A stretch of 64,000 nucleotides of DNA from an uncultured Chitinophagales bacterium (GTDB taxonomy: Bacteria; Bacteroidota; Rhodothermia; Balneolales; HLUCCA01): positions 191,166 to 255,165 of the forward strand of contig CAYYPL010000003.1 in the NCBI GenBank assembly GCA_964473555.1, in the 5' to 3' direction. The translations under genes and the position numbers were made by a program. The notes under the pieces are model-generated. The model had not been told where the DNA came from and did no database searches. It was given only the letters and a program-made list of their open reading frames with translations. Shown here one piece after another: positions 1 to 64,000 of this stretch; the first letter of the stretch is position 1, and each line of letters starts with the position of its first letter.

Positions 1-453
1 CTGACGGGTAAACTGCTTGAGTTCAACGGGTAGATCTTTTTTTCGATGATGGTAGACAAAAGACCTGCCGTTTCCATCAATGGTCCCATTTCCGGTAATA
101 CTCACGTTTTCGGCGTGTTGTGTGAAAATCATTCCAAGCTGAGTACCATTTTTGTACCGGGAATAATCCGCCAGGTTTGGAGAGCCTAACAGTGTAGCTC
201 CAGCATCCAAAAACAAATGGATGTGTGATCGTAGCTCAATGGTGCCAATCATAAAATCTCCTGCCGGAACGATCACCGTACCCCCACCTTTTTTTGCCTG
301 GAAGTCAATGGCGGACTGAATCATTTCTGTATTTAGGGTTTTACCGTCGCCAATGGCCCCAAAATCTACAACCGATATGGGTTGCGCGTACAATGTAGTC
401 ATTTTTCCCAGTATCAGGATGATACCAAGGATTGTTTTGAAACTGATTTTCAT
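1..453 (-). CDS. Secreted GH28-like / pectate-lyase-fold glycosidase, N-terminal part (gene runs off the left edge)
   Basis: My own minus-strand translation from the ATG at 453 stays open to base 1: MKISFKTILGIILILGKMTTLYAQPISVVDFGAIGDGKTLNTEMIQSAIDF...ENVSITGNGTIDGNGRSF. It has a signal peptide, and the DFGAxGDGKT and ITGxGTIDGxG motifs are typical of right-handed beta-helix glycosidases. It is absent from the ORF track because there is no stop in the window. Confidence 0.65.
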   Translation of the reverse strand, partial: MKISFKTILGIILILGKMTTLYAQPISVVDFGAIGDGKTLNTEMIQSAIDFQAKKGGGTVIVPAGDFMIGTIELRSHIHLFLDAGATLLGSPNLADYSRYKNGTQLGMIFTQHAENVSITGNGTIDGNGRSFVYHHRKKDLPVELKQFTRQ

Positions 454-483
454 GTTGTGTCTTTTTATTTAGTGAACCATGAG

Positions 484-1908
484 TTAATCCCAACGATCGG
501 TTCGAAATGATGAAGCGGGTAGCCCGGCTGTGTTGAATAGTGATGCCGAGGAGATATTGTCCCAAGCGTAACGTACCGCTACAGGATTACTCACGGCGGG
601 ATGCGAAACCCTGATCCGATTTGGTTCCAGAATTACTTGAGCTGGATAAAAAATCTGATCATTACCAGCAATCATTAAACTCTGCACCCCATCAGGTCCG
701 CCTACAAGTCCATCGTCGAGATACTCAAAACTGATAATGAGTTCATTTCCAACGAGCTCTGTCGACTTGTAAACCGGCCCGCAATAGACAAGTTCCTTGT
801 TATACGTGTGACCCGCAGCCCAGAGAGCCAGCCGTCTGCCCACTTCCTGTTTGTTGGCAGGATGGATGTTGTTTGCATCACCAATGTCAAGTGTGACAAC
901 CATACCCGTATTGGGTTCTGCCATAGACTCTAATTGTGCTTCCCGAAGTTTTTGAGACGCTATCTCTTGCCCATAATCGTATGGGGCAATCTGTACAAAG
1001 TAAAAAGGGACCTGACCCTGACCCCATCTTTCTCGCCAGGTACCTATCATGGTCGTAAACTTCTCTTTGTACGCTGCTGGATTCCCTGAGTCTGACTCTC
1101 CCTGATACCAGATAAATCCTTTGATGGTAAAGGGAATCAAGGGATGAATCATTGCATTGAACAAAACCGTCGGGGTGTATTGTGTTAACGTATCGGCTTT
1201 GGATATCTGTTCTCTAACCTGTTCATATCCACCAATTCGCTCGAGTTCTTCAACCGGAATCCAGGAGTCTACCGCCGTTCCACCCCAGCTCGAGTGAATG
1301 ACTCCAATGGGAACTCCTAACTTCGAGTGCAGGTGCTTTGCAAAAAAGTAGGCAGTAGCGCTCATCGAAGACACATTTTCCGTGGTAGCAGGTAACCACT
1401 GTCCATTTAACTGTTGAATGGGTTCTCCGGACAAAGCACGTTCTACCATAATCATTCGGATATCGGGATTCGTGGCAGCAGCGATTTCAATTTCAGAATC
1501 CAGGATTGGATTATCCGGCCACCCGGATAAGGGCATTTCCATGTTTGACTGACCCGATGCCACCCAAACTTCTCCAATGGCGACATCATTTATAAGAAGG
1601 GTATCGGAACCCGCTATGACCTCTAAGCGGTGTCCGATATTTGCTGAAGGAGTTACTAGATGAGTTATCCAGGTTCCATCTGGTTTCGCACGGGTAGCAG
1701 ACTGTGCTCCCCAACTGGTTGAAATAACCACTTGTTCTCCGGGCTGAGCCCATCCCCAAATCGCAACTTCTGTCTGCTGCTGTAGAACCATTGAATCCCC
1801 AAATAACCCCGCAAGTCTAAATGCCACATTTTGCACTTGATGGCCACGGTCACATGACATTGCGGACATTACAATGATAACTAAGTATAAGGATGAACTT
1901 AACTTCAT
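484..1908 (-). CDS. Sialate O-acetylesterase-like (SASA/DUF303) carbohydrate esterase, lipoprotein; likely acetyl-mannan esterase by context
   Basis: The VASGQSNMEMPL motif (GQSNM) and the overall 470-aa architecture match the SASA family. There is an N-terminal signal with Cys (SAMSCD). It sits in the mannan locus. Confidence 0.7.
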   Translation of the reverse strand: MKLSSSLYLVIIVMSAMSCDRGHQVQNVAFRLAGLFGDSMVLQQQTEVAIWGWAQPGEQVVISTSWGAQSATRAKPDGTWITHLVTPSANIGHRLEVIAGSDTLLINDVAIGEVWVASGQSNMEMPLSGWPDNPILDSEIEIAAATNPDIRMIMVERALSGEPIQQLNGQWLPATTENVSSMSATAYFFAKHLHSKLGVPIGVIHSSWGGTAVDSWIPVEELERIGGYEQVREQISKADTLTQYTPTVLFNAMIHPLIPFTIKGFIWYQGESDSGNPAAYKEKFTTMIGTWRERWGQGQVPFYFVQIAPYDYGQEIASQKLREAQLESMAEPNTGMVVTLDIGDANNIHPANKQEVGRRLALWAAGHTYNKELVYCGPVYKSTELVGNELIISFEYLDDGLVGGPDGVQSLMIAGNDQIFYPAQVILEPNRIRVSHPAVSNPVAVRYAWDNISSASLFNTAGLPASSFRTDRWD

Positions 1909-1916
1909 CGAATTAG

Positions 1917-3323
1917 TTATGCAATTTCATTGACCGACCGGTTTTTTTCAAGCTCGCCACCGATACGTTTCATCGTCTTTTCATCCAGATTATAGAAAAC
2001 AATGAATCCAACGGCCATGAGTGCACCTATTCCGGCCAGTACACTGATCATGAGACGAATTCCAAGTAACGCCGTATCGGTCTGGGGGACATTCGCTACA
2101 TAGCCAAAGGCCGACAAGAACCATCCACTGATGGCGCCGCCGATGGTCCAACCGAACTTCTGCGACATCGAAGAAGATGAAAAAATGAGTCCAGTTGCCC
2201 TACGACCCGTCTTCCACTCCGAGTAATCGGCGATATCGGCATACATAGACCAAATAAGAGGCAGTACGATCCCTGCTGTGATTCCAATTGCAACATTTAA
2301 AAGAAATATCAGCTCAATGTCAGTTGGACGCAGAAAGTAAAGCATAAAACTCAGCACTGCAGAACCCAGCATCGCGTAAAGAAACGTTGATTTTTTACCT
2401 ATTCGTTCAGAAACGGGTTTGGCGAGGAGTACTCCGATAATATTAGAGGCAAGCCAAATAGACATATAGGCAGAAACCAGTACGGAATAACTCAACTGAC
2501 CGATGAACATGACTTCCTGATCCATAATGTAATAAGTGAAGTAGAATAGCATAGCTCCTTCACGAAGCGAGTTGAAAATGAGAACTGAAATCGCGGCGCC
2601 CAACATGATGAACCAGGGTTTGTTTTTCATCATGTCTTTTAGATCCGAGCGCAGATTACTTTTTTCTACAGCTGGTTCCAGGCGTTCACGGGTTCCTGCG
2701 AATGTCAGGACGAACAAAATAGCAGCCAGAATGGCGTAGATTCCAACAGTAACCTGATAGCCGGTTGAGGGGCCAAGGGTTTCTCCGAAATAATCTATGA
2801 GATAGGTAGCGGTGGCAGTGACAAATAGTCCACCCGAAAAAGCTCCCAGAAATCGGTAGGAAGCCAGGGAGGTACGTTCGGTGGTATCTGAGGTCATTAC
2901 TCCCATAAGAGCAGCATAGGGGACATTCACAGCCGTGTATACCATCATCATCATCGTATAGGTGACATAGGCGTAGACCAGTTTACCAGTCGCGCCAAGG
3001 TCGGGTGTCGTAAACGTAAGGATTCCTATGAGGGCAAAAGGCACTGCAACGAAGAGTAAATAGGGACGAAATTTACCCCAACGTGTGGTGGTTCGATCTC
3101 CTATGAGACCCATAATCGGATCATTTGCTGCATCCCACAAACGGGTTAGCAGGAACATGGTACCCACCGCTGCAGCCGAGATTCCAAACACATCGGTGTA
3201 GAAGAACAGCAAGAACATGGAAAACAGCTTCCAGAACATAGAGGAAGCAAAGTCTCCGAGTCCGTAGGAGACTTTCTCTGTAAATTTGAGCTTCATTGGG
3301 TTGATCGAATTCATATCATGCAC
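1917..3323 (-). CDS. Glycoside-pentoside-hexuronide (GPH):cation symporter, MFS superfamily
   Basis: The N-terminal GLGDF...LLFFYTDVFGI...RLWDAANDPIMGLIGDRTxTRWGKFRPYLL signature is that of MelB/XylP/YicJ-type transporters. About 12 hydrophobic segments. Confidence 0.85.
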   Translation of the reverse strand: MHDMNSINPMKLKFTEKVSYGLGDFASSMFWKLFSMFLLFFYTDVFGISAAAVGTMFLLTRLWDAANDPIMGLIGDRTTTRWGKFRPYLLFVAVPFALIGILTFTTPDLGATGKLVYAYVTYTMMMMVYTAVNVPYAALMGVMTSDTTERTSLASYRFLGAFSGGLFVTATATYLIDYFGETLGPSTGYQVTVGIYAILAAILFVLTFAGTRERLEPAVEKSNLRSDLKDMMKNKPWFIMLGAAISVLIFNSLREGAMLFYFTYYIMDQEVMFIGQLSYSVLVSAYMSIWLASNIIGVLLAKPVSERIGKKSTFLYAMLGSAVLSFMLYFLRPTDIELIFLLNVAIGITAGIVLPLIWSMYADIADYSEWKTGRRATGLIFSSSSMSQKFGWTIGGAISGWFLSAFGYVANVPQTDTALLGIRLMISVLAGIGALMAVGFIVFYNLDEKTMKRIGGELEKNRSVNEIA

Positions 3324-3358
3324 CTAATTGACGATTATTTATGTTGATTGCGGGTGTT

Positions 3359-4720
3359 TTAAGGGTTCCCCTCGATAGTATTTGCATGCTGGCGAATGAC
3401 ATCCAAAGTCGTGAGGTCATCGGCAAATATCGAGTTCAATCCCTGAGGTTCTTGTGGTGGATCACCCACAAATGGATCACCTGGGCGCCAGCGGGCATCT
3501 TCGTGTTGAGGAATTCCATATCCACCCCAGCTCCAGAAATTGGTTCCAGACAAAGGCGAGTTTAAAGCAATATTGTTTTCAACAATCAGGAATACAAATC
3601 TCAGATAGTTATCTCGGTACGTTATCGCAGTTCCTGGTTCAAATCGTTCAAAATCTCTTCCCAGTCCAAACTCAGACAGAACTGTTGGTTTATTCAGTTG
3701 TTTCGCGTAATCGATATGTTTTTGGATGTAGGCTCGGGCACTATCCTGCGTGACCTGAAAAGATACTTCCATGTTATTCGCATCAAACCATCCCCAGTTT
3801 TTGGCCCACATGTGGAACGTAAGATAGTCCACATCTGGTGAAGCATGGGCCTCTAGGTACATCGTTTCTGAGTTACGGCTACCAGCAAGTCCTTCATTCC
3901 CAGTTGAAAGTAACTGATGTGGGGCCAGTTCTTTGATGAATCGGGCACTTTCGTGCACCCATTTAATGAACTGAGGACCATTTTGAAGCCCTTCGTCCCC
4001 GGATCCGGGTCTGGGTTCATTGGCCAGCTGCCAGGACATAATGGTTGGATCCTGATTGTAATCCATTCCCGTGATTGTGTTTTTCCGGGTAATAACGTGG
4101 GTAATGTACTCTTTCCATGCCTGTTGGGCTGATCCGTTGAAATAAAATCGGGCGGCATGGTTCTGAAATCCGTGCCAGTCGCCAGTCTCACCCGGATCAG
4201 TTGCTGGACCCTCCCCAAACCATTCGCTATACACGCTCATTCCACCCGACCATTCCCACATATTGTTCAGAAATACTACCGCTTTCATGTCCCTTTTGGC
4301 CATCTCAGCGAGTAAAAAATCTAATCCGACAAGCAGATTCTCGTTGATTTCACCGGGAGCCGACTGAAAGGAAGGTTGCAGTGCACGTGTATGATTGGCC
4401 TGTTCAGAGGCCGCAAGAATCCGTAGGTTCGTGATACCCGTTTCTTTGAGTAAATCCAGTTCCTGTATCAATCTGTTTCTATCCCCTTCAGGCCCGGGAG
4501 ATCCCAGGTAAGCTCCGTACCAAAAATTGGTACCCACAAAGCGATAGGTTTCCCCATTGAGTTTAAACTGAGTTCCATCCACCTGAACAAATTCAGCACT
4601 TTTGGGAGTTTTTGAGGAAAAATCGCAACCTGAAAGGAATTGCACTGAAAGTAGTACCCCAAATACATAGACAAGCGGGAGTAGCTTTTTAGTTACAAAT
4701 CGGCTTTTAGTTGATTTCAT
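3359..4720 (-). CDS. GH5 endo-beta-1,4-mannanase, secreted lipoprotein
   Basis: Motifs FVGTNFWYGAYLG, WQLANEPR (acid/base Glu) and LSEFGL (nucleophile Glu). Signal peptide with Cys (FLSGCD). Confidence 0.8.
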   Translation of the reverse strand: MKSTKSRFVTKKLLPLVYVFGVLLSVQFLSGCDFSSKTPKSAEFVQVDGTQFKLNGETYRFVGTNFWYGAYLGSPGPEGDRNRLIQELDLLKETGITNLRILAASEQANHTRALQPSFQSAPGEINENLLVGLDFLLAEMAKRDMKAVVFLNNMWEWSGGMSVYSEWFGEGPATDPGETGDWHGFQNHAARFYFNGSAQQAWKEYITHVITRKNTITGMDYNQDPTIMSWQLANEPRPGSGDEGLQNGPQFIKWVHESARFIKELAPHQLLSTGNEGLAGSRNSETMYLEAHASPDVDYLTFHMWAKNWGWFDANNMEVSFQVTQDSARAYIQKHIDYAKQLNKPTVLSEFGLGRDFERFEPGTAITYRDNYLRFVFLIVENNIALNSPLSGTNFWSWGGYGIPQHEDARWRPGDPFVGDPPQEPQGLNSIFADDLTTLDVIRQHANTIEGNP

Positions 4721-4729
4721 TGTTTTGAG

Positions 4730-5728
4730 TCAGTTCGGTGAATGAGTCTCGTAGGATTTTTCGACCAATACTTTCGTAGCCAGGATACCTTCTTCTTCAG
4801 AAAGTTTACTCCCTTCATATTCAACGCAGATATACTCTTGAAATTCAGATTTCCTGATGATGTCCATCATTCTAAAATAGTCGATAGTAGTCTCAAATCC
4901 CTGAATATCAAATGCATGGGATTTTGCACTAACGGATTTAGCCAATGGCATGAGTTTTTCTACACCGATGTATCTGTTATAGATATCACCATCGCCCCAG
5001 ATAAAGTCTTCGGAAAACGTGAAATTATCAAAATCGACCACTGTTCCGAGTAATGGATGATCGGCTAAACGGATGGTTTCCACCAACCAGTCCGCGTTAC
5101 TCGACATCCCTCCATGATTCTCAACCAGAATCATCAATCCGAATTGTTGGGCTCTTTGTGCCAGTTGATGCAATCCATCAGCAGCCAACTTAACCTGTTC
5201 ACTGGCTTTACCCATACTAAATGCATTCACACGCATGTAGTTGCAACCGAGCTGTTTGGAAGCTTCCATCCATTTTATATGATTCTCAATGGCCTGAGCT
5301 TTCATTTTAGCATCAGGATGACCGATAAATCCTTCTTCATCAACCATCAGCAAGATATTTTTTACCCCTAGTGAGTCCGTTCTTCGTTTGAGCTCATTTA
5401 AAAATGTTGCATCTGTAGCATGCCCGTATATCAGTGTGTTGACATATTCAACGGCATCAAATCCGAGTTCTTTAGCTTTTTCCGGAAAATCGAGCGGATG
5501 AAGAGTACCTTGCCACAATCGATCGGGATCTGAATGAAGTGTACGTTGCCAGGCTTCATAGTCATCCTTTGAGTTACCAAAAATAGCCCTATGGAGTGCC
5601 CATTGAGAAAGTGATAATTTGAGCTGGGAATCGCGATTTCTTTCCATTGTTTCAAATTTCAGAGGATTCACCATGGTACCACCAAGTGCTAAAGTAACTG
5701 AACCAAGAAAATTTTTGCGATTCATCAT
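4730..5728 (-). CDS. Xylose-isomerase-like TIM-barrel protein (sugar phosphate isomerase/epimerase family) with Tat-like signal
   Basis: The N-terminus MMNRKNFLGSVTLALGG resembles a twin-arginine-type leader (RK variant). The body resembles the AP-endonuclease-2/xylose-isomerase TIM-barrel family (VENHGG motif). Confidence 0.6.
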   Translation of the reverse strand: MMNRKNFLGSVTLALGGTMVNPLKFETMERNRDSQLKLSLSQWALHRAIFGNSKDDYEAWQRTLHSDPDRLWQGTLHPLDFPEKAKELGFDAVEYVNTLIYGHATDATFLNELKRRTDSLGVKNILLMVDEEGFIGHPDAKMKAQAIENHIKWMEASKQLGCNYMRVNAFSMGKASEQVKLAADGLHQLAQRAQQFGLMILVENHGGMSSNADWLVETIRLADHPLLGTVVDFDNFTFSEDFIWGDGDIYNRYIGVEKLMPLAKSVSAKSHAFDIQGFETTIDYFRMMDIIRKSEFQEYICVEYEGSKLSEEEGILATKVLVEKSYETHSPN

Positions 5729-6933
5729 TATTTATTTCCAGATGAGTCAGCAACGTACATATCCGGTAGATCATCCTCAAGCCAGACAAACGGATCAGCC
5801 CGAAATTCCACGAAATTTTGCGCACTGATCTGACCAGGGAATGGCGCATAGTAATGATCTCTTCGTTCTCTGTCGTAGGTTGCATTCCGCCATACCAGAA
5901 AGTATGCGATCTGGCGTGTCTTTTCGTTATGAAGTACCGATGATAATATCACATCTGTCCACCAACGAGGATTGGGAATGGCTTCGAGTCCTGTCTCGGT
6001 CAGGGCTGCAACCTTACCCCTGTCGTTGGCAATATCAACCGTGTACTCCAGACTCCGGCGAAAATGTTCTAACTGAATTTCGGGAGGTGTGTCATTTACG
6101 GGATGACCAAGATCCCAATAATTATCCAGTCCAATGATGTCGACATAGGCATCACCCGGATATCCCCATAGATACCCGCTTTCAAAATTCTCGATATCGA
6201 TGCGACTCCTGTCGGGAGAGTACGCATAAATCAGATTATTAAGGCCATGGAAATCACGGAGGTACTCGACTGTGAATCTCCAAAGTGCAATGAAGTCTTC
6301 TTCATTAGTTGACCCCTTGCACCACCAGAACCAGTCCCCGTTATGTTCATGCCAGGGACGAAAAATCACAGGGACTGGTGCCAATTCACGAAAGTATTCG
6401 GCTGCACGATCCAGATTTTGCTTTAGAATAGGATGAAGGTCTCCACCCGGAATGATTCGATGCACAACTGCTGTAGTATCATAAAACGACTTACCGGTTC
6501 CAGGATTGTACATATGCCACTCATACGTCAATATACCACCACGATCAAAGGTACCACGATCTCGTTTCAGCTGGATATCGACACGTGCTTGTCTGGTTGA
6601 GTCGTCAAACTGTGGATTAGCGACATAGTTTACATCCCATCCATACACCGCAGGAAAGGATCCGGAGACATCCTTCACATCAGATCGGATTGAATCGACC
6701 GGAAGATCGGAACTATGCCAGGTGTAGCCATAATCCAGGGTAGCCTGGTGCCCGAACATAAGACCCTGTCCGGCATAGTGATGCAGGTTCTGGTACAAAT
6801 TCTGCGTGAGTTGACCCGCATTGGGATCAACCATAGACATCTGCTCAGAAACATTTAGGTCTGAATGTTTGACACAGCCCATAAAAATTACAACCAAGCT
6901 AATAATAAACAGGTAATTAGATATTTTTATCAT
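5728..6933 (-). CDS. GH26 beta-mannanase, lipoprotein
   Basis: FRPWHEHNGDWFWW matches the GH26 acid/base motif, and ALTETG matches the nucleophile motif. Lipoprotein signal (FMGCVK). Confidence 0.85.
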   Translation of the reverse strand: MIKISNYLFIISLVVIFMGCVKHSDLNVSEQMSMVDPNAGQLTQNLYQNLHHYAGQGLMFGHQATLDYGYTWHSSDLPVDSIRSDVKDVSGSFPAVYGWDVNYVANPQFDDSTRQARVDIQLKRDRGTFDRGGILTYEWHMYNPGTGKSFYDTTAVVHRIIPGGDLHPILKQNLDRAAEYFRELAPVPVIFRPWHEHNGDWFWWCKGSTNEEDFIALWRFTVEYLRDFHGLNNLIYAYSPDRSRIDIENFESGYLWGYPGDAYVDIIGLDNYWDLGHPVNDTPPEIQLEHFRRSLEYTVDIANDRGKVAALTETGLEAIPNPRWWTDVILSSVLHNEKTRQIAYFLVWRNATYDRERRDHYYAPFPGQISAQNFVEFRADPFVWLEDDLPDMYVADSSGNK

Positions 6934-6979
6934 AGTCCTCGTATTAGATTTGGAAGTATCTTATGAATGGGTAGATCAG

Positions 6980-8227
6980 CTACCTCTGAGCCAATTCAGT
7001 GTTAATTTCTGAGTTACTTAATTCATTAATCAATGAATGGACCAGAATACAGGCTCGGGAAGTGTGATAAGGACATTTCCATGGACCCACTTTATCATCC
7101 GTCAAAACAGGATTTCCCTGTCGGGAGACGCGAAAATACCACTCCCCGTGATGCCTGTCTATCACATGGTTTGAGATAAATTCCCAAATCGACAAGACCG
7201 TTACCAGGTACTCCGAATTTCCGGAAAGTTTATAGGCGAACATAAGTCCAACCATCGCTTCCGCCTGAGCCCACCAGTGTTTTTCGGTATTGGTCACGGA
7301 ACCATGCTCGCCAGCATTATAGACCCCGCCGTATTCGGTATCAATTGCCTGCCTCAGCACCATTTCGGAGACTTCCAAGGTTACCTGTTCGCAACGCACT
7401 ACCAAATCCGTGCGATGGATTGCCTGGGCTGCATCAAGCATCAACCAGACGGTCTCAATGTCGTGTCCATAGGAGTACACGGAGGTAACAGGGCGCCAGT
7501 TTTCATCAAAAAAGGCATAAAAATGGTGCCCTACTGGATGATAGATTTTGTCTAAAAACACCTCCAGCATCATAACCAGTCGGTCTTTTAGAACCTGATC
7601 CGGCCACACTTTATAGAGTGCGGCATAAGCTTCAAGTAGATGCAAATGAGTGTTTGTTGAACGTGGAGCCATCAAGTCGCTTTCTCCAAGTCTTACATCG
7701 TCAAGTGGACTCCAATCCTGGGTAAAAGCCTCCAAATACGCCTGATAATTGGCTGAGAATGCATTTTTTTCAATCAGATGAAAGAGCTCTATGGCACGAT
7801 CCAGAACGTGCTGGTCTCCTGTTGCATCACAGATTGTAGCATAGGCATAAATTCCGAAACTTTGTGCATATACATGTTTTTTGGAATCTATCGCATTGCC
7901 GGTAGCATCTGTCATCCAGTATAATCCGCCATTGACTGGATCGGTAAATTCATCGTGAAGAATTCGGGCTGCAGCCTGCATCGGGACAAGAAGAGAAGCG
8001 TCGGCAGTAAATTTATAAGAAGCTGCAAAGGTGTACGCGATTCGGGCTATCAGGATTGCAGAACGCTCTGCCTGCGGATGGATTTGATTTTGGGCATCAA
8101 TCCTGCCGTTAAATGAATCTGATACATCCGAATACACACGGTCTTTCCAGTATGGAAGAATATGCGAATTCAGTTCAGTAAATAAGGCTTCTTTGAGTTT
8201 AAGTAACTCAGTTTCAATCTTCATCAA
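6980..8227 (-). CDS. N-acylglucosamine 2-epimerase superfamily; cellobiose/mannobiose 2-epimerase
   Basis: A 415-aa AGE-family (alpha/alpha)6 protein. There is a 4-nt overlap with the upstream GH130 gene. The epimerase-phosphorylase pairing is characteristic of mannan catabolism. Confidence 0.75.
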
Positions 8228-9399
8228 AAGCCTGCTTTCTTATTGGCATTGATCAGGTCTATTCGTTGTTGGACTGATTCTGCTGATCTGTATCCATCTG
8301 AAGGAGTATTCAGCACGTAGTCAAGCAACTGGTCGACACTTGTTGTGGCAACATGGAGCCTGGTATCGGATGAAGCATAATAGATAAAGACACTGCCATT
8401 GTCATCTGCGATCCATCCGTTACTAAATAACACATTCGAAACATCCCCTACGCGTTCGTCGCCTTCTGGACCCATAAACAAACCGCCGGGACGAGCGATA
8501 ATCTTGCCGGGTTCGGCCAAATCAGTCAGAAACAGATACAGTACATAGCGTAATCCGGCCGCTGTATTCCTGACCCCGTGAGCCAGGTGCAACCACCCTT
8601 TTGGCGTTTTGATGGGAGCCGGACCCTGACCGTTTTTGGCTTCTTTTATGGTATGATAGACACGTGGATCAATGACCGTTTCCTGATCGATGACACAGTT
8701 TTCCATAGAATCTGCCAAAGCCCAGCCTATTCCACCACCAGAACCTGCTTCAATAAACCCATCTTGCGGACGAGTATATAACGCATACTTCCCATTCACA
8801 AACTCAGGATGCAACACAACATTTCGTTGTTGTTTGGAATTGGATTTCAGATCAGGAAGTCGTTCCCAGTTTATAAGGTCTTTTGTTCGTACGATTCCAG
8901 CCTGAGCCACTGCACTGGAAGTATCGTGTTTTGGAGCTTCGGGATCTTTTCGTTCGGTGCAGAAAATACCATAGATCCACCCGTCTTCATGTGCAGTCAA
9001 TCTCATATCGTACACATTGGTATCCGGATTCTCTGTCTGAGGTATGACACACGGATACGGCCAGAAAGTAAATTGGTCTATTCCATTGGGACTCTCTGCA
9101 ACTGCGAAAAATGACTTTCTGTCGGAACCTTCTACTCGGGCAACAACCAGATATTTCCCGTTAAACTTAATGGCTCCGGCATTAAAAACGGCTCCAACAC
9201 CGAGTCTTTCTATGAGATACGGGTTGGTTTGTGGATTGAAATCGTAGCGCCAGTTTAAGGGAACATGATTATGGGTCAAAACGGGGTGTTCGTATCGTTG
9301 ATAAACTCCATTGGATACGGCAACAGGACGGTTCGGTCGAGATAATAATGATTGATAATGTTCTTTAAGCGCAGTCAGACGCTTTTCAAATAGTGACAT
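8224..9399 (-). CDS. GH130 4-O-beta-D-mannosyl-D-glucose phosphorylase-like
   Basis: A 391-aa protein with no signal peptide and GH130 beta-propeller-type sequence ([32 protein letters not shown]). Synteny with the epimerase and the GH26/GH5 genes. Confidence 0.8.
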
Positions 9400-9511
9400 G
9401 CTCAGCGATGTAAATAAATAATTCCGATTTCAGTGAACAGAGAAAAAAATCAGGACCCACACCAACCCTTCGATGGGGTCCTGACCAGGATGGATACGAA
9501 ACTTTTAATAG

Positions 9512-9541
9512 AAACCGGATCGTGATGACTCGATCCGGTTT
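9512..9541 (-). terminator. Hairpin downstream of the T9SS protein gene
   Basis: AAACCGGATCG-8nt-CGATCCGGTTT is an 11-bp perfect stem starting 9 nt after the stop. On the minus strand it is followed by a T/A-rich stretch (CTATTAAAAGTTT). Confidence 0.5.
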
Positions 9542-9549
9542 TGAAGATA

Positions 9550-12036
9550 TTATTTAATTAACAACATCTTACGCATTTCTACAAAATTACCTGCTTCGAT
9601 GCGATAGATGTAAGTTCCGGAAGCCAGATTAGCTGCATTGAAATTCAACGTATGCATTCCGGAGGAGTACATTCCCTGAGCAAGGACAGCTACCTGTTGC
9701 CCCAGCACATTGAATACAGTCAGTTTCACATCAGATGCTTGTGGCAATACGAAACTGATATTCGTGGTTGGGTTAAATGGATTCGGATAGTTTTGGCTCA
9801 ATGCAAATCCACTTGGCATCTCGTCAAACTCTACGGAGGTCGTAATGACTTCAAACAGGTTCATTGAGTCGATACCAATTCTACCGGATGCATTGGAGAA
9901 CGTGATGGAGTTAGCACCAGCATTCAGCGTTGCGCCATTCAGACTAACGGTAACGAATGCTTCAGAGTTACCATTGAAAGTCAGGGTTCCGGCTGAAGTA
10001 CCATTAACAGATATATCAATGGATGCTGATTCACCTTCGAGAACTAAACCACGCACAGATACGATGTACGTTCCTGCATTGGTCACAGAGAAGCCCACAT
10101 CTGCTGAACCTGTTTTCATGTCAACATATGCATCACCGTTAGCACAGAGAGTTCCGGTACAGACCAGGTCGGCACCATTGAGGTTAGCTCGGGATCCCAA
10201 AAGTGTTTTCACCACATCATCACCTTTTAAGATCTCCACATTCTCATACTCCATGTATCCCCAGCTACGACCCAATGTGAGTTTATTGGATCCTGCATTT
10301 AATGTTACACCTTCCAGAGTGCCGTATGCCCATGGTAAATCTGCTGTGATATTCATACCAAGAGTAACGAAACCTACTTGAGTATCATTGATCAGAATGT
10401 TAGTCTGACGACCGGGATTTGAATCGGTGTACCAGGTTCTGTGTTTGACTTTGATCGTGTATTGACCCGTCTCTGCAACATCAAATTCCCAGTAAGGAAC
10501 ACCACTACCAGCTACACGAACGGCATAACGATCTTCCATCAGGGTAACTTCCGCATCTCCAGACACGTTGCCATCTTCTGCCTCAAAGGAACCAGCGTTC
10601 ACTAGTTCAGGAGCGGCACCTGCTAAACCTCGTATTTCAGCTTCTTGTTGCTCACGGGCATTATCCCAGGCAGCTTTTTGCTCTGGAAACCAGTTCAAGT
10701 CACCCAATGGGAATCCACCAATACCAGCAGTTTTGTGGGTTTCGTTGGTGTAAGATAGATTCTCAGGAAGCGGCCACTGAATCGAAAGGTTATTGTCTTC
10801 ACGACCCGGATCCCAATAGTAAGATGGTATCGTCTCTGATTGTGCACGAATTGCATTGATAAATGCGATCATTTCATCAAAGTTTTTGGCATAATTGACT
10901 AAACCGGGATTTGGTCCATCGAAGGTGTTTTGAATCACAATATTGTCATACTCATCCGCATAGTTTTGAGTACGTACGTTTACGAATGGTTGCTTGCGCA
11001 ATGGGAACTCATCCGTTGATGTTGACTGAAAGAAAGCATCAATTTCCGGATCTGTGTAATTGGAATTGTTAGAGAGCACTACCACACGCTCAATTTCAAG
11101 ACCATATCGGGTTGGAAGTTCATCGATGTAGAACATACCAGAAAACTGATTGTCTTCCTGTCCTAATCGGATAGAATTGAACCCTTCGGAACCTTCGCCA
11201 TGCCACCAGCCGTTTACAATCAGGTTGTTGGTGAAGAACGAGTTTTTGTGCCAGCCATGAAGCACGGGATGACGTCCAACATTCACGAAGGTATTGTGGT
11301 TGATCCATAGTTCACTTGCAACACCACCTTCAACCTGGATAGCAAATCCACCGATATGGAAGAATGTGTTGTTCACGATATGGACTTTTGCCATATCTGA
11401 CCAGATGGACATCCCACGACCACCCCAGGGTTGATTGGTAGAATGTAGGTTTCTGAATTTGGAGTTTTGAATATAGATTTCAGAACCCTGGCCGTAGAAA
11501 CCTAAGATTCCCCATGCAGCATATTCAAAAATCACATTATCAATCGTGTAATTCGCACCTGTAGCGTCGAATCTGAGGATTTCGTATGGTAAATCACCAA
11601 GTGTGGTTTTTCCATTGATAATCAGATTTTTCAGCAAAACATCGCCGCCGGCTGTTAAGATTTTATCGGATCGTGATCCATCTTCTCTATGTTCGAGTTG
11701 AATCATCGGCGGGTTTTTAAGAGGATCACTTGGATCACCCTCTTCTCCGACAATGCGTAGTGCAAAACCGTTGTTTTCGATTCTTTCAGTGATGTAATAG
11801 AATCCACCTTGCTCGAGTTGATAGATTCGATTCGGATTTGCTCGACTACCGTCAGCGAGTGTATCACCTGCAATAGCATTGTAGAGTGAATTGACGATAA
11901 GATTATTTCCGTCCAGCCAGGGTACAGTCATAATGTCGGAATCCTGTGCCACCGCCTTTTGGGAAGGGATAGCAAGAACCAACGCTAGAAGTACACATGA
12001 CAGCATTTTGTATGTGTTTTTCATTGTTTTCTCCAT
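9550..12036 (-). CDS. T9SS-secreted protein: N-terminal right-handed beta-helix region, two CBM6/35-like modules, Por C-terminal sorting domain
   Basis: Signal peptide. Repetitive N/G/I-rich beta-helix-like segment. GSFEAEDGNVSGDAEV...YTIKVKHRTWY is CBM6/35-like. The C-terminus LSQNYPNPFNPTTNISFVLP...GTYIYRIEAGNFVEMRKMLLIK matches the T9SS C-terminal domain (CTD) consensus. Confidence 0.75.
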   Translation of the reverse strand: MEKTMKNTYKMLSCVLLALVLAIPSQKAVAQDSDIMTVPWLDGNNLIVNSLYNAIAGDTLADGSRANPNRIYQLEQGGFYYITERIENNGFALRIVGEEGDPSDPLKNPPMIQLEHREDGSRSDKILTAGGDVLLKNLIINGKTTLGDLPYEILRFDATGANYTIDNVIFEYAAWGILGFYGQGSEIYIQNSKFRNLHSTNQPWGGRGMSIWSDMAKVHIVNNTFFHIGGFAIQVEGGVASELWINHNTFVNVGRHPVLHGWHKNSFFTNNLIVNGWWHGEGSEGFNSIRLGQEDNQFSGMFYIDELPTRYGLEIERVVVLSNNSNYTDPEIDAFFQSTSTDEFPLRKQPFVNVRTQNYADEYDNIVIQNTFDGPNPGLVNYAKNFDEMIAFINAIRAQSETIPSYYWDPGREDNNLSIQWPLPENLSYTNETHKTAGIGGFPLGDLNWFPEQKAAWDNAREQQEAEIRGLAGAAPELVNAGSFEAEDGNVSGDAEVTLMEDRYAVRVAGSGVPYWEFDVAETGQYTIKVKHRTWYTDSNPGRQTNILINDTQVGFVTLGMNITADLPWAYGTLEGVTLNAGSNKLTLGRSWGYMEYENVEILKGDDVVKTLLGSRANLNGADLVCTGTLCANGDAYVDMKTGSADVGFSVTNAGTYIVSVRGLVLEGESASIDISVNGTSAGTLTFNGNSEAFVTVSLNGATLNAGANSITFSNASGRIGIDSMNLFEVITTSVEFDEMPSGFALSQNYPNPFNPTTNISFVLPQASDVKLTVFNVLGQQVAVLAQGMYSSGMHTLNFNAANLASGTYIYRIEAGNFVEMRKMLLIK

Positions 12037-12069
12037 GATTTGTTTAGGGTAAGTTCTTCGTGTTGAGGG

Positions 12070-15048
12070 TTATTTAAATTGATATCTGACTCCCAGATCC
12101 ATCGTGAAACCGTAGTATTCGATGAAGGTGGGATAGTTTCCAATTGAGGACTGATAGTTCCTGTCGGCTCTGTTGTTCAGGTTGTTGAAGTTGCCAAATA
12201 CCTGAAGGTTGTAGGGGAGCTGTTGCTTCACCGAAAGGTCAAATCGGTAATAGTCTTCTGTGAATCGGTCATTCTCGGGATTCGATGCCAGTGATCTCAG
12301 GATATCAGACTGATATAAGTATGATGCTCGAATAGAGAAGCCTTTGTAATCATATCCCAGCGTGATGTTGGTAATGGAACTGGGCTGGTCCGGCATCCGA
12401 CCCACTCTGAACGTATCTACAATGACATCGCGTGTAAAAGGTGGACGAGCTGGTCGGGGTGTAATCGCGATCGACTCACGAGAGAATTGCGGATACTTTG
12501 TCTCCGACTCGAGTATAGTGAAGTTGACATTCAAGACCAGACCCTTCATAAAAGAGGGTAAATACCAGAAACTGGTCTGCCAATCTAATTCGACTCCTTT
12601 GACCGTGGCCAGATAATCGTTGTTCAGCGATGTTCCAACCCGGGGTACTCCATTCAGATTCGGAATTTTTATCTCAGGTAGAATGGTTTGACCTGCCAGT
12701 AACGGGAAATTGACACCCCAGATGAGTCCAGAGATTTCTTTATAGAATGCAGATACAGTAAAAAATCCCAGTTTATTTCGATACACGGACAGAGACGCAT
12801 CGTAATTCACAGATTCTGAAGTACGTAATTGCGTGTTTGGAGCACTTAACCAGTCCCGGAATCTACTCACATAGGTGATTGGAGCAAACTGACGGAAGGT
12901 CGGACGGGATAAGGTGTGCGTGTAAGCTAATCGGAGATTGATCCAGTCAACCGGCTTAATTTGAAGATGGACCATCGGAAGCAAATGCTGATTACTTCGA
13001 GTTGTGGATGTGTCCCGATAGGCAACGGTGGTAGGTAGGCCATTTACCCCTAAAGGACGATCTTCCGTTCCGAGAGTGAACTTGGCAGAGTAATCAGTAT
13101 GCTCCGTTTCGTATCTCACCCCAGGCATTAAGGTGACATAGTTACCAAAATTGATTTCGGTCATGGCATAAGCAGCTCCGTATTCCTCCATACCCTCATA
13201 ATCGTTACTCAAAGAACCTTGTCCCAGATAATTGAAATACGGCCTTAAGACATCCGTTACCTGTCGAAGCGCACTACCGTTCAACGTGTACCCAAGTGGA
13301 TATTCGCTATTTAAAAAATTGTCCCTGGTGTACGTATCCTGGAAAAATGTGAGCGGGAAACGGTTCATTCCTGTCTGAAGCCCTAAGTCAGGAAGTTGTT
13401 GGGCTACGATATTTCGTGCTTCCTGATCACCGCCGTAGTACATCCCACGACCAATTTCTTCCTGATCATGCACCCTATCCATTCTTCGGTACTTACCACC
13501 TGCTTTTACATACCCATTGATCTGTTTGGTAAGACTAAATGGCAGGGAAACATTCGCAAAAAAACCGGTTTCGTTTTCAGTCGTTTTACGATTCGTGATG
13601 TTCATAAAGTTGAAATAGGTGTTTTCAATATCATTTTTGAAAACACCGGGTATAGTTGCTGGGGGTGCAAATCGAATTTTACCTAGATCAGCTCCGTTGA
13701 AAGCACTTTCTTCCATGAAATCCCAGTAAAAGTCATTGGGATGTTTGTTGAGTGACGACGTGTAGGATCCGCCCACATCAAATCGTATCCAGTCAAAGTC
13801 TTGTTCGAGATTCACACTCGTTGTAAATATAGAAGCATCACCTTTTGATATACTGTAGCTGTACTTATGCTGATTGGACCCCACATTCAGTTCATTTGTC
13901 CTGGTAGATCCGTCATTTCCCAAATAGTTATAAAACGAATTGAATACGACTTTTCCTTCCCAGAAGGAGTAGTCCAACAAGAGATTCCCGCCAAGTCTAC
14001 TGCGCGTATTCGAGTTTTCCCTCAAGTTGAGTGAGGTAACATTGGGTGTTAATACATTCCCATTCTGTGGATTTGGAATCAGTTCGTATCCACCGCTAAA
14101 CTGATCTGCTGAACGGTCATAACTATCTGCATTGAAACCAACGATTACTCCAAACGTGTTGTCAAAGAAGCGCTTTCCAGTTGAACCCACAATCTTGTAA
14201 TTCCCGGTTGTACCTTGCAACGCAGTATACCCCCCAGAAAGCTGAAGGTCTGCAAACAAGCGTTCTGGAGCAGTACGAAGCCTTAAATCTACTGTCCCGC
14301 CAATGGCATCCGCGTCTTTGTCTGGAGTCAAGGCCTTAGTCACTTCGATTCCGTCAAGCATATTACTCGAAACCAAAGACAGATCAACGCTTCTGTCTTG
14401 TGTGTCTACCGAGGGCACTCTGACACCATTCACTGTAACCGTGTTAAATTTTGGTGAAAGTCCACGAATTGCGATTTTGTTCGCTTCGCCCCCGGAACGC
14501 TGAATCGCAACACCTGGCAAACGTCCGATAGACTCAGCTGCATTCACATCGGGTAATTCCTGTATCCTATCCGATGAAACAATATTCGTGATGGTGTTGG
14601 ATGTCCGTTGCTGATTGATAGCCGCCATCTGTCCACGGGCCTGAGCGGTTATAATGACATCTTCGCCCACAACCCCCTGCCATTCCATCTGGAAGTTCAC
14701 CACAAGAGTACGCTGACCAGCGGTTACTGTAATCTCACGGGTAATGGTAGTAAAGCCAATATAGGTCACTTCCAGCACATACGTTCCTGGCCGTACGTTC
14801 GGTATCACATACTGACCATCTAAATCCACCGCAGATCCAATACTGGTCCCTTTGATAATCACATTGGCCCCTAGTAGTGACTCATTCGACCCGACTTCTG
14901 TAACGGTACCTGATATCCGGGTTCCCGTCTGTGCATTTCCATCAATTGGTGACCAAACCAAAACCGAAAAAAGAATCCCGGCAACAATGGAAATATTGCG
15001 AGTAAGCTGTTTGAAGATATAAGACGAAATTTGATGGGTTTTACTCAT
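12070..15048 (-). CDS. TonB-dependent receptor with carboxypeptidase-regulatory-like N-domain (non-SusC, CUT-locus type)
   Basis: N-terminal ISGTVTEVGSNESLLGANVIIKGTSIGSAVDLDGQY (CarbopepD_reg). Plug motif IAIRGLSPKFNTVTVNGVRVPS. 992 aa. Confidence 0.85.
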   Translation of the reverse strand: MSKTHQISSYIFKQLTRNISIVAGILFSVLVWSPIDGNAQTGTRISGTVTEVGSNESLLGANVIIKGTSIGSAVDLDGQYVIPNVRPGTYVLEVTYIGFTTITREITVTAGQRTLVVNFQMEWQGVVGEDVIITAQARGQMAAINQQRTSNTITNIVSSDRIQELPDVNAAESIGRLPGVAIQRSGGEANKIAIRGLSPKFNTVTVNGVRVPSVDTQDRSVDLSLVSSNMLDGIEVTKALTPDKDADAIGGTVDLRLRTAPERLFADLQLSGGYTALQGTTGNYKIVGSTGKRFFDNTFGVIVGFNADSYDRSADQFSGGYELIPNPQNGNVLTPNVTSLNLRENSNTRSRLGGNLLLDYSFWEGKVVFNSFYNYLGNDGSTRTNELNVGSNQHKYSYSISKGDASIFTTSVNLEQDFDWIRFDVGGSYTSSLNKHPNDFYWDFMEESAFNGADLGKIRFAPPATIPGVFKNDIENTYFNFMNITNRKTTENETGFFANVSLPFSLTKQINGYVKAGGKYRRMDRVHDQEEIGRGMYYGGDQEARNIVAQQLPDLGLQTGMNRFPLTFFQDTYTRDNFLNSEYPLGYTLNGSALRQVTDVLRPYFNYLGQGSLSNDYEGMEEYGAAYAMTEINFGNYVTLMPGVRYETEHTDYSAKFTLGTEDRPLGVNGLPTTVAYRDTSTTRSNQHLLPMVHLQIKPVDWINLRLAYTHTLSRPTFRQFAPITYVSRFRDWLSAPNTQLRTSESVNYDASLSVYRNKLGFFTVSAFYKEISGLIWGVNFPLLAGQTILPEIKIPNLNGVPRVGTSLNNDYLATVKGVELDWQTSFWYLPSFMKGLVLNVNFTILESETKYPQFSRESIAITPRPARPPFTRDVIVDTFRVGRMPDQPSSITNITLGYDYKGFSIRASYLYQSDILRSLASNPENDRFTEDYYRFDLSVKQQLPYNLQVFGNFNNLNNRADRNYQSSIGNYPTFIEYYGFTMDLGVRYQFK

Positions 15049-15360
15049 GGCCAGGGAAGTTCATGTTAAGTTTATACTCAAATCATTTGATTAATTAGAT
15101 CGACAAATTCTTCACCCACATAACCTGTATTATAAAAGCGCTTTTTTATCGAATGATTATATGGGCGCGGATTACATAACTAGCTGTCTTGCCGAATAAT
15201 TTATCAATCAAATTGATTTAATACAAAACAACATTAATCAAAATATTTTACCAAGTCAAGGGTCCGTGGAATTATTACAAAATTTTAGGTACTTGGGATA
15301 AACCATCCAAACCGATACGATTGTATCCGTACGCTGAGGTATCGCAACTCACATCGATGT

Positions 15361-16284
15361 TCAACGACGTTGACCCAGAGTTACCTCAAGGCCCTTCTCT
15401 GCTGACAATGTAAATGTACTGCCGGCCGGAAGGACAAACAGCTGCATTCCTGTTGCTCCATGCATGTCGCCTGGTTGAACTAGATTGCTTATTCCATCTA
15501 CGAATAAAACAACCTGACTGTCCCCAATGACTTCAAAATGTCCGCCGGGACGGACCCACAAGGCTGTGGCTTCGTCGATACCTGCTGCGAATTGTTCCGG
15601 ATGATCCAGCAGTGTGCTGATCAACCGATTCATGCGGCTTCGTCGAATGAAATGCTGATCAATGATGATATGTGAGAGAAGTCCGATACCCGGACTGGTA
15701 ACCACATTATCTTTACGAATGGAGGCAAATGCCCGATTTTCGTCCGGACTCACCTCATCACCGGTGATCATGACCCGGCTCATGACCGCAGCACCAGCAC
15801 TGGTACCAGATATCACCGCTCCGTTTCTGTAGGCCTCGTGTATGGCTTCGATCAACATCCCATCGCCAAGGTACTCCATCAACCGATTCTGGTCGCCCCC
15901 GCTGAACCAGATTCCTTTGGCATTTCGGATCTGCTCTGCAATGGCCGGATCCGTTTTATCGTTTTCATCCATCATCAGGACGTCGACCTGTTTTGCACCA
16001 TAGCCATAAAACTGATCACGTTGCTCCCATCCCACCGTGTCTGGTATGGATGACGCCATAGGAATGATCAGAATGCTGCTATCAGGACTAAGCTCAACAA
16101 TCTTGTTCATAATAGACAATGGGCGCGGTCCGCCACCTACAATAACCAGATTACCTCCAGCTGAGTCAGAAGGGCTCGGATCGATAGCCTCAGCACTGAA
16201 TCCGGGTCTTTCTGTTGCTGACTGACTACATGATACTGTCAATAATGTGGCTACGACAAAGGCTAGTTTGATGGTGGATTTCAT
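15361..16284 (-). CDS. cphE: Cyanophycinase (peptidase S51), lipoprotein
   Basis: Motifs LVIVGGG, IWFSGGDQNRL and GTSAGAAVMS (nucleophile Ser). Signal with Cys (LTVSCSQ). Confidence 0.75.
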   Translation of the reverse strand: MKSTIKLAFVVATLLTVSCSQSATERPGFSAEAIDPSPSDSAGGNLVIVGGGPRPLSIMNKIVELSPDSSILIIPMASSIPDTVGWEQRDQFYGYGAKQVDVLMMDENDKTDPAIAEQIRNAKGIWFSGGDQNRLMEYLGDGMLIEAIHEAYRNGAVISGTSAGAAVMSRVMITGDEVSPDENRAFASIRKDNVVTSPGIGLLSHIIIDQHFIRRSRMNRLISTLLDHPEQFAAGIDEATALWVRPGGHFEVIGDSQVVLFVDGISNLVQPGDMHGATGMQLFVLPAGSTFTLSAEKGLEVTLGQRR

Positions 16285-16306
16285 AATATCTGAGTTGCGT
16301 GTATGA

Positions 16307-17404
16307 TTATTGCTGTTGAATCAGATTTCGAATCACTCGTGATGAAGCGTGCAGATCCTCAATCAGGATAAACTCATCGTCGGCATGTGGATTCTGGGCT
16401 CCGATTCCGATATTTATTGCCGGAAATCCGCGGGAGTTTAGGACATTGGCATCACTACCTCCTGTGTATCGAAGTGGGTTGACCTGGAGTCCGGCATCGC
16501 TTAACGCCTTTTCAATTCGTTGAACCATGGTCGATCCGTCAGAATGCGAATACGGTCCGAATTCGCGCACCGAGTTAAACTCAACCCCTGCGCCGTACGA
16601 CGCTGCCACCGATTCGAACAATTCCCGTGTCTCCGCAAGTAGCCTCCGTATTTCGGTGTCATCAACCGCCCTGATTTCTCCTACTACCACGCACTCAGGC
16701 GCCACCACATTCGTGGCCATTCCACCGTGAATCGATCCGATATTGATCGTGGTCATCTCTGCCAAACGACCAATCTGATACCTGGATATGGCATCTGCCG
16801 CCACTTTGATCGCACTGATTCCCGCCTCTGGATTCACCGCAGCATGAGCCGCCTTCCCCTTGAATGAGGCAGTGAATCCATAATTCCCCACACATTCCTT
16901 GATGTACGCTCCCGGGCGTCTGGCACTGTCAAAAACCCACACGGCCCGCACGTTAAATCCGCTTAAATCCAGCACTGCGGCCCCTTTCAACCCAATTTCT
17001 TCCGCAATTGAAAACACCGCAATGTAATTCCTGCTTTCCGCCTTCCACCGCTCCCATTCCGACAGCAGATCCATAACCAAGGCAACCCCTGCGCGGTTAT
17101 CCGCTCCCAGTTGGGAAGTCCCATCCGATTGCAAACGCCCCTCCCTTTCCACTACCTGGATCACCGAAGTATCTCGAACCGTATCCATATGAGCCATAAA
17201 CACATCTACTGGTATGGAACGATCTAAATGATGCGGAACCACGATCAGATTTCCCGTTGTGCCACCGAGCTTCTCCCCGGCATGGTCTTCAATAACATCA
17301 AACGGCAAACCAGTTAACTGCTCACGAATAAAAGCAGCCACTTTGTGCTCTTTGAGCGAGGTACCTTGGATTAATACGAGTTGTTTGAATAAGTCGATTA
17401 GCAT
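16307..17404 (-). CDS. M20-family metallopeptidase (PepT/YqjE-like di/tripeptidase)
   Basis: Motifs AHMDTV, GADNRAGVA and AEEIGLKGA. 365 aa, no signal peptide. Confidence 0.7.
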   Translation of the reverse strand: MLIDLFKQLVLIQGTSLKEHKVAAFIREQLTGLPFDVIEDHAGEKLGGTTGNLIVVPHHLDRSIPVDVFMAHMDTVRDTSVIQVVEREGRLQSDGTSQLGADNRAGVALVMDLLSEWERWKAESRNYIAVFSIAEEIGLKGAAVLDLSGFNVRAVWVFDSARRPGAYIKECVGNYGFTASFKGKAAHAAVNPEAGISAIKVAADAISRYQIGRLAEMTTINIGSIHGGMATNVVAPECVVVGEIRAVDDTEIRRLLAETRELFESVAASYGAGVEFNSVREFGPYSHSDGSTMVQRIEKALSDAGLQVNPLRYTGGSDANVLNSRGFPAINIGIGAQNPHADDEFILIEDLHASSRVIRNLIQQQ

Positions 17405-17480
17405 ATTTATGGTAATGGGAAGTTGGTAGTGGGGAAAATACTCGAACTAATCCCTTTTCCCAAATATCTACTATCTGTTG

Positions 17481-17571
17481 AGTACACAGTTCACAGTACA
17501 CAGTTCACAGTACACAGTACACAGTACACAGTTCACAGTTCACAGTACACAGTTCACAGTACATAGTACAC
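17481..17571. repeat. Tandem heptamer array (AGTWCAC)x13
   Basis: Direct reading gives agtacac agttcac agtacac agttcac agtacac x3 agttcac x2 agtacac agttcac agtacat agtacac. Confidence 0.95.
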
Positions 17572-17633
17572 ATATTGATGTACGCACAAAGCGCAGGAAA
17601 CGCAGAAAGTGCACGAGAACTTTGCTTAAATCA

Positions 17634-17690
17634 CTGCCCTTCCTGATCCTTCTGACCTTTCTGACCCTTCTGATCTTTCTGATCTTTCTC
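17634..17690. repeat. Tandem nonamer array (CTGAYCYTT)x6
   Basis: Direct reading gives ctgcccttc ctgatcctt ctgaccttt ctgaccctt ctgatcttt ctgatcttt. Confidence 0.9.
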
Positions 17691-17827
17691 CACCAGTTCA
17701 AATGAAAACTTACTCCAACCATCATCCATTTAACACATCTTGCTCTCTTGATCTAGATCACTATGAATTCCCAAAAATACCTTCTATCATCCCTCAAACC
17801 CCATTTATCTAACCTATTTCTGCTGTA

Positions 17828-19117
17828 ATGACGTATCAAAGAACGACTCCAGACGAAGCCGTAAAACTCATTAAATCCGGAGACCGTGTGTTTTTGCATG
17901 GAAGTGCGTCAACTCCGATCGATCTTATGGATGCTTTGGCCAGACGGGCCCACGAGCTTCGTGAAGTTGAGTTGGTAAACATAACTACGATTGGTAAAAG
18001 CGAACTGGTCAATCCGAAGTTTAAAGAATCCTTTTTCTTCAACTGCCTGTTTGTTTCCGAAAATCTGAGACCCACCCTTCGTGAGGGCAGAGGCGATTAT
18101 GTTCCGGTATTCCTGAGTGAAATATCACGCCTATTCGAGAAAGGATATTTACCATTGGATGTGGCTATGGTTCAGGTAAGTCCGCCTGACAAGCACGGAT
18201 TTTGTTCCCTGGGAACTTCCGTAGATGTGGCTCGATCGGCAGTCAAACACGCTAAACTGGTCATTGCTCAGATTAACAAGCACATTCCTCGAACCCACGG
18301 CGATGGAATTTTGCATATTTCAGATGCCAATGCGGTGGTTGAAATGGATCGTCCATTACCTGAAGTCAATTATGCTGCAGGACTCACGGAAGCTGACCAT
18401 AAAATAGGTCATTATATCGCTGAGCTCATTGAAGATGGCTCAACACTTCAGATGGGAATTGGATCCATTCCGGATGCGGTTTTATTATGCCTGAATTCCC
18501 ACAAAGACCTGGGGATTCACACGGAAATGTTTTCCGATGGTTTAATTCCTCTGTTAGAGTCGGGTGTGGTTACGAATTCCATGAAGCGTAAGCACCAGGG
18601 CAAAGTGGTATCCTCATTTGCAGTTGGAACTCAAAAATTGTACGATATGGTGGATGATAATCCCCTATTCACCTTTTTGGAAGCTGAATATGTAAACGAT
18701 ACAGCGGTTATTCGTCAGAATCCGAAAGTAGTAGCTATCAATTCAGCCATTGAAATCGATCTTACAGGACAAGTTTGCGCAGATTCGATCGGAACGGTGC
18801 AATTTTCGGGGGTTGGTGGACAAATGGATTTCATCAGGGGTGCATCCTTGTCGCAGGGAGGTAAACCGATTATCGCCATGCAATCTACCACCCCGAGAGG
18901 TGTCAGTAAGATCACTCCATTCTTGAAGGAAGGTGCAGGTGTTGTGACCACTCGTGCCCACACCCAGTATGTCGTGACCGAATATGGTGTGGCCAATCTG
19001 TACGGGAAAAATCTACGTCAACGGGCTCAGGCTCTTCGGGATATTGCACATCCTGATCACAGGGAAGAGTTGGATAGAGCTATTCATTTTCGCTTCGCGA
19101 GTGGAGAGCGTGACTGA
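17828..19117 (+). CDS. Acetyl-CoA hydrolase/transferase family (4-hydroxybutyrate/succinate CoA-transferase-like)
   Basis: 429 aa, with family-typical length and segments (LQMGIGSIPDAV, GQVCADSIG, SGVGGQMDF). Confidence 0.8.
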   Translation: MTYQRTTPDEAVKLIKSGDRVFLHGSASTPIDLMDALARRAHELREVELVNITTIGKSELVNPKFKESFFFNCLFVSENLRPTLREGRGDYVPVFLSEISRLFEKGYLPLDVAMVQVSPPDKHGFCSLGTSVDVARSAVKHAKLVIAQINKHIPRTHGDGILHISDANAVVEMDRPLPEVNYAAGLTEADHKIGHYIAELIEDGSTLQMGIGSIPDAVLLCLNSHKDLGIHTEMFSDGLIPLLESGVVTNSMKRKHQGKVVSSFAVGTQKLYDMVDDNPLFTFLEAEYVNDTAVIRQNPKVVAINSAIEIDLTGQVCADSIGTVQFSGVGGQMDFIRGASLSQGGKPIIAMQSTTPRGVSKITPFLKEGAGVVTTRAHTQYVVTEYGVANLYGKNLRQRAQALRDIAHPDHREELDRAIHFRFASGERD

Positions 19118-19356
19118 CGTCATGTTGAGTACAGCTTCGCTGTGGAGAGTGGTGCTTTGCTCCGGAGAGTTTTACTTCGCGGTGGGGCGTCTTCGACGCA
19201 GTTGGGCTGCACGGGAGGGAATGAATGGATAAAATCCGATTTTTAGGGAAGCTGCCCTTTCTGCACCCGTGCACTTCGTGCGCTATTTGGAATATATTGC
19301 TTGCCCGTTTTCCTGCTTGCCTGCTTTCCAGTTAGACCGCTGGTTTACTTATATAT

Positions 19357-19389
19357 GAAAAAGGGCTGAGACAATTTCTGCCTCAACCC
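19357..19389 (-). terminator. Rho-independent terminator of the TBDR gene
   Basis: The minus strand reads GGGTTGAG-11nt-CTCAGCCC followed by TTTTTC, about 60 nt after the stop. Confidence 0.6.
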
Positions 19390-19451
19390 TTTCTTCAGTT
19401 TTCTGTTTTCCGTGATCTCTTCTCAACAAAATCCTCAACAGTGGATTTTGG

Positions 19452-22196
19452 CTAGAACTTCAACGTCAGTCGAGAGTAGATATATCTACCATCAAATCCG
19501 AATGGGGTTAATCCACTATACTGGAAAATACCAAAGTTACTGCTAGGTTGCAGGGTTCGGTCTGGATACACATCGAAGAGGTTGTTCACCCCAACAGCAA
19601 AACGTGTACCCGTAGCAACCTCTCTGGAAATCTCCAGGTCGGTGATGAATTTTTCGCTGTACGTCTGATCCAGGTTAGGATTTGAGGTGTGATAAGATTT
19701 ATACTCACCAAATCTGTTCACACGGATCAATACATCCCAGGCGTCTCTGGACACACTTATCGAAGACTGAATCGAACTACTTGGCTGACCTTCTTCATAC
19801 CGTCCTTGCTCTACGCGTCCGAATAGCGGTACTGAGGTGTATTGTGCCAGAGCAGATGGTGTGGTGATTTCATCTTTGTTCGTGATCTCTGTCTGAGTGA
19901 TGTTTGCTCCCAGTGTTGTCCGGATGGTATAATCCTCAACCTGAATAGCATATCGGGCAATGATATCAACTCCAGTAGTTCTTGAGTCCACCGCATTGGT
20001 GAAATAGCGACCACCGGTAGCATTTACACCCTGAGTAGATAAGAAACTTTGCAGTGATCCACCCGGACCAGAGCCGGTAAAGTTCTCACTAACTACTACC
20101 CTGTCTGTGATGCTGATGTTGTAATAGTCAGCTGTTAGACTGAAATTACCACGCTGGAAGGTTACTCCTCCACTGAGGTTAACTGATTTTTCGGCTTCCA
20201 GATCTATAGCTCCCAAAGCACGTGCGGCCGGACTACTAACTGGGAAAGTTCCAATTTCAAATGGAATTCCATTGATAAAGTTTGTAGAAACCGCTGAGAA
20301 ATACGACTGTGCCAATGATGGTGCACGGAATCCGGTACTAAATGCTCCACGCACTGCCAGGCCTTCGATAAACTCATATCGTCCGCTTACTTTACCTGTA
20401 AAGATGGATCCAAAGTCAGAATAGTTTTCGAAGCGAAGTGCGGCACCCATCAAAAGTTGTGAAGTGATGTCATTCTCTGCATCGAGGTAAAGTCCGATAT
20501 TTGTCCGTGATTCATCTGTGGCGTTTCTTGGGGTAAATCCAGGAAATACCTGGGCACCAGGAGCTTTTCCAGCAACGGGTCCCGCTACAAATGAAGGTGC
20601 TTCACCAGCCTCGATCTGATAGTTTTCGTATCTGAACTCAGCTCCCATAGCCACAGTCATCGGACTCGCCGTCCCAATTTCCAACGTTCTGACCATATCA
20701 AAATTGGTACTAGCCTGTGTAAAGATCAGAGCTCCAGCATAGAATTTGGATGGGCTTGTCGGACCAAATGATGCGTTCAATGATTTATTGACCCCGAACT
20801 CAAGTCGGTTACGACCAATGGTCTCACTCAAATCGTAGTTCCATTCGCCCATACTTCCACGAACTCCTGTTGCAACAGAAAAGTCAGATATATTGGTCTC
20901 GATATGCGGTAAAAATCCGTCGGGATAAATCTCCAGGGTGTTTCGGGCATCCAATGCACGGCGATAGAATCCTGCTGCACTACCCTGACGATTCGATAAA
21001 CCACCAAATGCATACCAGGTTTTGTCATCACTGATGTCATATTCAGCATTATAGAATAAACTTAAGTCCTGGAGCTCGGCACTTCCGTACTTGTGGTTGA
21101 TTCTGTTGAATGTAGCCTCCCGTGGATCGTTCGCAGTGGGATATTGTTGGCGTGGGTCCAATCCTGCTCGGTTTGTCGGATCCTGATTACGGAACTGACC
21201 AGCAATATAGAAATTCCCTCTCTCTCCAAGATCTCCACCGTATCCAAGGTGCAAGCTAAGACTCTTACCGTCGGTGTAGGTTACTTTATCTTCCAGGAAC
21301 CGTGAGTTTCCTGCCCAAGACTCTGGAGTTCCATTCATCGGTAGCGCCTCGTTGGTTTTATAACCACGCTGAGTCACGCTATAGTTTTGACCATAGGTCA
21401 TAGATGCATCGAATCCGCTATCTTTTTTTAACACGATATTAATCACCCCTGCAATGGCATCAGAACCATACTGGGCAGCTGCACCGTCACGCAGAACTTC
21501 AATACGCTCGATCATATTTGAGGGAATCGCGTTCAGGTCAACACCCGTTGCACCACGTCCGACAGATCCGTTCAAGTGGACCAAAGCACTGGTATGGCGA
21601 CGCTTTCCGTTTACCAGAACCAATACCTGGTCAGGGCCAAGTCCACGCAATGTAGCCGGATTCACATGATCCGTTCCATCGGTGACCGACGACTTTGGCG
21701 AATTGAAACTAGGCACTAGCTGACGAATGATCGCTGTGGTTTGCATATAGCCAAACTGCTCCAACTCAACCCCGGATATCACGTCAACTGGTACAGTCGA
21801 CTCGATCACTGTCCGTTCAGTCGATCGTGTTCCCAAAACGATGATATCATCAGCACCAATGAGGTCAGGATTCATATCAAAGTTGAGGTTTACCGTTTGT
21901 CCGGCTGCAACTGTTACACTTTGGCGCAGTGGCGCATAACCCACAAATGTAGCCCTAAGCTGATAGGTTCCAGCTGTCAGGGTGAGTGAGTAGGCACCTT
22001 CGAGATTAGCCGTCGAACCTCGTGTTTGTCCCACGACCGATACATTTGCCCCGGTTAATACCTCTCCGTTGGTGGCATCTCGTACAATGCCCGTTACGGT
22101 TCCCGTTGACTGAGCTACCAAATCCATAGTAGCCGTAAACAACATCACCGCAATAGCCAGGCTAAAAGCCCGCATGCTGTAGTAGTTTTTTTTCAT
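19452..22196 (-). CDS. TonB-dependent receptor with CarbopepD_reg N-domain, substrate unknown
   Basis: N-terminal VTGIVRDATNGEVLTGANVSV, a plug domain, the C-terminal residues LTLKF with terminal Phe, 914 aa. Confidence 0.85.
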   Translation of the reverse strand: MKKNYYSMRAFSLAIAVMLFTATMDLVAQSTGTVTGIVRDATNGEVLTGANVSVVGQTRGSTANLEGAYSLTLTAGTYQLRATFVGYAPLRQSVTVAAGQTVNLNFDMNPDLIGADDIIVLGTRSTERTVIESTVPVDVISGVELEQFGYMQTTAIIRQLVPSFNSPKSSVTDGTDHVNPATLRGLGPDQVLVLVNGKRRHTSALVHLNGSVGRGATGVDLNAIPSNMIERIEVLRDGAAAQYGSDAIAGVINIVLKKDSGFDASMTYGQNYSVTQRGYKTNEALPMNGTPESWAGNSRFLEDKVTYTDGKSLSLHLGYGGDLGERGNFYIAGQFRNQDPTNRAGLDPRQQYPTANDPREATFNRINHKYGSAELQDLSLFYNAEYDISDDKTWYAFGGLSNRQGSAAGFYRRALDARNTLEIYPDGFLPHIETNISDFSVATGVRGSMGEWNYDLSETIGRNRLEFGVNKSLNASFGPTSPSKFYAGALIFTQASTNFDMVRTLEIGTASPMTVAMGAEFRYENYQIEAGEAPSFVAGPVAGKAPGAQVFPGFTPRNATDESRTNIGLYLDAENDITSQLLMGAALRFENYSDFGSIFTGKVSGRYEFIEGLAVRGAFSTGFRAPSLAQSYFSAVSTNFINGIPFEIGTFPVSSPAARALGAIDLEAEKSVNLSGGVTFQRGNFSLTADYYNISITDRVVVSENFTGSGPGGSLQSFLSTQGVNATGGRYFTNAVDSRTTGVDIIARYAIQVEDYTIRTTLGANITQTEITNKDEITTPSALAQYTSVPLFGRVEQGRYEEGQPSSSIQSSISVSRDAWDVLIRVNRFGEYKSYHTSNPNLDQTYSEKFITDLEISREVATGTRFAVGVNNLFDVYPDRTLQPSSNFGIFQYSGLTPFGFDGRYIYSRLTLKF

Positions 22197-22550
22197 TAAT
22201 TCTCCTGTTATTTTGGTTTTTCATCACATCTATACCGAGAGTGGATGTTACTCTCAGCGTTATCAGACAATGTGCTGGAACAGCGATATCACTGCCAGCT
22301 CAAAGACCTAAATGACTCGATACATCCATTCGATGGCTAATATAAACAATTGTTGAAAAGTTCCAATTATTACAAGTTTGAAGTATCAATAAATTATAGA
22401 GTTGCCGGAAAGCTTTCAGATTGATTCATTGCATATTTACCCAACTTTTCTATCTTTCCGTCAGTGACAGAGCCCATTTGTACGGAAAGCTGGATGCACA
22501 TCTGTTTTGTCACCTTTTTTTAATCCATAAGCCGAACAACGACACTATCT

Positions 22551-24251
22551 ATGAAGCGCTTAGTTGAACTATCAATACTCCTGTACTTTTTAATCGTACC
22601 TGGAGTGACTTTAGCCCAGGTCGGGTACATGAAATCATTTGATCACGCAGCTGTTGTAAGTGCCACTCAACAGGCATCAGAAGCAGGGATAGAAATCCTA
22701 CGCAAAGGAGGAAACGCAGTAGATGCAGCCGTTGCAACTAAATTTGCCCTGGCTGTTACATTCCCGGCTGCCGGAAACATCGGAGGTGGCGGTTTTATGG
22801 TTTATCGTGCCGCAGATGGTACCTCCGCGACCCTCGACTTTCGTGAAATGGCTCCCGCAGCTGCACATCGTGACATGTACCTGGATGCCGGGGGTGAAGT
22901 CGTCGATGGTCTGAGTACCTACGGACACTTGGCCTCAGGCGTACCCGGAACGGTAGATGGGATGATTACTGCGCTTCAAAAGTATGGTTCACTGCCTCTG
23001 GATGTGGTGATAGAGCCGGCGATTCGACTTGCTCGCGAAGGGTTTAATTTGTCGTGGCGCGAGGCGACTGCATTGAACCGAAACCGCTCCCGATTCGCAT
23101 ATTTTGAATCCTCTTCGAAGTATTTCACCAAGCCTGAGGGCGAACAATTTGTAGAGGGTGAACTTTTCAAACAGGAGGACCTGGCACAAACCCTGGAACG
23201 AATCGCCAGTCAGGGTCGGGACGGATTCTACGCTGGAGAAACAGCAGATTACATCGTCGCTGAAATGCAGAACAATGGTGGAATCATTACTCACGAGGAT
23301 CTTAAGAACTACAAAAGTGTCTGGCGCGATCCACTGAAGGTGAACTATCATGACTACGAACTGTTGATCATGGGACCACCAAGCAGCGGTGGTATCGCTT
23401 TGGGACAAATGCTTAAAATGCTTGAACCCTACAACCTCAAGCGACTCGGTTACAATACTCCTGAAACGGTCCATTTAGTCACTGAAACGATGCGTCGGGT
23501 ATACGCCGACCGAGCTGAATTCCTGGGTGATCCTGACTTTTATGATGTTCCTGCCAATGAACTTTTGACGACCAGATACGCCCGTGAACGCATGCAGTCG
23601 TTTAATCCGGCACGAGCAAGTCGCAGCGACGAAATTTCGCATGGTCAACCCCTTGCCTGGGCCGAGTCAGAAGAAACGACCCACTTTTCGGTAGTAGATG
23701 CCGCTGGAAATGCAGTTTCCATTACTACAACCCTCAATGGTGGATATGGATCGTACGTCTCAATAGGTGGGGCTGGATTCCTGATGAACAATGAAATGGA
23801 CGATTTTTCGATCAAGCCGGGATTTCCGAATATGTTTGGTCTGGTTGGAGGCGAAGCCAACTCCGTTCAACCGGGAAAACGTATGCTAAGCAGCATGACT
23901 CCAACAATCGTGAGTAAAAGTGGAAAACTCACTATGATTTTGGGTACTCCTGGAGGGTCAACCATTATCACGACCGTACTTCAAGTGTTTTTAAATGTCG
24001 CTGAATACGGAATGAACATCCAACAGGCTGTGGCTTCACCCAGATTTCATCATCAGTGGCTGCCAGATCAGCTTTATTTTGAGCCCTTTATGTTTAATCT
24101 ACATACCAGGGAACGACTACATTGGATGGGGCACAATCTTAGTGAACGGAGTTATTACACGGGTCAAGCTGATTGTATTCTTGTAACAGAGTCAGGCCGT
24201 ATTGATACCGGTGTTGATCCACGGGGTGATAATTACGCTGCAGGCTATTGA
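22551..24251 (+). CDS. ggt: Gamma-glutamyltranspeptidase
   Basis: Signal peptide. The autoprocessing site ETTHFSVVDAAGNAVSITTTLN and the GGxxMNNEMDDF motif are present. Confidence 0.9.
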   Translation: MKRLVELSILLYFLIVPGVTLAQVGYMKSFDHAAVVSATQQASEAGIEILRKGGNAVDAAVATKFALAVTFPAAGNIGGGGFMVYRAADGTSATLDFREMAPAAAHRDMYLDAGGEVVDGLSTYGHLASGVPGTVDGMITALQKYGSLPLDVVIEPAIRLAREGFNLSWREATALNRNRSRFAYFESSSKYFTKPEGEQFVEGELFKQEDLAQTLERIASQGRDGFYAGETADYIVAEMQNNGGIITHEDLKNYKSVWRDPLKVNYHDYELLIMGPPSSGGIALGQMLKMLEPYNLKRLGYNTPETVHLVTETMRRVYADRAEFLGDPDFYDVPANELLTTRYARERMQSFNPARASRSDEISHGQPLAWAESEETTHFSVVDAAGNAVSITTTLNGGYGSYVSIGGAGFLMNNEMDDFSIKPGFPNMFGLVGGEANSVQPGKRMLSSMTPTIVSKSGKLTMILGTPGGSTIITTVLQVFLNVAEYGMNIQQAVASPRFHHQWLPDQLYFEPFMFNLHTRERLHWMGHNLSERSYYTGQADCILVTESGRIDTGVDPRGDNYAAGY

Positions 24252-24405
24252 CGCGCTTGCATATCAAAATCCAGCAGCGGTAAACAGACAACAGTAAACT
24301 GTAAACAGCCATGCAGTTTATCTCATGCTCGTAGTGCATCAAATAACTCTTAAAACAATTTTGACTACTGTTTACTTGCCTGAATACTACTATAATCTGG
24401 CTGGG

Positions 24406-24506
24406 CCGTTTACAGTTTTCACTCGGCTTCGCCTCTTGATTTTCGTTCAAAGACTGCGTGGCTTTGCCACTTGTGTTTGAACTCCAATTCCGTTTTCACT
24501 TTACTG
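24406..24506 (+). repeat. About 100-nt structured intergenic repeat element, copy A
   Basis: About 85-90 percent identical by eye to 37121-37221 (reverse complement) and 41206-41300. The shared core is TTCGTTCAAAGACTGCGTGGCTTTGCCACTTGTGTTTGAACTCCAATTC. Confidence 0.9.
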
Positions 24507-24511
24507 ATTTT

Positions 24512-25882
24512 ATGCTAGACACGTTTAAATCCCAATTACGAACCGAATTTCCAGAGTATGCCGAGGTTGTGATTCGGGCACTGGGTGAAGACCAGACGGT
24601 GTCTGTCAGGGTGAATCGGGCGAAGGAGTTGACGGGTGGGCTGGAAGCGTTGCAAAGCGCGACCGGGAATGTGGAGTGGGAACCTGATGGATATTACCTG
24701 GCTGAGAGACCGCAGTTTACGCTGGATCCCGCGCTTCATGCCGGAGCTTATTACGTACAGGAAGCGTCTTCGATGGTGGTAGGAAGCATTGCGCGTGAGC
24801 TGTTGTCGAAGATTCCGGGTCGGCGACGGATTCTGGATCTATGCGGTGCCCCAGGTGGCAAAGCCACACACCTGGCCTCGTTACTTCGTTCCAATGACTT
24901 GCTGGTGACCAATGAGGTCATCCGCTCCCGGGCTTCGATCCTGACCGAGAACATCACCAAATGGGGAGCTCCGAATGTGGCGGTCACCAGCAACGATCCG
25001 TCGCACTTTGCGGCCCTGGGGTCGTGGTTTGATCTGGTCGTAGTCGACGCTCCGTGTTCGGGAGAGGGATTGTTCCGCAAGGATCCGGCCGCAATCGACG
25101 AGTGGTCGCCGGAGGCGATCACCCACTGTGCGCTGCGGCAGCAGCGCATTCTCGACGACATCTGGCCAGTGCTGAATCCGGGTGGATACCTCATTTACAG
25201 TACATGTACCTATAACCGCCAGGAGAACGATGAGCGTGTACTAGAGTTGTTGCGCACCGGCCAGGCAGCGTCCGTGCGCCTGTCGCCCCACACTCTCCCC
25301 GGCGTTGTTGAAGACCATACCCCGGCATCGCCCGGCGGACACGAAGCCTGGATGTATCGCTGCTTCCCGGGACTGGTCAGAGGCGAGGGACAGACCATCT
25401 CGGTGCTTCGTAAACTGCACACAGCCAAACCCGAATACGGATACGATTCGCCTGGGGTGCGCTTCCGGCTCGAAGAAGGTCCGGCGTCGGGCCTGGTGGC
25501 TCTGATGGACCCAACCCTTGACTATACGACGCTTCGTAATGCGAAGGTGTCGTTTGTGGTACTGAGGGACATTGCCCGGGAGGTTGAGGAACTAAGCCGG
25601 GCACTGCAGGTGGTCCATGTCGGGGTGCCCGATGCGGCGCCGGACCGTCCGCCTCACGCCCTGGCAATGAGCATCACCTTCAACCGGGATTCCGTGGCTT
25701 CGCTTGAGGTTACTACTGAAATGGCGCTGCAATACCTCCGCCGTGAAAGCATTCCGGTAGACAACACCGCTCACGGACTCGTCTGCATCAGCCATCAGGG
25801 ACGCCCTCTGGGATTCGGCAAAGCCGTTCGAGGGCGATTGAACAACCATTATCCGATGGAATGGCGCATCAGAATGCGGTAA
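24512..25882 (+). CDS. rsmF: NOL1/NOP2/Sun-family rRNA cytosine-C5 methyltransferase (RsmF/RsmB-like)
   Basis: Motifs YYVQEASSM, LDLCGAPGGKATHL, DAPCSGEGLFRKDP and YSTCTYNRQEND. The start is moved to the ATG at 24512 because the GTG at 24458 lies inside the repeat element. Confidence 0.8.
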   Translation: MLDTFKSQLRTEFPEYAEVVIRALGEDQTVSVRVNRAKELTGGLEALQSATGNVEWEPDGYYLAERPQFTLDPALHAGAYYVQEASSMVVGSIARELLSKIPGRRRILDLCGAPGGKATHLASLLRSNDLLVTNEVIRSRASILTENITKWGAPNVAVTSNDPSHFAALGSWFDLVVVDAPCSGEGLFRKDPAAIDEWSPEAITHCALRQQRILDDIWPVLNPGGYLIYSTCTYNRQENDERVLELLRTGQAASVRLSPHTLPGVVEDHTPASPGGHEAWMYRCFPGLVRGEGQTISVLRKLHTAKPEYGYDSPGVRFRLEEGPASGLVALMDPTLDYTTLRNAKVSFVVLRDIAREVEELSRALQVVHVGVPDAAPDRPPHALAMSITFNRDSVASLEVTTEMALQYLRRESIPVDNTAHGLVCISHQGRPLGFGKAVRGRLNNHYPMEWRIRMR

Positions 25883-26127
25883 AATGGACCTTTATGCGTA
25901 TTTTTAAAATCCAATGCTAGTTTAAAGTCCGTTGTTCACAACGAAATAACGGTGTCATCCAGGCTCATATTTGTCTATACATACAACATATCATGGACAA
26001 ATGAATCACAACTCTTGCAACTCACAACGTTTCTCAGTCCATATTACAAAGTAAATTTTCTCAATCAGAATCACTATCACTGGCAAGGATAGTTTCACCT
26101 CATCACTCAATCTAATTTTCAACTCGT

Positions 26128-26565
26128 ATGATCAAAGCTGAAATCGAACTCAAAGACGGCGTTTTAGGTATTGAACTTTTCGATGACGATGCACCGGGCA
26201 CAGTAGCCAATTTTGTAAAACTTGCGAAATCCGGATTCTACAACGGACTTAGCTTCCACAGAGTTATTCCGGATTTTGTGGTACAGGGTGGTTGTCCGGA
26301 AGGCTCTGGACGCGGTGGACCTGGATACACCATCAAGTGTGAACTCGATGGGGTAAAGCAATTTCACGATCGCGGAGTTTTGTCGATGGCACACGCTGGA
26401 CGCAACACAGGTGGGTCTCAGTTTTTTATCTGCCACAGTCGCAAAAACACGGCTCACCTCGACCGAAATCATACCGTGTTTGGGAAAGTAGTGGATCATG
26501 TCGATCTCATCGATGGGATTCGTCAGGGTGAGAAAATGATCGAAGTTCGTATTCTGGAATCATGA
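26128..26565 (+). CDS. ppiB: Cyclophilin-type peptidyl-prolyl cis-trans isomerase
   Basis: Motifs [28 protein letters not shown] and HTVFGKV. Confidence 0.9.
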
Positions 26566-27023
26566 TCCATTTTACGGAACAACGCCAGGAATTCCTTGAT
26601 GCACTCAACAGACTTTCCCCGGATACACTGCCGGCTTTTGGAATGATGACTCCGCAACATATGGTAGAACATCTTTCTCAGGCGATCAGTATTTCGAATG
26701 GGGATCGTACGATACGACTCATGGTCGACGAAGACCGTGCAGCCAAACAAAAACGCATCATGATCTACAGTGATCGTCCCTTTCCGATGGGAATGCAGGC
26801 TCCGGCTATGGAAGGGAAACTGGCGAAGTTACGGTTTGATAGTCTGGATGAGGCAAAAGAAGAGCTCATCAGACACATGAACAAGTTCGACACCTGGCAC
26901 CGGATCAATCCGGATGCCGGGTGTATACATCCATTTCTGGGTTTACTAAATCATCAGGAATGGGTGAAGTTTCATTCAAAACACATAACGCATCATTTTA
27001 AGCAATTTAATCTTGTGGCATAG
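26562..27023 (+). CDS. DUF1569/DinB-superfamily protein
   Basis: ATGA overlap with ppiB. The helical 153-aa protein ends in [12 protein letters not shown], typical of DUF1569-like proteins. The assignment is from memory only. Confidence 0.45.
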
Positions 27024-27039
27024 CCCACAAGATTAAATT
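27004..27039 (+). terminator. Perfect 15-bp hairpin enclosing the stop codon
   Basis: AATTTAATCTTGTGG-catagc-CCACAAGATTAAATT. The TAG stop (27021-27023) lies in the loop. Confidence 0.6.
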
Positions 27040-27352
27040 AGTAAACAGAAAAGAGTAACCTGTAAACAGCCCAACCGTGAACAGGAACAAGTCTTTAGTT
27101 TTTATTTTGCTTTGGTATACAGTTTCCGACCAAAGACTTCTTAGTTTCACCATTCATTACTAATCTTGGGCCGTTTACCGGTTACTGTTTTCTGTTTTCT
27201 GTTTTCTCACAGATATATTAAATCAACCAACTTTTTCGTTTAAAAACTACCCGTTAACAGGGCTCACAAGCAACTTGTATTGTAGCGAAGTTCGTCGGGG
27301 TTGTTTATTTTATCACATTAACATTCATTCACACGTTTAAGGTATTCCTCTT

Positions 27353-28237
27353 ATGAAGCGCGTTGCTTTATTTTTGTTAACAAACATTGCTGTAATTCTG
27401 GTAGCCAGTATCACCCTGTCTATACTGGGTGTTGGTTCCTTCCTGGATGAGTCGGGAACAAACTTAAATCTGACATCCCTACTTATTTTCTGTTTTGTCT
27501 TTGGTATGACGGGATCATTCATTTCCCTGCTGTTATCCAAAAAAATGGCAATTTGGTCAACAGGTACCAAAATTATCGACGCTCCGCGCACCCGTGAGGA
27601 GCATTGGCTGGTCGATACCACTCGTGAACTTGCCCAAAGAGCTGGAATCGGAATGCCTGATGTTGGAATTTTCCCGTCTGAACAATCAAATGCCTTCGCT
27701 ACGGGCTCCAACAGAAATAAAGCTCTGATGGCAGTTAGCTCGGGTATGCTTCAACGCTTCAATAAAAATGAACTTCGGGCTGTAATCGGACACGAAATCG
27801 CCCATATCGCGAACGGTGACATGATCACTATGACCTTACTCCAGGGTATTATGAACACCTTTGTGATGTTCCTGGCCAGAGTTGCCGGATTCATCGTAGA
27901 CCGAGTGATCCTTAAGAACGAACGGGGGCTCGGAATAGGTTTTTATATCACCACCATCGTGATGGAGATCCTGCTGATGATTCTGGCTTCAGTCATTACC
28001 ATGTGGTTCTCAAGACAACGTGAATATCGTGCAGATGCAGGGGCCGCGTCACTCACAAGCAAGGAAGACATGATTGGCGCCCTGAGATCACTCAAACGTG
28101 AAATGGGAATGCCTGACCAGATGCCGGAAAGTCTGAGCGCTTTTGGAATCAATTCAGGCCAGCGCTCTGGACTTAAAGCACTTTTTATGACGCACCCTCC
28201 GCTGGATGAACGTATCACAGCACTGGAAAAATTGTAA
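27353..28237 (+). CDS. htpX: M48 zinc protease HtpX
   Basis: HEIAHIANGD (HExxH), four hydrophobic segments, and the C-terminal THPPLDERI motif. Confidence 0.9.
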   Translation: MKRVALFLLTNIAVILVASITLSILGVGSFLDESGTNLNLTSLLIFCFVFGMTGSFISLLLSKKMAIWSTGTKIIDAPRTREEHWLVDTTRELAQRAGIGMPDVGIFPSEQSNAFATGSNRNKALMAVSSGMLQRFNKNELRAVIGHEIAHIANGDMITMTLLQGIMNTFVMFLARVAGFIVDRVILKNERGLGIGFYITTIVMEILLMILASVITMWFSRQREYRADAGAASLTSKEDMIGALRSLKREMGMPDQMPESLSAFGINSGQRSGLKALFMTHPPLDERITALEKL

Positions 28238-28245
28238 CAGTACTC

Positions 28246-28276
28246 AAGGCGGCTCAAAAAAAGGCCGCCTTTTTTG
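28246..28276 (+). terminator. Rho-independent terminator of htpX
   Basis: AAGGCGGC-loop-GCCGCCTT followed by TTTTT. Confidence 0.8.
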
Positions 28277-28450
28277 TCTGATCCAAAAATATGTATGAAG
28301 GATACCAAGCTGGATAATGGAATGTTATCCATACATAAACCGAGTATGAACAACCTGGGAGCCATATTGAATGACGTTGTCCGTCGAATCGGTTATATCC
28401 TTTCTGGTCCACTGATTTTTATAACTAATAAACCATCAGATATCAAATAA

Positions 28451-29209
28451 ATGACTACAGAAGACCATGTGTTAAAAGAATATCCCAACGCTATGGCCGG
28501 GAGTGATGTAACAGACAAGTATCTAGGCTTCCTGTCCGACGAGTTCAAATCAGATTTGAACAAGATGTTATTTGCTACCTCGGTCTGCTCAGACGACGTC
28601 AACGTCTCAACAGATTTTCGCAGGGTGCTCAAGCGACCATTTTCGATGGGTGGTCTGGGTGGACTTCCCTTTGCCGGATACACAGGCATGGTTGCATTTG
28701 CCCACCATATTCCAGATGGTGGGGATGGGTTCGTGTTCTATGGTCCACATATCGGCATAACCCGTGATGGTAGATTAGGCAGGATGATACGACAGGGACA
28801 GAGCCACGAAACAAACAGTTGTGGTGCACTTATGCTGGCTCTGGACAGAATGAAAAATGGGGGTCATAGCCCCTTGATCGACAACGATAAACTCGACATT
28901 GAACAAATCCATCTGGAAGAAGCCTTACTACCTTTCAAAGACCGTATTCTTGGGGCCGACAATCAGGCTAAAGAGGTCACCGAAGTAGCCATGGAAGTGA
29001 TCCATCGACGGATCAAGAAGTTATCAGGAATGGCAAAGAAAGAATTTCATTGTAAACGAATCTTCTGTCTTGGCGGTGTGATCATCAACACGGATCCAGG
29101 CGAACCAGATTACGTGGATGTACGCCACTTCTCGATGTATAATGTTGAAGACCTCGAGGAGATTTATCCGATATCATTGCTCGAATCAGAGGCGTTCAAA
29201 GCGTTGTAG
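28451..29209 (+). CDS. Hypothetical protein with Cys-x-Asp ... His ... Cys-Gly motif set (possible LCIB/LCIC-like beta-carbonic-anhydrase fold)
   Basis: The SVCSDDV, YGPHIGIT and ETNSCGAL motifs are spaced like a beta-CA-type zinc site. 252 aa, no signal peptide. Confidence 0.35.
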   Translation: MTTEDHVLKEYPNAMAGSDVTDKYLGFLSDEFKSDLNKMLFATSVCSDDVNVSTDFRRVLKRPFSMGGLGGLPFAGYTGMVAFAHHIPDGGDGFVFYGPHIGITRDGRLGRMIRQGQSHETNSCGALMLALDRMKNGGHSPLIDNDKLDIEQIHLEEALLPFKDRILGADNQAKEVTEVAMEVIHRRIKKLSGMAKKEFHCKRIFCLGGVIINTDPGEPDYVDVRHFSMYNVEDLEEIYPISLLESEAFKAL

Positions 29210-29212
29210 TTT

Positions 29213-29355
29213 TAGGGAAGTAGGGAGTAGGGAGTAGGGAGTGGGTAGTAGGTAGTAGGAAGTAGGTGGGAGTTGGTATTCTCACTCCCTACTCCCCACT
29301 CCCCACTACCCACTACCCACTCCCTACTCCCCACTCCCTACTCCCCACTCCCTAC
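29213..29355. repeat. Palindromic pair of heptamer arrays (TAGGGAG-type / CTCCCTA-type)
   Basis: The left arm (29213-29272) is built of tagggag/tgggtag/taggtag units. The right arm (29283-29355) is their complement (actccct actcccc actaccc ...). It sits between convergent genes and overlaps the last codons of the 29324 gene. Confidence 0.9.
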
Positions 29356-30385
29356 ACAATAAAAGCTGATTTCGGGCTCTGACCAGGTTTTGCTGCGGAT
29401 AGTCACACGAGAAATACACATTCCCATTCAGATGGTCGGTCAAAAATCGGATTCCCATGATCAAGGCCATGTATGGTCCGGAGAACGCAATCAATTCGCG
29501 CTCCTTTTCTGTAATCCATGAATCAGCTACCTCCATATATCCCTGTAAAAAAGTCTGTTCGTAGCTCGAATTCAGCTCCATTGCACCCAGATCGGGACTA
29601 TCCTCCGGTATATTCGGCACAAGTGTTCGCAGACAATCTCCAATATCAAAGTGAATGATCCCCGGCATTACGGTATCCAAATCTACCACGCATCGGGCAT
29701 TCCCATCCCTGTCGAACATCAGATTATTGAATTTGGAGTCGTTGTGTGTAATCCGAATAGGAATACTCCCTGATTTCATAGCCCGCTCAAGAGCAATCAA
29801 CGTGTGGTAATGTCCTTCAAGTTGTTCAAATATGGGAAACAATTCGTCTACACAGGCCTTTGGAGCCTGTTTCGCTTGATGGAGCTGTTGATACCGATGT
29901 TCGAGTGAATGAAAGTACGGAATGGTTACATGCAGTTGCCGTGGATCCAGGTCAGACAGTGCCTGAGTGAATGTCGCAAATGCTTTACCAGCCTCCAGTA
30001 CCATGTCCATGTTCAAAGGTGCATGATATCCTTTCAGATGGCTTTTGAAGCCATACACACGCCAGAATGCCCCGTCTTCTGAAACATACAAGTCACCCGA
30101 TTGAGATTTCCTCAATTCGAGGGTTTCGTAGGGACTACCACTAAATTCGTTTGCTAATTTTCGGTTTATCAGGTCAATATTGCTCATTAACCCATCTATG
30201 TTGCGAAATACATTCGTATTGATCTGCTGAAGCAGCCAATCCCCATCCGGGCCAGTTACCCGAAAAGAAGTATGAATGAGCCCGGTTTTTATTTCACAAA
30301 TGGTGATATCTGCAGGTTCAATACCGCCATTTGATGATTCGTAGTACTGCCGAAGTATCTTTTGCAGGTTCAAATCAGAATTCAT
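29324..30385 (-). CDS. APH/choline-kinase-fold sugar anomeric kinase (NahK/AmgK-like)
   Basis: Phosphotransferase-family catalytic segment ITHNDSKFNNLMF...VVDLDTV (Brenner-like HxDxxxxN and DxD). The ATG at 30385 gives an 11-nt overlap with the upstream gene. Confidence 0.6.
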   Translation of the reverse strand: MNSDLNLQKILRQYYESSNGGIEPADITICEIKTGLIHTSFRVTGPDGDWLLQQINTNVFRNIDGLMSNIDLINRKLANEFSGSPYETLELRKSQSGDLYVSEDGAFWRVYGFKSHLKGYHAPLNMDMVLEAGKAFATFTQALSDLDPRQLHVTIPYFHSLEHRYQQLHQAKQAPKACVDELFPIFEQLEGHYHTLIALERAMKSGSIPIRITHNDSKFNNLMFDRDGNARCVVDLDTVMPGIIHFDIGDCLRTLVPNIPEDSPDLGAMELNSSYEQTFLQGYMEVADSWITEKERELIAFSGPYMALIMGIRFLTDHLNGNVYFSCDYPQQNLVRARNQLLLCREWGVGSGE

Positions 30386-31265
30386 CCGGATAGACCCCGG
30401 CTGCGTGCAATTCACTTAAACGTGCATGAACCGCGGCGTTATCTTCGGGATAAGTGACACCAAACCACTCACTGTCTGTGGGGACGAGCGCCACTGGCTG
30501 GCTTCTGTCGATCATTGCAGATAAGACGTGCGCGAGATAAAATTCCGATGTGCTACCGGATTCGAGTTTGGCGTAAAACCTCGCAAATTCGTCATGAATC
30601 AGAGGAAACACCTGCGGACTGAATCCCATCAGGTTCATAGATACCAGATCATCGGGCTGAAGTTCACGTTCTATACCGCCTTCTTCAGCTACGATGATGG
30701 TTCCTTTCTTAAGGATGGATTTCATCTCCTGAATACTTTTAAGTCGGCCATTTCCATCCCCTTTACACACTCCGCGAGAAACCGTTCCGTGTTCGCTAAG
30801 TGTATTTTCAAGTTTGTAACCCACGATACAGGCTCCAGGCTTGGTTGCGTCCATCGAATTTAGATAGGTGAACGCATCGTGAATCCCATCGCGCCCATAA
30901 AAGTCATCTGCATTAACGATAGCGAATGCTTCCTGAACCTCCGATTCTGCCATCCACATGGCGTGGGCAGTCCCCCATGGTTTGGTTCTGCCTTCCAGGA
31001 CCTCATATCCGGCTGGAAGTGCGGAAAGTTCCTGATACACCACTCTGATATCTATCTTACCTTCCCAGGTTTTCATCACTGACTCACGAAAAGCGGGTTC
31101 GATCTGGCGACGAATCACACAAACCACCTTATCGAATCCAGCTTGAATGGCATCATACAATGTATAATCCAGTATCAGGCGCTGAAATGGTCCAAATGTG
31201 GCAAATTGTTTCGTCCCTCCATAGCGGCTGCCCATCCCGGCAGCTAAAATTACAAGTGATGGCAT
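30375..31265 (-). CDS. Sugar-1-phosphate nucleotidyltransferase
   Basis: N-terminal ILAAGMGSRYGGTKQ (GxGxRx(n)K) and KPWGTAHA motifs. Confidence 0.7.
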   Translation of the reverse strand: MPSLVILAAGMGSRYGGTKQFATFGPFQRLILDYTLYDAIQAGFDKVVCVIRRQIEPAFRESVMKTWEGKIDIRVVYQELSALPAGYEVLEGRTKPWGTAHAMWMAESEVQEAFAIVNADDFYGRDGIHDAFTYLNSMDATKPGACIVGYKLENTLSEHGTVSRGVCKGDGNGRLKSIQEMKSILKKGTIIVAEEGGIERELQPDDLVSMNLMGFSPQVFPLIHDEFARFYAKLESGSTSEFYLAHVLSAMIDRSQPVALVPTDSEWFGVTYPEDNAAVHARLSELHAAGVYPDEF

Positions 31266-31277
31266 ATATTGAGAAAA

Positions 31278-31364
31278 GGGATTAGGGATTAGGGATTAGA
31301 GTACACGGTTCACGGTACACGGTACACAGTACACAGTACACAGTACACAGTACACAGTACACAG
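31278..31364. repeat. Tandem heptamer arrays (GGGATTA)x3 followed by (GTACACR/GTTCACG)x9
   Basis: Direct reading. The GTWCACA unit family is the same as at 17481-17571. Confidence 0.95.
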
Positions 31365-31434
31365 AAAATAGCTCATTACTTCATAACTGTAAAGTAGAAC
31401 CAACTCCCTACTTCCGACTACCTACTTCCTGTAT

Positions 31435-32784
31435 TTAAAACCCAAAAATAGGTTTTCGGGTCATCCAGTTTCCTTCCGTGAAATCGGGGATTTCTTGAGG
31501 AGCCCCGCCTTCGCGGATAGATTGTTCAGACAATGGGGTGATCACCCGCATCACTGCAGCATCGTATACGTCGATAACCGCTTCTGAATTGGCCTTAACG
31601 CACTCTACAAATTCACGATCCAAAAAGTAATCCATGCCTCCGTGTCCGCTACCTACCGCGATCTCACCGAACTCGCGCCACAGTCTGTGGTCATATTTTT
31701 CAAACCAGACATCCCACTCGTCCCATCGGTGAGACTGAGATACGCCTTCAACATGTACACGACGGGTATGATAGTCGAATTCAGCCAGACCTTTTACACC
31801 CTGGACTCTGAATCCAAGTGAATAAGGTCGCGGTAAATTCGTATCGTGGGTCAGCAAAATCGTTTCACCATTGGCTGTTGCGATCTGTGAGGTGACAATA
31901 TCCCCCAAACGCCAGTTGATGTTTTCGTAGGGGTGATTCTCTCCTCCATCCGGATGATCCACCACATACTGATTTAAGCCTCGTGCTTTGGACGCAAATG
32001 AGGATATCATCGTTAAACGGTTGCCTCGATTGACATCCAGCATGGCATTCAGCGGACCCAGGCCGTGTGTTGGATACAGCTCACCATTTCGATGAATGGA
32101 ATGTTCTGTGCGCCAGCGTGCTTCTCCGTAAGATCCTTCGCCAAAGATCAGTCCGCCTTTACCATCGTTGAATTTGACTTCACGCAAATCGTGTTGGTAT
32201 CCACCACGCAGATGGATTAATTCCCCAAAAACATGATCCCGTACCATGTTCAGTACAGCAAGAACATCCCGTCGATAGTTCACATTTTCCAGAAAGAACA
32301 AGTGAGTACCCGTTCGCTGATGCGTCCGGACCAGTTCCCAGCACTCATCCAATGAAAACGCGCCCGAGACTTCAACTCCGGTGTAAACACCTGCATTCAT
32401 GGCCGCAATGGACATTGGGGTGTGCCATTTCCAATCAGTAGAGATAATCACTCCATCCAGATCTTCTTTTTCGAGCATTTCGAGATACGCTTCCGGACTG
32501 TCACTATACACACTGGGAGCTGGTTTTCCCTTGGATGTGAACATGTCCAGGGTTCGGTTCACTGCATCCGGATCTATATCACAAATGGCAGGACATACAA
32601 CTCCAGGGTAATTCAACACATTGTTGACGTGGTTCCGACCACGAAGTCCGGTACCAATAAATCCAATCCTTACGTCCGTACGTGTGCCAGGAATCCGTGC
32701 ACCAAGAAAGGTTGGAAGTGTAAGAGTTCCTGCTGCTACAACAGAAGCCGATTGAAGAAATGTGCGTCTGGTATATGGTGCCAT
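31435..32784 (-). CDS. Gfo/Idh/MocA-fold NAD-dependent enzyme with Tat signal, GH109-like
   Basis: N-terminal RRTFLQSASVVAAG twin-arginine leader, and a Rossmann motif RIGFIGTGLRGRNH as in GH109 alpha-N-acetylgalactosaminidases. Confidence 0.55.
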   Translation of the reverse strand: MAPYTRRTFLQSASVVAAGTLTLPTFLGARIPGTRTDVRIGFIGTGLRGRNHVNNVLNYPGVVCPAICDIDPDAVNRTLDMFTSKGKPAPSVYSDSPEAYLEMLEKEDLDGVIISTDWKWHTPMSIAAMNAGVYTGVEVSGAFSLDECWELVRTHQRTGTHLFFLENVNYRRDVLAVLNMVRDHVFGELIHLRGGYQHDLREVKFNDGKGGLIFGEGSYGEARWRTEHSIHRNGELYPTHGLGPLNAMLDVNRGNRLTMISSFASKARGLNQYVVDHPDGGENHPYENINWRLGDIVTSQIATANGETILLTHDTNLPRPYSLGFRVQGVKGLAEFDYHTRRVHVEGVSQSHRWDEWDVWFEKYDHRLWREFGEIAVGSGHGGMDYFLDREFVECVKANSEAVIDVYDAAVMRVITPLSEQSIREGGAPQEIPDFTEGNWMTRKPIFGF

Positions 32785-34580
32785 TAGAATATTGCTTTAC
32801 GTAAATGTTTAAATATCAGCCAGGATGATAGTACAAAAACCAGTGTCAATACTGACCCGGTTATAAAATTCCCGTACAGGAAGCTACCGGTACCCATAAG
32901 GGCAGAATAAATACCGATACATCCTACAAAAACCATCAAAATACTGCCTGGAACACTCCATGTGCCAGAATCGGAGATCGTTTCACCGCGTACGGAGGCT
33001 TCGGTTCTGAGTTTTTGCCATCCAGGTCCACCTGGACGCGTAAGTTCATAAAAACGCTTCTGCGTTTCGTATGACTCTGGACTGGTAACATATGCTGTAA
33101 CTATCCAAACAATCGTTGTGATAGCCACTGCTAACAATAATTTCATCGTGAATCCATCCAGGTAGGCAGTGACCAGGGCTTCATCGGGAACCACAAGTAC
33201 CAAAACAAAAGCCACAATGGTACCACTGATCATGGCCACGACCTCTGTTACTGCGTTAATCCGCCACCAAAACCATCGTAACAGGTAAATACCCCCAGTT
33301 CCGGCACCTGACAATAGTAAAATATTGAACGCCTGAGTAGCGTCACGAAGTAGAAAAAGAGCCAGAAATCCGGAGAAAATCATCAAAAACACGGTCGAAA
33401 CTCGTCCCATAAACACCAATTCCCGTTCCGAGGCCTGTGGACGGATAAAACGGCTATAAAAATCGTTCACCAGATAGGATGATCCCCAGTTCAGGTGAGT
33501 ACTGATCGTTGACATATGTGCGGCGATCAGTGAAGCGGTGACTAAACCTAGCCATCCGGGAGAAAGCAGGGTCATCATGACAGGATAGGCAATGTCTTGT
33601 CCGAGGTACTGCTCATTGATATGAGGAAATACAGCCCGGATCGACTCCAGATCCGGGAACAGAATGATCGAAGACAATGCCACGATAATCCACGGCCACG
33701 GACGTAACGCATAATGTGCCACATTGAACAGAAGCGTTGCTCCAACCGCGTGATGTTCATTCTTTGCCGCTAAAATACGCTGGGCAATATATCCACCACC
33801 GCCCGGTTCTGAACCCGGGTACCACACCGCCCACCACTGCACAGCGATTGGAATGATGAACATGGTAACGAGCAGGGAAGGATGATCCATACTTGGGAAA
33901 AAATCCAGTTTACCGGCAACTGCGGGATGATCAAACAACGCGGACAGTGATCCGATTTCAGGTTGGTTGATGGCTACGTGAGCAGCATACAGGGCGCCTG
34001 TCATGGCAATTCCAAACTGGAAAAAGTCGGTCCAAATCACCCCTTTTATCCCCCCCATCGCCGAGTAAACTACGACAACAACCGAGCTTACAACAACTAC
34101 AAATAGCGGTGAGAGTCCAAACATCACCGCTCCGATTTTGATAGCTGCCAGGGTAACCGTGCCCATAATCAGGCAGTTATAGAGAATTCCGAGATACAAT
34201 GCCCTGAATGCCCTTAAAAACGAAGCCATTTTTCCGCTGTAACGGATTTCATAAAACTCGAGATCTGTAAGAACCTGAGAGCGCCGCCATAGACGTGCAT
34301 ACACAAAGACAGTGACCATTCCGGTAATGAGGAACGACCACCACGCCCAGTTTCGGGCTACACCGCCCTCACGTACGAATCCAGTGACCAGGTTTGGTGT
34401 ATCTGCAGAGAAGGTAGTTGCCACCATCGAAATACCCAGCAACCACCAAGGCATCGAGCGTCCACCCAAAAAGAACTGCTCTGGATTTTTTCCCGCGGTT
34501 TTTGATGTCCACCAACCGATTCCGAGCACAATCACAAAAAAAGTGCCCAGAATCACCCAGTCGATTCCACTCAGTAACAT
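32784..34580 (-). CDS. Sodium:solute symporter (SSS family)
   Basis: 598 aa with about 13-14 hydrophobic segments. The N-terminal region FFLGGRSMPWWLLGISMVATTFSADTP is typical of SSS carriers. Confidence 0.85.
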   Translation of the reverse strand: MLLSGIDWVILGTFFVIVLGIGWWTSKTAGKNPEQFFLGGRSMPWWLLGISMVATTFSADTPNLVTGFVREGGVARNWAWWSFLITGMVTVFVYARLWRRSQVLTDLEFYEIRYSGKMASFLRAFRALYLGILYNCLIMGTVTLAAIKIGAVMFGLSPLFVVVVSSVVVVVYSAMGGIKGVIWTDFFQFGIAMTGALYAAHVAINQPEIGSLSALFDHPAVAGKLDFFPSMDHPSLLVTMFIIPIAVQWWAVWYPGSEPGGGGYIAQRILAAKNEHHAVGATLLFNVAHYALRPWPWIIVALSSIILFPDLESIRAVFPHINEQYLGQDIAYPVMMTLLSPGWLGLVTASLIAAHMSTISTHLNWGSSYLVNDFYSRFIRPQASERELVFMGRVSTVFLMIFSGFLALFLLRDATQAFNILLLSGAGTGGIYLLRWFWWRINAVTEVVAMISGTIVAFVLVLVVPDEALVTAYLDGFTMKLLLAVAITTIVWIVTAYVTSPESYETQKRFYELTRPGGPGWQKLRTEASVRGETISDSGTWSVPGSILMVFVGCIGIYSALMGTGSFLYGNFITGSVLTLVFVLSSWLIFKHLRKAIF

Positions 34581-34782
34581 GATAAAAATTTTAATAGGTT
34601 CACATACATTGACTTACAAGCAGAAGTTGTGGAAAATTTTTATAAAGAACAATAAAGTGAAACGTGGAGCTAAGAGCAGCGGGTTGGAGAACAGATAAAA
34701 CCTTCTCATCTAATGTCACATAAAGGTATTACACTGTAACGTATGTCGTCAAAAATCAATTCTGCTTAACGTGAACTATGTA

Positions 34783-35325
34783 CTAAAATCTACCCATCCG
34801 ATATCTCTTCTGCACCACACCTTTCTCCGACTTATTCACCTCAATAAGCTTGAGTAGATGATCTTTGGAACCGTCTTTGAATAAGGGAATCCCCGTTCCA
34901 AGCAGAATCGGAATCTCGGTGATGGTGATTTCGTCGATGAGTCCAGCTTCGAGAAACTGCTGGATGTTCACACCTCCGTCAATGTAAAGATGTTCTTTTC
35001 CTTCGGAAGCGAGTGTCGACACGATTTCTGTTGGATTCCCATTCAAAACCCGCACTTTTTCCACTAATTCCGGCGGACAATCCAAATTTCTTGAGGTCAA
35101 TACAACAACTTCCGTACCCTCGTAGTACCATTTATCGAAGGTCAACGCTTTTTCGTAGGTGTTACGTCCCATAACAATAGCATCAACGGTCGAATTAAAA
35201 GCATCATATGTAAGTCCGAGCGACATGGCATCATCAAACTCAGGTCGCATCAACCACTCGATGTCACCATCGGTCCGAGCAATAAATCCATCCACACTCG
35301 TGGCAATAAAAACGGAACATTTCAT
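34783..35325 (-). CDS. Dihydrofolate-reductase-like (RibD C-terminal domain) family protein
   Basis: MKCSVFIATSVDGFIARTDGDIEWL is a typical family N-terminus. The start is moved to the internal ATG at 35325, and the upstream 39 codons look like intergenic read-through. Confidence 0.65.
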   Translation of the reverse strand: MKCSVFIATSVDGFIARTDGDIEWLMRPEFDDAMSLGLTYDAFNSTVDAIVMGRNTYEKALTFDKWYYEGTEVVVLTSRNLDCPPELVEKVRVLNGNPTEIVSTLASEGKEHLYIDGGVNIQQFLEAGLIDEITITEIPILLGTGIPLFKDGSKDHLLKLIEVNKSEKGVVQKRYRMGRF

Positions 35326-35443
35326 AATAGAAATCTGCTTAAGTCTGATTTTGTTCATGGTAAAAATATCGGATTCGCAGATTTCAGAAAAGAGAATAGG
35401 GAGAAGTGATAAGGGTAAGATTTTTCTGGTGCATCCCTGCACT

Positions 35444-36358
35444 TTAAGACCCTTCTGCCCTCTGCTTGCCCGCTAGCCTGCTTGCCCGCTCCACCGCTCC
35501 AACGCTTACCCGCTCATACAACCACACCCGAAACTCAGGCGTTGTGGGTGGAGAGTGTTTGGCACCTTTGAGTAGTTCGGACTGAAGATTGGTTATCTTG
35601 CCTTGAAGCCGGTCAATCAATGCCCCACCCGGAAACGAAATATCATGTTCGGCTGCAACCACCAGTACTGGCATGGTCAATCTGGACAATTCTTCGTCCG
35701 ACGCCAGTGGTGGGATTTTCATATTCGGATTGAAATCCAGAAATGAGTCCCCGATATAGTGCGACCAGTCATCGTCCCACGTTGTTACCAAATGCTCAAC
35801 CAACCCGCGTAGGTTTTTCTCACTCTGATTCATGCGGAATTTCATCATTGGCCAGGCCATTTTTGAGAAACCGCTTATCAAGGATCCCTGAACAATACCA
35901 GCTGGAACAATAAGAGTCAATGACTTCACACGCTCCGGATAATTCGAAGCAAATTGTCTGGACACAAATCCACCCAGACTCACTCCAAGTAAATCAAAAG
36001 AATGTAGTTTCAGCCCATCGACTACTTCGCGAAGCCACCGGGCGTGGGAATCATCCGTGTACGACAACCGAGCGGGAATCCCCTTCACCGATTGTCCCGG
36101 AATGTCAGGCGCGAGCAGGTAGTAATCCCGAGCCAAAAGACTCAGCTCCGATAACAAATGCGCCGAGCTCGTCAACATCGCATGAAGACACACTATCGGA
36201 GGCTTCGAAGGATCCCCAACTGCCAGCACATGACTGGATCCGAACGACGTTGTGACCTCAATAGACCTGGTTGGCGCATCTATTTTAACCCAAAACCGGT
36301 CATACCAACCCTGCAAACGAGTCTTTGCGGCTTCACTTTTAAAAACTGGAGTTCCCAT
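35444..36358 (-). CDS. Alpha/beta-fold hydrolase
   Basis: Nucleophile elbow LLGVSLGG and an HG-type oxyanion region (VCLHAM). The C-terminal roughly 20 codons are encoded by an octamer repeat array. Confidence 0.7.
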   Translation of the reverse strand: MGTPVFKSEAAKTRLQGWYDRFWVKIDAPTRSIEVTTSFGSSHVLAVGDPSKPPIVCLHAMLTSSAHLLSELSLLARDYYLLAPDIPGQSVKGIPARLSYTDDSHARWLREVVDGLKLHSFDLLGVSLGGFVSRQFASNYPERVKSLTLIVPAGIVQGSLISGFSKMAWPMMKFRMNQSEKNLRGLVEHLVTTWDDDWSHYIGDSFLDFNPNMKIPPLASDEELSRLTMPVLVVAAEHDISFPGGALIDRLQGKITNLQSELLKGAKHSPPTTPEFRVWLYERVSVGAVERASRLAGKQRAEGS

Positions 36359-36390
36359 GATTGCTTTATCGAAATAAATTGCGATTTAAG

Positions 36391-36684
36391 TTATTTATCA
36401 AACTCTTTACCAAGAAGTCTCCTAGTATGCCATATTGTCAATAACTCAATGTGGCTAGGTTTCAATTCATAAATTAGTCGATAGTTCCCATGAATCAATT
36501 CCCTAACATCCGATTGATCAAACTCTGATACAACTCTTCCACTTTCAGGATGCTCTCGGAGTAGGTCTATGTGTTCGAATACTCCATCAGACCAATTCAA
36601 TGCCGTAACCAGATCATCCAAAGCTATATAGTCAATACACTCTTCCAGTTTTTCGACGAACTTTTTTGAAAGAACTACTTCCAC
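36391..36684 (-). CDS. parE: Type II toxin, ParE/RelE family
   Basis: 97 aa with a family-like C-terminal segment (NYRLIYELKPSHIELLTIWHTRR). There is a 10-nt overlap with the upstream antitoxin gene. Confidence 0.75.
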   Translation of the reverse strand: MEVVLSKKFVEKLEECIDYIALDDLVTALNWSDGVFEHIDLLREHPESGRVVSEFDQSDVRELIHGNYRLIYELKPSHIELLTIWHTRRLLGKEFDK

Positions 36685-36959
36685 TTAGCTAGATGCTCAT
36701 TAATTCGTGCACGAGCCTGCTCCACGGAATAAACCTCACCCCGCTCGATTTGTTCCTTAGCTTCAAGCAAATCTTCCAAAAGTTCAAGGCGCTCTGTAAT
36801 CCGGTCAAACTCACTAACATCCATTAATACTGCCGCACTTTTTCCGTGCTGAGTCAGGACAATCGGCTGCTTATCTCGTTTCAAACGTTTAATAAAATCT
36901 GCTGAATTCGTTCGAAAATCAGACAACGGTTCGATATCTCTTGCTACAGAAACTTTCAT
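36675..36959 (-). CDS. Type II antitoxin, Phd/YefM family
   Basis: 94 aa. The segment LSDFRTNSADFIKRLKRDKQPIVLTQHGKSAAVLMDVSEFD matches the Phd/YefM N-domain pattern. Confidence 0.8.
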   Translation of the reverse strand: MKVSVARDIEPLSDFRTNSADFIKRLKRDKQPIVLTQHGKSAAVLMDVSEFDRITERLELLEDLLEAKEQIERGEVYSVEQARARINEHLAKWK

Positions 36960-37120
36960 AATAAGTATTTATTTGGTATTAATAAGGACTTCTAATGTAC
37001 CATTGAACAACTTAATGTGCAACTTTATAACCAGCTTAACTCTAGTGATATTAATTACCAGCTACAGTCGAATCAAGGACTTTCATTCCTAAATTTGTGT
37101 AGCACTTGCTTTGCAAGTAT

Positions 37121-37221
37121 GTAAACGGACTTGAGTAAACAGAATTGGATTACAAACACAAGTGGCAAAGCCACGCAGTCTTTGAATGAAAATCAAGAGG
37201 CGGAGCCGAGTGAAAACTGCC
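37121..37221 (-). repeat. About 100-nt structured intergenic repeat element, copy B (inverted)
   Basis: The reverse complement aligns with copy A: GCAGTTTTCACTCGGCTCCGCCTCTTGATTTTCATTCAAAGACTGCGTGGCTTTGCCACTTGTGTTTGTAATCCAATTC. Confidence 0.9.
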
Positions 37222-37421
37222 ATACTCTTCTTCCTTTGCCCTCTTTGACCCCTATTTCCTGCTCCACTGCTCCCCGCTCCACCGCTCTACTGTTCCACCG
37301 CTCCACCCACTACCACGAAAAAAGACTTGTATTGTTTATTCTATTCACAATTTTGCATACATATTCGTAATATGAATATGAAGCATGAATTCCTAACCTT
37401 AAGAACAACCCGCTCGCCCGA

Positions 37422-37790
37422 ATGTTGATCCGACTCAAATCTCTACTACTTTTATTCGCTTTCCTGGTCGGAGCCATTCAACCTATTGTTCCTTTGATTG
37501 AATACCATGTGTTCAAGGACGATATCATCGCATTTTTCTGTGTGAATCGAGATGACCCAAACTCGACATGCAACGGAGTCTGTTATCTGGCTAACCAAAT
37601 CGAACAGGCACAGGAAAAGCAGTCTGACACGTTCGACGGTCTCGGTTCTTACTACCCTATTTCAATCGCAGCTGAATCTGTTTCTCTGCCCCCATCACCT
37701 GCGTCTCTGCAGGACTACCCCACCTTGCCTCTGTCTGATCTGGCATGGAATTTCAAGCAGGTCGAAGTTCCACCACCCATATCGGCCTGA
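37422..37790 (+). CDS. Small membrane-anchored protein with C-x10-C-x3-C motif, unknown function
   Basis: One N-terminal hydrophobic helix, then FFCVNRDDPNSTCNGVCYLANQ. It is the first gene of a plus-strand cluster with the lipoprotein and TBDR. Confidence 0.5.
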   Translation: MLIRLKSLLLLFAFLVGAIQPIVPLIEYHVFKDDIIAFFCVNRDDPNSTCNGVCYLANQIEQAQEKQSDTFDGLGSYYPISIAAESVSLPPSPASLQDYPTLPLSDLAWNFKQVEVPPPISA

Positions 37791-37950
37791 TTATCTTAGC
37801 ATAGTCCCTATTCCTGACGAATCCCTGTAACCGCTTGCGTACCTACCTGTTTTTAAATAAGGTAGCATCCATACTTTTGGTAGTATCACAACCACTGGAC
37901 AAGCTCCTGATTCGTCCAACCTTTTATGTACTATTAATAATTTATTCTTT

Positions 37951-38745
37951 ATGAAACGTTTTATGTATTTCATGTCCCTCGCCGGACTCCTGTTTTTTGC
38001 ATCCTCCTGCACTACTAAAGATTCCAACGAAATCGAAATCCCAAATCTGATGAAAATCGGTGAGTTTACCGACGCCGGAATCACCGTGGTGGCCTATTCC
38101 GATCGCGAACTGGCTGTGGGACATAACCATCTGTATCTCGAAGTGCATCAAAATGGCACCCGATACGATAATGCTTCAATCCAGTTCACTACCATGATGT
38201 TTATGGAGTCGCACTCTCATGCATCTCCATTCGGACTCCCGGAACAGGTGCGTGAAAGAACCCACAATCTGTACAAGACCTGGGCCATTTTCACGATGCC
38301 ATCCGGAATGATGGGTCGGTGGGAACTTCAATTTACAGTCAAAAACGCCAACCAGTCTCAGACTATTGCCACCGGTGTCATCCCCATTCAGGTAGCACAA
38401 TCTACCCGTGTTTCCACGTTTATGGCAGAGAATGGCACCCGATATATCTTGACTTTGGTGAATCCGATGGAACCAAAAGTTGGACTAAACGACCTGGAAG
38501 TAGCCCTGCATCGAAGTGAATCGATGATGAGCTATCCAGCTGTCACCAACGCCGCTGTCGTGTTCGAGCCATGGATGCCTTCGATGGGACACGGATCAAG
38601 CAACAATGTCTCACCCTCCCATCAGGCTAACGGTTTCTATAAAGGAAAGGTCAATTTTAACATGACCGGTGACTGGGAACTGCGCTTCGATATGACCATC
38701 AATGGGATGACTATGTCTCGCAGGACGTTTGCCCTCGAATTTTAA
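37951..38745 (+). CDS. Lipoprotein with two YtkA/FixH-like modules carrying Met/His-rich motifs
   Basis: Lipobox FFASSC. There is an internal duplication, and each half ends in a MxGxWEL(Q/R)F motif (MMGRWELQFTV and MTGDWELRFDM) preceded by MMFMESHSHA or WMPSMGHGSS. Confidence 0.6.
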   Translation: MKRFMYFMSLAGLLFFASSCTTKDSNEIEIPNLMKIGEFTDAGITVVAYSDRELAVGHNHLYLEVHQNGTRYDNASIQFTTMMFMESHSHASPFGLPEQVRERTHNLYKTWAIFTMPSGMMGRWELQFTVKNANQSQTIATGVIPIQVAQSTRVSTFMAENGTRYILTLVNPMEPKVGLNDLEVALHRSESMMSYPAVTNAAVVFEPWMPSMGHGSSNNVSPSHQANGFYKGKVNFNMTGDWELRFDMTINGMTMSRRTFALEF

Positions 38746-38808
38746 TTCTCACATGTTGCCGGATACTCTGACCCCTCTGTATCCGGCAGCATTTTCGAAA
38801 GTTTTGTT

Positions 38809-41034
38809 ATGAATCGATCGATTTTAGTACTGACTATACTTTTTTTTATTTGTTTTAGTCCCGCTCTGGCATCGAGGATGCTGCACGGTGTTGTATTGGA
38901 TGCCAGTTCAGGAGCTCCGATCGAAGGGGTCCACGTCGCTATCGCTCAATCTCAGACAGGAACCATCACCAATGCGACCGGCGAGTTCATGCTGGCAATT
39001 CCATCTCAACACCTGATCCTTGTGTTTTCACACATCGGATACCAAAAGCGGGAGGTTTCGCTACATGACATTTCAGATCTTGATGAGCATATACAGATTT
39101 TACTGCAGCCAAAAAGTGTATCCTCCGATGAAGTCTTGATCACCGCAAATCGGACAAATACCGGATACAATGGCATCAATAATGACATTCGTACCAAGAC
39201 AGTGGACGATTACCTGGCCTCAACTGCCGGACTAGACCTTGTATCAAGAGCCAATATAGCCCGGGATCCCGTGGTAAGAGGTCTCCGCGACGGCCGTGTT
39301 GCCGTGATGGTCGATGGGATGCGCCTGACTCCAGCTTGCGTAGATGGCATGGATCCGGCTACAGCGTACATCGAAACGGACAATCTAAGGTCTATCGAGG
39401 TCAGCAAGGGATTCGATCCTGAGTCATCGATTGGAGCATCATCCGGAGCAGCGGTGAACTTTTCACTTTCACGTCCAGTGTTAAACAGCGGGTTGTCGAT
39501 TTCAGCCGAAACCGGATATCAGTCAGTCAGCGAACAAAAGGTGGTCCAGGGATCGATCTCCTACGGACAAGAAACCTTGGCATTTCGGGCTTCAGGTACT
39601 TTCCGCGATGCGTCCGATTACTCAGCTGGAAAGAATACGCGCATTTCGGGATCCGGATATCAAAAGAGTAACGTTCTCACATCTCTCGTCTACCATCCGA
39701 CCGAAAAACATCAGTTCAACCTTCGATACATTGGCGATTTTGCTGGAAAAATCGGATATCCAAACTTGATCATGGATACCCGCAACGCAACTGCACACAT
39801 TTTTGGGCTCGAACATGCATGGATTAATCCATTCCCTGCTGTAGCAAGTATCACCTCTAATGTGTACATCAACACGGTCAATCACCTGATGGATGATTAC
39901 GATCGCGACGTCACAGCTCGGACTGTCATGCCAAACATGTACATGCCTATGGATGGAGAAACCGTTACTGCCGGACTAACAAGCAAAGCTATTCTATTAC
40001 ATGGCAATCACTTCGCGACCATTCAGCTGGAGGCATACCAACTTGATGCATTCGCTGATATGCTCATGGAACACCTCAGTCCGGATATCAACGACATGTA
40101 TCTCATCAACCTGGGAGATGTAACCCAACAACATCTTGGATTGACCACCTCGTATCGATACGTTACTGAAAATGGATATCAACTAGGTGGAAGTTTAACT
40201 CTGCGAGGTGAGAATAATCTGCTTCGCGAAACCAGTGCCCGGGCAACCTATCAAGCTGAATATCCAGACTTAGATACGCTGGAACCACTCGGACTAGCCT
40301 ACACTACAGGTGTATCGGTGGAAAAAGAGCTTCATAAATGGTTAAGAAGTGGGGTATCTTTCAGTCACGGAACCCGGCTTGCAGACCACATGGAGCGTTA
40401 CGGATACTATATTTATCAGCCTCTTGATGGATTTTTCTACTTCGGAAATCCGAGCTTGAGACCCGAGCGTAGCACAAAATTTGAAATCAACACACAGTTT
40501 GGAGCTGCAAACACTACTATCTCAGGAAATGCCTCTTTTTGGGTGAATCGTCTCGATAACTATATAGCTGGATTACGTCAGGATGCGCTGTTCAAGCGGT
40601 ATCAGAACATGGGCTCGGCCACGTTATCCGGATTCGAAATCGAATTGGCTGCGAACCTGCCTCCTCACTGGAAAGCAGGTTCTGTTGTTTCTTATGTACA
40701 TGGCAATCATAACGAACTGAACGAACCATTACCGATGATTCCACCTTTTAAAGGAACCGTATACCTGCAACGACAGTCTGAGTCGATACAACTTGAAGGT
40801 CGACTTCGATGGGCAGCCGCTCAAAATCGAATTGCCTCACAAAATAGCCTTGAAACTACCACAGGCGGGCACATTTTGATCGACTTTTTCGCTCAAAAAC
40901 GCCTAGGGAACATGTTTTCATTGCAGATAGGCGTAGAAAACATCATGGATACCTACTACATCGATCATCTGAGCGTTAACTCGATTCCATCTACAGGAAG
41001 AAATATTCAACTTTCGCTGAGGTTGAAATTGTAA
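38809..41034 (+). CDS. TonB-dependent receptor with CarbopepD_reg N-domain, substrate unknown (metal suspected)
   Basis: N-terminal LHGVVLDASSGAPIEGVHVAI, a plug segment VMVDGMRLTPACVDGMDPATAYIE, 741 aa. Confidence 0.8.
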   Translation: MNRSILVLTILFFICFSPALASRMLHGVVLDASSGAPIEGVHVAIAQSQTGTITNATGEFMLAIPSQHLILVFSHIGYQKREVSLHDISDLDEHIQILLQPKSVSSDEVLITANRTNTGYNGINNDIRTKTVDDYLASTAGLDLVSRANIARDPVVRGLRDGRVAVMVDGMRLTPACVDGMDPATAYIETDNLRSIEVSKGFDPESSIGASSGAAVNFSLSRPVLNSGLSISAETGYQSVSEQKVVQGSISYGQETLAFRASGTFRDASDYSAGKNTRISGSGYQKSNVLTSLVYHPTEKHQFNLRYIGDFAGKIGYPNLIMDTRNATAHIFGLEHAWINPFPAVASITSNVYINTVNHLMDDYDRDVTARTVMPNMYMPMDGETVTAGLTSKAILLHGNHFATIQLEAYQLDAFADMLMEHLSPDINDMYLINLGDVTQQHLGLTTSYRYVTENGYQLGGSLTLRGENNLLRETSARATYQAEYPDLDTLEPLGLAYTTGVSVEKELHKWLRSGVSFSHGTRLADHMERYGYYIYQPLDGFFYFGNPSLRPERSTKFEINTQFGAANTTISGNASFWVNRLDNYIAGLRQDALFKRYQNMGSATLSGFEIELAANLPPHWKAGSVVSYVHGNHNELNEPLPMIPPFKGTVYLQRQSESIQLEGRLRWAAAQNRIASQNSLETTTGGHILIDFFAQKRLGNMFSLQIGVENIMDTYYIDHLSVNSIPSTGRNIQLSLRLKL

Positions 41035-41205
41035 ATAATAGCCAAGCAGGCAAGAGGGCAAGAGGACAAGAGGACAAGCAATTTCGCATTTTCTCAAAAT
41101 AAACCGCACTCCTGCCCCGAGCTATTACCCCGTTCTCACTCGTCTGTACCTCATGATGTACAACCAAAGCCGACATGGATTCACCACACAAGTTTGGTCT
41201 TGTAT

Positions 41206-41300
41206 GGCTGTTTTGACACGGCTTCTCCTCTTTATTTTCGTTCAAAGTCTGCGTGGCTTTGCCACTTGTGTTTGAACTCCAATTCAGTTTTCCGTTTACA
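41206..41300 (+). repeat. About 100-nt structured intergenic repeat element, copy C
   Basis: GGCTGTTTTGACACGGCTTCTCCTCTTTATTTTCGTTCAAAGTCTGCGTGGCTTTGCCACTTGTGTTTGAACTCCAATTCAGTTTTCCGTTTACA aligns with copies A and B. Confidence 0.9.
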
Positions 41301-41330
41301 CTTGAAATTGGGTCAAAACCCAATTTCAAG
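41301..41330 (-). terminator. Perfect 13-bp hairpin enclosing the TBDR stop codon
   Basis: CTTGAAATTGGGT-caaa-ACCCAATTTCAAG. On the minus strand the 5-prime arm encodes the last residues LEIGF, and the TGA stop spans the stem/loop junction. Confidence 0.6.
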
Positions 41331-43763
41331 TCTTAGTAAAAAATGCCTCCCGGCCTGCGGATAGTAAAAATTGAACCGATACTCTTCCCCGCCCCAGTAC
41401 CACGCGTAGGTGTATCCGTTGGTTTCATAAGCAGTATCAAGTACGTTGAAAACCTGCAGAGACAAACTGGCGTTGCGCAGACTGGCTATCCCGCCGAGGT
41501 CGTAGCTGAATTCCAGATCATGGATCAAGTACGGATCAATGGACCGGCTTTCAAGTCCGGAGTTGTCCAAATACTGCCGACTGACTCCCTTGGTAATGAG
41601 TCCGGCCTGAAACCTTCCTCTTTCATAATTGAAGGTGCTGGATCCCACCATTTCGGGCGATAACGCAATCGGAGTGTCCTCATACACGATTTCACGCTGA
41701 GCCCCCGTGTCGAAATCATCCACAAACTCTACGAATTCCGGAATCCGGTGCCGACTCAGGGTCAAATTCCCACCCCACTGCCACGAATCACTCAATCGCA
41801 ATCCGCCTTCGAGCTCAATCCCAACCCGATAACTGTCTTTCACGTTGGTGCGGATCGCCGCTCCTACGTCGTTCAACTGTCCGGTGAGAATCAGTTGATT
41901 GTCATAGTTCATCCAGAAGAAATTGGATCCGACATACCATCCGGACCGATCGATACGATATCCGGCTTCAAGGTCATACAACGTTTCGTGACTGGGGCGG
42001 GACTCGGGCGTCGATTGCGTGTACTCCCGACGCACCGGTTCTTTGTTGCCCACACTGTACGAAATATAGGCACGCTGACCGTTTCCGGAGCGATAAACCA
42101 GTCCAGCCTTCGGATTGAAAAAGGTCAGGTCGACGGACTGGTCAACACTGTTCTGATTCCTGTCGAAGCCCAGAAATGTGTATCCAACTCGTCGCACCTG
42201 AACGTCGCCAAACGCGCTCAGTCGCTCAGAAAGGTCATAATTGAGCTTGGTATACGCGTTTAAATCCGTTTTGAATCCATTATTATCGTAATACCGGTCT
42301 CCGATGCTCAACTGTGGAGCATTTCGGGCCCAAATCACCTCTCCGAAGTGGTCTCCATCGTATTCGTTGTATCCACCTCCGGCTGTAAGTGTCCATTTTT
42401 CGGCCTGATACTCGGTCGAAACCACCATCCCGTAAAAGTGATTGTCCAGCCAACGGCGCCGAACCAGATCACTTCGTGGCGATCCCTGAACAATGGTATA
42501 GGTCGAAAGCCGATCGTCTTCACGGAATTCTTCGAAGTATCCCGCCCCACGTGTGTAATGCAGCGCCGAATTCAGATACCAGTTGTCCTGAAGCCGGTAG
42601 GAATAGTGCAGCTGATAATGAGTCTGCGAATACTGATCAACCTGATCTTCATAAGTGAACATATTATACCGGCGGGGATCGCTATTCAGCAAACGCTGGG
42701 TCTCAGCCTCGGACAATCCATGATTCTCGGCGTAGTACAACATTCCCTCGCGGTCGTTTCTAAGACGCGCCTCCGGGATACCGTTCCAGGCCTGATAAGT
42801 ACGCTCACTGCCCGAAAACACATTAATCTTGAGCAAGTCCCGGGATCCGTATCTGGACGCCGACACAAACCAGGAACTCAAGTCGGATGTCGCCCGATCA
42901 ATGAATCCATCACTTTGTATTGAAGAAAGTCTACCTTCAATAGCCCACTGATTTGGAAGGAGTCCGGTTCCAACCTGGAGTGTATTTCGGAAGGTATTAA
43001 AACTGCCATAGGTCGATGAAACCCGTGCATAGGGATCCGTTTCAAGGGCGCCAGTCTGCAGATTTAGTGTTGCTCCAAACGCTGCCGGACCATTGGTCGA
43101 AGTACCGACTCCACGCTGTATCTGCATGTTTCCTACAGATGATGCGAAGTCAGGTAGGTTGACCCAGAACACGCCATGCGACTCGGAGTCGTTGAGTGGA
43201 ATCCCATTAATCGTAACATTGATTCGGGTATCGTCGACACCACGGATACGCAGTCCGGTGTATCCGATTCCAGCTCCGGCGTCGGATGTACTCACCACAG
43301 ATGGCGTCTGAAGCAGCAAAAACGGGATATCCTTACCCGAATTCTGTTTTTCGATGTCGTCGCGGGTCACGTTCGAATACGTAACCGGAGTTCTGTCGTC
43401 GACTCGATGTCCCATGACAAAGATTTCGTCCGAAATCACCGTTTCTGGCAATAGAAGCACCGAAATACTCGAAGCATCACTCTTGCGGACAGTAATCGAC
43501 TCGGATTTATACCCCAAAAACGACACTTCAAGTGTTATTGACCCACGATCCCATGCCGTAGCAGGTGGGGTATAGGTAAATCGCCCATCGAGTCCCGTCC
43601 TAGCGCCGAAATCTGTTCCAGAAATCCGTACTGCGGCACCTGGCAGCGGATCCCGGGTAGTTGCATCACGCACCACTCCAGAAACTGACTGTGCAGAAAT
43701 GATATCTGGCAGTAACAATACCACCAGCAATGTAGTTGAAAGAAGAAATTTAAGTTTAAGCAT
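41313..43763 (-). CDS. TonB-dependent receptor, thiamine/thiamine-precursor uptake inferred from the TPP riboswitch
   Basis: CarbopepD_reg N-domain (VSGVVRDATTRDPLPGAAVRISG), plug and barrel, terminal Phe. The start is moved to the ATG at 43763 (MLKLKFLLSTTLLVVLL signal), because the longer ORF would run into the riboswitch expression platform. Confidence 0.85.
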   Translation of the reverse strand: MLKLKFLLSTTLLVVLLLPDIISAQSVSGVVRDATTRDPLPGAAVRISGTDFGARTGLDGRFTYTPPATAWDRGSITLEVSFLGYKSESITVRKSDASSISVLLLPETVISDEIFVMGHRVDDRTPVTYSNVTRDDIEKQNSGKDIPFLLLQTPSVVSTSDAGAGIGYTGLRIRGVDDTRINVTINGIPLNDSESHGVFWVNLPDFASSVGNMQIQRGVGTSTNGPAAFGATLNLQTGALETDPYARVSSTYGSFNTFRNTLQVGTGLLPNQWAIEGRLSSIQSDGFIDRATSDLSSWFVSASRYGSRDLLKINVFSGSERTYQAWNGIPEARLRNDREGMLYYAENHGLSEAETQRLLNSDPRRYNMFTYEDQVDQYSQTHYQLHYSYRLQDNWYLNSALHYTRGAGYFEEFREDDRLSTYTIVQGSPRSDLVRRRWLDNHFYGMVVSTEYQAEKWTLTAGGGYNEYDGDHFGEVIWARNAPQLSIGDRYYDNNGFKTDLNAYTKLNYDLSERLSAFGDVQVRRVGYTFLGFDRNQNSVDQSVDLTFFNPKAGLVYRSGNGQRAYISYSVGNKEPVRREYTQSTPESRPSHETLYDLEAGYRIDRSGWYVGSNFFWMNYDNQLILTGQLNDVGAAIRTNVKDSYRVGIELEGGLRLSDSWQWGGNLTLSRHRIPEFVEFVDDFDTGAQREIVYEDTPIALSPEMVGSSTFNYERGRFQAGLITKGVSRQYLDNSGLESRSIDPYLIHDLEFSYDLGGIASLRNASLSLQVFNVLDTAYETNGYTYAWYWGGEEYRFNFYYPQAGRHFLLRLEIGF

Positions 43764-43842
43764 AATTCCCTGTATGATGTTGTGTTCATCAGGGATGCTG
43801 CGTGAATGGCTATACAATTGAGACCGTGCGACTAAATGTCGA

Positions 43843-43938
43843 ACAGTACCGGTTTCCCTTCGCCGGCATTACCCGGATCAGGTGTTTGGGGTTTGATCTC
43901 AGCCCGCTTCGCAAGCACCCCCAACCTTGGTTTGTCAA
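43843..43938 (-). promoter_or_regulatory. TPP (THI-box) riboswitch
   Basis: The minus strand reads GGGGTGCTTGCGAAGCGGGCTGAGATCAAACCCCAAACACCTGATCCGGGTAATGCCGGCGAAGGGAAACC. This matches the conserved GGGGUGC, CUGAGA, ACCUGAUC.GG.UAAU.CC.GCG.AGGGA blocks of the TPP aptamer and lies about 80 nt upstream of the TBDR start. Confidence 0.9.
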
Positions 43939-44202
43939 AGATTGGAAAGACGAATGGTACTACTTTTTTAGCAGATTGTAAAGACGCGAGCCGGGAGCGG
44001 CGAGCGGCGAGCCATATCTTTTCACGTTTTCTCTTGCGTCAGCAACTTTCTCGTGCGTCAGCAAATTGCTCTTGGCGAAGCCAACTTTCACACGCGCAAG
44101 TGTCTTTCTACTGCACACCGCTCGCTGCTCGCCGCTTACCCAATCTGAAATTAAAATCGTATCTTTGTCCTGTAAGTTAATCCCAATTAAAACCATACCC
44201 GT

Positions 44203-44706
44203 ATGAAAGAAACCATCCGCCAATCAATCGATTCCACTGTCCTACTGGGATTACGCGTCATTTTTGGTTCATTTTTAATGGGTGTATTGGTTTTTACCCT
44301 GTTTTCTGTCGTGATGTACTTGAATCAGGCAGGTAATCCGGATTTGGTAGTTCCAGTGGAGAGTAATGCCACCCTCCTTACCTACCTGGCACTAGGATAT
44401 ATGGTAGTAGCGATTCCGGTTTCATCGATACTCTTCAAACGTTTTCTGAAAATCGAACAGAAGTCCGACGCCAACGTGATTATTGCCAATATCCGTTCTG
44501 CATTGCTTGTCCGACTCGCTGTATTTGAGGGGGCCGCACTGCTGGCCGCTACCGGACTCCTGATCGCCGCTATGGATGGATTCCTGGTGGGGAATCCTAA
44601 CGTATGGATCAATTTGGTGCCAATCGCCTATTTCACCTTGCATATCATCGCAAATTGGCCAACGGTGGCACGGATGGTTTCGATATATGAGTACCACTTT
44701 TTCTAG
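44203..44706 (+). CDS. Hypothetical integral membrane protein (about 4 TM segments)
   Basis: The ORF has four long hydrophobic stretches. No recognisable motif. Confidence 0.5.
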   Translation: MKETIRQSIDSTVLLGLRVIFGSFLMGVLVFTLFSVVMYLNQAGNPDLVVPVESNATLLTYLALGYMVVAIPVSSILFKRFLKIEQKSDANVIIANIRSALLVRLAVFEGAALLAATGLLIAAMDGFLVGNPNVWINLVPIAYFTLHIIANWPTVARMVSIYEYHFF

Positions 44707-44987
44707 CAAATTATTCCTCTCCCGTATTTAAGTGCCCAAAGCACAGTAGGTATCTACTTGGCAGCCCACTTCATCAAATGGACGTTGGTTGCATCAGGTG
44801 TCAGTGAACTGGTTCTGCTTAACCACTGATCCAGCTAACCCACTCTCTTCTGTTTTCGTCCAAGTTGTACACGATTGATATCATGATACGGCGCACCAAA
44901 AGATGCTTGTGTACTTTCCTCCCATTCTGCACTATCTGTGCGCCTTTTTAATGAACGATGTCCGTTTATTCGTGCGTTATGTGGTAC

Positions 44988-45998
44988 ATGAAATCTTTGC
45001 TTTTAATACTGTCTTTCCTTCTGATTGGATGTCAATCGAACCCATTTCAAAATGATCCGGATGTGGGTCAAAACCGGCCTTCATCTCTTGGTTATGTCGG
45101 TAATCCGGTGGACCTATCGACCGATCACGAGTCGCTGATCGTTCTTGGTGGCGGGGGACCAGACCAGGATGATGCGATGCGTCGCATGGTTCAGGCAGCC
45201 TCAGGGGGCAACATCACGGTACTTCGATCCACGGGAACAGCTGCCTACAATACCTATTTATTTTCCCTTGCTCCTGTGGGGTCCGTTGAGACCTTTCTCA
45301 TCAACTCCCCCATCAAGGCCGCTAATTCACGCACGAATTCGCTCATTCGTAACTCAGAAGTTGTTTTTATTGCCGGCGGAGATCAACAGGACTATGCTCG
45401 CTTTTGGACGAATTCTGATATGGAATTCACTGTGCAAGATCTCATCCAGAACAAAAAGATTACCATTGGGGGTACATCGGCTGGAGCTATGGTTCTGGGG
45501 GGAGTTTATTTCGATGCTGCTTTCGGCACATTTACCGCCCAGGATGCAATGATGAATCCTCTTGATCCACGAGTAAGTCTTCGCCCGGGACTCTTCGGCA
45601 CTCCTTCCATTTTGAAAAACCGAATGATTGACACCCATTTTCGTCAACGAAACCGAGAGGGACGACTAATGACGTTCATCGCAAAGGCGGGGTATGACAC
45701 CTATTCCGGTATTGGAATAGATGAACAAACCGCGCTCATTATAGATCATCACGGTATTGCAACGGTTTACGGAGTCGGTTTTGCGTGGTTTTATCTACCC
45801 CAGGAAGGATTCGCACCCGAGATCCTGCAAAATGGTCGTCCATTGACCTGGGATCACGACCGTCGGGCTGTTCGAGTCTGGAAAATCGGTAACGGTGAAC
45901 GGTTTGATCTGAATACCGATCGTCCACTTGACCGTCCGGCCGGATACTTCGCGTTTGTCCAGGAAGGGTCATTTTTTATCGAAGCCGACGATGAATGA
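44988..45998 (+). CDS. Cyanophycinase-like peptidase S51, lipoprotein (second paralog)
   Basis: Motifs VFIAGGDQQDY and GGTSAGAMVLG. Lipobox LLIGCQS. The start is moved to the ATG at 44988 (MKSLLLILSF). Confidence 0.65.
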   Translation: MKSLLLILSFLLIGCQSNPFQNDPDVGQNRPSSLGYVGNPVDLSTDHESLIVLGGGGPDQDDAMRRMVQAASGGNITVLRSTGTAAYNTYLFSLAPVGSVETFLINSPIKAANSRTNSLIRNSEVVFIAGGDQQDYARFWTNSDMEFTVQDLIQNKKITIGGTSAGAMVLGGVYFDAAFGTFTAQDAMMNPLDPRVSLRPGLFGTPSILKNRMIDTHFRQRNREGRLMTFIAKAGYDTYSGIGIDEQTALIIDHHGIATVYGVGFAWFYLPQEGFAPEILQNGRPLTWDHDRRAVRVWKIGNGERFDLNTDRPLDRPAGYFAFVQEGSFFIEADDE

Positions 45999-46130
45999 TT
46001 CCTTTGTTTACGACAAGACCTACCAGCGAATAACGTCAACACGATTTAGGCATCTTCAGAGATTCTCTTTTCTCTTATCTGTTTTCGCTTGTCTATTTTT
46101 TTGATTTTCAGAATGAAAAGCAAAAAAATA

Positions 46131-46229
46131 GGGGTAAGCGACTCCTATCGCACCGCTACAACCTCTTACCGTTGCTACCTTCCGGTCCTGGCGGAGTTCA
46201 GAGGGAGCTGGTCGTAAGAGACTTACCCC
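46131..46229 (-). ncRNA. ffs: Signal recognition particle RNA (small bacterial SRP / 4.5S RNA)
   Basis: The minus strand reads GGGGTAAGTCTCTTACGACCAGCTCCCTCTGAACTCCGCCAGGACCGGAAGGTAGCAACGGTAAGAGGTTGTAGCGGTGCGATAGGAGTCGCTTACCCC followed by TATTTTTTT. It has the terminal pairing GGGGTAAG/CTTACCCC and the conserved domain-IV motif CAGGnCCGGAAGGnAGCA. Confidence 0.85.
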
Positions 46230-46236
46230 TAGAAGC

Positions 46237-46267
46237 CAAAATTACGGCATTTCCATCCCCAATCAAA
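46237..46267 (-). promoter_or_regulatory. Bacteroidota-type promoter of ffs (-33 TTTG, -7 TAATTTTG)
   Basis: On the minus strand, TTTG-19nt-TAATTTTG ends 7 nt before the predicted 5-prime G of the SRP RNA. This matches the TAnnTTTG consensus. Confidence 0.6.
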
Positions 46268-46449
46268 GCAGTTTTTCAGGAATTCTCTCCACCTTCACGT
46301 GAAAGACACTGCTCACCATCCGCGATGAGCGGATACTCTCCACGGCGCAGCCATCCTATCCAGTCTGTAAAACAAAGTTCTCATTTGCGAAGCAAATACT
46401 TCTCAATCGTAAACCGAGTACTTCTCATTCACACGGCGAATACTTCACC

Positions 46450-46480
46450 CTTCCCGCTAACCTGTACGGTTAGTGGGAAG
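46450..46480 (-). terminator. Hairpin immediately after the lon stop
   Basis: CTTCCCGCTAACC-tgtac-GGTTAGTGGGAAG forms a 13-bp stem with one G-U pair on the minus-strand transcript. There is no clear U-tract. Confidence 0.4.
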
Positions 46481-48874
46481 TTAAAATATATGCCCCAACG
46501 CCTCGTCTATCGTCGAAACCGCCACGATTTCCAGACCCTGTTTCACTTTCTCGGGAATCTCGGCCAAATCTTTCACATTATCCGCCGGAATAATGACTTT
46601 GGCTATACGATTTCGTTGTGCTGCCAGTAATTTTTCATTCAATCCACCAATGGCATACACTTCACCACGAATGGTAATCTCGCCGGTCAACGCCACGTCG
46701 TGTCGTATGGGTCGTGCTGTCAATAGCGACAACAGGGCCAGGGCCATGGCCATACCCGCACTTGGACCATCCTTCGGTATGGCTCCCTCCGGGATGTGCA
46801 GGTGAAATTCATGTGTTTCAAAATAACTTTCTTCGATACCGAATCGCTGGGCATTCGACTTCACATAGGTCAAGGCAGCCTGAGCAGACTCTTTCATCAC
46901 ATCGCCCAATTGTCCGGTAAGTGTGAACCTGGATTTCCCTTTTACGGCGGCAACATCGATTTGAAGTATAGATCCTCCGGTTGAGGTCCATGCCAGTCCA
47001 TTTATGGATCCAATTTTGTCGACTTTATCCAGCTGTCGATCCCTATATCGCTCAACTCCCAGAAGTTCTACCACTTTCTTCTCATCGACAGTGATTTTAC
47101 CCACGCGCTTTCCGTCTGCTTTTTTGTTCACCTGGATGCGGGCCAGTTTTCTGCAGACCGATGCCAGCTGTTGTTCAAGTTGTCGCACACCGGACTCCCC
47201 CGTATAACTACGAATAACACGCATCATGGCGGCGTCGGTCATGGTTATCTTATCTGCCGACAATCCATGGGACTGATACAGCTTGGGTAATAGATGTCGG
47301 CGGGCAATCTCGAGTTTATCGTGTTCCAGGTATCCGGGTAGATTGATGATCTCCATCCTGTCAAGCAAGGCCGGCTGGATCTGACTGGCCACATTGGCCG
47401 TTGTAATGAACATAACCTGGGATAAATCGAAATCCAGATCCAGATAATGGTCGTTGAACGTATCGTTTTGTTCCGGATCCAGCACTTCGAGCACGGCAGA
47501 TGATGGATCCCCACGGAAATCATGACTCAATTTGTCGATTTCATCCAGAATAATCACTGGATTCATAGACCCGGCTTTCTTAATTCCCTGAATGATCCGT
47601 CCAGGCATAGATCCAATGTAGGTCTTTCGATGACCACGAATTTCGGCTTCGTCATTGACACCACCCAGGGCAATGCGTACCATTTTACGTCCAAGCGCGT
47701 TCGCAATAGATTTAGCCAGGGATGTTTTTCCCGTACCTGGTGGTCCCACAAAACATAAAATCTGACTTTTGATGGACTTCACCAGATTCAAAACGGCGAT
47801 GTATTCCAGAATCCGTTCCTTGGGCTTTTCCAATCCGAAGTGATCTTTTTCAAGCTCATTTTCTACCACCTTGATGTCCAGATTATCTGAAGTATAGGTT
47901 CCCCAGGGTAGCGAAATGATCCAGTCGATGTAATTTCTGGAAACCGTATACTCGGGCGACATCTGAGGAGTTTTTTTCAGACGGTCGAGCTCTTCCATAG
48001 CTTTGGCTTTGGCGTCGGCACTCATCTGTAGTCCATCGATCACTTCTTTGAGTCGGATCAGCTCGGGATCTCCAAAATCGTTCTGGTCCAGCTCCTCCTG
48101 CAATGCACGGATCTGTTCCTGGATGAAATACTTTTTCTGCGACTCCTGAATATCTTCCTGAACCTTTTCGGTAATGCGATTGGAGACCTCCATCACTTCC
48201 AGCTCACTGGTCAACAGCGTAAGGAAAAACTTGTATTGATCTTCGATCGTGCGCTTTTCAATCAATTTTTGACGATCTTTCAGATCTAAATCCAGGTAGG
48301 AAGCCATATAATACAACTGCTTAGCCGGATCAGATTCGGGATCGAATCCAAGCAGTACTTCCTCAGGAAGTTCACTATTCATCAGTACAAACTTCTCGAA
48401 CTTTTCCCGGGTACGTCGGTTCAAGGTCTTGAAAACGAGCTTATTTTTGGGTTCCGGAAGATTTACGGGAGTGACTTTGGACTCAAACCAGCCTGTTTCA
48501 TTCGTGGTGACTGTCTTGATCTTTCCAATCGTAACACCGCTCACCAGAACTTTCATCAGATTATTTGGCAGGCGCAATACCTGCATTACTTTAGCGATGG
48601 TACCGTACTTGTATAGATCATCTACCGACGGATCTTCCTGATCCGGGTCTTTTTGAGTAAGTAAAAACATAAACTGTGATCCCAACATAGAAGCTTCGAC
48701 AGCCGCCAGACTCGAGTCTCGTCCGACCAGAATCGGGAACATAGAGTAGGGAAATATCAGGGTGTCGCGCAGGGGTAATACCGGAAGCTGATATTCGCTC
48801 GAGGAGTCGAATTCCTCAATCAACAATTCCGGAATCATAATTTCTGTGTTGGAGAGCTGTTTTTTCTTGGCCAT
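46481..48874 (-). CDS. lon: ATP-dependent Lon protease
   Basis: Walker A GPPGTGKTS, the catalytic Ser motif KDGPSAGMAM, and the N-terminal LPVLPLRDTLIFP motif. The start is moved to MAKKKQ (ATG at 48874). Confidence 0.95.
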   Translation of the reverse strand: MAKKKQLSNTEIMIPELLIEEFDSSSEYQLPVLPLRDTLIFPYSMFPILVGRDSSLAAVEASMLGSQFMFLLTQKDPDQEDPSVDDLYKYGTIAKVMQVLRLPNNLMKVLVSGVTIGKIKTVTTNETGWFESKVTPVNLPEPKNKLVFKTLNRRTREKFEKFVLMNSELPEEVLLGFDPESDPAKQLYYMASYLDLDLKDRQKLIEKRTIEDQYKFFLTLLTSELEVMEVSNRITEKVQEDIQESQKKYFIQEQIRALQEELDQNDFGDPELIRLKEVIDGLQMSADAKAKAMEELDRLKKTPQMSPEYTVSRNYIDWIISLPWGTYTSDNLDIKVVENELEKDHFGLEKPKERILEYIAVLNLVKSIKSQILCFVGPPGTGKTSLAKSIANALGRKMVRIALGGVNDEAEIRGHRKTYIGSMPGRIIQGIKKAGSMNPVIILDEIDKLSHDFRGDPSSAVLEVLDPEQNDTFNDHYLDLDFDLSQVMFITTANVASQIQPALLDRMEIINLPGYLEHDKLEIARRHLLPKLYQSHGLSADKITMTDAAMMRVIRSYTGESGVRQLEQQLASVCRKLARIQVNKKADGKRVGKITVDEKKVVELLGVERYRDRQLDKVDKIGSINGLAWTSTGGSILQIDVAAVKGKSRFTLTGQLGDVMKESAQAALTYVKSNAQRFGIEESYFETHEFHLHIPEGAIPKDGPSAGMAMALALLSLLTARPIRHDVALTGEITIRGEVYAIGGLNEKLLAAQRNRIAKVIIPADNVKDLAEIPEKVKQGLEIVAVSTIDEALGHIF

Positions 48875-49090
48875 GAATACGGTAAAAATAATCGATGAAT
48901 GAACCTCTAAGTTAGTCATTTTTCCGGCTTATTGGGTTCTCCTTTTTTTCACAACGATTTTGATGTAAGGAATTTCGAATTTTTGACACATATATAGAGA
49001 CAAAGCCCTCGATCGGATTGGAAAGTGCCCGATTTGGTCATAAATTCAGCGCAATGGCATCAAAATGAACCTTTTTTACGATAACATCCC

Positions 49091-50791
49091 GTGATTAAAA
49101 CGATCTACGTTAAAGATTTTGCGTTAATCGATGAACTTGAAATTCATCCCGGTGCGGGTCTGAATATCATTACGGGACAAACAGGTGCCGGTAAATCTAT
49201 CCTGGTAGGTGCTCTGAATATGATTCTGGGTGAGCGTGCCGACACCGAGGTTATCCGATCAGGAGCCTCCAAAGCCATAGCCGAAGCCATGATTGCGCTT
49301 CCAGCGAAGAATCCTGTACTTGATGGATTACTCAAAGAGGCCGAGGTCGAGGTGGGAACGGAACTCATTCTTCGACGTGAGATTCGGGATTCAGGGAGTC
49401 GGGCATTTATCAATGATACTCCGGTAGCTATTTCGGTATTGAAGGCGGTTGGGGATCAATTGGTTGACCTTCACGGACAACACGACCATCAGTTATTGCT
49501 TCGCGAAGAGAATCATCAATTGGTACTGGATGTGGATGCTGAAGTCATCGCTGCGCTGCATGATTATAGAGTTCAGTTTGAGGCATACACTGCTCTGGAC
49601 CGTGAGCTGAAATCATTGCGGCGCCAGGAACAACAACTTCGCGAAAAACAGGAACTCTATCGCTTCCAGGTAAAGGAATTGGAGCAGGCGCGTCTGGATC
49701 CAGACGAAATCGAAGAGATGGAGAACGAGATGCTTCTGCTTGATAACGCAGAGATCCTGGATCAAAAAGCGGCTTTGATCAGCTCCGTTGGTACTGACGG
49801 TGAACTCGACATCACAACTGTATTAGCCACCCTCGAGCATGCTCTGGAAGATCTGGCCCGAATTGAACCGGAATTCGGTTCCTACCTGCAGGAATTCGAA
49901 GCGGCGCGAATCACGATCCAGGAAACCATCCAGTTTGCTGAACGTTACCGTTCCACCATTGAATTTAATCCCATTCGACTCGAATCACTTCGAAATCGAC
50001 AGTCTGACATCCGAAAACTTGAGAAAAAGTACGGCAAGAACGTGTCCGAACTCCTCGAGTACCTGGATGATGTGCGAAGTAAACTTAATCTGGCCGACCA
50101 TTTCGAAATCGAGATCGAAAAACTCGAACAAAAGCTTGGCACAACCCGAAAAACCCTTACCCTTGCAGCGCTCCGTCTCCACAATGCCCGCATCTTCGCC
50201 GGAACACATCTCAGTGAGTCCATCGTGGCCGAGCTGGCGCATCTCGGCATACCACATGCCGCTTTCCGGGTCGACGTTTCTTGGAATATCGACAAAAACG
50301 GGTGGATCGACATCGAAGGAAACCATGTCGCATGTACCGAGTCAGGAACTGACACCGTACGCTTTTTCATATCCACGAACAAAGGCGAAACGCCCAAACC
50401 GCTGTCCAAAACCGCATCCGGTGGAGAGATCAGTCGCGTCATGCTCGCCCTGAAATCCATTATCGCCCGTGAACAGTCGCTACCAGTTATGATCTTCGAC
50501 GAGATCGATACGGGAATCAGCGGAGAAATCGCAGAAAAAGTCGGGAGAACGATGCGGCGACTCGCATCCAGCTGCCAGATCATCGCCATTACCCACCAAC
50601 CCCAGATCGCCAGTCAGGCTCACCATCATTTCAAGGTTTCAAAAGCTGAGTCAGACGACCGCACCATTACATCCATCACTAAGCTCGACGAAGAACAACA
50701 CATTCTCGAAGTAGCGACACTCATGAGCGGAGCAACCGTGACCAGCGCTGCGATTGAGAGTGCAAGGATACTTATTGAGCAGGCTCAATAA
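49091..50791 (+). CDS. recN: DNA repair protein RecN
   Basis: N-terminal IKDFALIDELEIHPGAGLNIITGQTGAGKSIL, a coiled-coil middle, and a C-terminal signature ASGGEISRVMLAL...FDEIDTGISG. GTG start. Confidence 0.95.
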   Translation: MIKTIYVKDFALIDELEIHPGAGLNIITGQTGAGKSILVGALNMILGERADTEVIRSGASKAIAEAMIALPAKNPVLDGLLKEAEVEVGTELILRREIRDSGSRAFINDTPVAISVLKAVGDQLVDLHGQHDHQLLLREENHQLVLDVDAEVIAALHDYRVQFEAYTALDRELKSLRRQEQQLREKQELYRFQVKELEQARLDPDEIEEMENEMLLLDNAEILDQKAALISSVGTDGELDITTVLATLEHALEDLARIEPEFGSYLQEFEAARITIQETIQFAERYRSTIEFNPIRLESLRNRQSDIRKLEKKYGKNVSELLEYLDDVRSKLNLADHFEIEIEKLEQKLGTTRKTLTLAALRLHNARIFAGTHLSESIVAELAHLGIPHAAFRVDVSWNIDKNGWIDIEGNHVACTESGTDTVRFFISTNKGETPKPLSKTASGGEISRVMLALKSIIAREQSLPVMIFDEIDTGISGEIAEKVGRTMRRLASSCQIIAITHQPQIASQAHHHFKVSKAESDDRTITSITKLDEEQHILEVATLMSGATVTSAAIESARILIEQAQ

Positions 50792-50936
50792 GCGTTTGGA
50801 TGTGATGTTCACACGTTGGCGGGAGCGTTGCTCCCTGTTTGTGTGGCTTTCGCCACGGAGGAGAGAGTAGTCTTCCGCTTGCGAAGCAAGCCCCAACGAT
50901 CGCAACGCGAACACCAACAGAATTCAAAGAATTCGC

Positions 50937-52916
50937 CTACAGCACACGTAGTGTGCGTGTCAATTGCTTCGCAATTGACGTGTAATCTATCCCAACTTCC
51001 CGGTACAGTTCGTCTTGGGAGCCATGCTCGATAACCTCGTCCTGGATTCCCATAATTTTTACCGAAATATCGTTATGATGCTCGGAAATATACTCCGCAA
51101 CAGCTGATCCGAAGCCTCCAATCTTGGTCCCATCTTCCACAGTAACGATATGTCGGTACTTCGTGGCAATCCGGTCAAGTAGTTCCGTATCGAGTGGCTT
51201 GACGAATCGCATGTTCGCATGCCCGACCTGGATACCTTCCCCGGCCAGTAATCTGACTGCTTTACTGGCTTCGTTTCCAATAGTTCCAATGGATAAAATC
51301 ACAACCTCTTTGCCATCAACCAGCATCTCGCCCTTCCCAATTTCCATGGGCTGAGGCAGGCGTCCGTTCAGGAAATTTTCGACTTCACCACGTGGATAAC
51401 GAATGGCGAAGGCGCCTTTTTCGTACCCGGCAGCCGCAGCCATCATATCCTGTAACTCAACTTCGTTCATGGGTGCTCCTACCACCATATGGGGAATACA
51501 TCGCAGGTATGACAAATCATAGAGCCCATGGTGGGTCGGACCGTCAGCACCGACCAATCCACCCCGATCCAGACAGAAGACGACCGGAAGTTTCTGGATA
51601 CACACATCGTGCACTACCTGATCGTAGGCCCTTTGCAGGAAGGTAGAATAAATCGCCACGAATGGTTTCATTCCCTGGGTAGCCAATCCCGCAGCAAAAG
51701 TGACCGCATGCTGCTCGGCAATGCCAACGTCGTAGGTTCGATCGGGCATTTCGTTCATCATTTTCAGAAGTCCGGTGCCGCTAGGCATGGCCGCCGTGAT
51801 TCCAACAATGCGCTTATCGTTCTCAGCCAGGTGGATCAGGGTGTCTGCAAACACATCCTGATACTTGGGCAAGGATGGTTTTTCTGATTTGGCAACCAAT
51901 GAAGCGCCGGTGATTTTGTCAAACGGACTCCCGGAGGCGTGCCACTTCACCTGATCGCGTTCAGCTGGAGCAAATCCTTTTCCTTTTACTGTAACCACAT
52001 GGAGTAATTTTGGTCCCGGAATCTTTTTGAGATCCTGGAGGGTCTTGGTCAAGGCCCTGACGTTGTGTCCGTCTACCGGACCGTAGTACTTAAATCCAAG
52101 CGCCCGGAACAGCGATCCGGGAGTCAGCACGGTTGTGAGTGCGGCTTCCAGACGAGATGCCACCTTACGCATTTTGTCGCCGGCTTTCTTGAAGTGACCG
52201 AGCATATCATACACTTCATCACGAATTTTGTTGAAGGTCTCACTGGTCGTGATTTCCGCCAGATACTCCTTCAAAGCACCCACATTCGGATCTATCGACA
52301 TCCGGTTATCGTTCAATATGACCAAAATATTACTGTTCATGGCTCCAGCATTGTTCAACGCCTCAAACGCCATCCCCGCGGTCATGGATCCGTCGCCAAT
52401 TATGGCAACCACGTGTTTATCGGTATCCTGATGTTCACTTCCAACAGCCATGCCCAGGGCGGCAGAAATGGACGTGCTTGAGTGACCCACACCGAATGTA
52501 TCATACTCACTTTCAGAACGTTTAGGAAAACCGGAAATCCCTTTGTACTTACGATTGGTATGAAATACGTCCCGACGACCAGTCAGTATCTTATGTCCGT
52601 ATGCCTGGTGTCCCACATCCCAAACCAGTAAGTCGTGCGGCGTATCGTATGCGGCATGGAGTGCAACGGTAAGTTCAACCACACCCAGACTCGCGCCGAA
52701 GTGTCCTCCATGGATGGATACCACGTCGATGATAAAATCCCGAAGTTCGTAACTCAGGTCTACCAGTTGGTCAGGCGACAGATTTCTGATGTCGGCAGGG
52801 GAGTTGATTGTGGCCAGGAGTGGTCCAGGCACGGCTACACGTTCAAGAGGATTTGAAGGACGCTGTTCGGCATCCTGCGCTTCAGTTGGTATCGGTAGGG
52901 TTGGATGAGACATCAC
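50937..52916 (-). CDS. dxs: 1-deoxy-D-xylulose-5-phosphate synthase
   Basis: Motifs GHFGASLG, WDVGHQAYGHKILTGR and IIGDGSMTAGMAFEALNNAG (ThDP motif). There is a 4-nt overlap with xseB. Confidence 0.95.
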   Translation of the reverse strand: MMSHPTLPIPTEAQDAEQRPSNPLERVAVPGPLLATINSPADIRNLSPDQLVDLSYELRDFIIDVVSIHGGHFGASLGVVELTVALHAAYDTPHDLLVWDVGHQAYGHKILTGRRDVFHTNRKYKGISGFPKRSESEYDTFGVGHSSTSISAALGMAVGSEHQDTDKHVVAIIGDGSMTAGMAFEALNNAGAMNSNILVILNDNRMSIDPNVGALKEYLAEITTSETFNKIRDEVYDMLGHFKKAGDKMRKVASRLEAALTTVLTPGSLFRALGFKYYGPVDGHNVRALTKTLQDLKKIPGPKLLHVVTVKGKGFAPAERDQVKWHASGSPFDKITGASLVAKSEKPSLPKYQDVFADTLIHLAENDKRIVGITAAMPSGTGLLKMMNEMPDRTYDVGIAEQHAVTFAAGLATQGMKPFVAIYSTFLQRAYDQVVHDVCIQKLPVVFCLDRGGLVGADGPTHHGLYDLSYLRCIPHMVVGAPMNEVELQDMMAAAAGYEKGAFAIRYPRGEVENFLNGRLPQPMEIGKGEMLVDGKEVVILSIGTIGNEASKAVRLLAGEGIQVGHANMRFVKPLDTELLDRIATKYRHIVTVEDGTKIGGFGSAVAEYISEHHNDISVKIMGIQDEVIEHGSQDELYREVGIDYTSIAKQLTRTLRVL

Positions 52917-53107
52917 TGAGAAGTTTGTTGATTCACTTTTTCTATACGCAGTTCAGCGGAATCCAGGATTTCAGAGCAGTATTTTGACAGCTTAAGGCCC
53001 TCTTCATACAAATTAACCGAATCTTCTAATGTGACTGAACCCTCTTCGAGTTTGCTCACGATAGATTCCAGTTTCTTTAAAGCCTCTTCGAAGGTGATTC
53101 GTTCCAT
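52913..53107 (-). CDS. xseB: Exodeoxyribonuclease VII small subunit
   Basis: 64 aa with FEEALKKLESIVSKLEEGSVTLEDSVNLYEEGLKLSKYC. xseB-dxs synteny. Confidence 0.9.
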   Translation of the reverse strand: MERITFEEALKKLESIVSKLEEGSVTLEDSVNLYEEGLKLSKYCSEILDSAELRIEKVNQQTSQ

Positions 53108-53311
53108 GGGTAAGCAGTGTTAGTCATGTAATTCTGTTTTGAATACAATTTAATGAATCAACCTCGTCAGACCAAAGTAAACAAGAAAGAGTATAAATTC
53201 GGAATGCTGTGTTGATTTAAACGGTTATTGGGAATATTTTCGCACATATCTTGTGTAAATAGGGTAAATTAAAACGCCAAATTAACGTATAAACCACATT
53301 AAGGAAGTATC

Positions 53312-53644
53312 ATGGCATACGTCGTTACCGAACCTTGCGTAAACTGTAAGTACACCAACTGCGCGGCAGTTTGTCCCGTGGATGCATTCCGCGAAGGACC
53401 CAATTTTCTGGTTATTGATCCTAATGAGTGTATTGACTGCGACGCTTGTGTTTCGGAGTGTCCCGTTGAAGCTATTTTCCCGGATGATGAAGTTCCGGCA
53501 GCCTGGGAGCATTATATCGAGTGGAACGAACGCCTTGCCGAAAAATGGGCCGATCACGTGATCAATGAAACCAAAGATGCACTCCCCACCGCCGACGAAT
53601 GGGCCGAAAAATCCAAATCGGTTGATGATATTAAAGAGTGGTAA
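53312..53644 (+). CDS. fdxA: 7Fe ferredoxin (3Fe-4S plus 4Fe-4S)
   Basis: Cysteine pattern [26 protein letters not shown]...[12 protein letters not shown]. Confidence 0.9.
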
Positions 53645-54473
53645 TCTGTCCCGTGTCGCGGAGTTGGTCCAATTCGACCGACCCCGCGTTATGGGTATTC
53701 TGAATTGTACCCCCGACTCGTTTTCCGACGGGGGACAGTTTCTCCACACCGACCGGGCCCTTTCCCATCTCGGGCAAATGATTGTTGAAGGGGCAACCTA
53801 CATCGATATTGGCGGGGAATCGACTCGTCCAGGTTCTGATCCCGTCTCGGTGGATGCCGAACTGGATCGCGTAATTCCAGTTCTCGATGCTGCGCTGAAA
53901 TTGTATCCGAATGTGGTCTTTTCTGTGGATACCACCAAGTATGAAGTCGCTTTGGAAGCGTTAAAGTTAGGCGCTCATTTTGTAAACGACGTGAGCGGTC
54001 TGCGAAAAGAGCCTCGTTTCATAGAGCTCTGTGTGAGATACGGTGCTGGAATCATGCTCATGCACTCGATTGGGAATCCCAAGACGATGCAACAAAACCC
54101 TGTGTACCAGGATGTGGTCAAAGAAGTGCGTGAGTATCTGTTGGATAAAGCTTCAATTTGTCAGGGTGCTGGCGTTCCATCGATAATTATCGACCCAGGA
54201 TTCGGGTTTGGAAAGACTCTGGAGCACAATATCACCTTGTTACGTGACTTAAAATATATCACAAATTGTGATTTACCTGTACTTGTTGGAATCTCCAGAA
54301 AATCAATGCTGGGATCCATCACAGGTGGGAAACCTACCGAAGAGAGACTAGCAGCTACGGTTTCGGCTCATTTTTATGCACTGCTGCAGGGAGCAAAACT
54401 TCTCCGTGTACACGATGTGAAAGAGGCCGTAGATTCCATTGCCGTATTTGAGGCGTTAGGATTTTCGTTTTAA
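53625..54473 (+). CDS. folP: Dihydropteroate synthase
   Basis: [15 protein letters not shown] and the [15 protein letters not shown] motif. The start is uncertain: the ATG at 53625 overlaps the fdxA end by 20 nt, and the alternative is the ATG at 53691. Confidence 0.9.
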
Positions 54474-54543
54474 GCGTATGATGGCTTATATTCCATCATC
54501 ACGGCATTAAGCCTTTACCTGCTAACGCTCACGACCCAATACG

Positions 54544-55344
54544 TTGATCCCACTTGGATTCCTGGATTTCGGCTTCAAAGATCTGATCGAGACCACGATC
54601 ATAGCGATGGTTATTTTCTATATTTATCGCTGGATTCGGGGATCGTTCGCTGTGCCTGCTTTCCTGGGAATCATCATTATATTTTTGATCAATGCCCTTT
54701 TCAGTGTCCTGGGATTCACCACAATCAACTTCATACTCCGCCGCATCACCGATGTGGGAATTTTGGCAGTCATTATCATTTTCCAGCCTGAGATACGGAA
54801 ATTACTGTACAGTTTGGGTCAAAACACGCATTTCGACCGCTTTTTTGCCCGAAAAGAGTCGGAAACAGTCATTGAGGAGGTAATTGAAGCCGTAAAAGCG
54901 ATGTCACGGGCCAAAACCGGAGCTCTCATTGTTTTTGCCAAGTCATCGACACTGCACGACCAGGTTGATCCCGGTATCAAACTCGATGCAAAAGTGACCA
55001 GCAAATTGCTCATGACCATCTTCCAGAAGGATACTCCGTTACATGATGGTGCTGTGGTTATCCGCAATGATCGCATCGTTGCTGCCTCAGCCTACCTTCC
55101 CATATCCCAAAACCCCAATATATCGTCTGTATTCGGAACCCGGCACCGGGCAGCACTTGGAATCAGTGAGACGAACAATGTACTGGTCGTCATTGTGTCG
55201 GAAGAGACCGGGCGGATATCTGTCGCCAGAAACGGATCACTGATCTCGGGCATGACCGTACAGAATCTGCGCGTTGAGATGGAAAAACACCTTGCCGACA
55301 GAACCATCACCAACGAAGAAATCGGATTCAGCTCCGAGGCCTGA
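54544..55344 (+). CDS. cdaA: Diadenylate cyclase CdaA (DisA_N domain, membrane anchored)
   Basis: Three N-terminal TM segments. The DAC motifs TPLHDGAVVI and GTRHRAALG are present. folP-cdaA synteny. TTG start. Confidence 0.85.
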   Translation: MIPLGFLDFGFKDLIETTIIAMVIFYIYRWIRGSFAVPAFLGIIIIFLINALFSVLGFTTINFILRRITDVGILAVIIIFQPEIRKLLYSLGQNTHFDRFFARKESETVIEEVIEAVKAMSRAKTGALIVFAKSSTLHDQVDPGIKLDAKVTSKLLMTIFQKDTPLHDGAVVIRNDRIVAASAYLPISQNPNISSVFGTRHRAALGISETNNVLVVIVSEETGRISVARNGSLISGMTVQNLRVEMEKHLADRTITNEEIGFSSEA

Positions 55345-55345
55345 T

Positions 55346-56062
55346 GTGCATATAAACGTTGCTTCCAGTCACGAGCCCGCGTACATAGCCGGTTCAACTC
55401 CCGGGCTTCTACTCCCTTCCGTGTTCCCCGACATTCAGTGGCTTCGGATAGCCCTGCATGCCAATACCCTGTTTCTTGCCGATAACACCACATTTTCGCG
55501 GAAAAGCCGCTCCCACCGGGGAAAAATCCGAACTCCGGATGGCTTCCAGTGGATCCATGTACCCCTACTCCCCGACGACCGCACCCGTCCCCTGGCTTTG
55601 GCACACCTCGACCAGCGGTCCGACTGGCTTACCCCGATGTGGCGATCATTGGAGTTCAATTACCGAAACAGTATCTATTTCGAATTTTATGAAGATGACC
55701 TGCGCGAATTCTTGCAACATCTCAGAACACTGACCACCTTTCGTCAGGGCTGTGAGCTGGTACTCGAGCAGATTCATACCCTGCTGGAAATCAATCTGCC
55801 CCCGATTGTCTGGCTATCTGAACAGAGGAATCCTGATGGAAATCTGCGACAGGTTCTCGATGCCAACATCCCCATTCTTACCGAAGCAGATTCCCGGAAC
55901 TATCTTGCTCCCCTGCCAGGAAGTGTGTATCCGAGTCCAGATTTACCGCACTACAGGCAACATTTTGGCAGCTTTGAACCGAACTGCTGCTGGCTGGATC
56001 TGCTTTTCGAACGCGGCCCAGATTCCTGGGAATATCTGGACAAGCTTAAAGTGAGTATTTAA
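55346..56062 (+). CDS. WbqC-like family protein
   Basis: The pattern FLADNTTFSRKSRSHRGKIRTPDGFQWIHVPL...WLTPMWRSLEFNYRNSIYFEFY resembles the WbqC family. A GTG start at 55346 directly follows the cdaA stop. Confidence 0.5.
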   Translation: MHINVASSHEPAYIAGSTPGLLLPSVFPDIQWLRIALHANTLFLADNTTFSRKSRSHRGKIRTPDGFQWIHVPLLPDDRTRPLALAHLDQRSDWLTPMWRSLEFNYRNSIYFEFYEDDLREFLQHLRTLTTFRQGCELVLEQIHTLLEINLPPIVWLSEQRNPDGNLRQVLDANIPILTEADSRNYLAPLPGSVYPSPDLPHYRQHFGSFEPNCCWLDLLFERGPDSWEYLDKLKVSI

Positions 56063-56173
56063 CCGTTCTTTTTCTGCCCATTGATTCATTCCATATCCGA
56101 TTTGCCTATATTTACCTCATATCTACAGAAATTGAACGGGTAACATACCCTAACTATCCGATATTCGTTTTTC

Positions 56174-59059
56174 ATGGTCAAGATCGAACAGGCACCTGCA
56201 ATTCATCACGATATGCTCACGCGAAGGCTTTTCGCAAACGACGCATCGATGTATCAAGAGATTCCCGAGGGAGTATTTTTTCCAAAGAATGAATCAGACA
56301 TTCAGGCTTTGGTAAGCTGGTGTGCCGCAAAGGGTGTATCGATTACGGCGCGAGCTGCTGGTACCAGTCTGGCTGGACAGGCAACCGGTGGTGGTATCGT
56401 GATGGACACTTCCAGATTCATGAATCAGATTCTGAAGATCGAGACGGATCGAAGTGTCGCTCACGTACAGCCTGGGGTCATTCGTGACACACTGAATCGC
56501 GAAATCGGTGCCTTCAAATTACAGTTTGGTCCGGACACCTCCACAACCAACCGTTGCATGATGGGTGGTATGATCGGCAATAACTCAGCCGGATCGTTTT
56601 CTCTGAAACACCGTACTACCCGAGAACATGTCAATCGTTTGCGTACCGTTCTCAGTGACGGCTCGATAGTAGAGTTTGGTCCGGTTACAAACGAAGAACT
56701 GAAACAAAAGTGCACGCTGGATACACTAGAAGGCAGGATCTATCGCGAAATGCTGGATCTCCTTCGCCAGCACAAGTCACTCATTCAGGACTCCTATCCT
56801 CATCCCGAAATAACTCGCCGAAACACAGGCTATGCACTGGATCGTTTGTGTGAAATGGAGCCTTTGACTGCTGGTGGTCGCCCGTTCAACCTGGCTGAGC
56901 TTTTGACCGGGAGTGAAGGGACTCTGGCAATGACCGTGGACGCCGAAGTTCGGCTGGTACCTTTGCCGGAGTACAAGATATTGATGGTTGGACAGTATAC
57001 CACACTTCATGAGTCGATGTTGGCAACCGTTATTGCCGCAAAAGCCGGTACGGCAGCTGTGGAGCTGATCGATGATATCATTATTGATGCAACCAAACTC
57101 AATATCGAACAGAGTCGTAATCGTTTTTTTATTGTCGGTGAGCCGAAAGCGGTTCTGATGATTCAGTTTGAGGGCGATGATCTGGATGAGTTACATGAGC
57201 GTGCGCAATGGCTTGAACGCGAGCTTCGTGGAAAAAATTTAGGGTATGACTACAAGGTCCTGACCGATGCAGACCAGATGAACCGGGTATGGGATCTTCG
57301 AAAAGCGGGATTGGGATTACTGATGGGTACGTGGGCAGAGTCGCGAACCCCTGAGTTTATCGAAGATACTGCGGTTCGGGTTGAAGATCTGCCACAGTAT
57401 ATCGAAGAATTTAAGCAGATCATGGCCAGGTACAATACCCATTCGGTCTACTATGCCCATGCATCCGTTGGCGAGTTGCATCTTCGACCGGAATTGAATC
57501 TGACGACCCGTGAGGGGCTCGAAACGATGAAGAAAATGGCCCTAGATGTGGCTCATTTGGTACGAAAATATCGGGGATCACTGTCGGGCGAACATGGTGA
57601 CGGGAGGGTTCGGGCGCCGTATATCCGGTATGTTCTGGGTGAAGAGATGATGCCCATACTTGCACAGGTCAAACGAATCTGGGATCCCGCCGGGATTTTC
57701 AATCCAGGTAAGATTGTGGATGCCAAGCCCATGGATGCCGACCTGAGATTTTATCCTGAAGACAAACACCCTCAATTCCCAACGGTATTCAGTTATCGTA
57801 CCGAGGGTAGTTTCATGTCTTTGGTAGATAAATGCAATGGTGCCGGAGTATGTCGTAAATTGGCAGCATCGGGTGGCACCATGTGTCCGTCGTATATGGC
57901 AACGAATGATGAAAAAGACTCGACACGGGGTCGGGCGAATGTATTTCGGCAGGTCTTCCGAGGGGATCGCCTGGACGCATTCGAATCTGATGATCTAAAA
58001 CAAGGCCTGGATCTGTGCCTGAGTTGTAAAGCCTGCAAGAGTGAGTGCCCAGCGAATGTGGACATGGCCAAGATGAAAGCAGAATTCATGCAGGGGTGGC
58101 ATGAGCGTAAAGGATCCACCTTGAGTGAACATTTTTTTGCACGATCGGAGGTTGTGTATCCACTGGCCGCGGCGTTCGCACCGTTGGTGAATGTATTGAA
58201 CGGGACGGGGTTTGGTAAAGGGGTTTTCCGGAATTTGTTCAAAATCCATCCAGAGCGTAACCTTCCGACTTTTAGTAGTAAACCCTTCCATCGATGGATG
58301 AGGAAGCAGGTGGTTGCGAATCCGGATGGTCCTGAAGTGCTGATTATGACCGATTATTTCATGAATTATCATGAACCGGAGATTGGAATCGCGATGGTTG
58401 AAGTGTTGCAACACCTGGGATACAGGGTTATGGCTACTCAACCGATGAGCAGCGGACGGACCTTGTTATCGAAGGGATTTGTGAAAGATGCGAAGAAGGT
58501 CGCCGAGAAAAACATCCGAAAACTGGCTCCATTTACACACAAAGGCATCTCGGTGATTGGACAAGAACCTTCGGAAATATTGACACTGAGAGATGAGTAT
58601 CTGGATTTGTGTAGTGAGGAGCAATTGTCTGATGCACAGACTCTGGCCAGAACGTCGTTCCTGTTCGAAGAATTCATCGCGAAGCATTTTAAGGAGCATC
58701 CTGAGGCTGGAAAACGTTTCCAGGCATCTGGAAAGGAAGTCCACGTACACGGACATTGTCATACCAAGGCGCTGGTTGGATCACAATCCATACTCGACAC
58801 CCTCAAAGGTGCCGGATTCAGTCCTATCGAACTTAAAACCGGATGCTGTGGTATGGCAGGAAGTTTTGGCTATGAGGAAGATCACTATGACGTATCGATG
58901 AAAATCGGTGAGCTGACCGTATTTCCAAAAGTGCGTGCACTCGAAAACGATGCTCTTTTGTGTGCTCATGGATTCTCATGCCGCCATCAGATCTCCGATG
59001 GAGTAGCCCGCCAGGCGCAACACACCGCGGTCATTCTTCAACATCATATCCGTCCATAA
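56174..59059 (+). CDS. FAD-linked oxidase fused to 4Fe-4S dicluster and CCG domains (YdiJ-like 2-hydroxyacid dehydrogenase)
   Basis: N-terminal PCMH-type FAD domain (ARAAGTSLAGQATGGGIVMD), Fe-S motifs CxxCxxCxxxCP (CLSCKACKSECP), and a C-terminal CCG motif (TGCCGMAGSFG). 961 aa. Confidence 0.8.
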   Translation: MVKIEQAPAIHHDMLTRRLFANDASMYQEIPEGVFFPKNESDIQALVSWCAAKGVSITARAAGTSLAGQATGGGIVMDTSRFMNQILKIETDRSVAHVQPGVIRDTLNREIGAFKLQFGPDTSTTNRCMMGGMIGNNSAGSFSLKHRTTREHVNRLRTVLSDGSIVEFGPVTNEELKQKCTLDTLEGRIYREMLDLLRQHKSLIQDSYPHPEITRRNTGYALDRLCEMEPLTAGGRPFNLAELLTGSEGTLAMTVDAEVRLVPLPEYKILMVGQYTTLHESMLATVIAAKAGTAAVELIDDIIIDATKLNIEQSRNRFFIVGEPKAVLMIQFEGDDLDELHERAQWLERELRGKNLGYDYKVLTDADQMNRVWDLRKAGLGLLMGTWAESRTPEFIEDTAVRVEDLPQYIEEFKQIMARYNTHSVYYAHASVGELHLRPELNLTTREGLETMKKMALDVAHLVRKYRGSLSGEHGDGRVRAPYIRYVLGEEMMPILAQVKRIWDPAGIFNPGKIVDAKPMDADLRFYPEDKHPQFPTVFSYRTEGSFMSLVDKCNGAGVCRKLAASGGTMCPSYMATNDEKDSTRGRANVFRQVFRGDRLDAFESDDLKQGLDLCLSCKACKSECPANVDMAKMKAEFMQGWHERKGSTLSEHFFARSEVVYPLAAAFAPLVNVLNGTGFGKGVFRNLFKIHPERNLPTFSSKPFHRWMRKQVVANPDGPEVLIMTDYFMNYHEPEIGIAMVEVLQHLGYRVMATQPMSSGRTLLSKGFVKDAKKVAEKNIRKLAPFTHKGISVIGQEPSEILTLRDEYLDLCSEEQLSDAQTLARTSFLFEEFIAKHFKEHPEAGKRFQASGKEVHVHGHCHTKALVGSQSILDTLKGAGFSPIELKTGCCGMAGSFGYEEDHYDVSMKIGELTVFPKVRALENDALLCAHGFSCRHQISDGVARQAQHTAVILQHHIRP

Positions 59060-59085
59060 GGACAGATAAAATAGGATCCTTCTGC

Positions 59086-59598
59086 TTAAAGCACCGTTTC
59101 CATCTTGAATTCGAAGCTTCGGTTGCAATCGTGCAGTGAGCGGATTTCACCGGTCCTGCGAAATCCAAGCTGTTCATACATCCGGTGTGCATCCAGAAAC
59201 CGGGTATCGGTCCACAGGTGAATGGAATTGGAGCCGCGGGATCTGGCAATTGCCAGGGCCTGGGTAGTCATCCATTTTCCAAGTCCGAGACCACGATAGT
59301 CTGCCTTGAGGTAAACCCTACTCAAATATGGCCCCCGGCCCACGTTCTTTATGGCGATACTGCCTATAATTTCGCCTTCCTCGGTAGTCAATGCCAGTAG
59401 TAAGGTCTCATCCGGATCGGCATAATGCTTGTCGTAGAACACAAAGTCGGGCAGTTCATCGATCTGGACAAACGTCCATCCATACTCATCGAAAACAGTA
59501 CGGATGATATCAGACATCGGCGCCAGGTCTGGCTTAGTAGCGGGCCTTAACACGAAAGTATGCCCATTGATCTGTGTGCTGAAGGAGTTCATATCCAA
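59086..59598 (-). CDS. GNAT-family N-acetyltransferase
   Basis: 170 aa with the acetyl-CoA-binding segment YRGLGLGKWM. Confidence 0.75.
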   Translation of the reverse strand: MDMNSFSTQINGHTFVLRPATKPDLAPMSDIIRTVFDEYGWTFVQIDELPDFVFYDKHYADPDETLLLALTTEEGEIIGSIAIKNVGRGPYLSRVYLKADYRGLGLGKWMTTQALAIARSRGSNSIHLWTDTRFLDAHRMYEQLGFRRTGEIRSLHDCNRSFEFKMETVL

Positions 59599-59691
59599 AA
59601 AATACAGGAAAAAGGCAGCTTTTCCACAATTCCTGAGTAAATCATCGTAGCTGAGCGCTTATTGGACAAGTGCAGGAGTCGTGTGCGCCTG

Positions 59692-60489
59692 TTAGATAGA
59701 ATCTGAGGTTGCGAAAACCGGATTGAACTCTTTGAGCGGGAGCGCGCCATAGGACTGAGAGTCACCCTCTGTACGTTCGAGGAGCATTTCATAAACAACT
59801 TTGTCGCTGCGATAGAAACGTTTTTGATAATAAACCGGTTTGCCTCCCAGGGTGTAAGAAACTCGTTTAAGTAGCATCAATGCCGTTCCATGAGGTACCT
59901 TCAGGAATCCAGCTACTTCGTTGGAAGCATTTTCGGCGCTGATTCTGTAGGTCCCGCGTAATATGGGTATTTCATAATCCACTTCCAGAATATCGTAGAT
60001 GGTCTTTTCGTTTAGCGAATCGGATTCCAGAAGCTGACCATACTTCATGGGTAACCAGGTGATATCGTATGCAATCGGTTCGTTGTCACCCAGACGTAAC
60101 CGATCGACCCGAACCACCAGTTGCCCTTCTTTGATCTCAAGTTTATCAGCAAGGGCTTTGGTTGCAGGTTCCTGCACAAAGGCAATAACCTGAGAAGAAG
60201 CCTTAAGACCTGCTTTTTTCATGTCCTCACTGAAGTCGGTGAGCTTGATGAGGGTTTGAGGATCTCTGAAGTCGCTGACAAATGACCCTAAACCCTGACA
60301 TCGGTATATCACCGATTCACTCTCCAGGGTTTGAAGAGCACGTCTAACTGTAACACGACTGACATCAAACTTTGTAGCCAGTTCATTTTCTGAAGGAATT
60401 TTCTGGTCAGGTTTAAGTGCGCCGGATTCAATCTGATCGAGTATCCAGTCAGATATTTGTGCGTGTAGTGATTTTCCTTGTTGTATCAT
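59692..60489 (-). CDS. GntR-family transcriptional regulator, HutC/FarR subfamily (UTRA effector domain)
   Basis: N-terminal winged helix IPSENELATKFDVSRVTVRRAL. The C-terminal domain, about 150 aa, has UTRA-like length. Confidence 0.85.
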   Translation of the reverse strand: MIQQGKSLHAQISDWILDQIESGALKPDQKIPSENELATKFDVSRVTVRRALQTLESESVIYRCQGLGSFVSDFRDPQTLIKLTDFSEDMKKAGLKASSQVIAFVQEPATKALADKLEIKEGQLVVRVDRLRLGDNEPIAYDITWLPMKYGQLLESDSLNEKTIYDILEVDYEIPILRGTYRISAENASNEVAGFLKVPHGTALMLLKRVSYTLGGKPVYYQKRFYRSDKVVYEMLLERTEGDSQSYGALPLKEFNPVFATSDSI

Positions 60490-60750
60490 TACTTGTAAAT
60501 ACAGGATTTAAGTTCATACCAAATATACGGCACAATTTTAGTACAAGCAATACCTGTATCTACAAGTTTGTGTATAAATCAACGATGATACCATATAAAA
60601 CACACTCATAATATGCTTTAAATGAGTATTTAAGGGTATCACGACTAAATTTGTCATTTTTTTATTTTTTTTGCTATGCTTGTATTGACAAGTAGTAACA
60701 TTACTTTCTATATTAGTGCTACAACACGAAATCATTATTAAAATTTTATC

Positions 60751-61314
60751 ATGACCGAACTACTGACACAACCCTGGCCCTGGTATGTTGCCGGACCGCT
60801 GATTGGACTCATTATTCCATTATTACTTTACTTTGGAAACAAAACTTTTGGATTTTCATCCAATTTTCGTCACGTATGTGCGGCCTGCTTTCCTGCCGGT
60901 ATTTACTTTTTCAACTACGACTGGAAGAAAGATGGTGCCTGGAATTTGATATTCCTGGTAGGCACGGTAGTTGGAGGATTCATGGGTGGATATCTTTTTG
61001 CCAACCCGGATCCGATTGTACTCACAGAGGGAACAAAAGCGTTTTTAAGTGCCAACATGGGCGTGACTGATTTCACGGGTTTTGTTCCATCCCAGATTTT
61101 TAACTGGGAGAGTCTGGGAACTGCATCGGGCATCATCATTTTGGCCCTGGGCGGATTTCTGATCGGATTTGGAACTCGCTATGCAGGTGGCTGTACTTCA
61201 GGCCATGCCATTTCTGGACTGGCCAACCTTCAGGTTGCCTCATTGATTGCTGTCATTGGATTCTTTATTGGTGGACTCCTGATGACCTACTTCATTCTGC
61301 CGGCACTACTGTAG
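60751..61314 (+). CDS. YeeE/YedE-family sulfur-compound transporter component
   Basis: Multi-pass membrane protein with the GTRYAGGCTSGH motif. Confidence 0.8.
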   Translation: MTELLTQPWPWYVAGPLIGLIIPLLLYFGNKTFGFSSNFRHVCAACFPAGIYFFNYDWKKDGAWNLIFLVGTVVGGFMGGYLFANPDPIVLTEGTKAFLSANMGVTDFTGFVPSQIFNWESLGTASGIIILALGGFLIGFGTRYAGGCTSGHAISGLANLQVASLIAVIGFFIGGLLMTYFILPALL

Positions 61315-61363
61315 TCTGCTCGAACAATATTGAGAAGTTAATAGACATTCAAATTAAACTGTT

Positions 61364-61792
61364 ATGATGAAAATCTCTGAAATTATCCGTTATCTGGTTT
61401 TTGGCATCTTCTTCGGTATTATCCTGGTCAAATCTGAAGTGGTGTCTTGGTTCCGGATTCAGGAAATGTTCCTTTTCGAATCCTTTCACATGTATGGAAT
61501 TATTGGATCGGCTATCCTCGTCGGAATGATTTCCATCCAGCTGATCAAACGATTTAATCTCAAGGACATTGATGGAAACCCAATCGTCGTTGCTCCTAAA
61601 GATGCTACCACCTGGAAAAGATATATCATTGGCGGATCTATTTTTGGACTTGGGTGGGCTATGGTTGGAGCTTGTCCGGCGCCGTTGTTCATCCTTTTGG
61701 GCTCTGGACTGTTCATAATTATTGTCCCGATAGTGTTCGCGATTGCTGGAACATGGGTCTATGGCAGATTGATGCACAAATTGCCCCACTAA
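61364..61792 (+). CDS. YeeE/YedE-family membrane protein (second half-transporter)
   Basis: 142-aa, 4-TM protein adjacent to the first YeeE/YedE gene. The motif GLGWAMVGACP is present. Confidence 0.7.
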   Translation: MMKISEIIRYLVFGIFFGIILVKSEVVSWFRIQEMFLFESFHMYGIIGSAILVGMISIQLIKRFNLKDIDGNPIVVAPKDATTWKRYIIGGSIFGLGWAMVGACPAPLFILLGSGLFIIIVPIVFAIAGTWVYGRLMHKLPH

Positions 61793-61839
61793 CGAATTTA
61801 AAAGAATGATAACAAAACAAAACAACTACGGAGAACAGT

Positions 61840-63258
61840 ATGTATTTCAAACAAATCTTTGATGAAAAACTCGCACAGTATTCATATATCATCGGATGCC
61901 AAAAAAATGGTGAAGCAATGGTTATTGATCCAATGCGCGACATTGACACATACATTCAGATCGCAGCCAAAGAAAATCTTAAGATCGTTGCTGCAGCTGA
62001 CACGCACATCCACGCCGATTATTTGTCCGGATTACGTGAATTGGCCGAGCGGGGAGTAAAAGTCTATGCCAGCGACGAAGGAGACAACGACTGGAAGTAC
62101 GAATGGCTCAAAGACAGCAGCTACAACTATCAGTTACTCAAAGACGGGGACACGTTCTCTATCGGTAACATCCGTTTCAAAGCGTGGCACACGCCGGGTC
62201 ACACACCAGAGCATTTGAGCTACTTCGTTACAGATGGAGCTGCAGCCGATGAGCCATTAGGTATCGCGACCGGTGACTTTGTTTTCGTTGGAGATGTGGG
62301 ACGACCTGATCTGCTTGAATCGGCTGCGGGACACACCGGGAATATGGAGCCTTCGGCTCGCCGTTTGTTCAAGACGGTTGAGGATTTTAAAAAAGTACCT
62401 GAGTACATGCAAATCTGGCCAGGTCACGGTGCAGGATCTGCTTGTGGTAAAGCTCTTGGCGCGATACCGGAGACCACCGTTGGATACGAGCTTCGTTTCA
62501 ACCAGTCCATCCGGGCTTCATCCAGTGAAGATAACTTCGTGAAATTTATTCTCGATGGTCAGCCTGAACCGCCGATGTACTTCGCCAGAATGAAGCGGGA
62601 TAACAAACTCGGACCAAACGTATTGGGATCACTCCCGAATCCAAAGCATTTGTCCCAGCTTGAAATCGGTAACATGGTGGGCAAAAAAGACAGTGTGATC
62701 ATCGATACCCGAACCAAGGAAGCCTTTGCTGCCTTGCACCTTCCCGGATCCTTACTTTCTACCTTAAACAAGCAGTTCAACACCATCGTGGGATCGTATG
62801 TAGAAGAAAATGAGTCCATGTATCTGGTTGTAGAACACCATCAGGTTCAGGAAGCCGTCATTGACCTGATCCGTATCGGGCTGGACAATATCGTGGGCTA
62901 CATCACTCCTGCTGATCTTTCACTGTATGCTGAAAATGGCGGCAACGTAGCTACCATGAAAGCCTATACCTTTGATGCCATCAAAGATCTGACCAGTGAA
63001 GAAGGATACGCCGTTCTTGATGTTCGCAAAGCCACGGAATATACTCTGGGGAGTATTCCTGGCGCCCAAAACATCGCTCATACCCGTCTTCACGTGCGGG
63101 TAAACGAGGTACCTCGCGACAAGAAACTTATTGTTCATTGTCAGGCTGGCGGACGCTCAGCCGTTGCCGCAGCATACCTTCAGCGAGCGGGCTACGATGT
63201 GCTCTTTGTAGACGACAAGTACGAGAATTATGAGGCACTGGTAGCAGCTACTGCCTGA
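61840..63258 (+). CDS. Persulfide dioxygenase (MBL fold) fused to rhodanese domains
   Basis: Motifs DTHIHADYLSG and WHTPGHTPEH (metal ligands). The C-terminal rhodanese active-site loop is VHCQAGGRSAVAA. Confidence 0.8.
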   Translation: MYFKQIFDEKLAQYSYIIGCQKNGEAMVIDPMRDIDTYIQIAAKENLKIVAAADTHIHADYLSGLRELAERGVKVYASDEGDNDWKYEWLKDSSYNYQLLKDGDTFSIGNIRFKAWHTPGHTPEHLSYFVTDGAAADEPLGIATGDFVFVGDVGRPDLLESAAGHTGNMEPSARRLFKTVEDFKKVPEYMQIWPGHGAGSACGKALGAIPETTVGYELRFNQSIRASSSEDNFVKFILDGQPEPPMYFARMKRDNKLGPNVLGSLPNPKHLSQLEIGNMVGKKDSVIIDTRTKEAFAALHLPGSLLSTLNKQFNTIVGSYVEENESMYLVVEHHQVQEAVIDLIRIGLDNIVGYITPADLSLYAENGGNVATMKAYTFDAIKDLTSEEGYAVLDVRKATEYTLGSIPGAQNIAHTRLHVRVNEVPRDKKLIVHCQAGGRSAVAAAYLQRAGYDVLFVDDKYENYEALVAATA

Positions 63259-63287
63259 TCGATTTAGATAACTCCATAGATAACATC

Positions 63288-63325
63288 AGGTACGGGAGCC
63301 GACAACTCCCGTACCTCCTTTTCTC
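63288..63325 (+). terminator. Rho-independent terminator
   Basis: AGGTACGGGAG-7nt-CTCCCGTACCT followed by a T-rich tail CCTTTTCTCC. Confidence 0.7.
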
Positions 63326-63370
63326 CTTTCACAACATCTCCTCCTTAACTGCTGACCATACAGCCAATCC

Positions 63371-64000
63371 ATGCAAACCTCCACTTCCCTGAAACGGTGG
63401 ATTCCCATTTTATCATGGCTTCCATCCTATTCATCCAATCTGCTCAAAGGTGATTTGACCGCTGGAATCACGGTCGCCGTGATGCTAATTCCACAGGGAA
63501 TGGCCTATGCGGTGTTGGCAGGACTTCCTCCGGTGTACGGTCTGTATGCCTCAACCATTCCGCTAATTTTGTATGCTATTTTTGGCACTTCCCGGGAGCT
63601 GGCTGTTGGTCCTGTTGCAATGGTATCTCTCATTGTCTTTGCTGGTATCGGCGCGATTGCTGAGCCCGGATCGGATCGATTCATTCAACTGGCCCTCTTG
63701 GCCACACTGGGTGTTGGGTTTGTTCAGCTGATGATGGGTTTATTCAGGATGGGATTTCTGGTTAACTTTCTGTCGCATCCCGTTCTAAGCGGATTCACAT
63801 CGGCCGCCGCAATCATTATCGGAGCCAGTCAGATAAAAAGTCTTTTTGGACTGGACATGCCCGGATCTTTGCCCGTACTGGAAACACTGTACACGGCTAT
63901 GATGCAGCTGGACACCTTAAATCTGGCCACTGCACTGATTGGTGTAGCCTCTGTTGTCACGATCATCGGTTTAAGAGCCTGGAAAAAAGCCTTCCCTTCA
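63371..64000 (+). CDS. SulP-family anion (sulfate) permease, N-terminal part (runs off the right edge)
   Basis: My own translation from the ATG at 63371 stays open to base 64000: MQTSTSLKRWIPILSWLPSYSSNLLKGDLTAGITVAVMLIPQGMAYAVLAGLPPVYGLYASTIPLILYAIFGTSRELAVGPVAMVSL. This is a classic SulP N-terminus. Confidence 0.85.
   Translation, partial: MQTSTSLKRWIPILSWLPSYSSNLLKGDLTAGITVAVMLIPQGMAYAVLAGLPPVYGLYASTIPLILYAIFGTSRELAVGPVAMVSLIVFAGIGAIAEPGSDRFIQLALLATLGVGFVQLMMGLFRMGFLVNFLSHPVLSGFTSAAAIIIGASQIKSLFGLDMPGSLPVLETLYTAMMQLDTLNLATALIGVASVVTIIGLRAWKKAFPS

What the first reader, a model, noticed from the sequence alone, without database searches (positions are those of the whole stretch)
37360..41034. 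Uncharacterised three-gene outer-membrane uptake module: Cys-motif small protein, Met/His-rich tandem YtkA-like lipoprotein, TBDR
The plus-strand cluster has three genes:
- A 122-aa single-pass protein with FFCVNRDDPNSTCNGVCYL (C-x10-C-x3-C).
- A lipoprotein with an internal duplication. Each half carries a Met/His cluster (MMFMESHSHA, WMPSMGHGSS) ahead of an MxGxWEL(Q/R)F strand, reminiscent of Cu/metal-binding YtkA/FixH-like folds.
- A 741-aa TBDR whose plug contains ACVDGMDPATAY.
The inverted repeat CATATTC-N7-GAATATG (37360-37380) sits about 40 nt upstream of the first gene and could be a metalloregulator operator. Together this looks like a metallophore-independent metal (Cu/Zn/Ni?) acquisition system with no characterised member that I know of.
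Basis: inference. Interest (0 to 1): 0.6.

Follow-up and report, generated by a model that had tools for sequence, protein, structure and literature searches.

The report
Copper-import operon with stalling leader peptide
This is a three-gene copper-uptake operon, widespread in Bacteroidota-group bacteria, in which a small leader peptide that probably senses copper while it is being made precedes a copper-binding lipoprotein and an outer-membrane copper importer of a known type; only the lipoprotein's role as partner of the importer is undescribed.

Summary
The three plus-strand genes exist as described and are conserved in this order from Balneolales to Sphingobacteriia, Cytophagia and Chitinophagia. 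The metal is almost certainly copper.

- **Receptor (741 aa):** an OprC/NosA-type transporter. It keeps the OprC copper site (Cys177-x3-Met181 and His359-x-Met361, 182 residues apart against 180 in OprC) and a Met-rich stretch after it.
- **Lipoprotein:** two YtkA-like (PF13115) Ig-like domains. Each has invariant Met/Met/His plus Met and Trp. The closest solved structure is the copper-binding protein CrdA of Helicobacter pylori.
- **122-aa protein:** probably not a structural component but a leader peptide built like the copper-sensing arrest peptides CruR and CutF. It has an N-terminal anchor, an invariant C-x9-C-x3-C motif, a poorly conserved spacer of fixed length (62-72 residues), an invariant Pro-Pro 1-7 residues before the stop, and a long C-rich, G-poor intergenic region.
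- **Leader family:** very large, unnamed in Pfam and NCBIfam, with no detectable homology to DUF2946.
absent from the closest relatives and close to chance.

This scan reached the same reading of the leader family on another genome (e1-5266256). Nothing here has been tested experimentally.

The parts
37325..37357 (+). Putative promoter. TTG at 37327-37329, then 18 nt, then CAATTTTG at 37348-37355, which resembles the Bacteroidetes -33/-7 promoter type. A sigma-70-like reading (TTCACA-18-TAATAT, 37344-37373) is also possible.
   Evidence: This block is conserved in the close relatives L087 and L088, while the sequence just downstream of it is not. The consensus scan gives the sigma-70-like reading. 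The promoter type is inferred from my own knowledge of Bacteroidetes promoters. No transcription start site has been mapped.
37360..37380 (.). Probably a chance palindrome, not a conserved operator.
   Evidence: It is present in the window. It is absent from L087, whose leader is 92% identical, and from L088. Seven percent of shuffled upstream regions contain such a repeat, and there are 98 in the window.
37422..37790 (+). Leader ORF of 122 aa. It has an N-terminal hydrophobic anchor (residues about 7-30), a C40-x9-C50-x3-C54 motif (37539-37583), a poorly conserved spacer, PPP at residues 117-119 (37770-37778), then Ile-Ser-Ala and the stop codon.
   Evidence: Sequence.
- C40, C50, G52, C54, P118 and P119 are invariant in 61 homologues.
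- The distance from the third Cys to PP is 62-72 residues, and PP lies 1-7 residues before the stop.
- The family has 8228 representative clusters.
- 147 of the top 149 carry both motifs.
- There is no Pfam or NCBIfam hit.
- AlphaFold2 gives residues 71-122 low confidence with almost no secondary structure.
37791..37950 (+). 160-nt intergenic region, C-rich and G-poor, without significant structure. Candidate Rho-loading region.
   Evidence: C exceeds G in the 3' half of the leader ORF in 97% of 62 loci and in the intergenic region in 90%. The figures are 21% for the 5' half and 39% for the lipoprotein gene. The fold z-score is -0.6 and no terminator is found. The genome has Rho.
37951..38745 (+). 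Lipoprotein of 264 aa (lipobox Cys20) with two YtkA-like Ig-like domains. Site 1 is M83/M85/H90 (38194-38223) plus M116 and W124. Site 2 is M209/M212/H214 (38572-38601) plus M238 and W242.
   Evidence: - PF13115 matches twice, at 63 bits against a cut-off of 25.9.
- The invariant residues come from an alignment of 30 homologues.
- AlphaFold2 gives mean pLDDT 94.
- The closest specific structure is H. pylori CrdA, 9LL2 (target-normalised TM-score 0.68, rmsd 3.5 A).
- In the sequence match (E 0.004), the MPSMGHG loop aligns with CrdA's Met-rich loop.
38753..38792 (+). Stable 14-bp stem-loop between the lipoprotein stop and the receptor start. It may be a partial terminator or a stabiliser that sets the ratio of lipoprotein to receptor.
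   Evidence: Free energy -23.8 kcal/mol, z -5.2. The stem is kept in L087 and in L088, where GGAU/AUCC becomes GAAU/AUUC, a change on both sides. Its function was not tested.
38809..41034 (+). OprC/NosA-type TonB-dependent copper transporter of 741 aa. It has an N-terminal CarboxypepD_reg-like domain, a TonB-box-like DEVLITA, a plug carrying C177-x3-M181 (39337-39351), H359-x-M361 in the barrel (39883-39891), and then the Met-rich VMPNMYMPM.
   Evidence: - Pfam finds Plug, TonB_dep_Rec_b-barrel and CarbopepD_reg_2.
- The best NCBIfam model is TIGR01778 TonB-copper, at 160 bits and below its cut-off of 472.
- The best PDB match is OprC 6FOK (E 2e-18), with Cys, Met, His and Met aligned to the OprC copper ligands.
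- Both motifs are kept in 67 of 69 related receptors, with a Cys-to-His distance of 159-192 residues (nearly all 177-192).
- These receptors have 4.2 Met in the 32 residues from the His, against 1.1 expected.

Best explanation
A copper-acquisition operon of a Balneolales bacterium, made of a regulatory leader and two working proteins.

1. **Receptor.** The 741-aa receptor is an OprC/NosA-type TonB-dependent transporter. It binds ionic copper at a buried Cys-Met / His-Met site fed by a methionine-rich surface stretch and imports it across the outer membrane. The site residues are shown by alignment. Transport is inferred.

2. **Lipoprotein.** The 264-aa lipoprotein, always encoded directly upstream of the receptor, carries two Met/Met/His (+Met, +Trp) sites on two YtkA/CrdA-type domains. 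It most likely binds Cu(I) as the receptor's partner.
   - The alternative is a surface-exposed capture protein.
   - The fold and the conserved ligands are shown. Binding, orientation and the hand-over are inferred.

3. **Leader.** The 122-aa ORF is a cis-acting, copper-sensing leader peptide that works like CruR. Its three invariant cysteines bind copper in the nascent chain while the ribosome sits on the invariant Pro-Pro a few codons before the stop.
   - When copper is scarce, the ribosome stays stalled, Rho is kept off the C-rich untranslated region, and the lipoprotein and receptor genes are transcribed.
   - When copper is sufficient, the stall is relieved, the ribosome leaves, and transcription ends in the 160-nt spacer.
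   - The anatomy is shown. Stalling, the direction of the response and the role of Rho are inferred by analogy.
For: **Receptor**
- OprC is the best solved relative, and all four copper ligands align.
- TIGR01778 is the best NCBIfam model.
- The motifs, their spacing and the Met-rich stretch are kept in 67 of 69 distinct receptors encoded next to the lipoprotein.

**Lipoprotein**
- Two PF13115 matches.
- Invariant Met, His and Trp in both halves.
- A confident two-domain model.
- CrdA is the closest structure, and its Met loop aligns (PMC9182242).
- YtkA (CtaK) acts in CuA assembly (PMC13344008).
- In Sphingobacterium the lipoprotein-receptor pair closes a nosL-nosD-nosF-nosY cluster.

**Leader**
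- 62 of 76 loci have it first in the operon.
- Six invariant residues, with a spacer of fixed length (62-72 residues) at about 20% identity.
- 147 of the 149 best hits in the representative library carry both motifs, 111 of them ending in FHPP.
- The C-terminal half is predicted to be unstructured.
- The median gap to the next gene is 147 nt, against 23 nt between lipoprotein and receptor.
- C exceeds G in the 3' half and the spacer only.
- In 28 other loci the next gene is YtkA (10), a TonB receptor (8), MbnP (4) or SCO1 (1). These are the same copper-linked neighbours as for CruR (PMC9426467).
- Rho and two COX1 genes are present in this genome.
Against: - There is no experiment on any member of the leader family or on the tandem lipoprotein.
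- The leader has no detectable homology to DUF2946: no Pfam hit in 61 members and hhalign probability 0.7%. The mechanism therefore rests on analogy.
- The Cys motif differs from the known leaders (C-x9-C-x3-C against CxxC/CxxxC). So does the arrest motif (PPP or FHPP against RAPP). So does the spacing (about 65 residues against 45).
- In 35% of loci the spacer folds better than shuffles (z below -2), and 9 of 60 have terminator-like hairpins. The read-out may therefore be structural rather than Rho-dependent in part of the family.
- 14 of 76 loci lack the leader.
- The receptor scores far below the TIGR01778 equivalog cut-off (160 against 472 bits).
- The orientation of the lipoprotein is undecided. 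Only 57% of the family, and not the window's protein, have two acidic residues after the lipid-modified Cys.
Confidence: 0.68

Rival explanations
1. The small protein is a stable, working component: an inner-membrane-anchored periplasmic copper chaperone or docking protein. Its three Cys bind Cu(I) received from the receptor or lipoprotein. The fixed-length linker spans the periplasm, and the C-terminal FHPP/PPP peptide docks onto a partner.
For: - It has an N-terminal anchor and an invariant three-Cys site.
- The constant linker length could be a physical ruler.
- It is always co-located with copper-handling genes.
Against: - The C-terminal half is not conserved in sequence and is predicted to be unstructured.
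- The Pro-Pro lies 1-7 codons from the stop.
- The ORF is first in the operon.
- A long C-rich spacer follows it, in contrast to the tight lipoprotein-receptor junction.

Together these reproduce the anatomy of CruR and CutF, which are degraded and act in cis (PMC9426467, PMC9973294).
Confidence: 0.15
2. The leader works like CutF rather than CruR. It is exported co-translationally, senses periplasmic copper, and controls translation of the lipoprotein gene by opening an RNA structure. Rho termination is not involved, and the sign of the response may differ.
For: - The N-terminal signal or anchor is conserved.
- With 65 residues between the Cys motif and the PP, the motif would be fully outside the ribosome and the translocon when the ribosome reaches PP. 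This is my inference from the geometry given in PMC9973294.
- 35% of the spacers fold better than shuffles.
- Polyproline (PPP) is also the CutF stall motif (bioRxiv 10.1101/2025.02.05.636593).
Against: - The window's spacer is 160 nt, unstructured (z -0.6) and C-rich.
- No Shine-Dalgarno-like sequence precedes the lipoprotein ATG for a hairpin to hide. This is my reading of the sequence.
- CutF-type control is linked to short spacers (PMC9973294).
- An uptake system is expected to be switched off by copper, as with CruR.
Confidence: 0.25
3. The lipoprotein is a surface-exposed copper-capturing partner of the receptor, a BtuG/HmuY/SusD-type lid, rather than a periplasmic relay.
For: - Pairs of a TonB-dependent transporter and a surface lipoprotein are the rule in Bacteroidota (PMC6143338).
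- Acidic residues are enriched at positions +3 to +6 after the lipid-modified Cys (37-48% Asp or Glu). This resembles the lipoprotein export signal C-X-K-(D/E)2 or SDDDD (PMC5080379).
- The lipoprotein is strictly adjacent to the receptor.
Against: - Only 94 of 166 have at least two acidic residues, and only 57 of 166 fit a stricter pattern. The window's own CTTKDSNE is weak.
- The characterised relatives CtaK and CrdA are chaperones on the periplasmic or extracytoplasmic side.
- OprC needs no lid.
- The pair sits beside periplasmic nos maturation genes in Sphingobacterium.
Confidence: 0.38
4. The module handles another soft metal, such as silver or zinc, or serves detoxification rather than uptake.
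For: CrdA belongs to a copper-resistance and efflux locus. Met/His sites also bind Ag(I). ZnuD is a structural neighbour of OprC (PMC8610252).
Against: - The complete Cys-Met/His-Met site is copper-specific in OprC, which excludes zinc (PMC8610252).
- A TonB-dependent receptor imports.
- The neighbours of the leader family (SCO1, MbnP, nos genes) are copper-supply genes.
- No efflux pump is in the operon.
Confidence: 0.07

Closest known systems
OprC of Pseudomonas aeruginosa / NosA of P. stutzeri (TIGR01778; PDB 6FOK; PMC8610252)
   Same: - It is a TonB-dependent transporter.
- All four copper ligands align: Cys and Met in the plug, His and Met in the barrel wall.
- The Cys-to-His distance is the same (182 against 180 residues).
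- A Met-rich stretch follows the His-x-Met.
- In relatives it is linked to N2O-reductase genes.
   Different: - It is a distant relative (E 2e-18; 160 bits against an equivalog cut-off of 472).
- It has an extra N-terminal CarboxypepD_reg-like domain.
- It is always paired with a YtkA-type lipoprotein, which OprC lacks.
- Its leader belongs to a different family from the DUF2946 leader before oprC.
CruR (Bp2923, DUF2946/PF11162) of Bordetella pertussis, leader of cruR-crtA(bfrG)-bp2921 (PMC9426467, PMC12914433)
   Same: - It is a small first ORF of a copper-uptake operon before a TonB-dependent transporter.
- It has an N-terminal export signal and a Cys metal motif.
- A fixed-length, poorly conserved spacer follows.
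- Pro-Pro lies about 3 residues before the stop.
- The intergenic region is about 160 nt, with a stretch where C exceeds G.
- The kinds of neighbouring genes are the same (TonB receptors, Sco, MbnP).
   Different: - No detectable sequence homology.
- C-x9-C-x3-C instead of CXXC.
- PPP or FHPP instead of RAPP.
- A spacer of about 65 residues instead of 45.
- Found in Bacteroidota and Balneolales instead of Proteobacteria.
- Untested.
CutF of Rhodobacter capsulatus and the 'CutF-like' class (PMC9973294; bioRxiv 10.1101/2025.02.05.636593)
   Same: It is an exported leader with a Cys motif and a C-terminal polyproline stall. The published survey criteria fit this protein: under 150 aa, PP within the last 15 residues, a signal peptide, and a same-strand downstream gene. 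That survey counted 19% of its members in Bacteroidota.
   Different: - CutF switches on a detoxifying oxidase through a short structured spacer and periplasmic sensing. Here there is a long unstructured spacer before uptake genes.
- I could not check whether this family is in the published list, because File S1 is not held.
YtkA-fold copper proteins: CtaK (YtkA) and the YcnJ C-terminal domain of Bacillus subtilis (PMC13344008); CrdA of Helicobacter pylori (PDB 9LL2; PMC9182242)
   Same: It has the PF13115 fold, is a lipoprotein or extracytoplasmic protein, has a Met-rich loop at the same place, and has a role in copper trafficking.
   Different: - Two domains in tandem.
- Met/Met/His ligand sets plus a conserved Trp.
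- Encoded with, and apparently dedicated to, an outer-membrane importer rather than an oxidase-assembly or efflux system.
Bacteroidota pairs of a TonB-dependent transporter and a surface lipoprotein (BtuB-BtuG, SusC-SusD; PMC6143338)
   Same: The lipoprotein gene is strictly adjacent to a transporter gene. The N-terminus after the lipid-modified Cys is acidic in much of the family.
   Different: The fold and the cargo (a metal ion) differ. The lipoprotein gene comes before the transporter gene. Surface exposure is unproven and doubtful for the window's own protein.

Membership tests
OprC/NosA TonB-dependent copper transporters (TIGR01778) | Plug plus 22-strand barrel architecture of a TonB-dependent transporter | tested here: met
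   Pfam finds Plug (E 1.7e-8) and TonB_dep_Rec_b-barrel (E 1e-20). A TonB-box-like DEVLITA is visible in the sequence.
OprC/NosA TonB-dependent copper transporters (TIGR01778) | CxxxM in the plug and HxM in the barrel wall, which are the copper ligands Cys143, Met147, His323 and Met325 of OprC | tested here: met
   C177, M181, H359 and M361 align to these residues. The motifs are kept in 67 of 69 distinct related receptors, nearly all at a spacing of 177-192 residues.
OprC/NosA TonB-dependent copper transporters (TIGR01778) | Score above the curated equivalog cut-off | tested here: not met
   The score is 160 bits against a cut-off of 472.45. TIGR01778 is the best-scoring model but sub-threshold, so this is a distant branch and not an equivalog.
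OprC/NosA TonB-dependent copper transporters (TIGR01778) | Binds and imports ionic copper | not testable with these tools
   This needs metal analysis of the purified protein and uptake assays.
CruR/CutF leaders, DUF2946 (PF11162) | Match to the family profile | tested here: not met
   None of 61 members hits PF11162 at E up to 10. There is no hit in the own genome. hhalign against RAPP-type leaders of the same phylum gives probability 0.7%.
CruR/CutF leaders, DUF2946 (PF11162) | Cys metal motif and C-terminal Pro-Pro arrest motif a few residues before the stop, at a fixed distance from each other | tested here: met
   The feature is present in a variant form. C-x9-C-x3-C and PP are invariant, with spacing of 62-72 residues (mostly 64-67) and PP 1-7 residues before the stop. 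The motifs and the distance differ from CXXC-45-RAPP.
CruR/CutF leaders, DUF2946 (PF11162) | N-terminal export signal, first position in a copper-related operon, and a long spacer before the next gene | tested here: met
   AlphaFold2 gives a hydrophobic N-terminal helix. The ORF is first in 62 of 76 loci. The median spacer is 147 nt. Downstream genes are YtkA, TonB receptor, MbnP and SCO1.
CruR/CutF leaders, DUF2946 (PF11162) | Copper-dependent ribosome stalling that controls downstream expression in cis | not testable with these tools
   The only indirect support is that C exceeds G in the 3' half and the spacer and that Rho is present.
YtkA-like domain (PF13115) | Match above the Pfam gathering score and the matching fold | tested here: met
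   The score is 63.4 bits against 25.9, in two stretches. The model has two beta-sandwich domains at pLDDT 94. CrdA 9LL2 matches with target-normalised TM-score 0.68.
YtkA-like domain (PF13115) | Copper binding by the Met-rich loop | not testable with these tools
   The ligand candidates M83, M85, H90, M116 and M209, M212, H214, M238 are invariant in 30 homologues. The second loop aligns with CrdA's Met loop.
Bacteroidota surface-lipoprotein partners of TonB-dependent transporters | Lipoprotein export signal (a polar residue or Lys, then at least two acidic residues, just after the lipid-modified Cys) | tested here: inconclusive
   94 of 166 have at least two acidic residues at +2 to +6, and 57 of 166 fit a stricter pattern. 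The window's protein reads C-TTKDSNE (PMC5080379).
Metalloregulator operator (Fur/Zur/CsoR/CopY type) at 37360-37380 | A palindrome conserved among orthologous promoters and rarer than chance | tested here: not met
   It is absent in L087 and L088. It arises in 7% of shuffles. It was not compared with known operator consensus sequences.

The most novel reading that the evidence does not exclude
The tandem YtkA lipoprotein is a surface-exposed Cu(I)-capturing lid of the OprC-type transporter, in effect a protein that does the work of a chalkophore. It would be the first pair of a TonB-dependent transporter and a surface lipoprotein dedicated to a free metal ion. The leader is an independently evolved copper-sensing arrest peptide whose 65-residue ruler places its three-Cys sensor outside the translocon, so that the operon reads periplasmic rather than cytoplasmic copper.
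Probability: 0.25. Interest if true: 0.7.

Novelty: new variant of a known kind. Interest (0 to 1): 0.5.

Why it matters
Copper import in bacteria is still poorly understood. OprC, CrtA and the leaders CruR and CutF have been studied only in Proteobacteria. This locus shows that Bacteroidota-group bacteria assemble the same logic from partly different parts: a nascent-peptide sensor followed by an OprC-type importer.

The leader family is very large, unnamed, and not detectably related to DUF2946. It occurs in 110 of 301 sampled genomes of the phylum. In a subset, the operon also carries a two-site Met/His lipoprotein that is always coupled to the importer.

If the lipoprotein is shown to take copper from, or give copper to, the transporter, it would fill the missing step between outer-membrane import and cuproenzyme assembly. 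It would also give annotators a name for two families now labelled "hypothetical" and "FixH family".

Tried and rejected
1. **Membership of the leader in DUF2946.** No profile hit and no profile-profile similarity. Canonical RAPP/RGPP leaders exist in the same phylum at other loci.
2. **NCBIfam name for the leader.** None.
3. **The palindrome as an operator.** Not conserved and near chance.
4. **The 89-nt inverted repeats flanking the operon (37137-37225 and 41202-41290) as transposon ends.** The unit is a dispersed repeat with 10 matches in this genome, so it is not specific to this operon.
5. **A known RNA element in the leader region or spacers.** No Rfam match at E up to 1.
6. **An intrinsic terminator after the leader.** None in the window, and only 9 of 60 loci have one.
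7. **N2O reductase as the copper client here.** The genome has no NosZ but has two heme-copper oxidases.
8. **Zinc or nickel.** The ligand set is the copper-specific OprC set.
10. **Checking whether the published CutF-like list contains this family.** The supplementary list is not held.

Full report
**Observation**

All the quoted peptide motifs are present. The only slip is that the cysteine spacing is C-x9-C-x3-C, not C-x10-C-x3-C. The inverted repeat CATATTC-N7-GAATATG lies at 37360-37380, 41 nt before the first ATG.

**The receptor**

Pfam finds a Plug domain, a TonB-dependent barrel and an N-terminal CarboxypepD_reg-like domain. The best NCBIfam model is TIGR01778, the TonB-dependent copper receptor. 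The score is 160 bits, well below the equivalog cut-off of 472.

The best solved relative is OprC of Pseudomonas aeruginosa (E 2e-18). [quoted passage not shown] In the alignment these four residues face C177, M181, H359 and M361 of the window's protein. The Cys-to-His distance is 182 residues, against 180 in OprC. The His-x-Met is followed by VMPNMYMPM.

Among 69 distinct receptors encoded next to homologues of the lipoprotein:
- 67 keep AC(V/T)D(G/K/R)MD and HxMD, nearly all at 177-192 residues;
- they have 4.2 Met in the following 32 residues, against 1.1 expected.

An OprC-like receptor with this motif has already been noted in a flavobacterium (PMC11213822).

**The lipoprotein**

It has a lipobox (Cys20) and two PF13115 (YtkA-like) matches.

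An alignment of 30 homologues down to 29% identity shows these residues invariant:
- first half: M83, M85, H90, P93, M116 and W124;
- second half: M209, M212, H214, G215, S216, M238, G240 and W242.

Each half therefore has a Met/Met/His loop plus a Met and a Trp on a later strand.

AlphaFold2 with this alignment gives two beta-sandwich domains at mean pLDDT 94. Most Foldseek matches are generic tandem Ig-like folds. The one specific match is the crystal structure of the H. pylori copper-resistance determinant CrdA (9LL2; target-normalised TM-score 0.68, rmsd 3.5 A). CrdA is also the only PDB sequence hit, and its Met-rich loop aligns with MPSMGHG. CrdA binds copper (PMC9182242). B. subtilis YtkA, now called CtaK, is a lipoprotein that acts in CuA-centre assembly (PMC13344008).

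**Synteny**

Relatives of the lipoprotein are encoded in 551 of the species genomes scanned. In 76 loci where I could delimit the gene:
- every locus with enough downstream sequence has the receptor next, with a median gap of 23 nt;
- 62 have, upstream on the same strand, a small ORF with the Cys motif.

The loci come from Balneolales, Rhodothermaceae, Cyclonatronaceae, Sphingobacteriales, Cytophagales, Chitinophagales and Schleiferiaceae. Loci from Ignavibacteria and Melioribacteraceae have the pair without the small ORF, and a Calditrichota locus carries a divergent small ORF.

In Sphingobacterium the lipoprotein-receptor pair closes a nosL-nosD-nosF-nosY cluster. This recalls the original role proposed for NosA. 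The window's own genome has no NosZ but has two heme-copper oxidases, so these are the likely copper clients here.

**The small protein**

Neither Pfam nor NCBIfam matches it or any of 61 homologues. The alignment shows only C40, C50, G52, C54, P118 and P119 invariant, with N42 and L56 nearly so. Mean identity to the window's protein falls to about 20% in Bacteroidota.

Two distances are nevertheless held constant:
- from the third Cys to the Pro-Pro, 62-72 residues (mostly 64-67);
- from the Pro-Pro to the stop, 1-7 residues (mostly 2-3).

A profile search of 1.84 billion representatives finds 8228 clusters at E up to 0.001. Of the best 149, 147 carry both motifs, and 111 end in FHPP plus a few residues. 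Balneolales use xPPP instead. AlphaFold2 gives a confident N-terminal helix, but residues 71-122 have low confidence and almost no secondary structure.

The gene is followed by a long spacer (median 147 nt; 160 nt in the window). The lipoprotein-receptor junction, by contrast, is tight.

Across 62 non-redundant loci, the share in which C exceeds G is:
- 97% for the 3' half of the small ORF;
- 90% for the spacer;
- 21% for the 5' half;
- 39% for the lipoprotein gene.

The window's spacer is not structured (z -0.6) and has no terminator. The genome encodes Rho.

In a sample of 301 genomes of the phylum, 110 carry the family, often in several copies. In 28 loci the next gene is a YtkA lipoprotein (10), a TonB receptor (8), MbnP (4) or SCO1 (1).

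**Comparison with known leaders**

This anatomy is that of the copper-sensing leader peptides CruR and CutF.

CruR of B. pertussis is a DUF2946 protein (PMC9426467). Its features are:
- an export signal;
- a CXXC motif, 45 spacer residues of conserved length, and RAPP three residues before the stop;
- a 162-nt spacer.

When copper is scarce, the ribosome stalls on RAPP and Rho is kept away. When copper binds the nascent chain, the stall is relieved and transcription ends before the receptor gene. CruR homologues precede OprC-type receptors, Sco, PCuAC and MbnP-like genes.

CutF of R. capsulatus uses a polyproline stall and periplasmic sensing to switch on an oxidase. A survey of "CutF-like" proteins placed 19% of them in Bacteroidota (PMC9973294). 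The criteria were: under 150 aa, PP in the last 15 residues, and a signal peptide.

The window's protein meets every architectural criterion but not the homology criterion:
- there is no PF11162 hit;
- hhalign probability is 0.7% against canonical RAPP/RGPP leaders that I found at other loci in the same phylum.

I could not check whether the published list already contains this family. An earlier report of this scan (e1-5266256) reached the same reading for a ...VFHPPSV member on another genome. I arrived at it independently and tested it here.

**Mechanism**

I commit to a CruR-like mechanism for the window. Copper bound by the three cysteines of the nascent chain releases a stall at PPP. This exposes the C-rich spacer to Rho and shuts off the two uptake genes.

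What is shown:
- the motifs;
- the fixed distances;
- the position in the operon;
- the composition of the spacer;
- the copper-linked neighbours.

What is inferred: stalling itself, the sign of the response, and the role of Rho.

A CutF-like translational read-out remains possible. It may apply in the 35% of loci whose spacers fold well.

For the lipoprotein I lean towards a periplasm-facing relay between the receptor and oxidase assembly. The reasons are that its characterised relatives are extracytoplasmic chaperones and that the window's sequence after the lipid-modified Cys is a weak export signal. The acidic enrichment in much of the family (PMC5080379) keeps a surface-capture role open.

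**The proposed operator**

The block TTG-N18-CAATTTTG just upstream (37327-37355) is conserved in the two closest relatives. The palindrome is replaced by unrelated sequence in both of them. Perfect 7-bp inverted repeats of this kind occur 98 times in the window and in 7% of shuffles of the upstream region.

Other Balneolales have a different palindrome (TAAGAG-N-CTCTTA-like) close to the start codon. It may be a real operator, but it is not present here.

**Verdict**

This is a real, conserved copper-uptake operon.
- The receptor is a distant member of a known family.
- The leader is a variant of a known kind and had been seen before in this scan.
- The obligatory pairing of a tandem YtkA-type copper lipoprotein with an OprC-type importer is, as far as the searchable literature shows, undescribed.

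No experimental data exist for any of this.

Noticed in passing
window 37137-37225 (+) and 41202-41290 (-); another copy at about window 24413-24495 (-): An 85-90-nt repeat flanks the operon as an 89-nt inverted pair (88% complementary). It has 10 matches in this genome. Its core is AAACACAAGTGGCAAAGCCACGCAG, which holds a small hairpin, and it is followed by C/T-rich CCTCTTGCCCTCTT-like tracts. There is no Rfam match. It may be a REP- or MITE-like element.
   Followed up: partly
window 38753-38792: A 14-bp stem-loop (-23.8 kcal/mol, z -5.2) lies between the lipoprotein stop and the receptor start. It is conserved in L087 and L088, with a change on both sides of the stem in L088. It could set the ratio of lipoprotein to receptor.
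   Followed up: partly
L001, L007, L009-L013, L016, L018, L019, L025, L027, L050: 10-45 nt before the leader ATG: Most other Balneolales loci share a palindrome of the type ATAAGAGTCTTTTGTCTTAT overlapping a TTTTG promoter-like element. It is a candidate operator. It is absent from the window and its closest relatives.
   Followed up: no
L119-L128 (for example L122, L124, L128): Canonical DUF2946-like leaders occur at other loci in 22 of 301 genomes of the same phylum. They are His-rich, with CxxC and RAPP or RGPP 2-5 residues before the stop. Two unrelated leader families with the same architecture therefore coexist in this group.
   Followed up: partly
Genomes G027, G271, G211, G051, G227, G095 and G022: Some genomes carry two copies of the leader family 2-4 kb apart on one strand. 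This suggests tandem leader-plus-receptor units.
   Followed up: no
L094 and L102 (downstream ORFs of 299-309 aa starting ...ACDACGCS / ACDVCGCS); L108 and L112 (MbnP): The leader family also precedes MbnP, SCO1 and proteins of about 300 aa with an N-terminal CDxCGC motif. One of the 28 downstream proteins scanned weakly matches Phenol_MetA_deg. These may be further copper-handling outer-membrane proteins.
   Followed up: partly
L005 (Sphingobacterium), 278-8852: The lipoprotein-receptor pair sits at the end of a nosL-nosD-nosF-nosY-DUF2249-(423 aa)-FeS_assembly_P cluster, without the leader. Here it may be controlled together with N2O-reductase maturation.
   Followed up: no
window 36391-36959 (-): A Phd/YefM-type antitoxin and a ParE/RelE-like toxin pair lies just upstream of the operon. 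A PhdYeFM antitoxin gene also lies upstream in the Balneolaceae locus L001.
   Followed up: no
window 41300-41331: A perfect 14-bp inverted repeat overlaps the stop of the neighbouring minus-strand receptor gene (41313-43817).
   Followed up: no
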